A DNA stretch of 64,000 nt from an uncultured Mucilaginibacter sp. (GTDB taxonomy: Bacteria > Bacteroidota > Bacteroidia > Sphingobacteriales > Sphingobacteriaceae), in assembly GCA_903864275.1 (NCBI GenBank), contig CAIPFE010000035.1, positions 24,874 to 88,873 on the forward strand. The letters are read 5' to 3'. Under the pieces are notes generated by a model. That model was not told the DNA's origin. It was given only the letters and a program-made list of their open reading frames with translations, and made no database searches. Both the position numbers and the translations under genes were made by a program. Shown here in pieces: positions 1 through 64,000 of the stretch (position 1 is the stretch's first letter; each line of letters begins with the position of its first letter).

Positions 1-319
1 CTTTTTTGCCTGCCAGCGTAATTTTATTTGATGTTCTGATCCCTTCGGTTTTAGGGCCAACCTGGTCTACCTCGAAGGTCACGGGGTCGTCGCCGCGTAA
101 GCCTAACAGTATCGCTATATCGGTGCCGTGGCCTTTTCCGGTTTTAGCAAGCGACCCGTACAACAGTACTTTCACGCCAACCACCAGCGGTAAAACATGC
201 TTATCGTCAAGCATCTGCACAAATTGCTGCGCCGCACGCCACGGCCCAAGCGTATGTGAACTCGACGGGCCTATGCCGATCTTAAACATATCAAAAACTG
301 ATATTTGTTCTTTTTGCAT
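1..319 (-). CDS. sdaA: L-serine ammonia-lyase (Fe-S serine dehydratase), 5' part; runs off the window start
   Basis: Not in the ORF track. Manual minus-strand translation from ATG at 319 gives [30 protein letters not shown]...[22 protein letters not shown], containing the SdaA signatures GIGPSSSHT and [14 protein letters not shown]. Confidence 0.95.
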
Positions 320-433
320 CAGGCCAAAATTACAATTGTATCAGTACTTTTTGTCTTTAATGTTTGAATATTCAAAATAGATTTAATACATTCAATAAAA
401 ATTAAAACCTCATCCAATTAAAACCTAAAACAC

Positions 434-898
434 ATGGAAAATCTTGACGCGTCCTCGCCCGGCATGGCAGCTGCAATAGCCGCCATTTTTTTGGCCTGTT
501 TAATTCCGTTCCTAATCATTTGGGTAATCGTAGTTATCGGCCAATGGAAAGTTTTTACCAAAGCCGGTAAACCCGGCTGGGCATGTATAATACCTATTTA
601 TAATTTAATTGTAATTCTCGAAATAGTTGGCAAACCTATATGGTGGATATTTTTGTTTTTGATACCCTGCGTAAATATCATATTTCTTGTATGGACCATG
701 AACCTGTTGAGTAAGAGTTTTGGACAAAGCGAAGGTTTCACAGTTGGCCTCTTGCTTTTGGGCTTTATTTTTTGGCCGATATTAGGGTTTGGCAATTATC
801 CATATCTTGGCCCTTCCGCAGCTGAAGCCGGCGGGTTGAGGCCCAGAGACCCGCTCGGCCCAACAAATTACCAGGACCCTCAGCCGCCGCAGGTTTAA
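434..898 (+). CDS. DUF5684-family membrane protein
   Basis: Hydrophobic 154 aa protein with WKVFTKAGKPGWACIIPIYN and SKSFGQSEGFTVGLLLLGFIFWPILGFG motifs. Confidence 0.8.
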   Translation: MENLDASSPGMAAAIAAIFLACLIPFLIIWVIVVIGQWKVFTKAGKPGWACIIPIYNLIVILEIVGKPIWWIFLFLIPCVNIIFLVWTMNLLSKSFGQSEGFTVGLLLLGFIFWPILGFGNYPYLGPSAAEAGGLRPRDPLGPTNYQDPQPPQV

Positions 899-1263
899 TG
901 ATCTTACAATATATTCCAATCCAAATGTTTTGCAGCCGGTTAGTTTTCATCAACTGGCTGCAAAATCATTTGCTCCCCTGTCCTTTTAAATATTTAACCG
1001 GCATTGACTGCCCCGGCTGCGGCTTCCAGCGTTCGGTTATGGCATTAATGCAAGGCAGTTTTCAAAAAAGTTTTATGCTTTATCCTGCGGCAATACCTTT
1101 ACTGCTGTTTTTTGCCTATGGCCTGGCTGATAACTTTTTCACGCTTGATACATCAAAAAACGCCATAAAAAAATCGCTGTTTGCTTTCATAGGCAGCATA
1201 ATATTAGTTAGTTATGGCATCAAACTCTGGGGTTTATACGGTCACTATATAGCATCCGTTTGA
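898..1263 (+). CDS. DUF2752-family membrane protein (true start may be slightly downstream)
   Basis: LPCPFKYLTGIDCPGCGFQRS motif followed by two TM helices. Confidence 0.8.
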   Translation: MILQYIPIQMFCSRLVFINWLQNHLLPCPFKYLTGIDCPGCGFQRSVMALMQGSFQKSFMLYPAAIPLLLFFAYGLADNFFTLDTSKNAIKKSLFAFIGSIILVSYGIKLWGLYGHYIASV

Positions 1264-1979
1264 GCTGTGATATGGCTGTAATCTTTTATAATGGTTTGCA
1301 AAAATTGCATGCTATTCATGTTCGGGGGCAGGCTTATCTGCAAATATTCCCTTATCCTGTCCGCCATTTTATAAACCATTACATTGTTACCGGTTTTAAA
1401 GTAGCTTTCTATCACTTCGTGTATCAGGTTGATATCTGTGTCTTTCAGTTGAACAGCCTGGGCAAAAACCGGCTGATAGCCCTCCTCTACCCTGGCAAAA
1501 ACCAGGTTGTTCATGTTTGTACGGGGTTTAGTCCTTATTACCACCGTGCCTGCTATAATATCACCTATCCGTTGGCCTTTTTCCGTCAGTATGATCGTTA
1601 TTACCCCCCCGAGCCATGAGGTTAGGCTAAAATCAACTAACCGGAATAGCCAGCGCAACAAAAACTGGCTGAATTTCGGGCGCGTACCATCCAGGCTGAT
1701 CACCCGTATTTTCAATACCACTTTTCCAACACTTTGCCCATTAAAAAACGATTCGCACACCAGATCATAAAAAAGCAGCGTTAATCCTACAATAATAAAA
1801 TACACGGCGATGCCCACATCCGAAAGTACACTTGTCAGGATGCTGCCAATAATAGCCAGGGCAATAAAAATTGCCAGGTCAATAAAATAGGCCAGTATCC
1901 TTTCACCCAGTCCGCCAATTTCATAGTCAATATCAATATTTTGGGTTGTGTGTACTGTTATTATTTCCATCTTTAACAA
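1245..1979 (-). CDS. RDD family membrane protein
   Basis: RILAYFID, GQSVGKVVLKIRVI and QRIGDIIAGTVV motifs. Confidence 0.9.
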   Translation of the reverse strand: MLKMEIITVHTTQNIDIDYEIGGLGERILAYFIDLAIFIALAIIGSILTSVLSDVGIAVYFIIVGLTLLFYDLVCESFFNGQSVGKVVLKIRVISLDGTRPKFSQFLLRWLFRLVDFSLTSWLGGVITIILTEKGQRIGDIIAGTVVIRTKPRTNMNNLVFARVEEGYQPVFAQAVQLKDTDINLIHEVIESYFKTGNNVMVYKMADRIREYLQISLPPNMNSMQFLQTIIKDYSHITAQTDAI

Positions 1980-2053
1980 ATATAAAATTGTTATTGAAAA
2001 TTATGATTGCAGTTTAAAGTTTTGTAGTTATTTTAAACAAAAAATTCGGGAAA

Positions 2054-3034
2054 ATGCGGGAAGCGTTGTTTGTTAAACAAAACACCCAAAGGTGGAAGGA
2101 TTATGAAAACTTAAAAGATAAAGGCCCTGATGCGCTTGCCGAATCTTTTATAAGTATAACCGACGACCTTGCCTATGCCAAAACATTTTATCCGAAATCA
2201 AATACCACCAAATATTTAAACGGGCTTGCAGCATCGTTTCATCAATCCATCTATAAAAACAAAAAAGAGAAAACCAGCAGGTTTGTTGTTTTTTGGAGAT
2301 ATGAACTGCCGCTGGTTTTTTATAAGCATCGAAAACCGTTATTATATTCGTTTTTATTTTTTACGGTTTTTAGCCTGATGGGGGCGCTTTCTGCGCGTTA
2401 TGACAACACTTTTGTGCGATTGATATTGGGCGATGACTATGTTAACATGACCAATGAGAATATAGTTAAGGGTGATCCGTTTGGTGTATACAAACAGGGG
2501 AGTTCGTTTTTGATGTTCGTTCAAATAGCATTCAACAATATAATGGTTGAGCTGTCAACCTTTGTTATGGGAATAATATTTTCCGTTGGAAGTATTTACC
2601 AACTGATGAGTAACGGGGTTATGATGGGGTCATTTCAATACTATTTTTTTAATAAGGGACTTGGCTGGCAGTCGATTCTGGTAATATGGCTGCACGGAAC
2701 GCTTGAAATCTCTGCAATTATTTTGGCGGGCGGGGCAGGGCTCATCCTCGGTAACAGTATACTTTTCCCTAAAACCTATACGCGTATCGTATCATTAAAA
2801 AATGGAGCAAAGGACGGGCTGAAAATTGCCATCGGATTGATACCTATTTTTATAACAGCAGCTTTTTTTGAAGGCTTTGTAACCCGGCATACCGAAATGC
2901 CTGTTTGGCTGAGTGTTACTATATTAATTGCGTCACTTTCGTTCATTATATGGTATGTAATTTTGTATCCTGCTATCCTAAACCGAAAAATAAATCACAA
3001 TAATAATTTAGTAAAAAATGAAACAGCCTATTGA
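2054..3034 (+). CDS. Stage II sporulation protein M-like / DUF95 membrane protein
   Basis: MREALFVKQN start, DDLAYAKTFYP, FNNIMV, IWLHGTLEISAI and AAFFEGFVT motifs. Confidence 0.88.
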   Translation: MREALFVKQNTQRWKDYENLKDKGPDALAESFISITDDLAYAKTFYPKSNTTKYLNGLAASFHQSIYKNKKEKTSRFVVFWRYELPLVFYKHRKPLLYSFLFFTVFSLMGALSARYDNTFVRLILGDDYVNMTNENIVKGDPFGVYKQGSSFLMFVQIAFNNIMVELSTFVMGIIFSVGSIYQLMSNGVMMGSFQYYFFNKGLGWQSILVIWLHGTLEISAIILAGGAGLILGNSILFPKTYTRIVSLKNGAKDGLKIAIGLIPIFITAAFFEGFVTRHTEMPVWLSVTILIASLSFIIWYVILYPAILNRKINHNNNLVKNETAY

Positions 3035-3896
3035 ACTGAGACGATTACGTGACTTTGGCCAGATTATTAACGATTCCTTTACTTTTTTAAGGGAAAACTT
3101 TAAACCTTTATTTAAAGCGCTGTTTATTATATGCGGTTTTTTTATACTCGTGAGTACCGTCACTACGGTATTTACTTATATGAATATTAGCACCGTGATC
3201 AATATAAATCTAAATTCATATGATGCCCAGTCCAGGCCACTGGAATATTTTGCCACCGCATTAGTGGGCGCTTTTATTTTGCTTTTAACCCAGGCGTTTA
3301 TTCATTTGGTTACCTTGTGTTATATTTCTGTTTATCTCCAAAAAAACAATACAACACCTACCCTGGCAGAGGTATGGGGTTATTTTAGGTTCTACTTTTT
3401 CAGGGTGTTGGGAAGCGGTATATTGATATTTTTTATGTTAGTGATCGCAACAATGCTTTGCGTTATCCCCGGAATTTACATGATTCCGGTTTCTTACCTC
3501 ATTATCCCAATCATAGTAATTGAAAATTCATCATTCAGTTACGCATTTAATAAAAGTTTCAGGTTGATTAAAAACAACTGGTGGCTGGTTTTTGGGGTGA
3601 TCTTTATTATGTCGTTAATCGTGGGGGTTGCGGGTTCTATAGTAAGCATTCCAATAACATTAATCACTGTTGGCAGTAAATTTTTAACCCTCAAAAGCTT
3701 TTCGCTGCCCCTTATCATCATTTTCAGCGTATTAAAGAACATAATTCTGCTTGCTTATGTTTTGCCGGGTATTGCTGTATGCCTATGCTATTTTAACCTG
3801 GCCGAAGAAAAAGACGGCACAGGCCTGCTTGACCGTATAGGAAAATTGGGGACGGCCAATGATGACCAAACAAATTTACCGGCTGAAGAATTTTAA
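3018..3896 (+). CDS. Conserved multi-pass membrane protein (glycerophosphoryl diester phosphodiesterase membrane-domain-like)
   Basis: IELRRLRDFGQIINDSFTFLRENFKPL start, multiple TM helices, SFRLIKNNWW motif; overlaps the upstream stop, suggesting an operon. Confidence 0.75.
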   Translation: MKQPIELRRLRDFGQIINDSFTFLRENFKPLFKALFIICGFFILVSTVTTVFTYMNISTVININLNSYDAQSRPLEYFATALVGAFILLLTQAFIHLVTLCYISVYLQKNNTTPTLAEVWGYFRFYFFRVLGSGILIFFMLVIATMLCVIPGIYMIPVSYLIIPIIVIENSSFSYAFNKSFRLIKNNWWLVFGVIFIMSLIVGVAGSIVSIPITLITVGSKFLTLKSFSLPLIIIFSVLKNIILLAYVLPGIAVCLCYFNLAEEKDGTGLLDRIGKLGTANDDQTNLPAEEF

Positions 3897-3900
3897 GTAT

Positions 3901-4635
3901 ATGCATAAGTTTATACCCCCATTTGTTCTAACATTATTAATTGCATTATTTTTAGTAAGCACTAAAGCTGCGCCGGTTAAAAAAAAGTTGCCTGCGAAGG
4001 TCAGCATTGATACCACAAAAATTGCGGTAAAAAAATTTGATGCAAATGCTATAAAAAAGTATAAAAGGGATAAAGAATTTAACTATACGGGGGAAGCGGT
4101 TGGCCAGCCTTCGTTATGGGAACGTTTCTGGAACTGGCTTTGGGATAAGATCTTAAGTCTGTTTGGCAGGATTCCGTTCATCGGGCCTATTTTTAAATAC
4201 CTTTTGCTGGGCCTGGCGATTGCCCTTTTAACCTATGTCATATTTAGATCGTTGGGGATCGATGCTATGCAATTGCTCCGGGGCGATGCGAAAAAAATTG
4301 ACCTGGCCTATACCGAGTCGCTCGAAAACATCCATGAAATGAACTTTGACGCTGAAATTGAAAAAGCTATTTCACAGCACAATTTCCGGCTCGCTGTCCG
4401 TTTGCTGTATTTAAAATGTTTAAAACAACTAAGTGACAAGAATTTAATTCAATGGCAAATTGATAAAACAAACGCCGCCTATGTTTACGAACTTGCCGAC
4501 CCTGTACAAAAACAAACTTTTGGATTATTAACCAGGCAGTTTGAATATGTGTGGTATGGGAATTTTTTTATTGATAAGGATATCTTCAGCAACATTAACT
4601 TATTGTTTCAAAACTTTAAAAATCACCTGCCATGA
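3901..4635 (+). CDS. DUF4129 domain-containing protein
   Basis: Signal peptide, TM helix, then FRLAVRLLYLKCL...KTNAAYVYEL...LTRQFEYVWYG; second ATG (3901) preferred over 3859. Confidence 0.85.
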   Translation: MHKFIPPFVLTLLIALFLVSTKAAPVKKKLPAKVSIDTTKIAVKKFDANAIKKYKRDKEFNYTGEAVGQPSLWERFWNWLWDKILSLFGRIPFIGPIFKYLLLGLAIALLTYVIFRSLGIDAMQLLRGDAKKIDLAYTESLENIHEMNFDAEIEKAISQHNFRLAVRLLYLKCLKQLSDKNLIQWQIDKTNAAYVYELADPVQKQTFGLLTRQFEYVWYGNFFIDKDIFSNINLLFQNFKNHLP

Positions 4636-5810
4636 GGAGTTTGAAGCTGTATTTGATAGTGGGGGGCGTACTGCTAGCGATTTATATAATTGCACAGCTT
4701 AACCGTCCTAAAGCTGTTGATTGGTCGGAGTCATTCAGCGATAAAGAAAAAACGCCTTTCGGGACATATATAGTTTATAACCGGTTGAAGGATGTTTTTC
4801 CAAAATCCCGAATAATACCTTACCGCCAGCCGGTTTACTCGGTAATTGCCGAAGACTCGATAAAAAATTCATCTTATATTATTATTTGTCCTGGGTTTGA
4901 GCTTACAAAAGCCGACTATGACCAGCTGGTAAAATATATAAGGAAAGGAAATGACGTTTTCATCGCTTCATCCTATTTTGGTAAAACATTCGATAAAAAA
5001 TTGAGTATCAGGACAGAAACCTTCTTAAAATTTGGCAGGGATACGTCTTCCGTAAAATTTTTGAACCCGGCATTAGATCCTCAAAAGCTTTACACCCTTG
5101 ATAAGGGTACAGGGAGCAATTACTTCAGTAAATTTGATACGTTGCGGGCAGCCGTAATAGGCGAAAATGTAAATCATAAGGCCAATTTTATAAAATATAG
5201 TTTCGGCAAAGGGTCGTTGTACCTTGTTACCAATCCAAAATTATTTAGCAATTACAGCTTATTAAATCCCAGTGGGGCCGAATATGCCGCAACGGCGCTA
5301 TCTTACCTGAAAAGCAGCGACAAATTGATATGGGACGAATATTATACGCAGGGAGATACCGGGAGTGAATCACCTATGCGCGTGTTTTTAAGTAACGATG
5401 CCTTACAATGGGCTTATTATATTGCTATTTTAAGCTTATTGATATTTGTATTTTTTGAAGTAAAACGGACACAGCGTGTCATCCCGGTAATTGAACCATT
5501 AAACAACACAACGCTGGAATTTGTAAATGTAGTAGGCCAGGTTTATTACGAAAAGCGCAACAATGCTAATATCGCCCATAAGAAGATCCTCTACCTTTTG
5601 GAACACCTGCGCGAAGAATACCAATTAAAAACCAATAAACTGGATAGTGAATTTACTGAAAAGTTAACGGCAAAATTGGGGATTGACCCTGCTTTCTCGC
5701 ATAGATTGGTTAGTTACATACTGTATATCAGCGTCCAGGACCATGTTTCCGATCGTGAATTAATTGAATTAAATAAATTGATAGAAAAACTTTATATCCA
5801 ATCCGCATAA
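4632..5810 (+). CDS. DUF4350 domain-containing protein
   Basis: DWSESFSDKEKTPFGTYI, LSNYSLL-like motif, WDEYY, KRTQRVIPVIEPLNNTTLEFVNVVGQVYY; ATGA overlap with the upstream gene. Confidence 0.85.
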   Translation: MRSLKLYLIVGGVLLAIYIIAQLNRPKAVDWSESFSDKEKTPFGTYIVYNRLKDVFPKSRIIPYRQPVYSVIAEDSIKNSSYIIICPGFELTKADYDQLVKYIRKGNDVFIASSYFGKTFDKKLSIRTETFLKFGRDTSSVKFLNPALDPQKLYTLDKGTGSNYFSKFDTLRAAVIGENVNHKANFIKYSFGKGSLYLVTNPKLFSNYSLLNPSGAEYAATALSYLKSSDKLIWDEYYTQGDTGSESPMRVFLSNDALQWAYYIAILSLLIFVFFEVKRTQRVIPVIEPLNNTTLEFVNVVGQVYYEKRNNANIAHKKILYLLEHLREEYQLKTNKLDSEFTEKLTAKLGIDPAFSHRLVSYILYISVQDHVSDRELIELNKLIEKLYIQSA

Positions 5811-5812
5811 TT

Positions 5813-6790
5813 ATGGAAGATGAAATATTTGAACAAAGAACCGACCTGAGCAAGCTTAGTGCTGCCGTTGAGCAGATCAAGGCAACGCTGGCGAAAATAA
5901 TTGTCGGTCAGCACGATAGTATTGACTTGCTTATAGCAGGCATACTTGCCGACGGGCATATATTGATTGAAGGTGTGCCGGGTGTCGCCAAAACTTTAAC
6001 TGCCAAGCTGATCGCGAAATCAATTGATGCAAAATACTCACGCATACAATTTACGCCGGACCTTATGCCTTCGGATATTTTAGGCACATCGGTATTTAAT
6101 CCAAAAACTACCAATTTTGAGTTTAAACACGGCCCTATTTTCGGCAATATTATCCTGATTGACGAGATCAACCGTGCCCCGGCGAAAACGCAGTCGGCTT
6201 TGTTCGAGGTGATGGAAGAACGCCAGTTAACTATCGACGGCCAAACCTATAAAATGGAGGAGCCCTTCACCGTACTGGCAACACAGAACCCGGTGGAGCA
6301 TGAGGGCACCTATCGCCTGCCCGAAGCGCAGCTGGACCGTTTTATATTTAAAATAGAAATAAAATACCCTTCGCTGGATGAAGAAATAGCTATTCTTACC
6401 CAACAGCATAACCAAAAGACGACCGATCAGCTAAAGCATATCCAGCCGGTATTAACGGCGCAGGATGTGGTTTCGTTACGGAGGGTGGTATTGGGCCTGC
6501 ACGTTGAAGAAAAGATATTGGTTTATGTAGCCAAGATAGTTCATGAAAGCCGCAACAATAAGTCGTTGTACCTGGGCGGGTCGCCGCGTGCCTCACTGGC
6601 CATTATAAACGCTGCAAAAGCGCTGGCGGCCATTAAAGGACGAGATTTTGTTACGCCGGATGATGTTACCTATGTGGCGGCACCCGTTTTAAGGCACCGC
6701 ATTATGCTAACCCCCGATAAAGAAATGGAAGGTGTAACACCCGATGATGTAGTGGCACAAATTATTCAGAAAATTGAGGTGCCGAGGTGA
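5813..6790 (+). CDS. MoxR-family AAA+ ATPase
   Basis: Walker [22 protein letters not shown], Walker [45 protein letters not shown]. Confidence 0.96.
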
Positions 6791-6865
6791 AGTGGTGAAT
6801 GGTGAGTAGTAGTAGTGGCAGTAGCAGTGGCAAATAACCAACACAGAAAACGGTAGTGCTCAATA

Positions 6866-8212
6866 ATGAAAAAGCTGTTTAATTTATTTTATACCAACCT
6901 GTTTTTAACCAGCCGCCTGTTTATGGCGCTTGGTGGCTGCGTTGTGCTGTTTTTGCTGGCTTTCTTTTTTCCGTGGCTGGGCGTTATTCCCGAATTGGTT
7001 TTTTACACCCTAGTAATTCTTACTTTCATTGACATACTTATGCTGTACCGCACCGCCAAAGGCATATTTGCGAAGCGGCATGCACCTGAACGCCTCAGCA
7101 ATAGTGATGATAATGAATTGGGGATATATATTGAAAACTGGTACCCTTTCAACATCAGCGCAGGTATTATTGATGAAATCCCCTTTCAATTTCAGAAAAG
7201 GGATATCTGGTTTAAAACCGAATTAAAACCCCGCCAGCGCAAACTTATAAACTATGCCCTACGCCCCACAAAACGGGGGGAATATGAATTTGGACAGGTG
7301 AGGGTCTTTGTCAGGTCGCCGGTGGGGCTTATTACCCGGAGGTATAATTTTAAACAGGCGGAAACATTGGCAGTGTACCCATCTTTTTTGCAAATGCGCA
7401 AATATGAACTGATGGCCATCTCGAATAATCTATCGGAGATCGGGATTAAAAAAATCAGGCGCCTGGGCCACAGCCTTGAATTTGAACAGGTAAAAAATTA
7501 TGTGCAGGGCGATGATTACCGTACCATAAACTGGAAAGCAACAGCAAGGCAAGGCACATTAATGACCAACAACTACACCGACGAAAAATCGCAGCATGTA
7601 TATTGCGTGATCGAAAAATCGAGGGCGATGAAAATGCCTTTTGATGGTTTAAGCCTGCTTGACTATGCTATAAATGCCAGCCTGGTTTTATCAAACGTGG
7701 CATTATTAAAAGAAGACAAGGCTGGTTTGATCACTGTAGCCGAAAAAATTGGCACTGTCGTCCCCGCCGACCGTCGCCCAACCCAGATCAATAAGATACT
7801 GGAAGTATTATACAAAGAGAAAACCCGCTACCTGGAAACAAATATGGAAGTGCTGTACAGCACCATACGCAGCGTTATCAAACAGCGCAGCCTGGTGGTA
7901 TTTTTTACTAATTACGAAAGTATGTCGGCTTTACAAAGGCAGCTGCCATTTTTAAAACGGATAGCGAAATTTCACCTGCTGCTGGTAGTGTTTTTTGAAA
8001 ATACCGAGCTTAAAAAGCTAAGTGAAGAAGCAGCCGTCGACGTAGAAGGGATTTACATAAAAACTATTGCCGAAAAATTTGCCTACGACAAAAAACTGAT
8101 CGTAAAAGAACTGGCTAAATATAATATCCAATCAATTTTAAGCACACCCAAAAACCTCACCGTAAATACCATTAACCGTTACCTGGAAATTAAAGCAAAG
8201 CAGAAGATATGA
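6866..8212 (+). CDS. DUF58 (VWA-like) MoxR-associated protein
   Basis: EFEQVKNYVQGDDYRTINWKATAR motif; directly follows MoxR. Confidence 0.93.
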   Translation: MKKLFNLFYTNLFLTSRLFMALGGCVVLFLLAFFFPWLGVIPELVFYTLVILTFIDILMLYRTAKGIFAKRHAPERLSNSDDNELGIYIENWYPFNISAGIIDEIPFQFQKRDIWFKTELKPRQRKLINYALRPTKRGEYEFGQVRVFVRSPVGLITRRYNFKQAETLAVYPSFLQMRKYELMAISNNLSEIGIKKIRRLGHSLEFEQVKNYVQGDDYRTINWKATARQGTLMTNNYTDEKSQHVYCVIEKSRAMKMPFDGLSLLDYAINASLVLSNVALLKEDKAGLITVAEKIGTVVPADRRPTQINKILEVLYKEKTRYLETNMEVLYSTIRSVIKQRSLVVFFTNYESMSALQRQLPFLKRIAKFHLLLVVFFENTELKKLSEEAAVDVEGIYIKTIAEKFAYDKKLIVKELAKYNIQSILSTPKNLTVNTINRYLEIKAKQKI

Positions 8213-8301
8213 TTTTAGTGGTTAGAGATTAGAGGTTAGTTGAAGATAAATGTCTTGATTCCTAACTTAATAACGCTTCGCGGCATGCCCGTTTCCTATA
8301 G

Positions 8302-9090
8302 CTACCCGGCTTTAGGGAACGCGATCCCAGCGGCGCCAAGATTTTTGATTATTTTCTCCATAAGGGCTATTTTAACAGTCAGGTAGTTATCAGGGTCAAG
8401 CCAGACATTTACGGTGAACCGGATACAGTCAATTTCAAGGCCGATCAGACCCAATCTTATTGGCGGGTCGGTTAGCACATTTTCAGTCGAATTGATGGCA
8501 TCGAGTATAATTTTCTTTGCCTTGTCAATGTCGGCGGCATAACCTAACTTAACCTCAAAATCCAAACGCCTTTTGCCCTGCCTGCTAAGATTTATTATCA
8601 CCTCATTAAATAGCTTGCCGTTAGGTATAATAATTGTCCTGTTATCATAAGTTATGATTACGGTATAAAATATAAGTATCGAAGTAACTTTACCTTCCTG
8701 CCCCTGGGCTACAATATTATCATTAATTTCAAAAGGCTTCAATAAAAGGATAAGCACCCCACCTGCAAAATTCTGGAAGGTGCCCGATAACGCCAAACCA
8801 GCCGCCACGCTAAATGCGCCGATTATGGTGGTGAATACTGTAATGTGCAAACCAATAATTTCCATCACGGTAATTATCAGCAAAACATATAGTGCGGTAA
8901 TGGAAAGACTTAAAAGAAAAGGCTGTAATGAAGAGTTGACTCTTGTTTTACTCATCCGGTCGCGGATGCGGAACCGGAGGAACCTTATGAACCAAAGGCC
9001 CATAAAGAAAATGACTAATCCGAAGAACAGATCGGGCCCGTGCATGAATAGCCAATTATAAGCCCGGTCGTAAAATTTTTCAAGCTTCAT
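8302..9090 (-). CDS. mscS: Small-conductance mechanosensitive channel (MscS family)
   Basis: GLALSGTFQNFAGGVLILLLKPF, EGKVTSI, IIIPNGKL, RRLDFEV motifs; start MKLEK at 9090 preferred. Confidence 0.9.
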   Translation of the reverse strand: MKLEKFYDRAYNWLFMHGPDLFFGLVIFFMGLWFIRFLRFRIRDRMSKTRVNSSLQPFLLSLSITALYVLLIITVMEIIGLHITVFTTIIGAFSVAAGLALSGTFQNFAGGVLILLLKPFEINDNIVAQGQEGKVTSILIFYTVIITYDNRTIIIPNGKLFNEVIINLSRQGKRRLDFEVKLGYAADIDKAKKIILDAINSTENVLTDPPIRLGLIGLEIDCIRFTVNVWLDPDNYLTVKIALMEKIIKNLGAAGIAFPKAG

Positions 9091-9115
9091 AGAAGAAGCG
9101 AAGTTAAACAATTTA

Positions 9116-9217
9116 TTATTTACCGTAAATCGCTATAAAAAGTTCGGGGCCCTTAAAAAGCACCCAATCCACTATTTGACTTTGGAGGTACCTTGTTTTT
9201 TCTGTTAGATGTTTCAT
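9116..9217 (-). pseudogene. 33-codon ORF resembling the N-terminus of an MscS paralog (relic or small peptide)
   Basis: Manual translation gives MKHLTEKTRYLQSQIVDWVLFKGPELFIAIYGK*. DWVLFKGPELFIAI aligns with NWLFMHGPDLFFGL of the adjacent MscS. Confidence 0.55.
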
Positions 9218-9380
9218 ATTGATGAGCTGTATTCAAATGTTGTGCCTAAGAACCAAATTTTGATCTCTTACTCAAATTTACACTTAATTGTAGCCCAAAA
9301 ATTACTTAATCAATCATTTGATTAACAGATGACCGTCCCTTTACTTTAAAATGACGGTACCCCTGCCTGTTTAAAATAAC

Positions 9381-9410
9381 AATCCCCGTCTATTAAAATA
9401 GACAGGGATT
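9381..9410 (-). terminator. Intrinsic terminator downstream of groL
   Basis: Inverted repeat aatccc(c)gtctatt-aa-aatagac(a)gggatt, followed by a T-rich tract on the minus strand. Confidence 0.75.
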
Positions 9411-9500
9411 ATTTAAGTTCAAAGTCTGAAGTCTTGAGTCAAAAGTCTAATAAACTTTTCTCTTCCGCTCCTGATTTAAGACTTTAGGCTTCAGACTTAA

Positions 9501-11138
9501 TTACATCATTCCGCCCATGCCGCCGCCACCATGCATTGGAGCACCGCCACCTTTGTCTTCTTCAGGATCATCAGCCAATACACATTCTGTTGTTAACAAC
9601 ATTGCTGCGATCGAGGCTGCATTTTCCAGCGCTACACGACCTACTTTAGTTGGATCGATAACACCAGCTTTGATCAGGTTTTCATATTTATCGGTACGGG
9701 CATTATAACCAAAATCGGCTTTGCCTTCCCTTACTTTTTGCACTACGATCGAACCTTCGATACCTGCGTTTTCGCATATCTGGCGTAAAGGCTCTTCAAT
9801 AGCGCGACGGATGATCTGGATACCAGTGTTCTCGTCGTCATTATCACCCTTAAGGTTAACCAAAGCATCAACTGCACGGATGAAAGCAACACCACCGCCT
9901 GCAACAATACCTTCTTCGACAGCCGCACGGGTTGCATGTAAAGCATCGTCAACACGGTCTTTCTTTTCTTTCATTTCCACTTCAGAAGCTGCGCCGATAT
10001 ATAATACAGCAACACCGCCTGATAATTTGGCTAAACGTTCCTGTAATTTTTCTTTATCGTAATCAGAAGTTGTAGTTTCTATCTGGGCACGGATCTCGCT
10101 TACCCTTGCTTTAATGTTATCAGGGTTACCATCGCCATTAATAATGGTTGTGTTATCCTTGTCAATAGAAATTTTCTCAGCTTGTCCTAACATCGAAAGA
10201 TCAGCACTTTCCAGTTTGTAACCTCTTTCTTCCGAAATTACAGTACCGCCAGTTAACACAGCTATATCTTCAAGCATAGCTTTTCTGCGGTCGCCAAAGC
10301 CTGGGGCTTTAACGGCTGCGACTTTCAGTGAGCCACGGATCTTGTTAACTACCAAAGTAGCCAGCGCTTCGCCGTCGAGGTCTTCAGCTATAATTAATAG
10401 TGGTTTGCCGGTTTGAACTTGCTTTTCCAGGATAGGAAGCAATTCTTTCATCGAAGATATCTTTTTATCATAGATCAGGATGTATGGGCTTTCCAGCTCC
10501 ACTTCCATTTTGTCAGCATTGGTAACGAAGTACGGAGAAAGGTAACCACGGTCAAACTGCATACCTTCAACGGTTTTAACTTCAGTTTCAGTACCTTTTG
10601 CTTCTTCTACAGTAATTACACCGCTGGTTCCAACTTTTTTCATCGCATCGGCAATCATTTCGCCAATTTGTTCATCGTTGTTAGCCGAGATAGAAGCTAC
10701 TTGCTTGATTTTACTAAAATCATCGCCAACATCCTGTTTTTGCGATTTTAAGTTCTCAACAACAACCCTTACCGCTTTGTCGATACCGCGTTTCAAATCC
10801 ATTGGATTTGCGCCGGCAGCTACGTTTTTAATACCGGCTGTAACAATAGCCTGGGCTAAAAGCGTAGCAGTTGTGGTACCATCACCTGCAATATCTGCAG
10901 TTTTTGAGGCCACTTCTTTTATCATTTGAGCGCCCATATTTTCGATAGGGTCCTTTAACTCAATTTCCTTTGCAACAGTTACACCGTCTTTTGTAATAAC
11001 CGGTGAACCGAACTTCTTATCAATAATTACGTGACGGCCCTTTGGACCTAAAGTTACTTTAACTGCATTTGCTAAAATATCAACACCGCGTTTTAAGGCG
11101 TCACGTGCTTCTACATTGTATTTAACCTGTTTTGACAT
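9501..11138 (-). CDS. groL: Chaperonin GroEL
   Basis: [31 protein letters not shown] motifs; C-terminal GGMGGMM. Confidence 0.99.
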
Positions 11139-11242
11139 TTTTTTTGATTTTTTAATTAATGATTTTTGTGAATTAATGATTTAGTGAACTATTGAATTAA
11201 AAACTAATTCCGTAATCCAATAATTCAATCCTTCAATAATTA

Positions 11243-11533
11243 TTACAGAACCGCGAAGATATCCGATTCACGCATAATTAAAAGTTCTTTGCCTTCATAG
11301 GTGATTTCGGTACCGGCGTATTTACCGTATAAAACCTGGTCGCCTACATTAACACCGATTGGGATAAGGCTGCCTGAGTCGGCATATTTACCAGGCCCAA
11401 CAGCTACAATAGTTCCTTTTTGTGGTTTCTCCTGCGCAGTTTCAGGTATGTAAATACCAGACGCGGTCATAGTTTCGGCGGGAGCAGCTTCTACTACTAC
11501 CCTGTCTCCGATAGGTTTGATTTTTAATGACAT
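11243..11533 (-). CDS. groS: Co-chaperonin GroES
   Basis: [37 protein letters not shown] motifs; directly upstream of groL. Confidence 0.99.
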
Positions 11534-11580
11534 AGTTATACTATTTATTTAATTATAATTTAAGTTCTTGTTTGCTTTGC

Positions 11581-11596
11581 TCATCAATTATGCCAA
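11581..11596 (-). promoter_or_regulatory. Putative sigma54-type -24/-12 promoter of groESL
   Basis: Minus strand reads TTGGCATAATTGATGA (TGGCA box; GG-N10-GA instead of GC). No TAnnTTTG box was found between the secG terminator and groES. Confidence 0.45.
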
Positions 11597-11720
11597 GCAA
11601 ATGCAATTTCACTAATTGGCATACAATAGCTGATGTATTGTCACTTTTAGGTCAGTGAGGTTTTCATTCTTAACGATAGCTTAATATCGTAATGCCATCA
11701 TGTCAGTATGTAATTCTACT

Positions 11721-11757
11721 AAAAAAGGCCTTGCACCGCTTTACGGATGCAAGGCCT
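11721..11757 (-). terminator. Intrinsic terminator after secG
   Basis: Perfect 10-bp stem aggccttgca/tgcaaggcct followed by T6 on the minus strand. Confidence 0.85.
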
Positions 11758-11776
11758 CTATATTTTTTTAAGCTTT

Positions 11777-12166
11777 TTACTTTTTTTGTCCAGGGTTAGC
11801 CGGCCGTTGAGCTGCTGGCTGGGAGGTTGCGGGCTGCGATCCCGGCAAAGGTAATGTTGGCGCTGCAACAGGAGCTGCAGTCGATTTTGAAGCCTTTTCT
11901 GTTTGCTCCTTATACCGGTTGCTGCCTTGCTGTGTTGTGGCCCCGCCTTTTACGGCAACATTAATAGCCATTGATAAAACCATCAAAGTTATAGCAAGCA
12001 CCCAGGTGCCTTTTTCTAAAAAATCGCCTGTTTTTTGTACGCCCATTAATTGTGATGAGCTTGAGAAATTCGATGACAAACCACCACCCTTGGGGTTTTG
12101 TATTAAAACTATAAGTACTAAAAGTACACAAACGATGATCGCGATGATCAATAATAACTGGTACAT
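11777..12166 (-). CDS. secG: Preprotein translocase subunit SecG
   Basis: LIVLIQNPKGGGLSSNF...GVQKTGDFLEKGTW motif. Confidence 0.95.
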   Translation of the reverse strand: MYQLLLIIAIIVCVLLVLIVLIQNPKGGGLSSNFSSSSQLMGVQKTGDFLEKGTWVLAITLMVLSMAINVAVKGGATTQQGSNRYKEQTEKASKSTAAPVAAPTLPLPGSQPATSQPAAQRPANPGQKK

Positions 12167-12175
12167 TATTTTATA

Positions 12176-13951
12176 TTAATTGGTTTTCTTTTCTAACTGT
12201 TCTATTTTGTCGGCAAAGTAACGGCTTTTTTCCGGGAATTTCAACATCAATTTTTTATACGATGCTATAGCCTTATGGTAAAGCATCTGGTCCGAATAAA
12301 TAACCGCCAGTGTTTCGGTTACCAGCTCATCACGGTCTTCCGAGCTTTTCTTTGCTTTATTTTCATTATCAATTTTATCACTGCTTTGGGGCTTAATTTG
12401 CGGTTCTTCTTTTATAAAGCGCTCAATAATAACATGCTCTTTGCGCTTTATATTATACGGAGCTGTAAGCGGGGGGGCATTTTTGTCTAATTCATCAACC
12501 GAAGTTATATGGAAAATATTCTCAAAATACTGCTGCTGTAATTCATCAGTGGCCCTTTTTGGCTGATTACTTAAATTAGCCCCTTCTGGTTTTACGTATG
12601 GCTGATAGGCCCCGGCATGCTCTTTACGCGTTTTATCAAGCCACCACATAAAGGTATAGGGCATCTTCTCGTCATTGTACTTTGAAACATCCTGGTGATC
12701 AGTATTATCTGCGGCGGCGGTGTCAGCCGTGCTTCCTGGTGAAGCCTTCGCCACATTCTCTGCCTGATCAGCTTGTTTATGGTCGCCAAATGCCTTGTCA
12801 AACATAAAAAAATCTGTTGAGGCAATACTTTCAGGTACCAATTTTTCTACGTCGTCAGCCGCCGGCTTTCTTTCTTCGTGTTCTGCCGCTGCCTGGTTAG
12901 TTTCAGGCCCGGTGCTTATATCTTCAATACCAACAATTTCATCGAAAGTTTCTTCTTCAATAGCTTTTTCGGGCTCTTGTTCATTGGCTTCAACAGCCTC
13001 GGGGTCTCCAATTGTCGCTTCGGTTTCTGCAGCGGACTCAATGTAGGCCGGTTCATCCTGTTCCTCTTTTTCAGTTACGGCTTGATGAATTAATTCAGGC
13101 TCCTGGACGGATGAAGTTTCCGCTGAGATAGCCTCATGAACTTCAGCATCTTTATTTTCAACGGCTTCTTCCGGTTCAATATCCTCCGCGACAGCGTGAT
13201 GAATTAATTCAGGTTCCTCGTGAGATGATATAGTTTCGGGGGATACCGCTTCGTGAAATTCGGCAGCCGTATCTTCAGCCGCTTCCACTATATCCTCACG
13301 TTCGGTAGCTGCATCATGAATTAATTCAGGCTCCTGGGGTGCAGTTACAGCATCAGCCGACAGTTCTTCATGAGGTTCGTTGCCTATATTTTCTCCCGGT
13401 TCTTCAATGGGGGTGTTTTCTGCAATTTCGGGAACGGCTTCTGATATGTGATACTCATCGACCAGCGAGCTGCCTGCAGGCAAATCTTCTTCATCAGCTA
13501 TTGCAATTTGGTGATCCTCAAGTCCTGTCGCTGCTTCCGGCTCGCTTTCAACCACCCGGTGATCGTCTGCATGGGAATCAATAACGGCATCTTGAACATT
13601 TTCGCCCGGCTGCACAAACAAATTTTCCTCCGTTTGCAGGGGTTTGTCTTGCTGATAATGCCCATTGGACCTGATTCCGGTTTGAATAATAATTTTGTCA
13701 TCAGGCACACCGGTAAACGTTGACGGGGCATTGATCAGTTTATATAACGATTTGGCATTGAAATAAACTGAGGCCTGCCTTAAATTCTTTTCATCACTGG
13801 CATGCGCGAGCAGGGCCTGCAATATACCGCTTTGCGGAAAATCATTGACCAGCCGCTGCAAATTATAAGCATACAAATGGGCGTCGTTGGCCGGATTGGC
13901 TAACAATGCCCATAAAAACTCGTTCTTACTATTATTTAAATCTTGATCCAC
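12176..13951 (-). CDS. Conserved hypothetical protein with a long acidic low-complexity linker and a TPR-like C-terminus
   Basis: 591 aa, GTG start. N-terminal helix (LQRLVNDFPQSGILQALLA); acidic middle with 3 internal repeats; C-terminal LVTETLAVIYSDQMLYHKAIASYKKLMLKFPEKSRYFA. Confidence 0.8.
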   Translation of the reverse strand: MDQDLNNSKNEFLWALLANPANDAHLYAYNLQRLVNDFPQSGILQALLAHASDEKNLRQASVYFNAKSLYKLINAPSTFTGVPDDKIIIQTGIRSNGHYQQDKPLQTEENLFVQPGENVQDAVIDSHADDHRVVESEPEAATGLEDHQIAIADEEDLPAGSSLVDEYHISEAVPEIAENTPIEEPGENIGNEPHEELSADAVTAPQEPELIHDAATEREDIVEAAEDTAAEFHEAVSPETISSHEEPELIHHAVAEDIEPEEAVENKDAEVHEAISAETSSVQEPELIHQAVTEKEEQDEPAYIESAAETEATIGDPEAVEANEQEPEKAIEEETFDEIVGIEDISTGPETNQAAAEHEERKPAADDVEKLVPESIASTDFFMFDKAFGDHKQADQAENVAKASPGSTADTAAADNTDHQDVSKYNDEKMPYTFMWWLDKTRKEHAGAYQPYVKPEGANLSNQPKRATDELQQQYFENIFHITSVDELDKNAPPLTAPYNIKRKEHVIIERFIKEEPQIKPQSSDKIDNENKAKKSSEDRDELVTETLAVIYSDQMLYHKAIASYKKLMLKFPEKSRYFADKIEQLEKKTN

Positions 13952-13972
13952 GAGGTTGAAACTACAAATTGC

Positions 13973-14497
13973 TTACCAATTTGCAAAGGCTCTGTTAAAA
14001 ATATCTTCTGTTAACTGTTTATTAATAGCTGCAATCAATGTTTGCTCCTGTGAATTAATATCACCGGAAAATGGCAAAGCCTTTGAAAACGATGATTCAA
14101 AATTATCTTTTTTATCCAGGTTATTTACATATTTCACATTAACCGTAATTGTTAACTGGCTCGCGCCCGCTATAGGCGCTACATTGTTAGCGGTGGCATT
14201 GATAGACACTGGTGAAATATTATAATCGGTAATAGTGCCCGACATTACGACATCCGCTTCACCAGTTACGACGCCGAGGCGTGAAGTATTCCTGATGCGG
14301 TCTTTCAACGCCTCAGTAAATAGGGTGCTTAAATTATTAACTACAAGTGCAGCATTATTTTCAAAAAACTCCACCCTTATGGTTTTCACGGCGGGAGGGA
14401 TTGAAGACCCATTGAGGCTTAACTTATAGGTACATGACGGAAAAACCAATAGCAAACATATAAATGCTATTATTACCCTCGTTATCCTTTTCATCAA
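13973..14497 (-). CDS. lptE: LPS assembly lipoprotein LptE family
   Basis: Lipobox (FPSC), YKLSLNGSSI, VEFFENNA, FTEALKDRI, QLTEDIFNRAFANW. Confidence 0.85.
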   Translation of the reverse strand: MMKRITRVIIAFICLLLVFPSCTYKLSLNGSSIPPAVKTIRVEFFENNAALVVNNLSTLFTEALKDRIRNTSRLGVVTGEADVVMSGTITDYNISPVSINATANNVAPIAGASQLTITVNVKYVNNLDKKDNFESSFSKALPFSGDINSQEQTLIAAINKQLTEDIFNRAFANW

Positions 14498-15736
14498 TTA
14501 TAAATTTAATTCCTTTATTTTCCGGTACAAAGTCCGTTCAGATATCCCCAATTCACTTGCTGCCAGTTTCCGCTTCCCTTTGTGTTTTTTTAAGGCTTTC
14601 CGTATCAGGTCCGACTCTTTATCAATAAGCGAAAGGGATTCCTCTACCTCCTCGGCATCCTGCGTTATGTTATACGCATTAGGATTATTATTATTGTTGA
14701 TACCCGGCTTTTGTAATGTAAATTGTGTCTCAGGCGTTCCGGGCATATCAATATCGCGATATAAATGGTTCAATGTTTGCGAATGATTAGCATGGTTGAT
14801 GGAAACGCCGCCATGTTCGATTATATCAGCAACCAGTTTTTTAAGTTCAACCATATCGCGCTTCATATCAAACAATACCTTATACAAAATATCCCGTTCC
14901 GAAAAATCCTCCTTTTGCTGGTTATCCAAACGCATCGGCAAGTTGCGGCCGCTTGTTTCCATAGGAATGTAAGTAAGCAGGGTTTGCGCGGTAATAACCC
15001 GGTCGCGTTCAAGCACCGCCAACTGTTCGGCCATATTTTTTAACTGCCTTATATTGCCCGGCCATGAATAATTGATTAATACTTGCTGGGCCTCGTCATC
15101 CAGCTGTATTGGGGGGGTACGGTATTTATCGGTAAAATCGGAAGTAAATTTCCTGAAAAGTAGATACACATCCTCTTTCCTGTCGCGCAGGGGTGGGATT
15201 TTTAAAGGCACCGTATTTAAACGGTAATAAAGATCTTCCCTGAATTTCCCGCTTTTAACGGCATCGTAGACATCAACATTGGTGGCGGCTATAACCCGCA
15301 CATTTGTTTTTTCGACCTTTGAAGAACCTACTTTTATGTATTGGCCCGATTCAAGCACCCTTAACAAACGAGCCTGTGTACCTAATGGCATTTCGGCTAT
15401 TTCATCCAAAAATATAGTCCCCCCATTTACGGTTTCAAAATATCCTTTACGCTCGCCAACTGCGCCGGTGTAGGCCCCTTTTTCGTGGCCGAATAATTCA
15501 GAATCAATGGTCCCCTCCGGTATGGCACCGCAGTTTACAGCGATGAAAGGCCCATGCTTACGCGGGCTCATCTGGTGTATGATATGCGAAAAAACTTCTT
15601 TCCCGCTGCCGCTTTCCCCGGTAATCAAAACAGAAATATCCGTCGGCGCTACCTGGTTAGCAATATTTATAGCCCGGTTAAGCAAAGGCGAATTGCCGAT
15701 GATACCGAAGCGTTGTTTTATTTCTTGTATTTCCAT
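14498..15736 (-). CDS. Sigma54-interacting transcriptional activator (AAA+ plus Fis HTH, no N-terminal sensory domain)
   Basis: ITGESGSGKE, ELFGHEKGAYTGA, FLDEIAE, FREDLYYRL, WPGNIRQL, C-terminal AASELGISERTLYRKI. Confidence 0.95.
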   Translation of the reverse strand: MEIQEIKQRFGIIGNSPLLNRAINIANQVAPTDISVLITGESGSGKEVFSHIIHQMSPRKHGPFIAVNCGAIPEGTIDSELFGHEKGAYTGAVGERKGYFETVNGGTIFLDEIAEMPLGTQARLLRVLESGQYIKVGSSKVEKTNVRVIAATNVDVYDAVKSGKFREDLYYRLNTVPLKIPPLRDRKEDVYLLFRKFTSDFTDKYRTPPIQLDDEAQQVLINYSWPGNIRQLKNMAEQLAVLERDRVITAQTLLTYIPMETSGRNLPMRLDNQQKEDFSERDILYKVLFDMKRDMVELKKLVADIIEHGGVSINHANHSQTLNHLYRDIDMPGTPETQFTLQKPGINNNNNPNAYNITQDAEEVEESLSLIDKESDLIRKALKKHKGKRKLAASELGISERTLYRKIKELNL

Positions 15737-15737
15737 A

Positions 15738-15885
15738 CCCCCCGACCTCCCTAAAGGGGGAGTTTTTTGTTTAAATGTTTGCCCCAGCCCCTAAAGGGGA
15801 GTTAACTTAATAATTAATTATTTTGCCCCAAACCCATACGCTGATTTACCAACCACGCGTAACTCCCCTTTAGGGGGTTTGGGGG
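15738..15885. repeat. Cluster of three REP-like CCCC-N-CCCCTAAAGGGG hairpins
   Basis: Copies at 15738-15762, 15782-15801 and 15863-15885 (inverted; contains the miaB stop). Related copies at 50567-50590, 58291-58322 and 16593-16611. Confidence 0.8.
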
Positions 15886-17405
15886 ATGCCGATCAACGTC
15901 GCCGTCGTACTTCTTTCAATGATGACATTAACATACTGCCCTGGTTGATAACCGTCTCCTACAGGGAAAACAACCATCGCATTCTGGTCGCTTCTTCCGC
16001 AATAATCATTATTTGATTTTTTTGAAAAACCTTCTATTAATACTTTTTGCGTGGTGCCCACTTGTGCCTGCAGCCGCAAAAAGGAATGTTCCTGTTGCTT
16101 TGCTACTATTTCCTTTAACCGCTGACGCTTTACAGCATCGGGTATATCATCTGGGTAACGCTTGGCTGCTAAAGTTCCCGGCCTTTCGGAGTACATGAAC
16201 ATATAGGCGAAGTCATAATGCACATAGTCCATCATGCTCAAGGTATCCTGGTGCTCTTCTTCTGTTTCGCTGCAAAACCCGGTGATCACATCTGTTGATA
16301 TGGCACACCCGGGGATTATCCGGCGGATAGCATTAATGCGGTCAATATACCAATCCCGGTCATAAGTGCGGTTCATAAGTTCCAATACCCGGCTGTTGCC
16401 CGATTGTACCGGCAGGTGGATATAATTGCAAATATTGTCGTACTTATTTATCGTGTGTAAAACCTCGTCGGTAATATCCTTTGGATGCGAAGTTGAAAAA
16501 CGCACCCGCAGGGCAGGGCTGATTTGGGCAACTAATTCGAGGAGGTTGGAGAAGTTGACCGTTCTTACCTCCTTAAAGTTTTCCTTTTCAGACCCCTCCC
16601 CTTTGGAGGGGGTAGAGTGAGGCGTCTCCTGGCGTTCCTCGTTACTAATTTCTTCCTGCCTTTCGCCTTTCGCCTTTTGCCTTTCACCTTCGGACCATTT
16701 ATACGAATCCACATTTTGCCCAAGCAAGGTAACTTCGCGGTAACCGCAGTTAAACAGGTCAGTACATTCATTAACGATGGATTGTGGGTCACGACTGCGT
16801 TCGCGGCCACGGGTAAACGGAACTACGCAGAAGGAACACATATTATCGCAGCCTCGCATAATGGAAACAAAGGCATTGATGCCGTTGCTGTTTAAACGTA
16901 CCGGGCTAATATCTGCATAAGTTTCCTCGCGCGATAAAAGTACATTTACCGCTTTTTGGCCGCCGTCAACCTGTTCTATCAGGTTTGGAAGGTCGCGGTA
17001 AGCGTCAGGCCCCACAACAACATCAACCAGCTTTTCTTCTTCTAAAAATTTTGACTTCAGGCGTTCTGCCATGCAACCCAGTACACCTACCACTAAACCC
17101 GGGTTTTTAACCTTGGCAATGGTAAATTCTCTCAGGCGGTTACGTACACGCTGCTCTGCATTTTCCCGGATAGAGCAGGTGTTTATAAAAATAACGTCGG
17201 CAACGGTATAATCAGATGTGGTTTCAAATCCCTGTTCCAGTAAAATAGAAGCTACGATCTCGCTGTCCGAGAAATTCATCGCGCAGCCATAGCTTTCGAT
17301 GTACAATTTACGCCCATTGTTTTTAGCGGTAATTGGTTCTAATACCAAAGCTTCTCCCTGCCTGCTTTCATCATGTAACTTATCCGGAATAAGCAAATCC
17401 ATCAT
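15870..17405 (-). CDS. miaB: tRNA-i6A37 methylthiotransferase MiaB, with an in-frame repeat-derived insertion
   Basis: [27 protein letters not shown], radical [22 protein letters not shown] domain. Start at 17405, downstream of a TATTTTTG -7 box at 17425-17432. Confidence 0.97.
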
Positions 17406-17452
17406 CCTTATAAAAATTAGTCTGCAAAAATACATAAAATTTATATACAGTG

Positions 17453-17465
17453 TGACAGATTGTCA
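17453..17465. promoter_or_regulatory. Perfect palindrome TGACA-GAT-TGTCA over the -33 region of the miaB operon promoter
   Basis: Seen in sequence. Similar motifs lie at 11693-11705 and 11631-11643 upstream of groES. Confidence 0.55.
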
Positions 17466-17522
17466 GTAATATATTATTCATTGGGTCGTTCGTCATTCGG
17501 TTCACTTATCTAAACATTATAA

Positions 17523-17711
17523 CCTTTCAACATTCCAACATTACAACCACTCAAAAAAACTGAAACAAAGGTTAACGTAGCAATAATAAAAGTTAGTAAT
17601 TTGGTTGACAAGTTTAATGAAGACCGGAAAGAAAAACGTGACGAACGTAAAAAGGAACGCCAGGTCAGAAAAGATTCTATAAAACAAAGCAAGTTAACCA
17701 AGAAAAATTAA
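17523..17711 (+). pseudogene. Start-less 3' remnant of a paralog of the downstream 604 aa gene
   Basis: Open frame ...LKKTETKVNVAIIKVSNLVDKFNEDRKEKRDERKKERQVRKDSIKQSKLTKKN*. It resembles the LDKKTE...charged tail of the next gene, and its TAA overlaps the next ATG (TAATG). Confidence 0.6.
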
Positions 17712-19525
17712 TGGCATTTACCGTTTTAAAGCATAGATGGCATAAAGTAAGCGTTGGTGTTTTGATATTATTTATTGTACTTATTGCGATACTGGCTTTC
17801 CTGGTAAACCACTATTGGTCGCCTATATTGGCGTCAAAAGTTAAAGAGGTTGTTCTAAAAAGCAGTGACAGTTTATATAAGGCAGATTTTTCTTCGGCCC
17901 AGTTACATGTGGTCAGGGGCAGTGTAGAGTTCTTCAATATTACATTAAAGCCCGATACTGCGGTTTATAACAGGCGAAAGAAACAAGGCCTGGCGCCTAA
18001 CAATTTGGTTGAGCTGCATGTAAAGCGCCTTATCTTATCACATATCCATCCTTTCAAACTATACTTTCAGCATAAACTTGATATTGGTGAGATCGTTTTG
18101 TACGAGCCATCGCTCCATGTAAGTTACCAGCTAAACCATACCCGAGATACCGTATTAAAGCAAAACCAAACAGCCTGGCAAAAGATATCAAAAAGCCTCA
18201 ATTCAATTCATATCGGGAGTATTATATTGGGAGATGTTAAATTGAAGTACGACGATTATTCGGGGAATAAGGTTGCGGTGTCAGAATTAAAGGAAATGGA
18301 TCTGAGCGCGCATGATCTCCTGATCGACTCTGCCACACAGACAGACAAGTCGAGGCTGTTTTATTGTAAAGACATTATAGCAGAATTGAATAATTACTCG
18401 GCCAAATCGCCAAACGGTTTATACACTTATACTTTTAAACATCTTAAGCTTTCTACGCTGAGGTCGCAGCTTAATGTTGAAGGTTTGACGTTACAACCAA
18501 TTAATCCGGCCCAATTTTTTGAAAAAAGCCACAGGGACAGGTTTATTGCGCGGGTTGATTCACTCCAAATAAATAATTTCGATTTCTTAAATTATCATAA
18601 ATACCGCGCGCTGAGGGCATCAAATCTTTTTTTAAAAAAAGGCACAGTTGAGGTATTCGGCAATCCGAATCATCTCCTTGTTAATACTGATAAAATAAAA
18701 AGCTTTCCCAATGTCGGCCTTTTTAAAATAAATATGGATTTGAAAATCGATACTGCTTCAGTTCAAAATATCAGTGTTTTTTATACCGAATTTAATGCAA
18801 AATCAAATGAATACGGTACAATATCCTTCAACAACACCAGCGGGCGTTTTTTAAACATTACTACCAACAAGCAGGACTTACAAAAAAACAACATCATTGC
18901 CGCTAAGCTTACCAGCTATTTTATGAACAAGGGAAAGCTAAACCTGGAGGTTACTTTCAATTTAACCGATGAAAATAATTCATTCAGCTACAAAGGCAAC
19001 CTGGGGCCGATGGACCTTAAATTCGTTAATCCGGCCATAAAGCCATTATCAATGGTAAAAATTAATTCGGGGACAATAAAACAATTTAGTTTCGACATTC
19101 ATGCTAACCGTACCTTTGCCAACGGCAAGGTTGAAGTTTTGTACAACGGTCTTAAGGTAAGCATACTAAAAATTGATACTGCATTTGATGATCTGAAAAA
19201 GACGCCCATCGCATCGCTATTTGCTAACCTTTTTATCCTTAAGCATGATAACCCCGATAAAGAAGGTGAAGTGCCAAGGTCAGTTAACGTGAGCTATACC
19301 CGGACACCTGAAACCCCCTTTTTTAAATTCGCCTGGAAAACGTTGCTCGCCGGGATAAAACCTTGTATCGGCCTGGATAAAAAAACGGAGAACGCTGTCA
19401 TTGCAATGCAGAACCAGCACGTAATTAATAAACAGAACCGCAAAATAAAAAAAGAACAAAGGATAAAACGGCGGGAAGCACGGCGCGAAAAAAGGGCGGA
19501 GAAGAAGTTGGCAGCCGGTGGATGA
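17711..19525 (+). CDS. AsmA/DUF748-like membrane-anchored protein
   Basis: N-terminal TM anchor, beta-rich body, C-terminal FFKFAWKTLLAGIKPCIGL and a basic tail. Confidence 0.7.
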   Translation: MAFTVLKHRWHKVSVGVLILFIVLIAILAFLVNHYWSPILASKVKEVVLKSSDSLYKADFSSAQLHVVRGSVEFFNITLKPDTAVYNRRKKQGLAPNNLVELHVKRLILSHIHPFKLYFQHKLDIGEIVLYEPSLHVSYQLNHTRDTVLKQNQTAWQKISKSLNSIHIGSIILGDVKLKYDDYSGNKVAVSELKEMDLSAHDLLIDSATQTDKSRLFYCKDIIAELNNYSAKSPNGLYTYTFKHLKLSTLRSQLNVEGLTLQPINPAQFFEKSHRDRFIARVDSLQINNFDFLNYHKYRALRASNLFLKKGTVEVFGNPNHLLVNTDKIKSFPNVGLFKINMDLKIDTASVQNISVFYTEFNAKSNEYGTISFNNTSGRFLNITTNKQDLQKNNIIAAKLTSYFMNKGKLNLEVTFNLTDENNSFSYKGNLGPMDLKFVNPAIKPLSMVKINSGTIKQFSFDIHANRTFANGKVEVLYNGLKVSILKIDTAFDDLKKTPIASLFANLFILKHDNPDKEGEVPRSVNVSYTRTPETPFFKFAWKTLLAGIKPCIGLDKKTENAVIAMQNQHVINKQNRKIKKEQRIKRREARREKRAEKKLAAGG

Positions 19526-19624
19526 GCCGTGAGTGGCAGTATCACTATCGCGTAATTCGTAAATAAATTCCGCTCCCGTGCAACATTTTGGTCCGTGGGC
19601 ACATCTTATCAATTAAAAAACATT

Positions 19625-20329
19625 ATGAAAAGAATAGCTTATGGCATTTTTGCGGCAGTACTGGTGATTGCGGCAACATTAAAAACATCAGCGCAGTCTG
19701 AAGAGACAAGGCAGGTTTCGGGATTTAACAGTATTGCGTCTTCCGGGCCGTTTGACGTTCACGTAAATATCAATGGAACGGAAAGCCTAAAGATCAGCGC
19801 CAATGCGGATATTATCAAAGAAATAGAAACCGTTGTTGATGATGGGAAATTAAAAATAAAATTTAAACATCACCATGAATGGGGCGACGATCATGTTGGA
19901 AGGATCGATGTTTACGTTACGGCCAAATCATTGTCGTCGCTGGTAAATGCCGGTTCGGGCTCCATCAAAGTTGAAGGACGGCTTAGCGGTAATGACGTAG
20001 ATGTTGTGTTAAGCGGATCGGGCGATATTGAATCATCCGTTAAATCCGACCGTTTGCATGCTACCATCAGTGGGTCAGGGTCTATCCGCCTTAACGGCAA
20101 CGCGGAGGAAGCTAAATTAACAATAACAGGGTCAGGCGAAATAAAAGCAAAAGAACTAAAAACCGGTTCAACTTCGGTAATGATAGCCGGTTCCGGCAGT
20201 GCTTACTTTGATGCCGATAAAACTATATCGGCGAGTATCGTTGGATCAGGTAACGTAGTTTATTCGGGTAATGCCACAGTTACCAACAGCAGGTCTGTAG
20301 GTTCGGGAAGCGTTAGTAAAGCAGACTAA
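19625..20329 (+). CDS. Head GIN domain (DUF2807) secreted beta-helix protein
   Basis: Signal peptide, ETRQVSGFNSI, repeated SGSGxI units. Confidence 0.9.
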   Translation: MKRIAYGIFAAVLVIAATLKTSAQSEETRQVSGFNSIASSGPFDVHVNINGTESLKISANADIIKEIETVVDDGKLKIKFKHHHEWGDDHVGRIDVYVTAKSLSSLVNAGSGSIKVEGRLSGNDVDVVLSGSGDIESSVKSDRLHATISGSGSIRLNGNAEEAKLTITGSGEIKAKELKTGSTSVMIAGSGSAYFDADKTISASIVGSGNVVYSGNATVTNSRSVGSGSVSKAD

Positions 20330-20426
20330 TTGGTGAGTGGTGAATAGTGAGTAGTGACAGTTTAAAAAGAATTATGCACTACTCACCATTCATTTACTTA
20401 TTCACCAATCACTACTCACCACTCAC

Positions 20427-23400
20427 TTATTGCAGCAGCAATTTTAAATTGATCCCAAAATTAGTAAAGGCTGTGTTAAACGTTTGGGACGTATAAGGCC
20501 TGTTTAAGTTCGAATCGTAAAATAAATTCAGGTTAAAACGAGGGCTGATCAAATAATCAATTGAGGGCCGGATCGTAATATTTTGTGCACCTGATGCTAC
20601 CTGTGCCGCCTCACCTGGCTGGAAAATAAATGTTTCGTTGTCCTGCAACGAAAAATCTATCTTAAAATTGACATCGTTTTTATTTGACCTGCCGCTAAAC
20701 CAGCCAAATGGGAACCTGAAATTTTTATCGTGGTAACCCCACCCTAAAACTATTGCATTTTGATTTTGCTGTGCAAGCTGGCCGTTTATCGCGCTAAGGC
20801 TTAACGACCGGCTTTGGCGGTATTCAAAGGTTGCTGTCATGCTATTCTTAAAACGCGCATCTATGCCTATCAACGGCACAAACTGCTCAAGTATAGTCAC
20901 CTGCGCAAACTGGTAAAGCGGCAAAAAGTCGTTATTGGCGTCTCTTGAAATTACCGCGCCGTTAGCTGTCTGGTATTGCAGCAAAGTACTGTAGCCACTT
21001 ACATTGTACGATGCCCGGTAACCATTTTTTATATCAAACGAGTCAAAAACATCGCTAAACCACGGGAGATGGCTTAAGCCGCTATAATCGATCAGCCAGT
21101 TTGGAATAGGGAAACTGGGGAACTGGCTCAGTCCCGAAGTATATGCGTTTTTCCCGGTATAAGCTGCCAGGAAAGCAGGCACCAAAACGTTCTGCGAGTT
21201 AGCGCTGTAGCCATCAGCAAAACCACCAACAGGAACACCAATTGAGTTTGGATTAAGCTTACCGAGCCTTTGCGAAATGATAGGAAGGTCATTCAAAAAA
21301 TGCTGAAAGATGGGTGAATTATTATCAATCCCGCTGATCTTTGAAAATGCCGTTCCAAGCGACATGTACGAAATACTGTAATCTCCGGTAGTAACGGGGT
21401 TATAACTCTGTATATCGTTTCCGCCGTCAATTGATTTAAAATTGGTTTGATAAGTATGGTCCTGCGTTTTAAATGCAGTCAGATCGATCCTGAAGTCTTT
21501 AAACGGCTGAATAGTGCTTCTTAAATGCAGGTCCTGGTTAAAGGTGGTTACGTAAAGCTGATTTTGGAGCGTGTCGGTACTTATCCATCCATGCCCAATA
21601 GCTGTTTGGCGGAGGTCGGCCTGGCTCCCTAACAAAAACCCTATACCCGGTGCACCGTAATTAAGGTCCTGGCCGAAAAAATCCGACGCCGGCAGGTAAC
21701 CCGGAATAAATGTACCGTCCGTCTGCGTATAAGTGCCGCTGATGTTTTTAACGCTGGTTAGCAGCCCTACTAATAATCTACTCAATGCATCGTCATTACC
21801 CGGATCCGTTGCCTTTTTTACAAAAGCAAGCTTATGGTATAAAGTCTCAAAATTAAGGGTTGGGTTAATTTGAATTGTACGCGCATTTTGAATACTGTTA
21901 CCGACATCAAATTGCGGGTCATCGATTGCGAACAGGGGTTGTGCCTGCCAGTTAAAGTGTGTACTATAGCTGGTGACAAGGGTTGCCCAGTCAAGCCCGG
22001 GTATTTTATTGAGCGGAACGTTATAGTGTAAATTTAAAGTATGGTTATAATTTGTGGTACGGCCCAGGGTTAGTATATTTCTCCATAGCGTATCTAACTT
22101 TAAGCCGTCGAGCCTGCCATAAGGTTCATCAACCGTTGAAAGATTGGTGGCGTCGATATCCATAGTAAATGATTTTGTGATATTCCAACCTATACCATAT
22201 ACCCGTGTAATGTTGAATGTTTTATTAAATGTGGGGGTTATAGGTATAATGTTAGTGGGATCATTATTGCGTAAAGTATTCTCCGAATAAAAACGGTCAA
22301 AACTAATACTGTAATTTAACCGGGTGGGGTAAAGGTTATAATTTATGTCGCGCAGCAATGCAAGCATATTGTTTTTGATGATCTTGCTCAAAGGATTGTG
22401 ATACTTTGGCTGGGTAGTAAAATTATAGGCCAATTCAGCATGGTATGTTTTCTCCTGGTCGTCAAGGGTAGTAAAATCGTGGTGCTCAAGCGCGGTATAG
22501 GCCAGTGTTGCATTCCAGTTTTCAATATCCCAGATATGGCTTACCGCCTTAGGATCTGTTTTTGCCTTATGTACATTGGTAAGATTGATACTTTTGTGCG
22601 AGGTATAACTTTCAGCTGCGTTCTTTATAGAATCCCGCACTTTAGCGCTTGGCGCTTCATTAAGTACCTGCTTTAACAGGATATCCCCCGAAGCCGGGTC
22701 ATATTGGGGCATACTTGTTTGCGTTGACACATCTACATACAAGGGGATATGTATGCCGCTTTTATCCGGGAAGAATTTCCCGAGCTCCATGTTCCCCGAA
22801 ATATCGTAGGTTGAATTGTCATCCATGCTTCGGTTACCCACATTCGAATCAAGTGTGCCAAAACCAACAGTAGTTTTGCTTCCGGATATACTAATATTAG
22901 CGAAATCGGCAAGTTTGGCGCTAAATCTTCCAGTAGCAGCCCAGCCGCCCTGTTCATTAAAATTAGTCAGGCGTAATTCATCAAACCATAAGGTACCCGT
23001 TTTTGGGAGCCCGTCGTCCGTAGCTGCGGTGGCTGCGGTCCTTAATGGGTTACGCACGCCAAGCATAACCGTGGTTATCGCACCAAGATCGGGCTGCCCC
23101 AGGATCGTAATTTTATTACTCCCGATTTTTACCGTATACGGCACCGTAATTGGCCAGGGCAGGCCGTTAAGTTTAGCGTTGTCGCGGGCAAGCTTTGCAT
23201 CTGTAAATTGCGAAAGCGTTATATCCATTTCATTTGCTGCCGGCCAAACAGCAGTTGGGCCCCCGCTTCCTGGCTGGGTAACCTGGAGAGGTATCTCATA
23301 CTCATAATAATTCTGTACATAATCCGTCCCTAAACGTATAAAACCACTCAGGTCGTAATTCTTTAACCCGGTGCCTTCAGCGTGGATAAACATTTGCAGC

Positions 23401-26400
23401 TGCTTATATTGCCGCAGGTCGTTATTAAAAAGTTTGTAAGCGGCCCGCGAATACCCATCGCTCAGGTTGGTTACAAGTAACGACAACGACTGCTCATTTA
23501 GCCGGGTATTAACCTGTAAATTGCTGTAATCGGGCTGCTGCTGGATTCCTGGCGGTATTGAGTAGGGTACAGGTATGCGGTTGCTGTCCTCAAAAACATT
23601 TACTGTTTCCACATCAATGGTTGAATTGTCAAGCGGCGGGTTAATAAGGGATGGGTCTGCAATTACGTTGGCAGGATCGTTCTCAGTATTAAACGCAAGC
23701 CACGAACCCCGTACCAATTGTAATGTGGCAAAACGCAGTATTGCAGTATCGGCAAAATTGGTCATGAACATCCGCATGTATCGGATCGACTTAAAATCCT
23801 GGATACCGCCTATAACAGACTCATAAGATTTTATAGGCACCCTGAACTGGTACCAGCTAACCGCCTGTGTTGACCCGTTGGCAAGTTTAACCTGCGAGGT
23901 AACTTTATCAGTAACGAAATTTTTGCCCACTACCAGGTCCTGCGGGCGAACCGACACTTTATATTGAAAATATTCATCATCCTGGTCCATGTTGCCATCA
24001 TGGTTAACATCTTCCCCATCAGGCAATGCCGTAGATGCCGACGTTTGGAGGCCAAGCAGTGCCTGCGATTGTTGTGAAGTAGGCGAGTTGCCATCGGTGC
24101 CGTTATACATGCTGTAACGCTGTAAAATACCCGCGCCTGCCCTGTCAAGTGCCGGGCCCTGGTAATACTGGTAATCATCCGATGAAGGGTCGGCGGTTAA
24201 ACTATTTGCCGCGGCCGCGCTTAGTTGCCCTTTGGCCTGCTGTATTACGTTCGAAAATTTCGTCCTTTCATCCGCGTCATTTAAACCATCTAAACCAATG
24301 TCCTGCAGTTGGCGCGAAGTCGGGTTACTATCAAATGAATTAACTACCGGCTGAATTTGAGACACCTTGCCCCATGCAGTTTCGCTAACCTTCCCGCTGG
24401 TACCGTCAACAGGCAAAGCATTTTCCAGGCTTTTCTGCCCGTCTTTTAATATGTCCTCTGATACGTTGCCCAGGTTAAAAAAGAGGTCACCGCCTACTGA
24501 ATTAGGTTTGTATATAAAAGGGTCCATTATCCAAAATTCAATATATACCACATTCAGGTCCTGGAAATCAGTTGAGTTGATACCCCTGAACATGCCACCC
24601 CATCGGGTTTGCGGGTTTTGCAACGTCCCGTTGCTGTTGAGGCCGGTGGTTGTATAGTTATACGGGCCGCGAATCATCGGATAAAAAGCAAGGTCCAAGG
24701 TAGGTATAGGCAGAGGCTGCCCTGTAGGCGATTGTTGATTCGGGAACACCTCATTTTGAAGCACCTGCCTGACGTAGTGATTTGATAACTCATTTCGGCT
24801 AACGGGGATAGTGGTACCGCTATAAAAAATAGGGTCGATAGTATAAAATGAAAGGCGGGCACGGTTGTATCCATAGCTCAGGTCATTAAAGGCCTGCGAT
24901 TCAGGAAATAGTTGTGGTGTGCCCGAAATTTGCCAGCTTGACGGACTTCTAACGTCAATGACTGAAGTGCTGTTTTCAAAATCGTCAAGGTATGCTGTTC
25001 CGTTTTTTGATCCGGCAAAATTAAGGGCGCTTGGGCTGCCGGGTATCAGATCAGCAAATTCGCCGGTAAAGTTTATGGACGAGGGCACTTTGGTATGGAT
25101 AAGCGGTATCTTGTCCACCAGCCTTGTAAGCAGCCTCGACGTTGAATTATAATTAATATCAAAACCAACCATTGTATTTGAAACCGACTCTTCTCCAATA
25201 ATTTCATTTTGGGTTATAGGCTGTTCGGTTAAGTGCATTAAGGTAGCTCCCAATGCCAGGTTATCGTTAACTTTATAGTCAAGCCTTGCCCCGTACAGCG
25301 ATTTTTGCTGTACCCCAAATAGCTCGTTATTTTCCACTTTTACAGTAATTGGCTGCCCTGACGAAAGCAAGGCCTGGTTAAGGATACGGATTGTGCCTGC
25401 CGTATAATCAATTGTGTAATCGGCGCCTTCTTTCAATGTTAACGTTCCCGCGTTGACGATCACAGATCCCTGTGGTATATTAACAGCATTTAACTGGTAC
25501 ACCGAGCCGCCCGTGGCAGTATAAGTGCCCGATATGGTATACCTGTTCAAGTTCGGAAAAAGCCGCTGCGCCGTTGTTTGTGTCGAATCGTATAAGGGCT
25601 GATAAACGTAGCGCTTGATCAGGTCCTGTTCACCCGGCAGGAACCGCTTGGCCAGGTCGGCGCCAAAGGGTTCCAATACAGGGAATACAATAACCCCGTT
25701 TTGCGAATTGATGGTTATTCCTTCAAGGTAATCAAAATAACCGTCAGGCTGCTTTTGCTGCTGTTGATCGAGGTTATCCAGGTCGGTAAGTTGTATCCAA
25801 AGTTTGCCTTTTGTATTCTGCCCTTCCTCCATTATGGGTTTTTCGAAACCTGTTTTATCATCCAGCCGGGATATGGTCATTTTAAAATCTTTAGGACTAA
25901 CCTGGTATGCATTCAATGAATAAACATTTTTCATCATCAGGTCCCAGGTGGGCAAGGTGGTTTTCAGCAGCTCATTTTTCAACAGTTTTACATATAGCAC
26001 TTTAGGGGTGGTCTGGTTAACCGGCAAATCGGTGGAGAATTCACCCACCTGGTATTGCTGGCCATTATAGGTGTATTGATAAGCCACCGCGAGCACTTCA
26101 TCATTGTTGAGCGGGTAGTTCAATGAAATGTAACCCAGCTGTGGGTTAAGTGTATAATCTTTAGACGTTAACAACCGGGCATAGGTTAATTTGGCATAAT
26201 TATCGGCCCCGCCGCTGCCGGCGAAATAAGTTGCAATGGTATTGTGAGGGTCGTTCGTCAACCGTGCATTTGCGGGGATATTGCGCAGTAAAGAATTTGA
26301 TTGCTGCGGAAAACCGGGCCCCTGGAAACCTGCCGGCAAACCCGAAAAAGCAGGCCCTCCTTTTACAAGGGTGGTGTTAAATGGCTTGTTTTCGCCAAGG

Positions 26401-27473
26401 TCAATAAATCCAAGGATATCGCGTGATCCGGTTGTGCTGTTTATCCTGTTTGTGGTCCAAACCTCGATTTTCGTTATATTAACGCTTGAGCTGATTATGG
26501 GTATATTGGCAAGCGCCTTATCATAGTTGTTACGGAAAAACTGCGACAAAAAGAAGTGCTTGTTGGCATCGTAGTTGGCTGCTGTAAGCTTAAATTGCCC
26601 CTGCTGAGAGCCGTTGGTAATGGTTATAGTTTGTGATTTGGAGCGTTGCTGCGCGAAAATAGTACTTACGTCAAGGTTGCCGAACTTCAGTTTGGCTTTC
26701 ACACCAAAAAGGGCCTGGCTGCCAGTGATCAGTGTGGTAGGCAAGGTCATGCTTACCGTACCAAGCTCAATCTTCTGGATGATCTCATCCGGGTGGCCGG
26801 TATAGTCAACTTTTATCTGGTTTTCGAACTGAAACTGGGCGTCGGTATTATAATTGGTAGTAATTTTTAATTTATCGCCAATTGTGCCGGTTACGTTTAA
26901 TTGTATTTTTTCATTAAAATTAAAATTAAACTGGTTGCGCTGCTGGGTGTTGAAAAGCGGGTTTTGATTTTGGTTCAACTGACCGGACATAATGGCCTCT
27001 GCCGATCCCTGCGGCTTGATATCAATATTCGGGCCGCCGAAAATCTGCTCGAATGTTTGGCTGCGTATTTTTATCCTTGGAATAAACCCGGGCTGCTGGG
27101 ATTGATAGGCGTAATCGTCCGATAGCTTTTTAAAATTATTGCGTTCGTTTGCCCTTGCTACCAATGCTAAATAATCGGCAAAAGTAAGGTATTGCGGCGG
27201 GCGGTATAACATATTACCAACACGTTCATAAAGTATATACAGGCCGGTTACCGAATCGTATTCAACCGTGCGGACAAGGTTTGGTGGGTCAAGATCAAAT
27301 ATTCCTTCCCTTAATCGAGAATTGTTAGACTGGGGGGTGGTAACAGGAATAATGACTTTAGCTGTGTCCTTTTTTGCAGCGGGCGGCTGTTGCTGGCCAA
27401 AAACATTCCCTAAGCCGCAAAATGCAGATATAAGCAAAATACATATAAGCGTCCGGGTAAATATCCTAAACAA
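20427..27473 (-). CDS. sprA: Type IX secretion system outer-membrane translocon SprA
   Basis: 2348 aa, TTG start. IFGGPNIDIKPQGSAE, YTGHPDEIIQKIELG, YDANKHFFLSQFF, DGQKSLENALP, LWFDELRL; C-terminal beta-strand ending FGINLKLLLQ. Confidence 0.95.
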   Translation of the reverse strand: MFRIFTRTLICILLISAFCGLGNVFGQQQPPAAKKDTAKVIIPVTTPQSNNSRLREGIFDLDPPNLVRTVEYDSVTGLYILYERVGNMLYRPPQYLTFADYLALVARANERNNFKKLSDDYAYQSQQPGFIPRIKIRSQTFEQIFGGPNIDIKPQGSAEAIMSGQLNQNQNPLFNTQQRNQFNFNFNEKIQLNVTGTIGDKLKITTNYNTDAQFQFENQIKVDYTGHPDEIIQKIELGTVSMTLPTTLITGSQALFGVKAKLKFGNLDVSTIFAQQRSKSQTITITNGSQQGQFKLTAANYDANKHFFLSQFFRNNYDKALANIPIISSSVNITKIEVWTTNRINSTTGSRDILGFIDLGENKPFNTTLVKGGPAFSGLPAGFQGPGFPQQSNSLLRNIPANARLTNDPHNTIATYFAGSGGADNYAKLTYARLLTSKDYTLNPQLGYISLNYPLNNDEVLAVAYQYTYNGQQYQVGEFSTDLPVNQTTPKVLYVKLLKNELLKTTLPTWDLMMKNVYSLNAYQVSPKDFKMTISRLDDKTGFEKPIMEEGQNTKGKLWIQLTDLDNLDQQQQKQPDGYFDYLEGITINSQNGVIVFPVLEPFGADLAKRFLPGEQDLIKRYVYQPLYDSTQTTAQRLFPNLNRYTISGTYTATGGSVYQLNAVNIPQGSVIVNAGTLTLKEGADYTIDYTAGTIRILNQALLSSGQPITVKVENNELFGVQQKSLYGARLDYKVNDNLALGATLMHLTEQPITQNEIIGEESVSNTMVGFDINYNSTSRLLTRLVDKIPLIHTKVPSSINFTGEFADLIPGSPSALNFAGSKNGTAYLDDFENSTSVIDVRSPSSWQISGTPQLFPESQAFNDLSYGYNRARLSFYTIDPIFYSGTTIPVSRNELSNHYVRQVLQNEVFPNQQSPTGQPLPIPTLDLAFYPMIRGPYNYTTTGLNSNGTLQNPQTRWGGMFRGINSTDFQDLNVVYIEFWIMDPFIYKPNSVGGDLFFNLGNVSEDILKDGQKSLENALPVDGTSGKVSETAWGKVSQIQPVVNSFDSNPTSRQLQDIGLDGLNDADERTKFSNVIQQAKGQLSAAAANSLTADPSSDDYQYYQGPALDRAGAGILQRYSMYNGTDGNSPTSQQSQALLGLQTSASTALPDGEDVNHDGNMDQDDEYFQYKVSVRPQDLVVGKNFVTDKVTSQVKLANGSTQAVSWYQFRVPIKSYESVIGGIQDFKSIRYMRMFMTNFADTAILRFATLQLVRGSWLAFNTENDPANVIADPSLINPPLDNSTIDVETVNVFEDSNRIPVPYSIPPGIQQQPDYSNLQVNTRLNEQSLSLLVTNLSDGYSRAAYKLFNNDLRQYKQLQMFIHAEGTGLKNYDLSGFIRLGTDYVQNYYEYEIPLQVTQPGSGGPTAVWPAANEMDITLSQFTDAKLARDNAKLNGLPWPITVPYTVKIGSNKITILGQPDLGAITTVMLGVRNPLRTAATAATDDGLPKTGTLWFDELRLTNFNEQGGWAATGRFSAKLADFANISISGSKTTVGFGTLDSNVGNRSMDDNSTYDISGNMELGKFFPDKSGIHIPLYVDVSTQTSMPQYDPASGDILLKQVLNEAPSAKVRDSIKNAAESYTSHKSINLTNVHKAKTDPKAVSHIWDIENWNATLAYTALEHHDFTTLDDQEKTYHAELAYNFTTQPKYHNPLSKIIKNNMLALLRDINYNLYPTRLNYSISFDRFYSENTLRNNDPTNIIPITPTFNKTFNITRVYGIGWNITKSFTMDIDATNLSTVDEPYGRLDGLKLDTLWRNILTLGRTTNYNHTLNLHYNVPLNKIPGLDWATLVTSYSTHFNWQAQPLFAIDDPQFDVGNSIQNARTIQINPTLNFETLYHKLAFVKKATDPGNDDALSRLLVGLLTSVKNISGTYTQTDGTFIPGYLPASDFFGQDLNYGAPGIGFLLGSQADLRQTAIGHGWISTDTLQNQLYVTTFNQDLHLRSTIQPFKDFRIDLTAFKTQDHTYQTNFKSIDGGNDIQSYNPVTTGDYSISYMSLGTAFSKISGIDNNSPIFQHFLNDLPIISQRLGKLNPNSIGVPVGGFADGYSANSQNVLVPAFLAAYTGKNAYTSGLSQFPSFPIPNWLIDYSGLSHLPWFSDVFDSFDIKNGYRASYNVSGYSTLLQYQTANGAVISRDANNDFLPLYQFAQVTILEQFVPLIGIDARFKNSMTATFEYRQSRSLSLSAINGQLAQQNQNAIVLGWGYHDKNFRFPFGWFSGRSNKNDVNFKIDFSLQDNETFIFQPGEAAQVASGAQNITIRPSIDYLISPRFNLNLFYDSNLNRPYTSQTFNTAFTNFGINLKLLLQ

Positions 27474-27496
27474 TGGTCAGTAGAATTTAATCGTAA

Positions 27497-28081
27497 TTAT
27501 AAACTTTTTAATGCAAATTTTATAAGTTGTTCAACGGTTAAGTCGTCACTATTTTTATTTATTTCCTGCTCCAGTACCTTCTCAGCAGCGTTGCGCGCAA
27601 AGCCGAGCATCACTAAAGCCGACAATGCTTCATCTTTAGCAGTTTTATTTAACGGAGAGGCGCTCAATGTATCAGCACCCTCTTTTCGCAGTTTATCCTG
27701 CAGTTCAAGTATTACCCGCTGCGCTGATTTGGGGCCTATGCCTTTTATCCGCTGTATCAACGACACGTTCCCTGATATGATTGCATGCTGTATCTCTTCC
27801 GGGGTTATTGATGACAACATCATCCGGCCCGTATTCGGTCCTATGCCCGGTATTGATATCAGGTGTAAAAACAGGCGGCGCTCTCCCTCATCGGCAAAGC
27901 CATATAAAGTGTGTGCATCCTCTTTTACGTGCAACCAGGTAAACAGTTTACAACGCTCGGAATTAGTAAGACGCGAATAGGTATTTAATGAAATATTGAT
28001 GTGGTAACCTACGCCCCCGGCATCAATCACTACAAACGCGGCGCTTTTGAAAACTAACTTACCATCAATATAGGCGTACAT
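27497..28081 (-). CDS. ruvA: Holliday junction branch migration protein RuvA
   Basis: MYAYIDGKL, VKEDAHTLYGF, HhH motifs GIGPNTG and GIGPKSAQRVILEL, EALSALVMLGF. Confidence 0.98.
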   Translation of the reverse strand: MYAYIDGKLVFKSAAFVVIDAGGVGYHINISLNTYSRLTNSERCKLFTWLHVKEDAHTLYGFADEGERRLFLHLISIPGIGPNTGRMMLSSITPEEIQHAIISGNVSLIQRIKGIGPKSAQRVILELQDKLRKEGADTLSASPLNKTAKDEALSALVMLGFARNAAEKVLEQEINKNSDDLTVEQLIKFALKSL

Positions 28082-28297
28082 ATTTTTTTGTTTTTGTGAA
28101 AGGTAAAAAGCGAAAGGTAAAAGGTTTATAAGGGTTATAGATTAATTTGTTGTAAATACTACAACTCTAATTCCTTAAAAATAGTTTAGCCCTTATATAC
28201 TTTTTTTCTCCTGTTTTCCATTCAGCCGTTATTCATTCTGATCTATTATATTGTTGTGTGTTTTGTATTACCTCAATCCCCATTTTCACTTTTCATC

Positions 28298-30568
28298 TCA
28301 CCCTCCCTTTTCCTGGGCATCAACTACCGCTATGGTTATCATATTGACAATTTCCCTTACCGAACTGCCTAACTGCAGTACGTGTACCGGCTTTTTTAAA
28401 CCAAGCAGTATCGGGCCAACAGCTTCGGCGCCGCCCATTTCCTGTAATAATTTATAGGCAATATTCCCCGATTCAAGATTTGGAAAAATAAGCGTATTTG
28501 CCGGCCTTCCTATTAAAGTAGAAAAAGGAAAATTATCAGCAAGCAGATCGGAATTTAAAGCAAAATTGGCCTGCATATCCCCGTCAATAACCATTTCGGG
28601 GTACTTTTCATGCAGGATACTTACTGCTTCCCTGGTTTTTTCCGGGATAGGGCCTTCGTTCGATCCGAAGTTTGAATAGGATAGTACAGCAACCCTCGGG
28701 TTTATATTAAACTGCCTTACCGACTTCTCTATCAGAACGGTTATATCAACCAGGTCCTGGACGGTAGGGTTAACATTTACGGTGGTGTCCCCAAAAAATA
28801 TCGGTCCTTTTTTGGTGATCATCATATACATGCCAGCCACCCGTCGAACACCATCAGCTGTTCCGATAATTTGCAGCGCCGGTTTTATGGTTGTTACATA
28901 ATCTTTGGTTAAGCCGGAGATCAGCGCATCGGCCTCGCCAAACTGTACCATACATGCCCCATAGTAATTCCGGTCGCTTAATAATTTCCTCGACTCAAAT
29001 AAAGTGACCCCTCTGCGCTGGCGCTTATTATACAAATAGTCAGCATATTCGTCAATATGCTCACACCGTTCTTTAGGGTCAATAATATGCACATCACCAA
29101 GGTCAATATCAAACTCCCTCATTATTTGCTTTATCTTATCAATATTGCCCAGCAAGATCGGGGTGGCTATACCCTCTTCCTTAACGATCTGGGCAGCCCG
29201 CAAAATTTTATAGGTGTCAGCTTCAGCAAAAACTATCCGCTTGGGATTTTGCCTGGCTTTATTGGTCAGGTTGCGTAATAATTTATCATTTATTCCTACC
29301 CTTACCCTAAGTTCCTCGTTGTAAGCATCCCAGTTCGTGATTGTTTTACGCGCAACTCCCGAATCAATAGCGGCCCTTGCAACTGCAGACGAAACCTCGG
29401 TGATCAGGCGCGGGTCCATAGGTTTTGGGATAATATATTCGCGGCCAAACTTCAGGTTGGTGGTGTTATATGCAAGGTTAACCGCCTCGGGGATTGGCTT
29501 TTTGGCCATATCCGCTATCGCGTTAACGGCCGCGATCTTCATTTCTTCATTTATAGCAGTTGCCCTTACATCAAGTGCGCCCCGGAAAATATAAGGGAAC
29601 CCCAGCACATTATTTACCTGGTTAGGAAAATCAGAACGGCCGGTAGCCATTATAATGTCTTTGCGGGCATTTATAGCCAGGTCATAAGCAATTTCAGGAT
29701 TTGGGTTGGCCATTGCAAAAACAATGGGATTTTTAGCCATAACGCGCAGCATATCGGGCGTAACAACGTTACTCGCCGAAAGGCCCACAAACACATCGGC
29801 ATTTTTCATTGCCTCCAAAAGCGTCCCGGCGTCTTTACGAGTAGTCGCGAATGCCATCCGTATATCATCAAGATCCGTGCGTTCAGGAGTGATCAGCCCG
29901 TTAATGTCGAACATTACCAGGTTTTCTTTTTTTACCCCTAATGCAAAATACATTTTTGAGCATGATACAGCTGCCGCGCCCGCACCGTTAACAACCATTT
30001 TTATCTTATCCAGCTTTTTACCCTGTATTTCGCAGGCATTTTTTAATGCAGCCCCTGATATGATTGCCGTTCCGTGCTGATCATCGTGCATCACCGGAAT
30101 TTTCATTTCCGCTTTTAACCTGCGTTCAATTTCAAAGCAGGTCGGGGCAGATATATCCTCAAGATTAATGCCGCCGAACGTTGGTTCAAGCGCCCTGACA
30201 ATATTTACAAACTCATCAACCGTTTTTGCGTTCACTTCAAGGTCAAAAACATCAATATCGGCGTAAATTTTAAACAACAGGCCCTTGCCTTCCATAACGG
30301 GCTTGCTTGCCTCGGGCCCAATATTCCCCAGCCCCAGCACGGCTGTCCCATTGCTGATCACGCCAACAAGGTTGCCTTTAGCGGTATATTTATAAACATC
30401 CTCAATATTATCAGCAATTCGTAAGCAAGGTTCGGCAACGCCCGGCGAGTACGCCATGCTCAGGTCGCGTTGCGAATTAGTGGGTTTTGTAGGGACTACT
30501 TGTATTTTACCCGGGCGGCCTTTCGAATGGTAGTTTAACGCGTCCTGGTTACGGGTAGGTTTGTTCAT
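28298..30568 (-). CDS. maeB: NADP-dependent malic enzyme fused to a phosphotransacetylase-like domain
   Basis: [48 protein letters not shown] motifs plus a C-terminal PTA-like domain. Confidence 0.96.
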
Positions 30569-30814
30569 CTTCTCAATTTCAAGTACTCAAAATTACAATT
30601 CTTTTTGCCCGAAAGGAGAAAGAAAAGGTGAAAGGCGAAGGTGAAAGGCAAAAGATTTAATCCGAAATTAAACATTCGACTTCCTGCCGGCCAAATCTCC
30701 AATGGTAACGGGGATTGATTCAATCCGAAATCGAAATTCTCCTAAGGATTCCTTCGGGCCGGTAAAAAGAACTCCTTCAAATCCGAAATCGAAATTCCAA
30801 ATTCCGAAATTCTT

Positions 30815-32191
30815 CTACCCCTTATTTATTTTAATTGTCATCCCCGGCTGCAGCTGATCTTTCTTTAACCCGTTTAACGACCTGATCTTCTCAATAGAAG
30901 CTCCATCAAATTTGGAGGCAATCCCGCTTAGGGTGTCCCCTCTTTTAACTTTATAAGTTATATAATTATGAGTGCGTTTAGCCGATGGGCTATCCCCCGG
31001 TTCGTCAACATTTTCACTAAGTTTTAACCTTTCCCCGGTAACTGCTTTATTAGTGTGCAGGTGGTTCCAGGCTTTTAGGTCCTGCACTTCAACGCCGTAA
31101 GTATCGGCAATATCACTGAGCGTTTCACCACGCCGTACGGTATGATAAGATGGATTTTTTTCAGCTTTTGTTTCACGGTACGAGGCATATACAGCCTGTG
31201 GCGGGGCAGCAACTACATTTGAGTTGTTAAGAGCATCGTATAAAGCGCCATATTTTTCCTTAGCAATTTGCGGGATCACCAACCTGCGCGGGGCTGTGCT
31301 GGTTCCATTAACGATCTGCCTTTTATAAGAAGGGTTTAATATCGCTAATTCCTTTAAATCAACATTCAATACCTGCGCAATGCTGCTCAGGGCAACATAT
31401 TTGTTTACCAGGACCGTATCGGTTTTTATTGAGAAATCGCAGGCCTGCGGTACTATATTATGCTTATCATAGTAATTCATAACATAAGCAACAGCAATAA
31501 ATGCAGGCACATAACCCCTTGTTTCAACAGGTAAATAAGGGCGTATCGACCAAAAATCACTGGCCCCCGCCTTTTCAATAGCATGCTGAACATTACTTTC
31601 GCCGCAATTGTACGAGGCGATGGCCAGCAGCCAGTCGCCAAACTCCTGGTAAGCGCCTTTTAAGTAAGCTGCAGCGGCATAACTGGCTTGTATAGGATCG
31701 AGCCGCTCATCAACATAATCATTCATATTTAAGCCATACATCCTTGCGGTTGTAAACATAAACTGCCATGGGCCCGTTGCGCCTACACGTGATACTGCAT
31801 AGGGATCGAGCTTTGATTCAACAATTGAAAGGTACTTTATTTCATCAGGAATACCAGCGTCCCTGAAAGCTTTTTCATAAATTGGAAAGTAGTATTTAGT
31901 CAGACCCAACACATGGCCCATTTCTTCGCGGTTATGGGTGTATACGTCAATGTAGCTTTGTACATATTCGTTATAATCAAGGGGCACATCTTTTTTTAAA
32001 GAATCAAGGCGGCGCTTAAATACATTGCTCTGACTTGTGAGCGGGGGCGGCTGATTAATAACCGGTAAAATAATGGTATCTGGTTGCGCTGTTTGCCATG
32101 TTGAAGGCATTGCCGGAGAAACAAAATATACAGCGGCTTTAACAATTTGTAGTGATAATAAACAAACAATTAAAGTAAATATTTTCTTCAT
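30815..32191 (-). CDS. MltD-like lytic murein transglycosylase with two LysM domains
   Basis: SIVESKLDPYAVSRVGATGPWQFM, ASYNCG, LPVETRGYVP; LysM motifs HTVRRGETLSDIA and YKVKRGDTLSGIA. Confidence 0.93.
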   Translation of the reverse strand: MKKIFTLIVCLLSLQIVKAAVYFVSPAMPSTWQTAQPDTIILPVINQPPPLTSQSNVFKRRLDSLKKDVPLDYNEYVQSYIDVYTHNREEMGHVLGLTKYYFPIYEKAFRDAGIPDEIKYLSIVESKLDPYAVSRVGATGPWQFMFTTARMYGLNMNDYVDERLDPIQASYAAAAYLKGAYQEFGDWLLAIASYNCGESNVQHAIEKAGASDFWSIRPYLPVETRGYVPAFIAVAYVMNYYDKHNIVPQACDFSIKTDTVLVNKYVALSSIAQVLNVDLKELAILNPSYKRQIVNGTSTAPRRLVIPQIAKEKYGALYDALNNSNVVAAPPQAVYASYRETKAEKNPSYHTVRRGETLSDIADTYGVEVQDLKAWNHLHTNKAVTGERLKLSENVDEPGDSPSAKRTHNYITYKVKRGDTLSGIASKFDGASIEKIRSLNGLKKDQLQPGMTIKINKG

Positions 32192-32251
32192 TCTTTCGGG
32201 GTTTAACCAGGGGTACTATTTAACTCGATAATTTACTAATTTATAAATATT

Positions 32252-33676
32252 TTATAGTTCAAGGAAATATTTTGAAAAATTCAGCAACTCCTGCTCTTCA
32301 AAATGCCTTGTTAGCAATTGTAATCCTAACGGTAAACCCCTACTGTTATTGCCTGTGGGCAAAGATATAGCCGGGGCACCTGTTAAAGAGGCTTGTACGG
32401 TAAAAATATCAGAAAGATACGTTACCACCGGATCTTTTTCACCCTGTCCGATAGCAAACGCAGGTTCAGGCGCAGTAGGGAACAGGATAAAATCGTATTC
32501 CTTTAAAATGGCATCGGTTTTTTCACGTATAAGCCTGCGCACTTTTTGTGCTTTGGCGAAATAGGCATCATAATACCCGGCGCTTAATACAAATGTGCCC
32601 AGCATAATGCGTCGCTTAACTTCTTTGCCAAAGCCTTCCGACCGGGACCGTTTATAAGTGGATACTAAATCCGTCGCCGAAGGGCTGCGGTAACCGTAGT
32701 GCACGCCATCATATCTCGAAAGATTTGATGAGGCTTCGGCCATGGCTAAAATGTAATAGGCCGGCACCAGGTAATCGAGGTATTCGAATGCGATAGCTTT
32801 AACCGTATGCCCATCGGCACGCAATTTCTCGATGTATTCTATGAGGTTGCTTTTCACATCGGCATCTACCCCGGGACTTGATAATGCTTCCTGCAGATAG
32901 GCTATTTTTTTGGGCGCAGGGGCTTTGATATTTTTGCTGAACGAGGGGACTGCCACGTCAGCCAGCGTGCTGTCGTATTCGTCCGGCCCGGCCATCACCT
33001 CCAGTAGAAGTGCCGCATCTTCTACCGACCTGGTGATTGGCCCAACCTGGTCAAATGACGAAGCATAAGCGATTATACCATGCCTTGAGACACGGCCATA
33101 GGTTGGTTTCAGCCCAATCAATCCGCAAAACGAAGCAGGCTGCCGAACTGAGCCCCCGGTATCAGTACCCAATGCAGCATGGCACATGCCGGCCTGCACC
33201 GCTACAGCCGCGCCTCCTGACGACCCACCTGATACCCTGGTTTGGTCCGCATAGTTTTTTACAGGGCCGAAAAATGAATTTTCATTAGCCGCGCCCATGC
33301 CGAACTCATCGCAGTTACAGCGGCCAATAATAACCGCGTCCTGAGCCAGCAGCCGCTCAACTATTGTTGAGGAATATACTGAAGTGAAATTTTTAAGAAT
33401 TTTGGAGGATGCGCTTGTTTTGTGCCCTTTATAACAGATGTTATCTTTTATAGCGATAACCATACCGGCAAGTTTACCGGCAGTTCCTTTTTTTATACGA
33501 GAATCAACATTTTGAGCGCTAATAAGCGCTTCCTGCTCAAATACTTCGTTAAAAGCATTTAAATGGGCGTTGGCAGAAATTTTACCTAAATAACCCCTGA
33601 CAAGCTTTTCAACTGTTGTTTTCCCTTCTGCAATCTCGCCCTTTATCTCATTTAAAGAGGTATACGATTTAGTCAT
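32252..33676 (-). CDS. gatA: Asp/Glu-tRNA amidotransferase subunit A
   Basis: IKDNI, GGSSGG, GTDTGGSVRQPA, SSNLSRYDGVHYG, EVKRRIMLGTFVLSAGYYDAY. Confidence 0.97.
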   Translation of the reverse strand: MTKSYTSLNEIKGEIAEGKTTVEKLVRGYLGKISANAHLNAFNEVFEQEALISAQNVDSRIKKGTAGKLAGMVIAIKDNICYKGHKTSASSKILKNFTSVYSSTIVERLLAQDAVIIGRCNCDEFGMGAANENSFFGPVKNYADQTRVSGGSSGGAAVAVQAGMCHAALGTDTGGSVRQPASFCGLIGLKPTYGRVSRHGIIAYASSFDQVGPITRSVEDAALLLEVMAGPDEYDSTLADVAVPSFSKNIKAPAPKKIAYLQEALSSPGVDADVKSNLIEYIEKLRADGHTVKAIAFEYLDYLVPAYYILAMAEASSNLSRYDGVHYGYRSPSATDLVSTYKRSRSEGFGKEVKRRIMLGTFVLSAGYYDAYFAKAQKVRRLIREKTDAILKEYDFILFPTAPEPAFAIGQGEKDPVVTYLSDIFTVQASLTGAPAISLPTGNNSRGLPLGLQLLTRHFEEQELLNFSKYFLEL

Positions 33677-33914
33677 GGGGCTAAAATAAAAAACTTATCC
33701 GTAGAATGTGTGGAAAATTGGAGATTATGATTGGAGGTTAGTCCGAAAGTCAGTAAAGTCCGGAAGTCCGGCCGCGTGCCGCCTTAGCTTTAGCGGTGGC
33801 GCAAATAAGCTGCAACTGACGTTCCGCAAAAAATAACTATAGCTATATAAAAGAGATCAGAAAAAAAAGTGTAACTCACCTAATCTCCGATCTCCCAGCA
33901 CAAATCTCTCACAA

Positions 33915-34124
33915 CTATACCCTCGGTTTTTCGTCGGTACCGGTTGTGGTATTGGTAGTAGTATTATTAGTTGGCGTACTGCCGCTTTCGCCGTTTTGCG
34001 CATCTTTGAATTCTTTCATCCCTTTGCCCAAACCTTTCATTAGTTCAGGAATCTTTTTACCGCCAAAAAACAGCAAAAGCGCCAAGACGATCAGGATAAT
34101 GTGTGATGGTTCCAAAAGTCCCAT
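33915..34124 (-). CDS. tatA: Twin-arginine translocase TatA/TatE subunit
   Basis: LLFFGGKKIPELMKGLGKGMKEFK. Confidence 0.93.
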   Translation of the reverse strand: MGLLEPSHIILIVLALLLFFGGKKIPELMKGLGKGMKEFKDAQNGESGSTPTNNTTTNTTTGTDEKPRV

Positions 34125-34158
34125 GATTGATAGTTTTTATATGTGATTATTAATATTA

Positions 34159-34614
34159 TTACGAATTCTTTATTAGTTCATTGGTTGTTGTTCCGGTATC
34201 TGTATGAGTATCCATATTGTCACCGGTAACAGGTGCGCTATGCGTTTCTGCATGACTATCAGTTGCGGTGCCTTCAGTGCCGGTAAAATGATTCTCATTT
34301 ACCGGGATAGTATTTTCAACAGGCGGGCGGTTTTCAATTAAATGTTCATTATTGGCAGGCTGCTGATCACGGATGGCTGCGGCCTGGTTATCAAGCGCTG
34401 TTTCCGTCCTTTTCTCCTCCAGGCTGTTTATATGATCATTTATCTCGCGCTTTATCCCTTCCGATGCATCTTTAAAATCACGTAACCCTTTCCCAAGCCC
34501 CCGTGCAATTTCAGGAAGCTTTTCGCCCCCGAAAAGGATGAGCGCAACAAACACAATGATGATCATGTCTGATGAAAAAAGGTTGCCAAAAAACAAAAGA
34601 ACAAAACCAAGCAT
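34159..34614 (-). CDS. Twin-arginine translocase TatA/TatB-family subunit (start uncertain)
   Basis: LILFGGEKLPEIARGLGKGLRDFKDA plus a long polar tail. Confidence 0.88.
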   Translation of the reverse strand: MLGFVLLFFGNLFSSDMIIIVFVALILFGGEKLPEIARGLGKGLRDFKDASEGIKREINDHINSLEEKRTETALDNQAAAIRDQQPANNEHLIENRPPVENTIPVNENHFTGTEGTATDSHAETHSAPVTGDNMDTHTDTGTTTNELIKNS

Positions 34615-34689
34615 ATCGTTTTCTTAATTTTAACCTATAAATTCATTAGCCTGCAAATATAAACAATTAAAATAGTATAAACTTCAAAA

Positions 34690-35988
34690 CTAATTTGGAG
34701 CCAACCAAATTTTGGGGTTCACTGGTGTAGTTCCTTTATATAAAGCAAAATTCACCACCGCTTCGCCAGTCGATGAATCGGTGGCCACAGTTCCGATGGC
34801 TTGTTTTGTGCCTACCTTTTCCCCTTTTGTTACGCTGTACGATTTTAGGTTTGAGTAAGCTGTAAAATATTCGCCATGCTGTATCACTATTAAAAATGTG
34901 CCGCTTATGTTTTCAATACTTTTTACCTGGCCCTGGAACACCGCCCTTACTGAAGCGCCGGTATTTGTCCGGATATCCCAGCCCAAACTTTCATTTTTAA
35001 TACCCTCATTGTCCATATAAATACCAAAACCCTGTATAACACTGCCGTTTGCAACCGGCCAGGGCAAGCCTCCCCTGTTGCCCAAAAAGTCACTTGATAG
35101 TTTAGCGGCTTCGGGTGTAGCATTCAAAATCTCGCTGGTGGTTGAGCTTTTTGTAATCATCCGCGCTTTGGGGACCGCAACAACTTCTTTGTTCTCGGCT
35201 TTGGCCTTTGCGGCGGCGGCTTTTTGCTCTGCTCTCGCTTCCTCCTCCGCTTTGCGCCTTGCCTCCTCAATTTCGCGGCGGATGGCGGCGTTAATTTGCT
35301 TGTTTGTTTTAGCTATTTTTTTCTGCACATCCTGTTGCTGCTGTTTTAACTGCCCTTCGTGCCTTGACAGATCGGCGACAACCGCTACCTGGCTGTTTTT
35401 TTCTTTACCAAGTGTTTCCTTTTCTTTTTCCTGGTCTAACAGCAAAGTATTTTTTTCTTTTTTGTTTTCATCCAGCTCATTTATCTTAACGTGTAATTCC
35501 GTTTGTGTTTCCTGGATGTAATTAGCCTGCCGCTCACGGTAGGTGCCTATCTGCTGTAAATATTTTAAACGTTTATAAGCCTGGTTAAAATCTTTTGCGG
35601 CAAAAATAAACATCAGCTTATTGTAGGCGCTTTGGTTACGATAGGTAAAAAGCACCATTGCTGCATACTCCTTTTTTAGTTGATCTAACTGGTTTTGCAG
35701 GTTATGTACAAAATTATTGCTTTCTGATATCTGGTTATCAAGGTTCCTTACTTCCGAATTAATATTATTGATCTTTTCTTCGCGAAGGTTTATTTGTTGC
35801 TTTAATAAATTCAGCTGCTTTAATGTAGCTTTTTTATTGTTTGCTGTTTCTTCATATTCGTGGTTAAGCTGCTCCAACTGCTGCGTTAGCTGATCGCGCT
35901 GGCGTTTTAGTTCGGCACTGCTTTGCGCATGTACCGAAAATGCCCCAAAAACAAAGACCAGGAAAGACAATATTTTTAAAAATTTCAT
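34690..35988 (-). CDS. Murein hydrolase activator EnvC family (coiled coil plus M23-like domain)
   Basis: Signal peptide from MKFLKIL (35988), long coiled coil, GGLPWPVANG, GWDIRT, VIQHGEYFTAYSNL. Confidence 0.9.
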   Translation of the reverse strand: MKFLKILSFLVFVFGAFSVHAQSSAELKRQRDQLTQQLEQLNHEYEETANNKKATLKQLNLLKQQINLREEKINNINSEVRNLDNQISESNNFVHNLQNQLDQLKKEYAAMVLFTYRNQSAYNKLMFIFAAKDFNQAYKRLKYLQQIGTYRERQANYIQETQTELHVKINELDENKKEKNTLLLDQEKEKETLGKEKNSQVAVVADLSRHEGQLKQQQQDVQKKIAKTNKQINAAIRREIEEARRKAEEEARAEQKAAAAKAKAENKEVVAVPKARMITKSSTTSEILNATPEAAKLSSDFLGNRGGLPWPVANGSVIQGFGIYMDNEGIKNESLGWDIRTNTGASVRAVFQGQVKSIENISGTFLIVIQHGEYFTAYSNLKSYSVTKGEKVGTKQAIGTVATDSSTGEAVVNFALYKGTTPVNPKIWLAPN

Positions 35989-36119
35989 ACGTATATGTTT
36001 TGCCGGAGTTGTAGTAGTTGAAAAAGTTGTAATGGTTGTAAAAACTAATAGCCTCTTAAAATTCAGACCCTTCAACCTTTACAACTCTTTCAACTTCTTA
36101 CAACCACTTACAACCCCAA

Positions 36120-36962
36120 TTAATTCCCCTCTTTGTACCTCGCCGGAATACTAAAGGGATATTCCTGCGGCTGGTCAAAATCTGTTTTTATGTAGTGCAA
36201 ATTAACCTGTATTTTTTTATCTTTTACTATCGAGGTAATATCTATTTGTGAGGGAATTACCCTGGCGCCGGCTTGTATAAAGGAACGATTGGTTACCTGC
36301 AGCGACTGCGCGGCATTCTGATCGTTAAGATTTGTTTGCGTAACATGCATACCCGGACCAACGACCAGCTTATACGCCAGGTCCTGTAAATTTCCGGTTA
36401 ACACAATGCTATCGGGGCTGGTTTTTATATCTGCGTTTTCGTTTAGAAGCTCCGGTATCGCATTGCCCACTAATAACGACTCAATTGTTTTATAATTGAC
36501 CTGGTTACCCGCAACTGAATTGATATAACTGAAGGGCTGCTTTACATAAATACTTTGCAGGCGATTAATGATCAGAATACTATCGGGCGTAATTAATACC
36601 CTTGCCGCCTCAATACCGGCTATCGCTGTAATTGATATCCAAATTTTTTCGTCCCTTTTTATACGGATATTTAAAGTGACATCGTTACTGCTCCCGTCAA
36701 TATTCAATACTGAACGTGCCTTGCCCGAAAATGAGTTAAAAATCGTTTGCCCCGCGCGTATGGCATCCAGTTTATTTTTTTTAGTATCAACAGGTTTTAT
36801 GGCACTGTCTATCGCAACCTGTTTCACTACCAGTTGCTTCCTGGCTTTGCAACTAAACGTAAACAGCAGGAAACAAATTGCCAATAACTTTATATAACTC
36901 TTATAGCGATTGATTTGAAACCCATTGCTATACAAGGTTTTATTCGATGTACTTTCTCTCAT
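36120..36962 (-). CDS. DUF4292 family lipoprotein
   Basis: Lipobox FTFSC, IRIKRDEKIWISI, ARVLITPDSI, EYPFSIPARY. Confidence 0.85.
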   Translation of the reverse strand: MRESTSNKTLYSNGFQINRYKSYIKLLAICFLLFTFSCKARKQLVVKQVAIDSAIKPVDTKKNKLDAIRAGQTIFNSFSGKARSVLNIDGSSNDVTLNIRIKRDEKIWISITAIAGIEAARVLITPDSILIINRLQSIYVKQPFSYINSVAGNQVNYKTIESLLVGNAIPELLNENADIKTSPDSIVLTGNLQDLAYKLVVGPGMHVTQTNLNDQNAAQSLQVTNRSFIQAGARVIPSQIDITSIVKDKKIQVNLHYIKTDFDQPQEYPFSIPARYKEGN

Positions 36963-38742
36963 TTATTTTTCTTTCCAAAACCGGCGACTGATCGCCATTT
37001 GCTTTAGCTTTTTTCCAGCTTTCAACAGCGGCGTCGACATTACCGAGATAGAACATAATATCGCCATAATGTTCGGATTTTATCGGGCTGTTGGTTTTAT
37101 CATCAGCCAAAGCTTTCTCCATCCATTGCTTTGCGCCGTTATAGTCCTTTTGCTTAAATAATATCCACGCATAGGTGTCCTCAAACGACGCGTTATTGGG
37201 CTGCAGGTCATTGGAGTGTTTCGACATTGCCGCTGCTTTATCCAACTGTTCACCCCGCAACGATAAATAATAGGCGTAATTGTTTAAAGTGAATACGTTG
37301 TCCGCATTATAGGATAATGCTTTATCATATGCGCCGTCGGAATTTTTGACATCTTTTAAATCATGGTAACAATCTCCTAAGGTTGAATAACTTTGCGAAA
37401 GCAGGTCTTTATCCTGGAACTCCAATGAAGTAGCGTTTTTTACATACGTCAGCGCCTTATTGTATTCCTTTTTCTGCAGCCAGGCAAGGCCCACCAAATA
37501 ATTCATCCACGCCTGGTTCGGGAAGAATGACAATGCGTTTTCGCCATCCTTAATAGCCGCGTCCAGATCATTATCGCCAATTTCGATCCGTACCAATTGC
37601 TCCTGAACTTCATATACCTGGCTGTTAAGCGTCACCGATTTTTGATACATCGTTTTAGCTTCCTTCATCTGTTGGTTTTGCAGCAGCATGTCGCCGTATA
37701 CTGCATAGGCCCTGGCATCATTGGGATGGGCAACCGTCAGTATCCTGCTTAGCTCCAGCGCGCTCGCTTTAGCATTTGGGTCAGGAAATTTTGGAAGGTA
37801 GCCACCGACTATTTTTATTTTTTGATCAATATCCAGGTCAGGAATAGCAAATGCCAGGGTTAGCTCATGAAAGCATGCCTCATAGTCTTTTTTATCCCGG
37901 TAAATATCTGCCAGCGCCAGGTGGACCAGCCCGCTGTTTGGGTTAATTTTTTCGGCTGTCAGCAATACTTTTAGCGCTTTATCGGCGAAATTATTGGCAT
38001 TATACAGTTCGGAGAGAAACAAGTAATATTTTATTTGCTGTGGGTTGTCCTCTATCATTTTTTCGAGGCGCTGGGCTGCCAGGTCAACTTTGCCCTGTTT
38101 AAGGTATATTTTTTGCCTGTTAGCGAGCAGATCGTCGGTGGGCCCTATCAACTGCTCCAGCTTATCATAAACCTGCAGAGCCTCATCGTATTTTTTCTGA
38201 TAGAAATACGCATTCGCTTCATCAAAATAATAGTCCGGTTTATCAGGATTGATCCTGATCAGTTGGTCAAATACATTTTCGAGTTTGCCGAAATCGTTGG
38301 TCTTTTCGTAACAATCTGCCAAAGCCACCCAATACCATTCATTATCGCGGTCAACAGCAACAGCTTTTTCCAACAGTACCTGGGCACCCTCATAATCATT
38401 CTTTAACTTCTTAAGGTTGGAAAGTTCGTACAATGAAGCATCGTTGGCCGGGTCCATCTGTATTACCTTGTCAAAAAATTCGGCGGCAAGGCTGTTATTT
38501 TCAATTGTTTTTTCCCGAATTGCCGAAAAGAAAAGCTGGCGCACCATGGCGCTATCTGTATCGTTCATCGGTTTACCCGGGACCGCTGTACCCTGGCTTT
38601 TATTCTGTGCAAAAACAGAACCGGAAAGAAGCAAGATACAAGAGACAAGAGCCAAGACCGGATAACTACTAGCTAATGCGACATTGTACTTTCCTGTTCC
38701 GTATATAAATTTTTTATCTTTCATATCAATCATTGGTCCCAA
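36940..38742 (-). CDS. Tetratricopeptide repeat protein
   Basis: Many TPR-like helical repeats, LNNYAYYLS, FEDTYAWILF. Confidence 0.9.
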   Translation of the reverse strand: MGPMIDMKDKKFIYGTGKYNVALASSYPVLALVSCILLLSGSVFAQNKSQGTAVPGKPMNDTDSAMVRQLFFSAIREKTIENNSLAAEFFDKVIQMDPANDASLYELSNLKKLKNDYEGAQVLLEKAVAVDRDNEWYWVALADCYEKTNDFGKLENVFDQLIRINPDKPDYYFDEANAYFYQKKYDEALQVYDKLEQLIGPTDDLLANRQKIYLKQGKVDLAAQRLEKMIEDNPQQIKYYLFLSELYNANNFADKALKVLLTAEKINPNSGLVHLALADIYRDKKDYEACFHELTLAFAIPDLDIDQKIKIVGGYLPKFPDPNAKASALELSRILTVAHPNDARAYAVYGDMLLQNQQMKEAKTMYQKSVTLNSQVYEVQEQLVRIEIGDNDLDAAIKDGENALSFFPNQAWMNYLVGLAWLQKKEYNKALTYVKNATSLEFQDKDLLSQSYSTLGDCYHDLKDVKNSDGAYDKALSYNADNVFTLNNYAYYLSLRGEQLDKAAAMSKHSNDLQPNNASFEDTYAWILFKQKDYNGAKQWMEKALADDKTNSPIKSEHYGDIMFYLGNVDAAVESWKKAKANGDQSPVLERKINERKYIE

Positions 38743-38757
38743 AATCGTAAATCTCTC

Positions 38758-39192
38758 CTATCCCACTCCCGTATGGCCATAACCGCCTGCGCCCCTTGTT
38801 GTTTCGTTTAATACATCAACTTGTTCCCAGCTTACTTTTTCATAACGGGAAATTATCATTTGTGCTATCCTGTCACCGGCACAGAGCTCAAATACCTGGT
38901 CGGAAAGATTGACAAGCAGCACTTTAATTTCACCGCGGTAATCTGCATCAATTGTTCCCGGTGAATTAACAATACCTATGCCATGCTTAAATGCAAGGCC
39001 GCTGCGGGGGCGTATCTGTGCTTCAAAGCCCTCAGGCAATTCGATGTGCAAGCCTGTGGGGACCAGTTTTCGTTCCATTGGCTTCAGCAATATCGGCTCT
39101 TCAACATCGGCCCTTAGGTCCATACCGGCCGCATGCAATGTTTCGTAAGCCGGCAAACTATTTTTCGACCGGTTAATAATCCTGATGTTCAT
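38758..39192 (-). CDS. dut: dUTP diphosphatase
   Basis: [40 protein letters not shown]. Confidence 0.98.
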
Positions 39193-40673
39193 CGTTTACT
39201 AAATATAGCTTTTAAATCCTTGCCTTCAAAATAAATCGTAGCCAATATAAATAATAATAAAAGTAAGTTCCCGGCAAATATGTTACGGTTAAAAACGTAG
39301 AACGATAAGTAAACGATTAAAATTGACGAAATAATATAGGCGCCGTTCTTTTTCAGGTTATATGGGATAGGGTAATTTTTTTGCCCCCATACATAGGATA
39401 GCACCATCATAGCTGCGTAGGAAATAACAGAAACCCAGGCCGCCGCCATGTAACTATATTTTGGGATAAACAGGATAAGCAAGACAATGGTAAGTACGGC
39501 CCCAATACCTGAGATATACAGGCCATATTTTGTTTGATCGGAGAGTTTATACCATACCGACAAATTCATATAAATGCCCAGGCTAACGTAGCCAAAAAGC
39601 AACAACGGCACCACGTTTAGGCCAATCCAGTAACTGCTGCCAATAAAATATTTCAGGAGGTTAATGTTGGCAGAAATACCCACAAAAGCAAGGCAGACGG
39701 CTATTACAAAGTAATCCATAATGCGCGCATAGGTTTGCCCGGAATTTTTATTTTTGGCATGACTGAAAAAGAAAGGTTCGGCGCCAAGGCGAAAAGCCTG
39801 CACAAAAATGCTTAAGAAAATGGATATCTTGGCACAGGCTGTGTATATACCCACTTGTTCGCTACTGATAGCGTTGGGCAACATTTTGCCTAACAGCATT
39901 TTGTCGAGATTTTCATTAATAATGTAAGAAAAATTGGCAACCAATATGGGTAGGCTATAAGCGAACATATTTTTGAACATATCCGTGTTAAAATCGAAGG
40001 TTAATTTAAGCACCTCCGGCAACAGCAGCAGCAAGGTCAGGCTACTTGCAACGAGGTTTGATAAAAAGATATATCCCAGCCATCCCGGTCTAAACCACGA
40101 ATTAATGAATGCCGACCCCGCAAAATTGTGCCTGGTGTAAAATGGTATAATATAAATGAATATGATATTTAACCCGATAAAAGTGATGACATTGGCTAAT
40201 TTAATAAATCCGTAACGGCCCGGCCGGCCATCAGCCCGCACTTTTGCAAATGGGACCACGCACCATGCATCAATAACCAGGAATGATATGAAATAAACTA
40301 CATAAAGGCGATAATCCAGGAATGAAGTGGTTTTTTCAATTTTTAAATAATGGGTTATCTGGTTGACAAATGGCAATGTTGCCGCCAGGAAAATAAGGGT
40401 AGTTGTAAAAACAGCCGCAAATGAATTGTTATACACCTGCTGCTTTTTATCTTCATGCTTGTTCAGGTATCTAAAAAATGTAGTTTCCATACCAAAAGCA
40501 AGCAATGCCTGCAGCATGGACGCATACGCAAACATACTTCCGAAAATACCATAGATATTGCGGCTATAGGTACGCGTGTAAACAGAGGTAAGGAAAAAAT
40601 TCAGCGTTCTGCTGGCTATAGTACTTATCCCATAGATGGCTGTTTGCCCGGCGAATTTTTTAGCGGTTGACAA
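39189..40673 (-). CDS. Polysaccharide biosynthesis flippase (Wzx/MOP family)
   Basis: [38 protein letters not shown]; about 12-14 TM helices. Confidence 0.85.
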
Positions 40674-40710
40674 TGGTGCTTCAGCGAATTTTGTTAAAAG
40701 CTTATAACTG

Positions 40711-40992
40711 CTATAAGCTTCTTTTTACGATCTCAAAATTACGATAGTTTTTTAATTCGCCTTCATGGCTTTCAACAAGATTTACATTGGCATGTTGCGG
40801 GCCTTCGTGGCACCACTCCAGGAACATTTCGAGCGACAGGTTATCACCTTCTGCGGCTATGGTTACGTCTCCGTTTGGTTCATTCATAACGTAGCCCTTA
40901 ACCCCAAGCTGATCAGCTACGGCCTTGGTAGCGCCCCTGAAGAAAACTCCCTGGACTGCGCCTTTTACTGTTATGTCGAGGTGTTTTTTCAT
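40711..40992 (-). CDS. Acylphosphatase
   Basis: VKGAVQGVFFR, GYVMNEPNGDV, WCHEGP. Confidence 0.93.
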   Translation of the reverse strand: MKKHLDITVKGAVQGVFFRGATKAVADQLGVKGYVMNEPNGDVTIAAEGDNLSLEMFLEWCHEGPQHANVNLVESHEGELKNYRNFEIVKRSL

Positions 40993-41078
40993 TTTGGTTG
41001 TAGAAGTTGTAATAAGTTGAAAAGGTTGTAATAGGTTGTAAATTAAAAATTTTCTACCCTTTTCAACTCTTTTAACCT

Positions 41079-42254
41079 TTACAACAGTCGTTTTACCTTG
41101 CTTTCAGGTGTTATCTTCAATCCGTCAAGCCCGGTGATGAGGTTTAAACCAGGGGTTTTGCCTGCTTCCAGCGTGCCCTTTTCATCGTCAATACCTAAAA
41201 ACCTGGCCCCGTTAATGGTACCCCATTCAATTAACCGGGCAGTACTTAATACCGGGAAATTTTGCTGAAGCGTGCGCATTTCATTTAATATACAAAGCTT
41301 ACTGTTGGAAGCAAGACTATCTGTACCGAGGGTTAAGTTCGCGCCCTGGCTAGTAAACAATTCAACCTTTGGCAGTTTGTTTTCGATATATAAGTTTGCA
41401 TTCGGACAAAAACACCAGTGCACTTTATGGTCAAACCGTTTCAAAAAGTAAATATCCTTTAAATTGGTAAAAGTATTATGCACCATTAAAATATCCTGTT
41501 CAGTGCTTAACAAACGGATAATTGACTGCAGTGAGTTGCGGGCCTGCTGCTTAAACCATGAAATATCGATCCCGAAATCTGCGTAAAGATCAATAAAGCT
41601 GCCCTGTTTGTACCGGTAAAACTTATTTTCGTCGGCACATTCCTGGTTGTGGATACTGATAAGGTTTTTCCCCTGCTCACAATAATCGTTGATCAGCTTA
41701 AACAGCTCTTTTGAAACCGAATAGGGCGCATGCGGGGTTATGGAGCACGATTGCGGCGTAAACTCCTTTAATAAGGCCAATGCGTTGTCAAACACCTGGT
41801 TCGCCTTTTCCGGCGAAAAGCCAAAACACTCAATAAAGCTGTGGTAGTATAACTTACTTTGGGCTTTAATGGTTATACTGATATTTGTATTAGCAATGTC
41901 GCCCACAGCGATAATGCCATTTTGGTACATTTCTTCATCGGCCCTAACGGCTGCTTCATTTATTTCAGCAGTATCGGCGTGTCTTAATTTCTGTACGTCT
42001 TTGATAAAGCTAACCAGGCCATTACGCGGCGCGACTTTACCTTTTAGGTGCGAAAGTTCAAGATGGCAATGGGTATTTATAAACCCAGGGCAAATAATGC
42101 CGCCTAAGTGTGCAACAGGCGCGTTGTTTGTCTCCTCGTAAGTAGTTTGATCCGTAACAGATATTATTCTCCCAGAATCATCAACGGTAACTATCCCGTT
42201 TTTAATTGGCGCTGTGCTAACAGGGAAAACGTAATCGGCTTTAAAACTTCTCAT
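41079..42254 (-). CDS. Amidohydrolase family protein (metal-dependent deaminase-like)
   Basis: PGFINTHCHLELSH, TPHAPYSVS, HNQE, CPNANLYIE, LGTDSLASN. Confidence 0.9.
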   Translation of the reverse strand: MRSFKADYVFPVSTAPIKNGIVTVDDSGRIISVTDQTTYEETNNAPVAHLGGIICPGFINTHCHLELSHLKGKVAPRNGLVSFIKDVQKLRHADTAEINEAAVRADEEMYQNGIIAVGDIANTNISITIKAQSKLYYHSFIECFGFSPEKANQVFDNALALLKEFTPQSCSITPHAPYSVSKELFKLINDYCEQGKNLISIHNQECADENKFYRYKQGSFIDLYADFGIDISWFKQQARNSLQSIIRLLSTEQDILMVHNTFTNLKDIYFLKRFDHKVHWCFCPNANLYIENKLPKVELFTSQGANLTLGTDSLASNSKLCILNEMRTLQQNFPVLSTARLIEWGTINGARFLGIDDEKGTLEAGKTPGLNLITGLDGLKITPESKVKRLL

Positions 42255-42384
42255 TCAACAATAAATATCTCTGTCACTTCCCTTTTTTAAAACATACTTT
42301 TAAAACAGCAAAATTTTTAAGACTATACCTGTTTTAATATAAAAAGAATGACTTTTAAAAAAGATAGTAGTTTTTTTAAATTAG

Positions 42385-42392
42385 TACTTTTG
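42385..42392 (+). promoter_or_regulatory. Bacteroidota -7 box (TACTTTTG), 4 nt before the rlmN GTG
   Basis: Matches TAnnTTTG. Confidence 0.75.
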
Positions 42393-42396
42393 CGGC

Positions 42397-43461
42397 GTGA
42401 AGTCGGCAACTGATAAAATAGATATACGAAACCTTAGTCTTGAAGGCTTGCAGGAAAATTTTACCAGTTTAGGTGAAAAAAGCTTCAGGGCGAAACAAGT
42501 ATATGAATGGCTGTGGAAAAAGTCATCATTTTCGTTTGACGAGATGAGCAATATTTCAAAAGAACTCCGCACTAAACTCGCTGAAAATTTCACCATCAAT
42601 CACATCAAAATTCACAATTCCCAGTTCAGTAATGACAAAACTATAAAAAATTCTTTTGTTTTATTTGATAATCATTTAATTGAAGGGGTTTTAATTCCGA
42701 CACCGGGGCGAATGACGGCCTGTGTATCGTCACAGGTGGGCTGCAGTTTAACGTGTAAATTTTGCGCAACCGGTTATATGGAACGCAAACGCAATTTAAA
42801 CCCAGACGAAATATACGACCAGGTGGTACTTATTGACAGGCAGGCCCGGGAGAATTATGGGATACCCCTTTCAAACATTGTGTACATGGGCATGGGCGAA
42901 CCTTTGCTGAACTACAAAAATGTACTGGAGTCGGTTGAAAAGATCACCTCGGAAGACGGGCTTAATATGGCTGCCAAAAGGATCACAGTATCTACAGCAG
43001 GTATAGCCAAAATGATTAAAAAACTCGGGGACGACGAGGTGAAATTTAACCTGGCCCTGTCATTACATGCTGCGAATGACGAAAAGCGGAACACCATTAT
43101 GCCCATCAATGAACAGAACTCGTTAAAATCACTTGCCGAAGCGCTCAAATATTATTACGCCAAGACAAAAAACCCGGTAACCTACGAGTATATTATTTTC
43201 GATGGTTTGAATGATAACCTGGAGGACGCAATGGAACTGGCGCGGTTTTGCAAGCACCTGCCCTGCAAAGTAAATATCATTGAATACAACCCCATTTCAT
43301 TCGCCAGTTTTATAAATGCCGGTGAAGATAAAGTTGAAGCCTTTGCCGAATACATGCGCAAACAAGGCATTACCACTAACCTGCGCCGCAGTCGTGGTAA
43401 AGATATCGACGCCGCCTGCGGGCAACTGGCAATAAAAGAAGTTGCAAAAGTTTCGGAATAA
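42397..43461 (+). CDS. rlmN: 23S rRNA/tRNA m2A methyltransferase RlmN
   Basis: CVSSQVGCSLTCKFCATG, MGMGEPLLN, GKDIDAACGQL. Confidence 0.98.
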   Translation: MKSATDKIDIRNLSLEGLQENFTSLGEKSFRAKQVYEWLWKKSSFSFDEMSNISKELRTKLAENFTINHIKIHNSQFSNDKTIKNSFVLFDNHLIEGVLIPTPGRMTACVSSQVGCSLTCKFCATGYMERKRNLNPDEIYDQVVLIDRQARENYGIPLSNIVYMGMGEPLLNYKNVLESVEKITSEDGLNMAAKRITVSTAGIAKMIKKLGDDEVKFNLALSLHAANDEKRNTIMPINEQNSLKSLAEALKYYYAKTKNPVTYEYIIFDGLNDNLEDAMELARFCKHLPCKVNIIEYNPISFASFINAGEDKVEAFAEYMRKQGITTNLRRSRGKDIDAACGQLAIKEVAKVSE

Positions 43462-43486
43462 TAAAAATCTGCGGTAAATTCATCTT

Positions 43487-44185
43487 ATGAAACAGCAACA
43501 AGGTTACCTTGCCGATTTTGTCTCGTTATTGTTTCCCGAACTTTGCGCGGCGTGCAGGGAAAGCCTGATGGCCAATGAATATTTGATATGTACCAGCTGC
43601 CGTTTTAACTTGCCTTACACAAACTTTCATTTACAGCCCGACAATATAGTTGCTCAACAGTTTTGGGGCAAAATTAAACTTGAGGGCGCCTATGCACTTT
43701 TTTATTTTACCAAGGGCGGCAAAATTCAAAACGTATTGCACCAGTTTAAGTACAAAGGGGTAAAGCAAATTGGTAATTTGCTTGGAAATATTGCCGGTGA
43801 GCAGTTAATTAAAAGCAAGGTATTTAATTCTGTGGACCTTATTATACCTGTTCCGCTTCATAAAAAAAGGATGTGGGAGCGGGGATACAACCAAAGCGCT
43901 TGCTTTGCCGAAGGTTTATCAGAAAAATTAAATGCAGTTGTTGAAAATAATAACCTGGTACGAGTAACAGCTACCGAAACCCAGACCCATAAATCGCGCT
44001 TTGCCCGTTTTGAAAATATGCAGGAAGTTTTCACGGTTAAAAGCCCTGAAAAATTGGTAAATAAGCATGTTTTATTGGTGGATGATGTGATTACAACAGG
44101 CTCAACGCTGGAAGCATGCAGTGTACAATTACTAAAAATCCCGGGATTAAAATTGAGTATAGCTACGATTGCTTACGCCGAATAG
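43487..44185 (+). CDS. ComF family / phosphoribosyltransferase-domain protein
   Basis: N-terminal CAAC...CTSC, VPLHKKR...RGYNQS, VLLVDDVITTGSTL. Confidence 0.93.
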   Translation: MKQQQGYLADFVSLLFPELCAACRESLMANEYLICTSCRFNLPYTNFHLQPDNIVAQQFWGKIKLEGAYALFYFTKGGKIQNVLHQFKYKGVKQIGNLLGNIAGEQLIKSKVFNSVDLIIPVPLHKKRMWERGYNQSACFAEGLSEKLNAVVENNNLVRVTATETQTHKSRFARFENMQEVFTVKSPEKLVNKHVLLVDDVITTGSTLEACSVQLLKIPGLKLSIATIAYAE

Positions 44186-44189
44186 CGCC

Positions 44190-44273
44190 TGGTCGATGGT
44201 CCATAGTCCATGGTTTTATTGGTTGCTTTTTCTCCATCGTAATCCATGGACTATCGACCATGGACCATTGACA
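44190..44273. repeat. Inverted pair of period-7 repeat arms between convergent genes
   Basis: ggtcgatggtccatagtccatgg ... ccatggactatcgaccatggaccattgac. Confidence 0.8.
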
Positions 44274-44277
44274 AAAA

Positions 44278-44667
44278 TTAAACCTTTTGGTAGGAGCTTA
44301 ATTTATTGAATAGATTTTGGGGGTCGAATGGTTTTAGTATATAATCATTCATACCTGCATTTTCGATTTCGTTAACTTCGCTGTTTAACATGGATGCAGT
44401 AAGGGCTATGATAGGTAATTCTTTGAAATATGGTTCTGTTTTTGAGCGGATAACCTTCGTTGCTTCAAGGCCGCCCATCTCCGGCATATATATATCCATC
44501 AAAACAACATCGTAATTTCGGTTACTTTCTATTTTTTCAACAGCCTGTAACCCATTCTCCGCAAAATCAGCAGTCGCGCCCCATCTTGTCAATACTTTAT
44601 TGATCAATAACCTGTTTATCTGGTTATCATCCACGACGAGCACATTTATTTTTAATCCTGTTTCCAC
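44278..44667 (-). CDS. Single-domain response regulator (CheY-like receiver)
   Basis: VLVVDDN, VVLMDIYMPEMGG, IIALTA, DYILKPF. Confidence 0.93.
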   Translation of the reverse strand: METGLKINVLVVDDNQINRLLINKVLTRWGATADFAENGLQAVEKIESNRNYDVVLMDIYMPEMGGLEATKVIRSKTEPYFKELPIIALTASMLNSEVNEIENAGMNDYILKPFDPQNLFNKLSSYQKV

Positions 44668-44987
44668 GTTTTCTGTTTAATAACTCTTTTATACGAAATA
44701 AAACCATTAAAGGTTTTCGGGTACCCCGCAAAGTTGGTCTGATAATTACAACAAATTATCATGTGAATGCAACAATAAACAGCATTTGCGAACTATTCCA
44801 CAAATTGCAGACCAAAACAACAAGGGCATTAATTTAATCACGAAAAGGAACCGTTTGTCCCTTTACTATTCATGCGGGGTTAAGCGTTACAACCAGGGGC
44901 CGGGAAATAACGGCAGCATGAAAAATTTATTAAAGGTAGGCAATTTCAGGCATCATACAAACTATGTATTTTGTCTTATGCCATTTA

Positions 44988-46274
44988 CTATTCAATATCC
45001 TTGCCTTTATACAAAGGATGCTCCTCCATTTGCTTATGAACCTTTTTACGTACTTTTTTCAAAGTATCCTCATTTTCGGGGTCGTTGATAACCATATCTA
45101 TCAGTTCAATAATATCGTCCATGTGTTTTTCCTTAAGCCCGCGGGTAGTTATCGCGGCTGTGCCTACCCGTATTCCTGAGGTAACAAATGGCGACTTATC
45201 ATCATAAGGCACCATATTTTTATTTACGGTAATATCCGCAGCCACTAAAGCATTTTCGGCCGCTTTACCGGTAATATTTTTATTACGAAGGTCGATCAAT
45301 ATTAAATGATTATCGGTTCCGCCGGAAACAATTTCATAACCCCTGTCTGTAAAAGATTTGGCCATGGCAGCCGCGTTGATTTTTACCTGCAGGATATATT
45401 TCATATACTCGTCGGTTAAAGCTTCACCAAATGCTATAGCTTTCGCGGCAATGATGTGCTCCAATGGGCCGCCCTGTGTACCGGGGAAAACGGCCATATC
45501 CAATACGGACGACATCATCCGCACCTCACCCTTTGGCGTTTTTAAACCAAACGGGTTTTCAAAATCTTTGCCCAGTAATATCATGCCGCCACGCGGGCCG
45601 CGCAGTGTTTTATGTGTGGTGGTGGTTACAATATGGCAATGGGGCAGCGGGTCGTTCAGCAATCCCCTGGCTATAAGGCCAGCCGGGTGCGAAATATCAG
45701 CTAAAATAATAGCGCCAATCTCATCAGCTACTTTGCGGATAAATTCATAATCCCAATCACGCGAATAAGCCGAAGCGCCGCAAATGATCATTTTTGGCTT
45801 TTCTTTTAAGGCTACTTTTTTAAGCTGGTCATAATCAACCAGGCCCGTTTCTTTTTTTACACCATAAAAATGTGGTTCGTACAATTTACCCGAAAAGTTT
45901 ACAGGTGATCCATGTGTTAAATGGCCGCCATGCGACAGATCAAAACCCAAGATTTTATCACCCGGCTGCAGACAGCCCAGCATAACCGCGGCATTAGCCT
46001 GTGCGCCTGAGTGCGGCTGCACATTGGCCCACTCGGCGTTGAATAGTTGTTTGGCCCTGTCAATAGCTATTGTTTCAATTTTGTCGACCACCTCGCAACC
46101 GCCATAATAACGCTTGCCCGGTAGCCCTTCGGCGTATTTATTGGTGGCTACCGAACCGGCCGCTTCCATTACCTGTTTGCTTACAAAATTTTCAGATGCG
46201 ATCAGCTCAATGCCTTCTTCCTGGCGATCCTGCTCTTCGTCCAATAGCTTAAAAATCAGTTTGTCTCTTTTCAT
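44988..46274 (-). CDS. glyA: Serine hydroxymethyltransferase
   Basis: [40 protein letters not shown]. Start MKRDK at 46274, downstream of a TACCTTTG box at 46291-46298. Confidence 0.98.
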
Positions 46275-46676
46275 AACGTGTTTTCGCGCGCAAAGGTAGG
46301 GAAAAGAGATTAGAGGTTGGAGATTTGAGATCAGTTTTTTTAACGGAATAGCAACAATAATTTCCCTGTATTGAGTGTAGAAAACTTTAATAATTTTCGA
46401 CATCCATCGTGTTTCTTTGTGCCCTCCCGGCGTCTTGTGTTTAAGTTATCAACCATGCTTTCTTTATCAACAAGTTATTTGGCCGGCCTTTAAGCAGTAT
46501 TTTAAAATATTCTTTAAAAAGCCATCGGATATGATTAGTATAGCGGAATAAAGTGATTAGTGAATGGCGGTCCGCGATTAGCTTTAGATGCCTTGCATTC
46601 GGTCTTTACGACAGGTGAAAGTTGTTAACTGAAGTTTAATCTCTGATCGTCAATCACTAAGCAAGCAAAGCGTAGT

Positions 46677-47696
46677 ATGCAACTTACCGATCTTAGTTTT
46701 CTTTTTGACGACAATCCAAGCCCCATGTGGATTTTTGAGTTGGCGACTTTACGGATAATAAAAGTAAATAAAGCGGCAATTGAGCGTTATGGTTATCCGG
46801 AACAGGAATTTTTAGCGATGAATACCCGTGAATTATTGCAGGCAACGGAGCTGAAAAAATTTGATACCCAGTTCTACCAAAACGACAGCGGCAAACCAAA
46901 GCGCCACGGTATTATTCACTCTGGGATATGGAAACATCAAAATAAAAAGCACGAATTAATTTACGCAGATATAACCAGCCAGGATGTGAGGTTTGAAGGC
47001 CGCGATTGCCGGCTGGTTGTTGCCGCCGATGGCACAGAAAAGGTCCGTTACAGAGAAGAAGCTACCTGGACCAAAAATAACCTTGAGGCGCTAATCAATA
47101 ATACGAAGGACCAGATATGGTCGCTTGATAAAGAAACCAGGTATGTTTATATGAATAAGGCATACCGGGCGCAAATTTCACAACTGACAGGGATTGAACC
47201 GAAAAAGGGCAGTTATTCGTACTTACATCCCGGCTATAGCGAGCCAATAATTGAGGAATGGAAACAATATTACAATCGGGCGCTTACCGGTGAACGCTAT
47301 TCAATTGTATATGAAAGTATTGAACCACTTACGCAGCAGGTGCTTAGTTTTGAAATAAGCTTTAATCCCATCTATAAGACAAAACGCGACATTAAAGGTG
47401 TAGGATGCTTTGCCCGGAACATCACCGAATGGCTTGAAAAAGAAAAAGCCATCATTGACCAGAATGAACGCTTGCGCCACATTGCTTCATTAACCTCGCA
47501 CGAGTTGCGGCGGCCTGTAGCAAGCATGCTCGGATTGATCAATATTATGGACAGGGAGAATTTTTTCAACCCGGACAATAAAGAAATAATTGGACACCTG
47601 CTGACAGTGGGCAATGAAATTGATGAGGTGATTCGTTTAATAATTGATAAATCTTTTATCAACGATCTTTTGAAAAACAACTTTCAATTGCCGTGA
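46677..47696 (+). CDS. PAS-PAS-HisKA protein lacking a HATPase_c domain
   Basis: FDDNPSPMWIF (PAS1), LEALINNTKDQIWSLD (PAS2), H-box SHELRRPVASMLGL; ends about 55 aa later. Confidence 0.85.
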   Translation: MQLTDLSFLFDDNPSPMWIFELATLRIIKVNKAAIERYGYPEQEFLAMNTRELLQATELKKFDTQFYQNDSGKPKRHGIIHSGIWKHQNKKHELIYADITSQDVRFEGRDCRLVVAADGTEKVRYREEATWTKNNLEALINNTKDQIWSLDKETRYVYMNKAYRAQISQLTGIEPKKGSYSYLHPGYSEPIIEEWKQYYNRALTGERYSIVYESIEPLTQQVLSFEISFNPIYKTKRDIKGVGCFARNITEWLEKEKAIIDQNERLRHIASLTSHELRRPVASMLGLINIMDRENFFNPDNKEIIGHLLTVGNEIDEVIRLIIDKSFINDLLKNNFQLP

Positions 47697-47862
47697 ACAG
47701 TGGCCTTGTAACCCGTCAATGGTATTGAAGGGATTAAAATACCAGCTTTGTATATACTCCTGCTTGTGCTGAGAATGATAAGTATGCGGTAAAATTTTAT
47801 ATAAATAAGGATGTTACAGGATATTGCTTTTCTTTGTAAGGATCAATCTTGTAAAAATCATT

Positions 47863-48411
47863 ATGAAAGATCTTACCTGGAAAAAACTTTCATCCACCTA
47901 TATCCATAAAGGGCCATGGGCTACCCTTCGGTCTGACCGTTGCGAAATGCCAGATGGCCATATTGTTGAAGATTATTATGTTTTGGAGTATAGCAATTGG
48001 GTAAACGCGGTTGCCATTACCGACGACAATAAAGTTTTAATGGTGAACCAGTACCGGCATGCCGCGGAGATTGTCTCGCTGGAAATCCCCGGAGGGGTTA
48101 TCGATGCGGGCGAAACCCCGGAACAAGCCCTGCGCCGTGAGTTATTAGAAGAAACCGGCTATCAATTTGATGATTTTGAATTGCTGTGTAATATTTATGC
48201 CAACCCCTCAACTGCCAATAACCATACCTATTGCTATTTGGCCCGTGGCGGAAAAAAAGTGCAGGAGCAACACCTGGACGACCAGGAAGAAATTGTTGTT
48301 GAAACGTTTACCATTTCCGAAGTGAAAAACCTCTTGCTTGAAAATAAAATAGCCCAGGCTTTACATTGCACCGGGCTGTTTTATGCTTTGATGAAATTAG
48401 GGGAACTATAA
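47863..48411 (+). CDS. NUDIX hydrolase (ADP-ribose pyrophosphatase-like)
   Basis: Nudix box GGVIDAGETPEQALRRELLEETG, QYRHA. Confidence 0.93.
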   Translation: MKDLTWKKLSSTYIHKGPWATLRSDRCEMPDGHIVEDYYVLEYSNWVNAVAITDDNKVLMVNQYRHAAEIVSLEIPGGVIDAGETPEQALRRELLEETGYQFDDFELLCNIYANPSTANNHTYCYLARGGKKVQEQHLDDQEEIVVETFTISEVKNLLLENKIAQALHCTGLFYALMKLGEL

Positions 48412-48425
48412 TGTCTTAACAAATA

Positions 48426-49856
48426 TTAATTTGTCACCGTTATGGTGATCTTACGGATACAGTTGTTGTATTGGTCGGCTACATAAAGGTTTCCGTTGGC
48501 ATCAATTGCTATTCCCTGCGGGTTGCTGAATAGTGCGGCTGTTCCTGCACCGTTAACCAGTCCCGACTTATTTAAAGTGCCGGCCAGGTTGTACAAAACA
48601 TTGGCAGATGTATATTCAAATACCCGCCCACCTTCGTCAACAATATAAAGATTGCCCGATTTATCAATCGTCAATGCAGCGGGCAGGTTAAGTAAGCCCG
48701 GTTGTGTCAGGCCTCCGGCTATCGTTGTAACCACATCTGCCGGTGTAATTTTGCGGATAGCGGAATTCCCCTGATCCGAAACGTAAACGTTCCCCGCAGC
48801 ATCCACCGCCACACCCGAGGGGCTGCGGAAGGAAGCTAATTCGTCGGTAGCATCCACATAGCCCGGCGTCCTGGTCCCTGCTATGGTGACCACCCTGCCT
48901 GTTGGCAAAATTTTACGGATCACGTTATTGCCGCGGTCGGCAACGTAAACATTGCCTGCAGCATCCACAGCTACTGCCTGCGGATTATTAAAATAAGAGA
49001 GCGTATCCGACTTCCCTGTAAGATTGGCCGCAGTTGCTGCACCGTTACGGTATCCTGCTGTGCCATTGCCGGCGTAAGTACTTACCACACCTGCGGGTGT
49101 AATTTTCCTGATCATATTATTGCCGTAATCGGCTACATATAAATTACCCTGGCTGTCAAAAGCCGAGCCTGCCGGGGCATAAAATTGCGCGGTTGCAGCG
49201 AGCCCGTCGGTATAACCTAATGTGGGTATGCCGGCTACGGTACTTACAACTCCGGCAGGTGTAATTGCCCTTATAATATTGTTATAGGTGTCAGAAACAT
49301 ATATGTTCCCTTTACTATCAACCGATACGCCCTGCGGGTTATTAAACTGCGCCCCGGTACCTGTACCATCGAGATAACCCGCATTGCCATTGCCGGCAAA
49401 TGTTGTTATTGTGGCAGTTATGGCCGTCAAGCTTGAGCTTGTTGTAAATTTCACCACGGCGCCATAACCTGTGCCCGCAGGATTAGTAGCGTATGCCCTT
49501 ATATAATAAAGGGTATTGGGTGTTAAATTGATTAAATTACTAACAAAAGGGGGATACGAGAATTGGTTGGTAACAACCGGATCCGATGTTTTAGAATCAG
49601 CTATTGTAGGGGTGACGTTAGTCGAACTATAACATACGCCATTTGCTGTCAATCCCGAGTTTCCTAAATTAGTGATCACACCGCCGGTTTGGGCCGATGT
49701 TGAAGTTACATCGATAATTGTGGCGGTAGTTACAACCGAAGGGATCGTTACGGAAGTTGTAGATGTTGTTGATGATTTTTTGCACCCTACGGTTAAAAAA
49801 ACAAACAATAAAAATAACGAGCTTATGTAAATATTGCGTAAGTAGAAGATTTTCAT
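48426..49856 (-). CDS. Lipoprotein with one FN3-like domain and an NHL-repeat beta-propeller
   Basis: Lipobox LTVGC-KKS, LTPNTLYYIRAYATN, repeated FNNPQGVAVDxxGNxYVAD. Confidence 0.9.
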   Translation of the reverse strand: MKIFYLRNIYISSLFLLFVFLTVGCKKSSTTSTTSVTIPSVVTTATIIDVTSTSAQTGGVITNLGNSGLTANGVCYSSTNVTPTIADSKTSDPVVTNQFSYPPFVSNLINLTPNTLYYIRAYATNPAGTGYGAVVKFTTSSSLTAITATITTFAGNGNAGYLDGTGTGAQFNNPQGVSVDSKGNIYVSDTYNNIIRAITPAGVVSTVAGIPTLGYTDGLAATAQFYAPAGSAFDSQGNLYVADYGNNMIRKITPAGVVSTYAGNGTAGYRNGAATAANLTGKSDTLSYFNNPQAVAVDAAGNVYVADRGNNVIRKILPTGRVVTIAGTRTPGYVDATDELASFRSPSGVAVDAAGNVYVSDQGNSAIRKITPADVVTTIAGGLTQPGLLNLPAALTIDKSGNLYIVDEGGRVFEYTSANVLYNLAGTLNKSGLVNGAGTAALFSNPQGIAIDANGNLYVADQYNNCIRKITITVTN

Positions 49857-50096
49857 GCAAATAACGGAATAAGGGGATAATTTTTTTTAACCACGCGGCT
49901 AATGATAAATGATAACTAATTTCAGCTCCAATATTAGCCTTTATATTGCTTGTACCGAAGAATTTTAACAAATATTAACATCAACAAAGTTAATCTAAAA
50001 TTAATTTATTAGTTGCAGGTACAAATGTATCACTTTATACTCTGTAAAAGGCATTTAGTTTAAAACCAGCTCCAAAATTTATTGTTATACCCACTG

Positions 50097-50560
50097 ATGA
50101 AAACGATGCCAATCCTCTTTGTCTTGATCCTCTGCACACTGCTTTCTTTCGCTCAAAAATCACAGCCATTGGCCAATGGTAAGATCTTTGGCAGTAAACC
50201 TGATACGACGGCCGTACTAAATGCCCCGAAACGGAAGCCCTTATGGATAAAAAAGTGCGGATCAGTATTGCCATCCGGGGAAAAGGGATAAAAGCAACCA
50301 AACAAAACTGCGGCTGGTTTGATGTCGATGCCGGTAACGGAAAAGTAATTGCCGCGCATTTCAAAACCTACAAAATGACCATCCCCGAAGATTTAAAGGG
50401 CCGCACCCTAGTTGCCGAAGGCGTGGCGGCTAAACAATTTATCGCCGATGATCAGCAGCATTTCGCAGGGGATACCGTTACCGGGAAAAAACAACATTCG
50501 GTTAAGACCAATCCAAAGCAAAGGCTAACTTTTGAGGTCAGTGGGTTGATGGTGGAATAG
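50097..50560 (+). pseudogene. DUF4920-like secreted protein split by a single-base frameshift near 50231
   Basis: The signal peptide and GKIFGSKPDTT are in one frame (50082-50291 ORF); MDKKVRIS...GWFDVDAGNGK...AEGVAAKQFIADDQQHFAGD is in the -1 frame (50243-50560). Confidence 0.7.
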
Positions 50561-50618
50561 GCGCGGCCCCCTAACCCCCTGAAGGGGGAATTAATTACTA
50601 AGGGCTTAAAACCTAACA

Positions 50619-51602
50619 TTACAGCAATATCTGCAAATATTTGTAGCCTGGATATAAGATAATACTTATAGCATTATGGCCTTGTTTTACAAATTTATGC
50701 CAGTTTACATCGTTGGTTTCAACTTCTTCTGTCCACTCCGTCCCCAGGCAAGCCTTGAATTGGCTTATGAAATATCGCTGTGCCTGCGCTGCGTCAGCAT
50801 CGCTGCTATAAAATAATGATTGATCAAAAGCCACATAATCAAATCCGGGATCGATATCTATCATCGCCTTCGAGTTTTTATAGAAGCTGAATGTTGAAAG
50901 ATGGTTTAAGGATTGTATCTTCTTTTTATCGAGCACGTCCATCGTCGTATCCGACAAATCGCCGGTAATTTGCATGAAATTGGTAAGGCGCTGGCGCAGT
51001 AAAAATTGTAACTGCTCGCAAACAGTTGGGTTATCCTTTATCATGCCCGAGGCCTGTGTCGAGATCACGCAAACTATGGTATAAGCAGTACTATTTTCGT
51101 AATAATAGCGACGGTCATCTTTCTCTTTCGGCGCCCTTTTTTTGGAGGCTACCCGCAAAGTGTAAGTACCTGCGGCGCCCGCTTTATAAAACAGGTCAAA
51201 ATTCGAGCTGTGAGCAGTGTCGATTATTGCTTTAACTACAACCAAATGGCCATTAACAGCATTCAGCAGCGTTAGCGTCATTGGTGTAGTTATGTCAGAT
51301 GACACGCTTGCTTTAATAACATCACCGGCGTCAAGCGTTACTTTTACATCCTGGTACTGTCGTCCGGTCGGGTTAACTGGGTCGGTTAATTTAATCTTGT
51401 TCCACACGGTATCGTAAAATACGCCGTTATCGCCGCTGCCATTTTTGGCGATCCCCTTAGCGATATAATTGGCCATGGCAGGGGTGGAGCTCGCGGCGGT
51501 GGTCGCTTTTTTATGTGGCGCCTGGGCACTTAAAATTTGCATGGAAACCATAAGGAAAATGGTAACAGCGCATGATAGATATTTTACTTTTTTCATGATC
51601 AA
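50619..51602 (-). CDS. Hypothetical secreted protein (possible PPC-like beta-sandwich)
   Basis: Signal peptide; YQDVKVTLDAGDVIKASVSS...YKAGAAGTYTLRVAS. Confidence 0.65.
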   Translation of the reverse strand: MIMKKVKYLSCAVTIFLMVSMQILSAQAPHKKATTAASSTPAMANYIAKGIAKNGSGDNGVFYDTVWNKIKLTDPVNPTGRQYQDVKVTLDAGDVIKASVSSDITTPMTLTLLNAVNGHLVVVKAIIDTAHSSNFDLFYKAGAAGTYTLRVASKKRAPKEKDDRRYYYENSTAYTIVCVISTQASGMIKDNPTVCEQLQFLLRQRLTNFMQITGDLSDTTMDVLDKKKIQSLNHLSTFSFYKNSKAMIDIDPGFDYVAFDQSLFYSSDADAAQAQRYFISQFKACLGTEWTEEVETNDVNWHKFVKQGHNAISIILYPGYKYLQILL

Positions 51603-51619
51603 AATTCAAAAGGCCATTC

Positions 51620-52126
51620 TTATTGTAGTATCAATAATGTCACGCCGCCGCCACCATCCGCCGGCAGATCAAAAAATACGCAATAGTGCACGGTGCCGCC
51701 GCGATCATTCATATCAAAATAATACGCCTGGATGCCGCCATCCATCGCTTTGTGCCGGGCATTGGGGTATGCTGCTAAAAAATCATCTTTAACTTTTTTG
51801 GCATAGTCGCCATTGTCCGAGAAAAAAATGTCGACGTTTTGATCCTCTTTATCCACGTTATACACTTGCTCCGCGTTGCTGGCCTGGTAGGTGTTTGGGT
51901 CGTCGGGTTTGCTCAAACTGTAGCTCAGGCTCTTTACCGTAGCAATAAAATCACTTTTTGAGGCTTTAAGCAACTTTACAAGGTTAGGCAACACCGGGGT
52001 GATCACCGTTGATCCATTTATAGTCGCAGTTTCCAGCGGGACAATATTCTGCGCACAGGTATAGTATTGGATACCGATGAGGCAGCAAAGTACCGGTATA
52101 ATTTTTTTCATGCGGATACAATACAA
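51620..52126 (-). CDS. Hypothetical secreted protein
   Basis: 168 aa ORF with an N-terminal signal-like segment, 17 nt upstream of the previous gene on the same strand. Confidence 0.65.
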   Translation of the reverse strand: MYCIRMKKIIPVLCCLIGIQYYTCAQNIVPLETATINGSTVITPVLPNLVKLLKASKSDFIATVKSLSYSLSKPDDPNTYQASNAEQVYNVDKEDQNVDIFFSDNGDYAKKVKDDFLAAYPNARHKAMDGGIQAYYFDMNDRGGTVHYCVFFDLPADGGGGVTLLILQ

Positions 52127-52275
52127 CGGTTGATAAATTAATTACCGGTGAATTTACCTCGCAATTTTATACTAAAAAGTAGTATTTTAATGTGATTTGG
52201 AGAGAAGCTTAAAGCAGAAAGGCCAAAGCGAAGGCTATAAATGCTTTGGTCTTTCTGCTTTAAGCTTTCGGCTTC

Positions 52276-55092
52276 CTAACGGCTTAAATACATCGATTTT
52301 TCCTTATACAAATGCCTGAAATAGGGATCCTGGAGATTTGGAATAAACCTGATAGCTTCGCCGGTTGATTTCATTTCGGGGCCAAGCTCTTTGTTTACTT
52401 CGGGGAATTTATCGAATGAGAATACAGGCTCTTTTATGGCATAGCCCCATAATTTGCGTTCGATGGTAAAGTCTTTAAGTTTGGCTACACCCAGCATGCA
52501 TTTGGCAGCAATGTTGATGTATGGCACGTCATAAGCTTTCGCGATGAACGGCACTGTACGCGACGCTCGCGGGTTGGCCTCGATCACATACACTTTATCA
52601 TTTTTAATGGCAAACTGTATATTCAGCAAGCCTAATACATTTAATGCTTTAGCTATCTTAACAGTATATTCTTCCATCTGGGCAATGGCGCTATCCGACA
52701 AGTCAAAAGGCGGCAAAACGGCGAATGAATCGCCGGAGTGGATACCGGCCGGTTCGATATGTTCCATCATACCAATAATGTGCACTTCATCGCCATCGCT
52801 GATGGAATCTGATTCAGCTTCGGCGGCGCGGTCGAGGAAGTGGTCAATCAGTACGCGGTTTCCCGGAAGGTTCTTCAATAAACCAACTACGGCTTTTTCG
52901 AGGTCCTCATCGTTGATGACGATGCTCATGCCCTGGCCGCCCAACACGTAGCTTGGCCGTACCAGTACCGGGTAGCCAACTTCGTGGGCAACCTCAATGG
53001 CTTCTTCCGCGCTTTCGGCTACACCGTAACGCGGGTAGGGAATTTCCAGTTCTTTCAGCAGGTCCGAGAAACGGCCGCGGTCTTCGGCGATGTCCATATC
53101 GTTGAACGAGGTGCCGATGATGCGAATACCATGCTCATGCATTTTTTCGGCCATTTTTAAAGCGGTTTGACCGCCCAGCTGAACGATAACGCCGTAAGGT
53201 TTCTCCAGCTCGATGATCTCGCGCACATGTTCCCAGTAAACCGGTTCAAAATACAGCTTGTCGGCCATGTTAAAATCGGTGGATACCGTTTCGGGGTTGC
53301 AATTGATCATGATGGCTTCAAAACCTGCTTCCTTGGCGGCGATCAGGCCGTGTACACAGCTGTAGTCAAACTCAATTCCCTGACCTATGCGGTTGGGGCC
53401 CGAGCCTAAAACAATTATTTTTTTCTTATCAGATACGATGGATTCATTTTCGCCTTCGTAAGTAGAATAGTAATATGGCGTTTTAGCCGGGAACTCGGCG
53501 GCGCAGGTATCCACCATTTTATAAACCCTGCGGATACCCAGTACCTGCCTGCGCTGGTAAACATCTTCTTCCTTTACATTGCCCAGTATGTAGGCGATCT
53601 GTGTATCCGAAAATCCTTTTTGTTTCAAGTTGAAGAAAAACTCTTCGGGGATATTATTTAACGAATAGCGCCGCAGCTCATTCTCCAGGTTAACCACATC
53701 CATTATCTGGTTTAAAAACCAGCGGTCAATTTTTGTGGCTTTACGTACCGACTCTATCGGCACACCCAAACTTAGGGCATCATAAATATGGAACAGCCTG
53801 TCCCAGCTTGGGTGCTCCAGGCTGTGCATAATATCTTCAAGATTGCGGCTCTGGCGGCCATCGGCGCCCAAACCGGCACGACCAATTTCCAAACTCTGAC
53901 AAGCTTTTTGCAGCGCTTCAATAAAGCTGCGGCCAATGCCCATCACTTCGCCTACCGATTTCATTTGCAGGCCCAACTCGCGGTTGGCGCCTTTAAATTT
54001 GTCAAAGTTCCAGCGTGGTATTTTTACGATCACATAATCCAATGTCGGCTCAAAATAAGCCGAAGTTGTTTTGGTGATCTGGTTTTCAATTTCATCAAGG
54101 TTATAACCAATGGCCAGCTTGGCTGCTATTTTTGCAATAGGATATCCCGTTGCTTTCGACGCGAGAGCCGACGACCGCGATACACGCGGGTTGATCTCTA
54201 TCGCGATAAGCGCCTCATCAGCGGGATTTACCGAAAACTGCACATTACAGCCACCCGCAAAATTTCCGATGGCACGCATCATTTTTATGGCCTGGTTGCG
54301 CATCTCCTGGTAACAGCGGTCGCTCAGTGTCATGGCCGGGGCAACGGTGATCGAGTCGCCGGTGTGGATACCCATCGGGTCGAAGTTTTCGATGGAGCAG
54401 ATGATGATCACGTTGTCGTTGCTATCGCGCAGCAGTTCCAGCTCAAATTCCTTCCAGCCTAAAACCGCCTGCTCTACCAAAACCTCGTGAGTTGGCGAGG
54501 CCTGTAAACCACGACTTAAAGCCGCATCAAAATCTTCTTTTTTATGTACAAAGCCGGCGCCTTTACCACCCAGCGTATAGCTTGGGCGTATCACCAGCGG
54601 GAAGCCGATAATTTGTGCCGCTTCTTTTCCTTCTAAAAACGAGTTGGCAATTTTCGAGGTGGCCACGCCTACACCGATATCCACCATCAGCTGGCGGAAG
54701 GCTTCGCGGTTTTCGGTTTTTTCTATCGCAGCCAAATCAACCCCGACTATCTTTACCCCATATTTTTCCCAAATGCCACGCTCGGCAACCTCGATACAAA
54801 GGTTAAGCGCCGTTTGGCCGCCCATGGTTGGCAATACCGCGTCAATTTTTTGCTCTTTCAGTATCTTTTCAATGCTGTCGCTGGTTAGGGGGAGCAGGTA
54901 AATATGGTCGGCAATAACCTTATCCGTCATGATGGTAGCAGGGTTGCTGTTGATGATGGAGACTGAAATGCCTTCCTCTTTTAAAGAAAGTGCGGCTTGC
55001 GAACCGGCATAATCAAATTCGCAGGCCTGGCCTATAATAATAGGGCCTGAACCAATAATTAAAACGGATTTAATGGAGGTGTCTTTGGGCAT
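52276..55092 (-). CDS. carB: Carbamoyl-phosphate synthase large subunit (short form without the C-terminal MGS-like domain)
   Basis: IGSGPIIIGQACEFDYAG, two ATP-grasp halves, LGSGPNRIGQGIEFDY, ELGPEMKSTGE; 938 aa. TATCTTTG box at 55189-55196. Confidence 0.97.
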   Translation of the reverse strand: MPKDTSIKSVLIIGSGPIIIGQACEFDYAGSQAALSLKEEGISVSIINSNPATIMTDKVIADHIYLLPLTSDSIEKILKEQKIDAVLPTMGGQTALNLCIEVAERGIWEKYGVKIVGVDLAAIEKTENREAFRQLMVDIGVGVATSKIANSFLEGKEAAQIIGFPLVIRPSYTLGGKGAGFVHKKEDFDAALSRGLQASPTHEVLVEQAVLGWKEFELELLRDSNDNVIIICSIENFDPMGIHTGDSITVAPAMTLSDRCYQEMRNQAIKMMRAIGNFAGGCNVQFSVNPADEALIAIEINPRVSRSSALASKATGYPIAKIAAKLAIGYNLDEIENQITKTTSAYFEPTLDYVIVKIPRWNFDKFKGANRELGLQMKSVGEVMGIGRSFIEALQKACQSLEIGRAGLGADGRQSRNLEDIMHSLEHPSWDRLFHIYDALSLGVPIESVRKATKIDRWFLNQIMDVVNLENELRRYSLNNIPEEFFFNLKQKGFSDTQIAYILGNVKEEDVYQRRQVLGIRRVYKMVDTCAAEFPAKTPYYYSTYEGENESIVSDKKKIIVLGSGPNRIGQGIEFDYSCVHGLIAAKEAGFEAIMINCNPETVSTDFNMADKLYFEPVYWEHVREIIELEKPYGVIVQLGGQTALKMAEKMHEHGIRIIGTSFNDMDIAEDRGRFSDLLKELEIPYPRYGVAESAEEAIEVAHEVGYPVLVRPSYVLGGQGMSIVINDEDLEKAVVGLLKNLPGNRVLIDHFLDRAAEAESDSISDGDEVHIIGMMEHIEPAGIHSGDSFAVLPPFDLSDSAIAQMEEYTVKIAKALNVLGLLNIQFAIKNDKVYVIEANPRASRTVPFIAKAYDVPYINIAAKCMLGVAKLKDFTIERKLWGYAIKEPVFSFDKFPEVNKELGPEMKSTGEAIRFIPNLQDPYFRHLYKEKSMYLSR

Positions 55093-55490
55093 GGGCTTTT
55101 TTTATTCAAGGAAAGCTGCCTTCTGCGGAAATGCCGGCTCAAATATTCCGAAATTGTTTCCGCAATCCGGTATCTTCTTGTCGGGGTGCAAAGATACATT
55201 TTGAAAGGGGAATTGGCGTATTTTTTTTGAGAAAATGGTGGGGGTGGAGTTGATGGTTCATAGTCTGAACCGGGATTCAACAGATTTTACTGATTCATCG
55301 GATTTTTATTATTAGTTATGGGACTTTTTTCTTAAAAATCTGCTGAATCTACTGAATCCGGGTTAAGGTAATTATCGGACGGACAGAAAAATCCAAATAT
55401 TTTTTTACAACACTTCAAACTTTAAACAGGATTTAACATTAATTTTATTTTCGTATCTTACGATATTGAAACAGAGGAGGGCTAACTACC

Positions 55491-56021
55491 ATGAAAAGGA
55501 AGGTTTTATTTATTTCGCTTGGCCTGGCATTGGTTCTGGGCAGCTGCGCCATGATGCAATCCATCGTAAAATCCACCTTCCCGTACACCACCACGCTAAC
55601 TATCCCGAAATCGTCGCAGGTTGGCGTTGAGCTATCTGTTACGGGCGTTGCCACCAGTTTCGACCAGGATTTTAAAAAGGATGGCAATAATGCCGAAAAA
55701 GTGAGCGAGGTTAGGATAGTATCCGCCCGTATTGAATCGCGCGACCCTTCGGATTTTAATATCGGGAACCTGGTTTGGGCCAAAGTTTACATGTCAAAAG
55801 CCGATAGTACTGATGAAGTATTGGTAGCTTCGCGCACCGACATAACCCCCGGCGTTGGCAACAGCATGGTATTGGACATTGATAACCGGAACTTTTTAGA
55901 CCAGCAGGTGCGCGAACCACAAGTAAGGATACGCATGGCCTATCAACTGCGCAACCATATTAATACTGATGCCAACCTGCATATTGTGCTGGGATTGGGG
56001 GCGTTCCCGAACAATAATTAA
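55491..56021 (+). CDS. Hypothetical lipoprotein
   Basis: MKRK plus hydrophobic stretch plus lipobox LGSC. Confidence 0.75.
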   Translation: MKRKVLFISLGLALVLGSCAMMQSIVKSTFPYTTTLTIPKSSQVGVELSVTGVATSFDQDFKKDGNNAEKVSEVRIVSARIESRDPSDFNIGNLVWAKVYMSKADSTDEVLVASRTDITPGVGNSMVLDIDNRNFLDQQVREPQVRIRMAYQLRNHINTDANLHIVLGLGAFPNNN

Positions 56022-56992
56022 TTTCCGGTTAAAGCAAAATTTATTGGAACGTCATAAACTACTCTAACGTTCCGGCCGAACTGTGTCCCTGGTATCCAAC
56101 GCGGGGAGTCTTTTATTACCCTCACAGCCTCAGCGTCGATACTGGAGCTAACAGTTTTACTCACTTTTACGTCACTAACTTTACCATCTTTTTCTACAAC
56201 AAAAGAAACCACAACTTTGCCTTGGATACTATATTCACGTGCATCAATAGGGTATTGAATAGCCGATCCAAGATATTTCCCAAACTCCTCCAAACCGCCT
56301 TTAAACTGCGGCGGCGTTCCGCGCGTTTTCGTATAAGCCGCTGTTTTACCATCTTCGAAAGTCGCTAAACCGCTTATTAGCTCGCCATCTTTGTAATTTT
56401 CAGAAAACATAATTTTAAGGTCTTTATAATTACCTTTCCAAGCACTATCCCTTTTGCCATTTTCTACCTTGCCTTCCTCATTGATATAGGTAAATTTATC
56501 ATCGTAGCCCTTAAAATATCCATTATCATTCTCAACCAGCGCGGTTCCCAATGAGTCATAGTTGGCTTTTATTAAAAAATTATTTGTGAAATCATTATAC
56601 CGGTCACTATTATCCGGATATTCCTTTATTGTATAAAGTTTTCCGTTTGGATAAAAGAAATACTCAAGTCCTACCTCAATCCCATTTTTATAATTAGCGG
56701 TAATTTGTCTTTTGCCATTATGGTAAAACCTGGCGTACTGCCCGTCAAACACAGGTGGATCAATCGATAATGATTTGCCTATAAGCTTTTTTTTACCATC
56801 AATATAAAATTCAGCTATATTATATAAAACAGAACCCGAATCGGGCTCGCTTACTACCCTCATATAATCGGCGCTATCTTGGAGGGTCACATATCGCCCG
56901 TCATTTTTTAAAAAATAAACATTCCTTTTCGGCTTTTGGGCAAAGCCGGCGGTTGCAATAAAGAGTGTAACAGTTGTGAGTAGCAGTTTCAT
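56018..56992 (-). CDS. TonB C-terminal domain protein with MORN-like repeats
   Basis: FYHNGK/FYPNGK repeats; PPQFKGG, IQYPIDAREYSIQGKVVVSFVVEKDG, DAEAVRVI, WIPG. Confidence 0.88.
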   Translation of the reverse strand: MKLLLTTVTLFIATAGFAQKPKRNVYFLKNDGRYVTLQDSADYMRVVSEPDSGSVLYNIAEFYIDGKKKLIGKSLSIDPPVFDGQYARFYHNGKRQITANYKNGIEVGLEYFFYPNGKLYTIKEYPDNSDRYNDFTNNFLIKANYDSLGTALVENDNGYFKGYDDKFTYINEEGKVENGKRDSAWKGNYKDLKIMFSENYKDGELISGLATFEDGKTAAYTKTRGTPPQFKGGLEEFGKYLGSAIQYPIDAREYSIQGKVVVSFVVEKDGKVSDVKVSKTVSSSIDAEAVRVIKDSPRWIPGTQFGRNVRVVYDVPINFALTGN

Positions 56993-57019
56993 TGAGAAAA
57001 GTTCAGGATAGCCAATTAA

Positions 57020-57370
57020 TTATACTATCAATTTATTATCCCCATCCGGGAAAACCAAAATGGGCTGGTATTTGCGCGCTTCGTCCATTTCCATATAGGC
57101 GAAGGACATAATGATCACAATATCGCCTACCTGTGCCATCCTTGCAGCGGCGCCGTTCAGGCAAATGGTGCCGGTACCGCGTTCGCCTTTTATAATATAA
57201 GTTTCAAACCGGGCGCCATTGTTGTTATTTACGATCTGCACTTTTTCGTTGGCGATCATATTCGCCGCATCCATCAGGTCCTCGTCAATGGTAATACTGC
57301 CCACATAATTCAATTCGGCCTGGGTTACCTTAACACGGTGAAGCTTGGATTTTAATAACTCGATGATCAT
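57020..57370 (-). CDS. panD: Aspartate 1-decarboxylase
   Basis: [40 protein letters not shown]. Confidence 0.97.
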
Positions 57371-57460
57371 GGGGCAAAGATAGTGATTGGAGGTTAGAGA
57401 TTGAAAAGTGAGTGGTGAATAGTGAGTAGTGAGTCGCTTAAATTAATAAACCAACGATTC

Positions 57461-57523
57461 ACTTACTCACCACTCACTTACTCACCACTCACTTACTCAC
57501 CACTCACTTACTCACCACTCACT
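57461..57523 (+). repeat. Exact 15-bp tandem repeat (ACTTACTCACCACTC) x4 plus 3 nt
   Basis: Read directly. A complementary arm, gtgagtggtgaatagtgagtagtgagt, lies at about 57408-57434. Confidence 0.9.
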
Positions 57524-57531
57524 AAAATAAA

Positions 57532-57564
57532 TTTGCATTTTAAAATTTAAATATCTTATCTTCG
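57532..57564 (+). promoter_or_regulatory. greA promoter: TTTG-N21-TATCTTCG
   Basis: Matches the Bacteroidota -33/-7 spacing, with a variant -7 box. Confidence 0.65.
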
Positions 57565-57626
57565 TTTTACTCAAAACAAGACTATGCAGGTACGCCTTAT
57601 AGTCTTGTTTGTTTTTAATGTCATTG

Positions 57627-57660
57627 CGTCCTTCTTAAAACAGGAGGGCGGTTTTTTTTT
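57627..57660 (+). terminator. Intrinsic terminator inside the greA leader
   Basis: 9-bp stem cgtccttct/aggagggcg, 6-nt loop, followed by G and T9; ends 44 nt before the greA ATG. Confidence 0.75.
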
Positions 57661-57704
57661 GGCAACCAATTGAACTGAATTGTTAACTTATTAATTTGTG
57701 CGTT

Positions 57705-58178
57705 ATGGCAGAGGTAGCATATTATACCAAAGAAGGTTTAGAAAAATTAAAACAGGAATTACATCAATTAAAAACCTCCGGACGCTCCAACATCAGTAAA
57801 GCGATAGCCGAGGCACGCGATAAGGGCGACCTGTCGGAAAATGCCGAATATGATGCCGCAAAAGAGGCGCAGGGCCTGCACGAAGCCAAAATAGCCAAAC
57901 TGGGCGAAATGCTGGCGAATGCACGTTTGCTTGATGAGTCGAAATTAGATACTTCAAAAGTGCTTGCACTATCTATCGTTAAAATAAAAAATGTTAAGAA
58001 TGGCGCTGTTATGAGCTACCAGCTGGTATCGGAAAATGAAGCCGACCTTAAACAAGGTAAAATATCAGTAAGCTCGCCCATTGCGAAAGGCTTATTCGGC
58101 AAAAAAGTAGGTGAAACCACCGAGATCACCGTACCTGCCGGCAAAATGGAGTTCGAGATATTGGAGATTAGCAGGTAG
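57705..58178 (+). CDS. greA: Transcription elongation factor GreA
   Basis: YYTKEGLEKLKQEL, EARDKGDLSENAEYDAAKE, ISVSSPIAKGL. Confidence 0.98.
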   Translation: MAEVAYYTKEGLEKLKQELHQLKTSGRSNISKAIAEARDKGDLSENAEYDAAKEAQGLHEAKIAKLGEMLANARLLDESKLDTSKVLALSIVKIKNVKNGAVMSYQLVSENEADLKQGKISVSSPIAKGLFGKKVGETTEITVPAGKMEFEILEISR

Positions 58179-58341
58179 GTGAGATTTCGGATTTCGGATG
58201 TTCGATTTCGGATTTAAAAAGGTATTACTTCAAATTAATAATTTTTGATTTTTTTCGGAAGTATCGTTTATATTTTCAAATAGCCTTAAAGTCTCCCCTA
58301 CCGGGGGAGATTTAGAGGGGGCTTCACTTAATCAACTAACC

Positions 58342-58740
58342 ATGACCATTTTCTCAAAAATAGTTTCGGGCGATATACCCGCATATAAGGTAGCTGAAAC
58401 AAATGATTTCCTGGCTTTTTTAGATATTAACCCGCTGGCCGAGGGGCATGTGCTGGCCATCCCTAAAACTGAAGTTGATTATATTTTCGACCTGGATGAC
58501 GAAACCTACGTCGGCTTGCAGCTATTTGCCAAAATAGTAGCGGCAGGTATCGCAAAAGCGGTTCCCTGTAAAAGGATAGGTGTGGCCGTGATAGGTTTGG
58601 AAGTGCCCCATGCCCATATTCATTTAATACCAATGAACCGGGTAAGCGACCTTGATTTTTCGCGGCCCAAGCTGCAGTTCAGTCCTGAGCAATTGGAAGC
58701 AACGGCTGAGAAGATACGGCAGGAGTTGAAGATAGAATAA
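58342..58740 (+). CDS. HIT family protein
   Basis: TIFSKIVSGDIPAYK, FLDINP, EVPHAHIHLIP. Confidence 0.95.
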   Translation: MTIFSKIVSGDIPAYKVAETNDFLAFLDINPLAEGHVLAIPKTEVDYIFDLDDETYVGLQLFAKIVAAGIAKAVPCKRIGVAVIGLEVPHAHIHLIPMNRVSDLDFSRPKLQFSPEQLEATAEKIRQELKIE

Positions 58741-58895
58741 TGTGCAGATTTCAGATGTGCGAATGTGCAGATGATTTTTGAATGCGCAGATTTAATGGCG
58801 TATGTTCAATTTATGCATCGGCCATCTGCACATCTGAAACCCGCACATCCGCACATTTTTCATCCGCACATCTGCACATCTGAAATCCGCACATT
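58741..58895. repeat. Inverted period-7 repeat arms (TGTGCAGA/TGCGGA versus CCGCACAT/CTGCACAT) between convergent HIT and ruvC
   Basis: tgtgcagatttcagatgtgcgaatgtgcagat ... catctgcacatctgaaacccgcacatccgcacatttttcatccgcacatctgcacatctgaaatccgcacat. Confidence 0.85.
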
Positions 58896-59484
58896 AAACA
58901 ATCCGCTTAGCGTTATCCTTCGCAAAAGTATCCCATCCCGAATATGATTTTTTAGTCCCGCTTTTTCCTGTCGGGATGCGTTGAAAGGAGTGGCACACGG
59001 CTACGGCCAGGCCATCGGTGGCATCTAAAAAATCAGGCGTTTCGGTAAATTTTAAAAGGGTTTGCAGCATGGCGGCAACCTGTTCCTTCGTGGCATTGCC
59101 ATTACCGGTTATGGATTGTTTTATTTTGCGGGGCGCATATTCGGTTATAACCACGTTGCGCGATAATGCCGCCGCCATCGCCACGCCCTGTGCGCGGCCA
59201 AGCTTTAGCATTACCTGTATATTTTTGCCATAAAAAGGGGCCTCAATGGCCAGGCAATCAGGATTGTAGTTGTCGATCAGGGCCACGGTTTTTTCAAATA
59301 TGCGCTGCAGTTTCAGCATGTGGTCGTCGATTTTTTCCATCTTCACCACGCCGAGGCTTATCAATTCCATTTTTGAGCCGACCTCTTTTATCACCCCATA
59401 ACCCATCACCGCCGTACCCGGGTCGATGCCGAGGATGATGCGTTCCTTCTGGTCAGTAGTGAGTAGTGAGTGGGGAGTGGGCAT
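58894..59484 (-). CDS. ruvC: Crossover junction endodeoxyribonuclease RuvC
   Basis: IILGIDPG, AIEAPF, LKLGRAQG, EYAPRKIKQSITGNGNATKEQV, DATDGLAVA. Confidence 0.97.
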   Translation of the reverse strand: MPTPHSLLTTDQKERIILGIDPGTAVMGYGVIKEVGSKMELISLGVVKMEKIDDHMLKLQRIFEKTVALIDNYNPDCLAIEAPFYGKNIQVMLKLGRAQGVAMAAALSRNVVITEYAPRKIKQSITGNGNATKEQVAAMLQTLLKFTETPDFLDATDGLAVAVCHSFQRIPTGKSGTKKSYSGWDTFAKDNAKRIV

Positions 59485-59563
59485 TTGATACTATTCTGAT
59501 ATTCGAAATAAATCTAACGCCAAAGTACGTATTTTAAACTCACCATTCACTACTCACCACTGA

Positions 59564-60196
59564 CTACTCACCACTCACCATCCCCATATATTCTTCCCTG
59601 CTGATCAGCCGGGCGCCCATTGATTCCAGGTGCGGAGTGTGCAGCTGGCAATCTATCAAACTGTATAAACCACTTTGGCATAAATGTACCAATGCAGTTT
59701 TTGATGCATTGCTGACCAGGGCGAACATGCTTTCGCCGCAAAATACGTGGCCAATTTGTACGCCGTATAAACCGCCAACCAAATTATCCTGCTGCCAAAC
59801 TTCGATGGAATGTGCATGCCCTTTTTGATGAAGCCGCAGGTAAGCAGCCTTCATGTCATCTGTTATCCATGTCCCATCCTGCCCTTCCCGAAAAACGGAC
59901 GAACAGGCAGCCATAACTTGATCAAAGCACTGATCTACGGTAACCGTGAATTTGCCGGAACGCAGAACCTGCCGCATGGATTTGGAAATCTTTAATTCAC
60001 CGGGATAAAGCACAAACCTTTCATGCGGCGAATACCACAGAATAGGCGTTTCATCACTGTACCAGGGGAATATGCCGTTTTGATAGGCCAGCAGCAGGCG
60101 CTTAACCGACAGATCGCCGCCGACAGCTAACAGCCCATCGGCTTCGGCCAATGCGGGATCGGGGAATAGTAAACGTTTATCGAGCCTGACGATCAT
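59564..60196 (-). CDS. aat: Leucyl/phenylalanyl-tRNA--protein transferase
   Basis: GLLAVGGDL, AYQNGIFPW, ILWYSP, TWIT, LVGGLYG, FCGESMF, NASK, LIDCQ. Confidence 0.97.
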   Translation of the reverse strand: MIVRLDKRLLFPDPALAEADGLLAVGGDLSVKRLLLAYQNGIFPWYSDETPILWYSPHERFVLYPGELKISKSMRQVLRSGKFTVTVDQCFDQVMAACSSVFREGQDGTWITDDMKAAYLRLHQKGHAHSIEVWQQDNLVGGLYGVQIGHVFCGESMFALVSNASKTALVHLCQSGLYSLIDCQLHTPHLESMGARLISREEYMGMVSGE

Positions 60197-60243
60197 CAGG
60201 GTAAATTTACACCTTCCGCTTTATCACCAGCTTTTTATTTTGG

Positions 60244-60357
60244 GCTAAAGTATTGGAAGCCCGTTACCCTAAATTGTATGATTTTGAAAATCTGGTGGCG
60301 GAGTATAACCCGCATGGAAAGTTTAGGAATGCGTTTTTGGATGGGAATGTTTATGGG
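60244..60357 (+). pseudogene. C-terminal relic of an FAD-linked alditol/aldonolactone oxidase (ALO-domain) gene
   Basis: Manual translation gives AKVLEARYPKLYDFENLVAEYNPHGKFRNAFLDGNVYG, resembling the ALO C-terminal Y-x-L-x-DF...DP-x-GKFRN-x-FL pattern. No start codon or N-terminal part is present. Confidence 0.6.
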
Positions 60358-60370
60358 CGGGTAGGGGGCG

Positions 60371-60595
60371 TTAATGATCAAATAGCTCCTTGAGCGAAAT
60401 ATTTAGTGCTTTAGCTATGGCAGTAGCGGTTATAAGCGTGATATTTACTTCTCCGCGTTCTATATTTCCAACCTGGTTTTTTGATATTTCTGCTTTTAGT
60501 TCTAAGTCTTGCTGTGATAGTTTTTTTGATAATCTTAGTTCTCTAAGATGCCTTCCAAATTTTATTAGAATTTCTTTATCTCTATTATTTATCAC
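60371..60595 (-). CDS. XRE-family helix-turn-helix transcriptional regulator
   Basis: FGRHLRELRLSKKLSQQDLELKAEISKNQVGNIERGEVNITL; 74 aa, GTG start. Confidence 0.93.
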   Translation of the reverse strand: MINNRDKEILIKFGRHLRELRLSKKLSQQDLELKAEISKNQVGNIERGEVNITLITATAIAKALNISLKELFDH

Positions 60596-60629
60596 ATAGC
60601 TAAGGTGACTTTATGAAAAATTAATCACC

Positions 60630-60645
60630 ACCCAATGTATTTGGT
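60630..60645. promoter_or_regulatory. Near-palindrome ACCCAATGTATTTGGT, a candidate XRE operator
   Basis: Inverted CCAA-N5-TTGG core, 35 nt upstream of the XRE start in the divergent intergenic region. Confidence 0.4.
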
Positions 60646-60740
60646 ATTTTATATTTTGATTTATCAGATTAATATTTAATATTTGATGTAACAACTTATC
60701 TTAATTTAACGAGATCGAAAAAAATTGACTATGGTTTATG

Positions 60741-60810
60741 GCCCGAGAGTGTAAGTCTCGAGACTACCCGGGACGGAATTTTTCCGTCTGATACTGGGTT
60801 GGTTCCCAAC
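60741..60810 (+). ncRNA. Candidate structured leader/ncRNA upstream of the NHL lipoprotein
   Basis: GC-rich island in an AT-rich spacer, with nested and competing stems (detailed in findings). Confidence 0.4.
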
Positions 60811-60859
60811 ACTTTATCATCTATATCAGGTTATACCTTAAATTATAATTCTATTAATC

Positions 60860-62821
60860 ATGAAAAAATTACTACTTCTTTTGTTTTTATTGCCTTACGT
60901 TCTCCTATTATCGAATTGTAGTAAAAATTCTGACAATAATACAAACCCTGTAGCTGTCGTAATTCCGACCCTAACAACCATAGCCATTAGCGGTGGTACA
61001 GGTACCACTGCTATAAGTGGCGGCGATATTACAAGTGATGGCGGAAGCGCAATCACTGCTGAAGGTGTCATTTGGAGCACAAGCCAGAACCCAACTATTT
61101 CGCTAACCACCAAAACAAGTAATGGCACTGCTGTAGGTAGTTTTACAAGTAATTTATCAGCGCTAACTGCCAATACAACCTACTACGTTGTGGCCTATGC
61201 TACCAATAGTGCTGGTACGGCTTATGGTAATCAAGTCACTTTTACAACAAATGCTGCAATACCAACACTAACAACAACTTCTATAAGTAGTATAACGGCT
61301 ACCACTGCCATAAGTGGTGGCAATATTACAAGTAACGGTGGAAGCGTAATCACTGCTGAAGGTGTCATTTGGAGCACAAGCCAGACCCCAACTATTTCGC
61401 TTACCACCAAAACAAGTAATGGTACCGCTGTAGGCGGTTTTACCAGTAATTTATCCGGGCTAACTGCTAATACAACCTATTATATTGTGGCCTATGCTAC
61501 CAATAGTGCTGGTACGGCTTACGGTAATCAAGTCACTTTTACAACAAATGCTGCAATACCAACACTAACAACAACTTCTATAAGTGGTATAACGGGTACG
61601 ACTGCCATAAGTGGCGGCAATATTACAAGTAACGGTGGAAGCGCAATCACTGCTGAAGGTATCATTTGGAGCACAAGCCAGAACCCAACTATTTCGCTTA
61701 CGACCAAAACAAGTAATGGCACCGCTGTAGGTAGTTTTACGAGTAATTTAACAGGGCTAACTGCCAATACAACCTACTATGTTGTAGCTTATGCTACCAA
61801 TAGTGCTGGCACGGCTTATGGTAATCAATTAACTATTACAACAGCTTCTATATATACCGTGACAACCCTGGCAGGCAGCGGTGCTCAAGGTTCAGCCAAT
61901 GGTATGGGTACAGCAGCTTCTTTTTATGGACCCACAGGAGTAGCAGTGGATGCTGCCGGCAATGTTTATGTAGGTGATGCAGTTAATAACCTAATCAGAA
62001 AGATCAGCCCTTCGGGTGTAGTGACCACCTTGGCAGGCAGCGGTGCTCAAGGTTCGGCAAATGGCACCGGCACCGCTGCTTCTTTCTATCTACCTCAGCA
62101 AGTAGCGGTGGATGCTGCGGGCAATGTCTATGTAGGTGATGCAGGCAATAACTTAATCCGGAAGATTAGCCCTTCGGGGGTAGTGATCACCCTGGCAGGC
62201 AGCGGTGCTCAAGGTTCAACCAATGGCACAGGTACAGCTGCTTCTTTTTCGGGACCTACTGGAGTAGCACTGGATGCTGCGGGCAATGTCTATGTAGCAG
62301 ATAGAGGTAATAACTTGATCAGAAAGATCAACCCTTCGGGTGTAGTGACCACCTTGGCAGGCAGCGGTGCTCAAGGTTCAGCGAATGGGACAGGCACCGC
62401 CGCTTCTTTTTCTACACCTCAGCAATTAGCAGTGGATGTTGTCGGCAATATCTATGTAGTTGAATTTAGTAACTTAATCAGAAAGATCGGCCCTTCGGGG
62501 GCAGTGTCCACCCTGGCAGGCAGCGGTGCTCAAGGTTCAGCCAATGGCACCGGCACCGCTGCTTCTTTTTATCTACCTCAGGGTGTAGCAGTTGATGTTG
62601 CGGGGAATGTCTACGTAGCTGATCAAGCCAATCAGCTAATCCGGAAGATCAGCGCTTTAGGGGTAGTGACAACCCTGGCAGGCAGCGGTGCTCAAGGTTC
62701 AGCCAATGGAACAGGAACGGTTGCTTCTTTTAATTCTCCTAATGGAGTAGCAGTGGATGCTGCCGGCAATGTCTATATAGCTGATACCGGTAACAATCTG
62801 ATTAGGAAGATTGCCCATTAA
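60860..62821 (+). CDS. Surface lipoprotein: 3 FN3-like repeats (99 aa each) plus 6 NHL repeats
   Basis: Lipobox LLSNC-SKNSD; 297-bp units starting at 60962, 61259 and 61556; 162-bp NHL units at 61868, 62030, 62192, 62354, 62513 (159-bp step) and 62675. Confidence 0.93.
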   Translation: MKKLLLLLFLLPYVLLLSNCSKNSDNNTNPVAVVIPTLTTIAISGGTGTTAISGGDITSDGGSAITAEGVIWSTSQNPTISLTTKTSNGTAVGSFTSNLSALTANTTYYVVAYATNSAGTAYGNQVTFTTNAAIPTLTTTSISSITATTAISGGNITSNGGSVITAEGVIWSTSQTPTISLTTKTSNGTAVGGFTSNLSGLTANTTYYIVAYATNSAGTAYGNQVTFTTNAAIPTLTTTSISGITGTTAISGGNITSNGGSAITAEGIIWSTSQNPTISLTTKTSNGTAVGSFTSNLTGLTANTTYYVVAYATNSAGTAYGNQLTITTASIYTVTTLAGSGAQGSANGMGTAASFYGPTGVAVDAAGNVYVGDAVNNLIRKISPSGVVTTLAGSGAQGSANGTGTAASFYLPQQVAVDAAGNVYVGDAGNNLIRKISPSGVVITLAGSGAQGSTNGTGTAASFSGPTGVALDAAGNVYVADRGNNLIRKINPSGVVTTLAGSGAQGSANGTGTAASFSTPQQLAVDVVGNIYVVEFSNLIRKIGPSGAVSTLAGSGAQGSANGTGTAASFYLPQGVAVDVAGNVYVADQANQLIRKISALGVVTTLAGSGAQGSANGTGTVASFNSPNGVAVDAAGNVYIADTGNNLIRKIAH

Positions 62822-63093
62822 TCGTGGTATAGTATATAGAAACTGTATAAAAAGATATATCATTGATGACCGATCCTTTATAAGATAAATTTTCTGACTA
62901 AATATGTCATCATTTAATTAAAAAAACATAGAATGGGAATATTATACTATGAGGGCAGAAAATAATATTCTTTAATCGTTTTTAAATCGATAAAGGCCGA
63001 AATCCTAATATTAAAAAAGTACGTATTAAATTTAAACTTGCGGCTAAGTTTCAATGTCAAAAATTAAGCATAGTGTTTTATAATTTATAAATT

Positions 63094-63762
63094 ATGGAAG
63101 ATATCATTACATTTTTAGAAAATAGTGAAGTAGGAAATACTCTTTATTATCCAGGAGCATTTGAAGACAGTAGTCCGTTAGAGTTATTTGCAATGAATAG
63201 CAGCATTAAAAAATTTATTTATACAGATTATTGTCCTCAAAGGCCAAATGTTAAAGAAATGTTAAACCAACTCGATGATTGGGAAATTTTAAAATATGAA
63301 CATATTGAACCTGATTTTTTTGGCCAGCAACATTGGAATAATTTTATGCCAAATTTCAGAATGTTAAAAAGACTAAACATCAACATTGGGGAAGGTTGGG
63401 GTTCTAAATATTTATTAATTAATACCATGACGAAAAAAGAAATTGAATTTATTTATTTGGGAACCGATGGAATAGAAACAGTTAATGTTTTGATACCTTA
63501 TGGTTACAAGCCGGATATTATCGTACTGCAAGATCATGGATATGGAGGGAATTATTCAACATTTGGCCTTAAAGAAAATGGTGAACCTTCTGAATTATCT
63601 CAATATTTAGCAGAAAGGGGAAAACTACCAACGTATCTTTTTGCTTCCTTAGGGGATGCCACAACAATCTGGCCCGGTTATCATCAAATTACTGATCCCA
63701 TAATATGCAAAGGTGCCTTGCATCAAAATGAAAGGGCATTATTTAAAATAACAAATGTTTAA
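63094..63762 (+). CDS. Hypothetical protein, AT-rich
   Basis: 222 aa ORF with ATG start and AT-rich codons; LYYPGAFED...FIYTDY pattern. Confidence 0.7.
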   Translation: MEDIITFLENSEVGNTLYYPGAFEDSSPLELFAMNSSIKKFIYTDYCPQRPNVKEMLNQLDDWEILKYEHIEPDFFGQQHWNNFMPNFRMLKRLNINIGEGWGSKYLLINTMTKKEIEFIYLGTDGIETVNVLIPYGYKPDIIVLQDHGYGGNYSTFGLKENGEPSELSQYLAERGKLPTYLFASLGDATTIWPGYHQITDPIICKGALHQNERALFKITNV

Positions 63763-64000
63763 ACTACAGTTCACAATTCTATGTGCCTAAACTCACCAAA
63801 ACGCCACGCTTTTGGCCATTGCGCTGCATTCCAGCGTTAAAAACTGAGTGTTACCGCGAAATTTTCGTTTATGCACATTTTTAATATTCACGAAAATAGA
63901 CCAATTGATTTTCAGGTTTTTACGATAAAAAATTGCCTGTGCTGTTGCGAAGTGTACGGTGTCAGAGATTAGAGATCAGTGATTAGAGATTGGTTTCTTA

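Follow-up and report, generated by a model that had tools for sequence, protein, structure and literature searches.

Canonical sigma-54 promoters combine a GG and a GC element spaced by ten bases (TGGCAC-N5-TTGC), with transcription starting 11–15 nt past the -12 element, and every one of them depends on rpoN and on an ATP-driven enhancer-binding protein (bEBP). At glnA/glnL, NtrC binds palindromic sites upstream of a sigma-54 promoter, which it activates from there, while promoters of the sigma-70 type overlapped by its sites are repressed. That sigma-54 controls chaperone genes in Bacteroidota is known from work published in 2021 and 2025, and the earlier note on this DNA was correct to name sigma-54 rather than RpoH or HrcA for these genes. 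Guerin et al. (2021, PMC9723704 Table S2) mapped the transcription start site (TSS) of the Flavobacterium psychrophilum groS promoter aaaTGTCAgttttaaatccTTGGCATAATTTCTGAAAAG (GG at -26/-25, G at -14, the expected distance from the -12 element) and assigned the promoter to Sig54 with p = 1; it is the orthologue of the promoter considered here and has the same motif. The sigma-54 motif of that species, SM4, is common to groESL, dnaK, grpE-dnaJ, htpG and lon, and its sigma-54 promoters form at least two co-expression groups; three proteins carry a sigma-54 interaction domain, none assigned by the authors, and the bEBP too has a start site of its own, at a promoter of a different type (SM5) (PMC9723704). 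Sigma-54 chaperone promoters have also been predicted in Bacteroidota and Planctomycetota (PMC12316311); a test of whether this bEBP is the sole one in Blattabacterium was set aside, as the EBP counts in S9 of that study are too loose (non-zero for Actinomycetes and Wolbachia). Neither study names an activator or an enhancer sequence, both of which we propose here, in Sphingobacteriia, and nothing that we found in the literature describes the enhancer palindrome or links it to the sensor-less bEBP next door.

The window, that is the whole 64-kb stretch analysed, comes from a Mucilaginibacter-like bacterium and contains the following genes:

9501-11138, minus strand: groEL (Pfam Cpn60_TCP1, 273 bits)
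11243-11533, minus strand: groES (Pfam Cpn10, 120 bits)
11777-12166, minus strand: secG (Pfam SecG)
12176-13951, minus strand: orf591, a conserved cluster member without Pfam or NCBIfam match
13973-14497, minus strand: lptE (Pfam LptE), abutting the bEBP stop codon
14498-15736, minus strand: sensor-less sigma-54 activator, the bEBP (Pfam Sigma54_activat, PF00158, 228 bits, plus HTH_8)
15870-17405, minus strand: miaB (NCBIfam TIGR01574, 430 bits; start from promoter geometry, ORF open to 17435)

The order miaB, bEBP, lptE, unknown ORF, secG, groES, groEL recurs across Bacteroidota and is kept in most of 80 loci, with bEBP and lptE neighbours in nearly all of them, the C-terminal part of orf591 conserved in most, and the bEBP, encoded here 3 kb upstream of groES, staying near that gene across four classes. 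No further chaperone genes were found in the 64-kb window, rpoN is absent among its annotated genes (30 larger ORFs, Pfam), and RpoH and HrcA may be absent from the genome. We consider it probable, from comparative sequence evidence, that groESL is transcribed from a sigma-54 promoter and that TGnCA palindromes upstream form an enhancer bound most likely by the adjacent sensor-less bEBP, a reading in which we infer both feedback and the activating signal. The region in question holds these features:

11718-11759, minus strand: secG intrinsic terminator (hairpin -25.3 kcal/mol followed by U6, z = -6.25)
11693-11705: distal palindrome TGCCA-TCA-TGTCA, TGCCATCATGTCA, centred at about -131 (TGNCA-N3-TGNCA matches the window just twice, here and at 17453-17465)
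11631-11643: middle site, TGACA-ATA-CATCA on the minus strand, TGATGTATTGTCA, centred at about -69, with one strong and one weak half-site
11616-11622, minus strand: proximal half-site ATGCCAA, at about -51
11581-11596, minus strand: sigma-54-type promoter TTGGCATAATTGATGA, the top weight-matrix match of the window, kept in orthologous regions

The earlier note placed every sequence element of this region correctly, and its interpretation was supported wherever sequence could test it: the GG-N10-GA sequence lies upstream of groES as described (GG at 11594-11593, -12 G at 11582; TGGCAT-N7-GA at 11595-11581), the secG terminator said to insulate it is real (stem 11759-11724, U-run to 11718), and the alternative signals reported missing are indeed missing. 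CIRCE had no match in 64 kb even with up to three mismatches, and between the secG terminator and groES there is no exact TAnnTTTG box, the lone one-mismatch version (TGCATTTG, 11605-11598) not being conserved. A simple terminator scan missed the secG terminator and a simple sigma-70 scan was uninformative, while an Rfam search of 9-18 kb returned nothing but a chance sRNA match (24.2 bits against a gathering threshold of 56, E = 0.39).

With a weight matrix built from other genomes only, the groES site ranked first on both strands of the window at 17.7 bits, and all remaining positions above 10 bits fall within ORFs; the additional matrix matches, in the window and in related loci, were rejected as promoters, all being intra-ORF, as was a TGGCAT at 17738, inside an AsmA-like ORF. 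The window contains nine matches to the looser pattern TGGCAY-N7-GM where chance predicts 8.7, so that significance rests on position and conservation. Both are marked: 51/51 regions upstream of groES across Bacteroidota contain TGGCAY with G at +13, 42–138 nt 5' of the ATG, and in an independent groES set 59/77 score at least 12 bits, compared to 8/1600 shuffles (0.5%). The -12 dinucleotide has A in place of C in 28 of the 51 orthologues, and dnaK promoters have TTGA; judged from these sequences, GA (TTGA) at -12 is the lineage form, usual in groES and dnaK promoters, and Guerin et al. accepted it as Sig54. No covariation of GAYTGA/GAFTGA with this dinucleotide was found among 80 aligned bEBPs. 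The groES TSS is predicted near 11568 because of the mapped start of F. psychrophilum groS. The sequence itself was matched only in metagenome and metatranscriptome runs, in which the contigs were those of relatives and ended at the start codon, none reaching the 5' UTR.

The element proposed in the earlier note is thus conserved in orthologous regions, before groES phylum-wide and also before dnaK, where it was found in 93 loci, almost all of them from Bacteroidota (consensus TGGCAYAAtcATTGAc). The generic palindrome TGnCA-N3-TGnCA accompanies it at 41/93 dnaK promoters, and a slightly stricter dyad form at 40/93 compared to a background of 0.010 per 150 nt. Two dnaK loci of Planctomycetota (L189 and L232) resemble the present locus in combining a sigma-54-type promoter with a bEBP gene, there directly upstream of dnaK, but there the bEBP carries a receiver domain and lies beside a histidine kinase fragment, and the dnaK promoter has the canonical TTGC -12 element.

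Upstream of groES the most enriched 5-mer is TGTCA/TGACA (9.6x, 51/51 sequences), and no conserved motif other than the TGnCA type was seen in these promoter regions by 5-mer enrichment or by comparison of Mucilaginibacter relatives. In those relatives the middle-site block gTGACAaTnnAACAG and the distal-site block ACTGACAyGATGrCA are conserved amid diverged flanks; the two TGnCA-N3-TGTCA-like sites first recognised at 11631-11643 and 11693-11705 are therefore both present and conserved. A set of phased pentamers proposed at 11617, 11639 and 11650 stood in part, the first two being conserved in the relatives and the third not. The proximal half-site pairs with the -24 element as an inverted repeat, and reads ATGCCAA in the window, L081 and L083, and TGTCA in L082. 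The two TGNCA-N3-TGNCA matches in the window are within what chance would give (1.02 expected), but in 1.0 Mb of related loci 91 of 102 palindromes fall in the promoter zones of groES or of miaB/bEBP. Complete palindromes occur at only about half of the groES and dnaK promoters, single TGnCA sites standing at the others, and at groES they occur in 29/39 loci with groES in the cluster, compared to 10/38 with groES outside. In many groES and dnaK promoters a TGnCA half-site lies 11–30 nt 5' of TGGCA; some counts could be inflated, since the -24 element TGGCA is itself a TGnCA. Half-sites 11–30 nt from the -24 element are unusually near for an enhancer. A tandem array of TGCCAAT in one locus (L031) seems unrelated, lying before recF.

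The second complete palindrome of the window lies at the other end of the cluster, together with these features:

17453-17465: palindrome TGACA-ATC-TGTCA, TGACAGATTGTCA, covering position -33 of the miaB promoter, the second of the two window matches
17425-17432, minus strand: miaB -7 box TATTTTTG, of the Bacteroidota sigma-A type, an exact TAnnTTTG
15748-15876: three CCCCTTTAGGGG palindromes in the miaB–bEBP spacer

This perfect palindrome, said in the earlier note to lie about 20 nt 5' of the -7 box, does end 20 nt before TATTTTTG (17432-17425). The ATG at 17405 is likely the miaB start, since the listed ORF start at 17435 falls inside miaB's own promoter. The palindrome is present in 53/59 miaB promoters, and the arrangement of palindrome and -7 box seen in the window in 37/43 orthologous ones; TGTCA/TGACA is again the most enriched 5-mer (5.5x, 57/59). 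When miaB promoters were retrieved by the right half alone, the left half was also there in 113/120. A bEBP gene lies downstream on the same strand in 63/63 palindrome-bearing miaB promoters with enough flank, while among bEBPs without miaB upstream the palindrome precedes the bEBP in only 2/14. The 133-nt structured spacer between miaB and bEBP in the window makes their co-transcription uncertain. In F. psychrophilum expression of miaB and clpB rises together on agar, but many genes do likewise and we made no use of this (PMC9723704).

The protein encoded at 14498-15736 has the domain layout expected of the sensor-less activator with a GAYTGA loop recognised there at the outset. Its AAA+ domain (residues 12-260) begins at residue 12 with no N-terminal regulatory domain before it, and is followed by a conserved helix (279-302), a variable linker of about 60 residues and a highly conserved C-terminal HTH_8 of the Fis type (374-410). 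The loop reads GAFTGA in 37 and GSFTGA in 41 of the 80 aligned bEBPs, and GAYTGA in two, the last form being that of the window and of L001. It is the sole DNA-binding protein of the cluster in Pfam and NCBIfam scans, and scores under the cut-off of every named NCBIfam equivalog. Like E. coli PspF in the psp system, it combines AAA+ and HTH without a sensor, pointing to control in trans, and in both cases the activator's own unit has an enhancer-type site across its promoter and the output is a stress response. It is however not a PspF orthologue (TIGR02974, 259.9 bits against a cut-off of 443.55), and differs in the extra conserved helix, the variable linker, targets that would be cytoplasmic chaperones and the lack of a PspA-like partner in the cluster: the genes beside it are miaB, lptE, the unknown ORF and secG, none of them a PspA-type inhibitor gene. 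NtrC differs in having a receiver domain and a kinase, and in sites of another sequence that lie further upstream. The sigma-32 (RpoH) regulon and HrcA-CIRCE share with this system the outputs groESL and dnaK and, probably, feedback by free chaperones, whereas the machinery here is an enhancer-dependent sigma factor rather than a heat-shock sigma of the sigma-70 family (RpoH) or a repressor (HrcA).

We propose that groES-groEL would be transcribed from the -24/-12 promoter at 11595-11581, starting near 11568, with an enhancer made up of 13-bp palindromes centred about 131 and 69 bp upstream and the half-site at about -51, and with the AAA+/HTH activator at 14498-15736 as its predicted binder. 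As the same type of enhancer precedes dnaK, the activator would drive a cytoplasmic chaperone regulon. At miaB, first gene of the activator's unit, the copy that covers the -33 region of the sigma-A promoter suggests that the activator feeds back on its own production, probably in a negative sense, as PspF and NtrC do. Lacking a sensor domain, the activator must be controlled in trans, and titration by free chaperones would be the most economical guess as to how. Synteny and motif sharing point to a bEBP that binds the palindrome and autoregulates, and it is likely a heat-shock regulator, as promoter and palindrome recur phylum-wide at groES, dnaK and the bEBP-operon promoter. More tentatively, and with rather less confidence than an even chance would imply, this bEBP may serve all Bacteroidota as master activator of the heat-shock response, the functional counterpart of sigma-32/HrcA, binding the palindrome at groESL, dnaK and its own operon and set by chaperone titration through helix 279-302 or the variable linker.

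The sigma-54 promoter could be real and the palindrome nevertheless bound by another bEBP, or by a separate regulator such as a heat-shock repressor, with the adjacent bEBP controlling other genes, e.g. envelope genes like lptE. This would be in keeping with the three candidate activators and at least two sigma-54 co-expression groups of F. psychrophilum, with the usual lack of the palindrome before bEBPs that have no miaB there (2/14), and with its position over a -33 box, which is typical for repressors. We regard it as unlikely given that the bEBP stays near groES across four classes and follows every testable palindrome-bearing miaB promoter (63/63), that no other conserved DNA-binding gene lies nearby, and that a sigma-54 promoter requires a bEBP site, for which no alternative conserved motif was seen.

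It is much less credible that the palindromes bind no regulator and are by-products, of the upstream gene's terminator stems at groES and of an extended -33 element at miaB. The site does lie within a terminator hairpin in Flavobacteriia (ATGCCAGC..GCTGGCAT), and at miaB its right half provides the TTG of the -33 box; but the window sites come after the terminator and do not fold into a hairpin, at miaB the left half is retained in 113/120 despite lying outside any -33 box, and the same 13-mer precedes dnaK and is nearly absent elsewhere in 1 Mb. Least plausible of all is that no sigma-54 promoter exists, in which case a sigma-A promoter that escaped recognition, or secG read-through, would transcribe groESL and the GG-N10-GA match would have arisen by chance. 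A -12 element of GA rather than GC and the unremarkable frequency of the loose pattern (9 against 8.7) would fit this, yet the element is kept phylum-wide at fixed spacing, GA/TTGA is the usual -12 form here, dnaK included, an orthologue has a mapped TSS, and the region follows a strong terminator and has no TAnnTTTG box.

Transcription of groESL from a sigma-54 promoter, with the adjacent bEBP acting at TGnCA palindromes, would bear on how Bacteroidota, prominent in the communities of gut, soil and water, sense folding stress, a subject in which sigma-54 chaperone promoters have been reported but neither activator nor enhancer. With a 13-bp site and one candidate activator, each conserved phylum-wide, the question becomes directly testable, and once defined the two would let the regulon be predicted for any genome of the phylum. 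The response may also concern the envelope, and with lptE and secG linked to the activator, envelope biogenesis could be coupled to cytoplasmic chaperone supply.

The genes considered here lie on the minus strand of the window, DNA of a Mucilaginibacter-like bacterium:

15870–17405/17435, minus: miaB
14498–15736, minus: sigma-54 activator (bEBP), 412 residues
13973–14497, minus: lptE, abutting the stop codon of the bEBP gene
12176–13951, minus: ORF of 591 residues, function unassigned, between lptE and secG
11777–12166, minus: secG, followed by a terminator and then groES
11243–11533, minus: groES
9501–11138, minus: groEL

This gene order is kept in most of the 80 loci compared (Flavobacteriia, Sphingobacteriia, Cytophagia, Bacteroidia and some Chitinophagia), the closest being those of Mucilaginibacter MAGs and M. 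lappiensis; lake-water metagenomes contain the window sequence. The 591-residue ORF has no Pfam or NCBIfam match, and its C-terminal ~80 residues are conserved at the same cluster position phylum-wide. No gap separates the stop codon of the bEBP gene from the TTG start of lptE (14497–14498), and the two genes are neighbours in nearly all loci, which suggests that a transcription activator and an LPS-assembly lipoprotein are translationally coupled. Elsewhere the window holds a MoxR-associated cluster (2054–8212, plus strand: SpoIIM-like, DUF4129, DUF4350, MoxR-type AAA (AAA_3) and DUF58 genes) and a single ORF of 2348 residues (20427–27473, minus).

All of the sequence elements listed in the earlier note are present where it placed them. 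The secG terminator said to insulate groES is real (a U6-tailed hairpin of -25.3 kcal/mol, z = -6.25), and, as the note had also reported, we found neither a CIRCE in the window nor an exact TAnnTTTG box ahead of groES; an Rfam scan matched no family except for one chance sRNA match far under its gathering score. A loose -24/-12 pattern occurs nine times in the window against 8.7 expected, which is no excess over chance. The groES -24/-12 motif is conserved in orthologous regions, as the note's proposal predicts: TGGCAY with G at +13 lies 42–138 nt before the ATG in 51/51 groES upstream regions of a first set (consensus tTGGCAYAannttyTGa), and 59 of 77 regions in an independent GroEL-anchored set, which includes lineages with groES outside the cluster, reach 12 bits, compared to 8 of 1600 shuffles. 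With a weight matrix that excluded the window sequence, the window groES site ranks top over both strands (17.7 bits), the remaining matches above 10 bits all lie within ORFs, and 48 of the 55 matches of at least 14 bits in 1 Mb of loci are groES sites. For the orthologous promoter of F. psychrophilum the question is settled by published data: the groS start has been located there using RNA-seq of 5' ends, and its motif was assigned to Sig54 at probability 1 (GG at positions -26/-25, G at -14; PMC9723704 Table S2). By analogy with that start, we predict a window groES start near 11568, one base from the earlier estimate of 11569.

GroES is not the only chaperone gene with such a promoter. Scanning for TGGCA-N8-G at 35–65 nt upstream of dnaK's conserved IGIDLGTTN codons gave 120 loci; 93 of them, almost all from Bacteroidota with a few Planctomycetota, score at least 9 bits. 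Since their consensus reads TGGCAYAAtcATTGAc, GA at -12 is, judged from these alignments, the normal form in Bacteroidota and no weakness.

TGnCA is self-complementary except at its centre, and the TGnCA-N3-TGTCA described previously is therefore a 13-bp palindrome, which would fit a dimeric HTH protein and accounts for its occurrence in either orientation. The window contains two copies of TGNCA-N3-TGNCA against 1.02 expected, no excess over chance; but both lie within the pair of promoter regions belonging to a single conserved cluster. No 5-mer is more enriched than TGTCA/TGACA upstream of groES (9.6-fold, 51/51 sequences) or of miaB (5.5-fold, 57/59). Complete palindromes occur in 33/51 and 40/80 groES regions, bearing out the proposed conservation, as well as in 53/59 miaB and 41/93 dnaK promoters. 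Among 102 palindromes in 1.0 Mb of loci, 53 precede miaB, 36 groES and two the bEBP gene; one of the 11 elsewhere is a miaB promoter overlooked owing to a truncated match. Of 46 dnaK dyads in 674 kb, 40 are found no more than 150 nt from the promoter, and dnaK-scan loci with poor promoter scores (chance matches, other phyla) have almost none. At groES the palindrome is commoner where the cluster is intact (29/39 vs 10/38). The sites before the window groES, with centres relative to the predicted start, are:

11705–11693: distal palindrome, a conserved block among Mucilaginibacter relatives, centre near -131
11643–11631: middle site, one good and one weak half, conserved in Mucilaginibacter relatives, centre near -69
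11622–11616: proximal half-site, conserved in Mucilaginibacter relatives, centre near -51

In these relatives the blocks and the promoter are conserved and their flanks have diverged; a further pentamer proposed at 11650 is not conserved. The TGGCA of the -24 element is itself a TGnCA half-site, and together with the proximal half-site the element forms a perfect 8-bp inverted repeat, TATGCCAA-N18-TTGGCATA (11589–11622). In Flavobacteriia (loci L040, L044, L050, L052, L059, L076 and others) an enhancer-like site 45–60 nt before the groES -24 element is embedded in the upstream gene's terminator hairpin (aaaATGCCAGCtTGTCAaaGCTGGCATttttttt), and one sequence would thus serve as both RNA terminator and DNA site. 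A tandem 8-bp array of ATGTGCCAATGTGCCAATATGCCAATGTGCCAAT with inverted copies, resembling the half-site, lies upstream of an unrelated gene, recF, in a Proteiniphilum MAG (locus L031, 6940–7050).

In 37 of 43 miaB promoters an exact TAnnTTTG box follows the end of the palindrome by 15–21 nt (mode 18; window, 20), so that the right half of the palindrome, TTGTCA, supplies the -33 TTG. When only this right half was required, the left half was also present in 113/120 miaB promoters (about 1% expected), and in all 63 such loci whose flank was 3.5 kb or longer the bEBP gene lay downstream on the same strand. Autoregulation of the bEBP through this promoter is plausible but would depend on read-through, because loci without miaB upstream of the bEBP gene (mostly Bacteroidales) carry the palindrome before the latter in only 2/14 cases, the F. 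psychrophilum bEBP also has its own start site (PMC9723704), and the two genes are 133 nt apart in the window, with three CCCCTTTAGGGG palindromes in the spacer. These copies, one with a mismatch, fill the spacer (15748–15876), with a fourth, weaker match at 50576; the RNA can fold down to -58 kcal/mol (z = -2.25) and lacks a U-run, and the spacer may represent a small repeat element, or else a signal for processing or attenuation. The first in-frame ATG of miaB (17435) falls within the promoter and overlaps the -7 box, and the start is likely to be the ATG at 17405.

The neighbouring activator is sensor-less with a GAYTGA loop, as the earlier note had it, its AAA+ domain beginning at residue 12 and its HTH_8 domain spanning 374–410. 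The loop reads GAFTGA (37), GSFTGA (41) or GAYTGA (2) in the 80 aligned proteins, and a helix conserved phylum-wide, ERDILYKVLFDMKRDMVELKKL (279–302), is followed by a variable, low-complexity linker. The protein falls under every cut-off of the named NCBIfam equivalogs, PspF among them, and matches solved structures of relatives via the AAA+ domain only. In two Planctomycetota loci (L189, 524–2150; L232, 1–1036) a dnaK with a canonical TGGCACGCAAGTTGC promoter and TGCCA repeats directly follows the gene for a receiver-domain (NtrC-type) bEBP, itself preceded by a histidine-kinase fragment; the arrangement resembles a two-component form of sigma-54 chaperone control.

The promoter and the palindrome are present and conserved, and most likely groESL, and dnaK elsewhere in the genome, would be read from sigma-54 promoters activated by the sensor-less bEBP from TGnCA-N3-TGnCA enhancers. 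That the bEBP binds the palindrome we infer from synteny, the shared motif and the association with intact clusters. By also occupying the miaB promoter at its -33 region, the bEBP would exert feedback on its own unit; the sign of this feedback and the signal are likewise matters of inference. That free chaperones control the bEBP in trans is a guess, made by analogy with sigma-32, HrcA and HspR. Every part of the earlier interpretation that is open to sequence testing is supported.

Sigma-54 control of Bacteroidota chaperone genes is already known: such promoters precede groESL, dnaK, grpE-dnaJ, htpG, lon and clpB in F. psychrophilum (PMC9723704), and are predicted across Bacteroidota and Planctomycetota (PMC12316311, with Sabree et al. 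2009 cited for B. thetaiotaomicron). Both studies left the activator open, and a full-text literature search turned up no account of the palindrome or of the bEBP's role. The enhancer and the activator assignment are thus the new parts, and a known regulon gains a specific, testable enhancer and a candidate activator.
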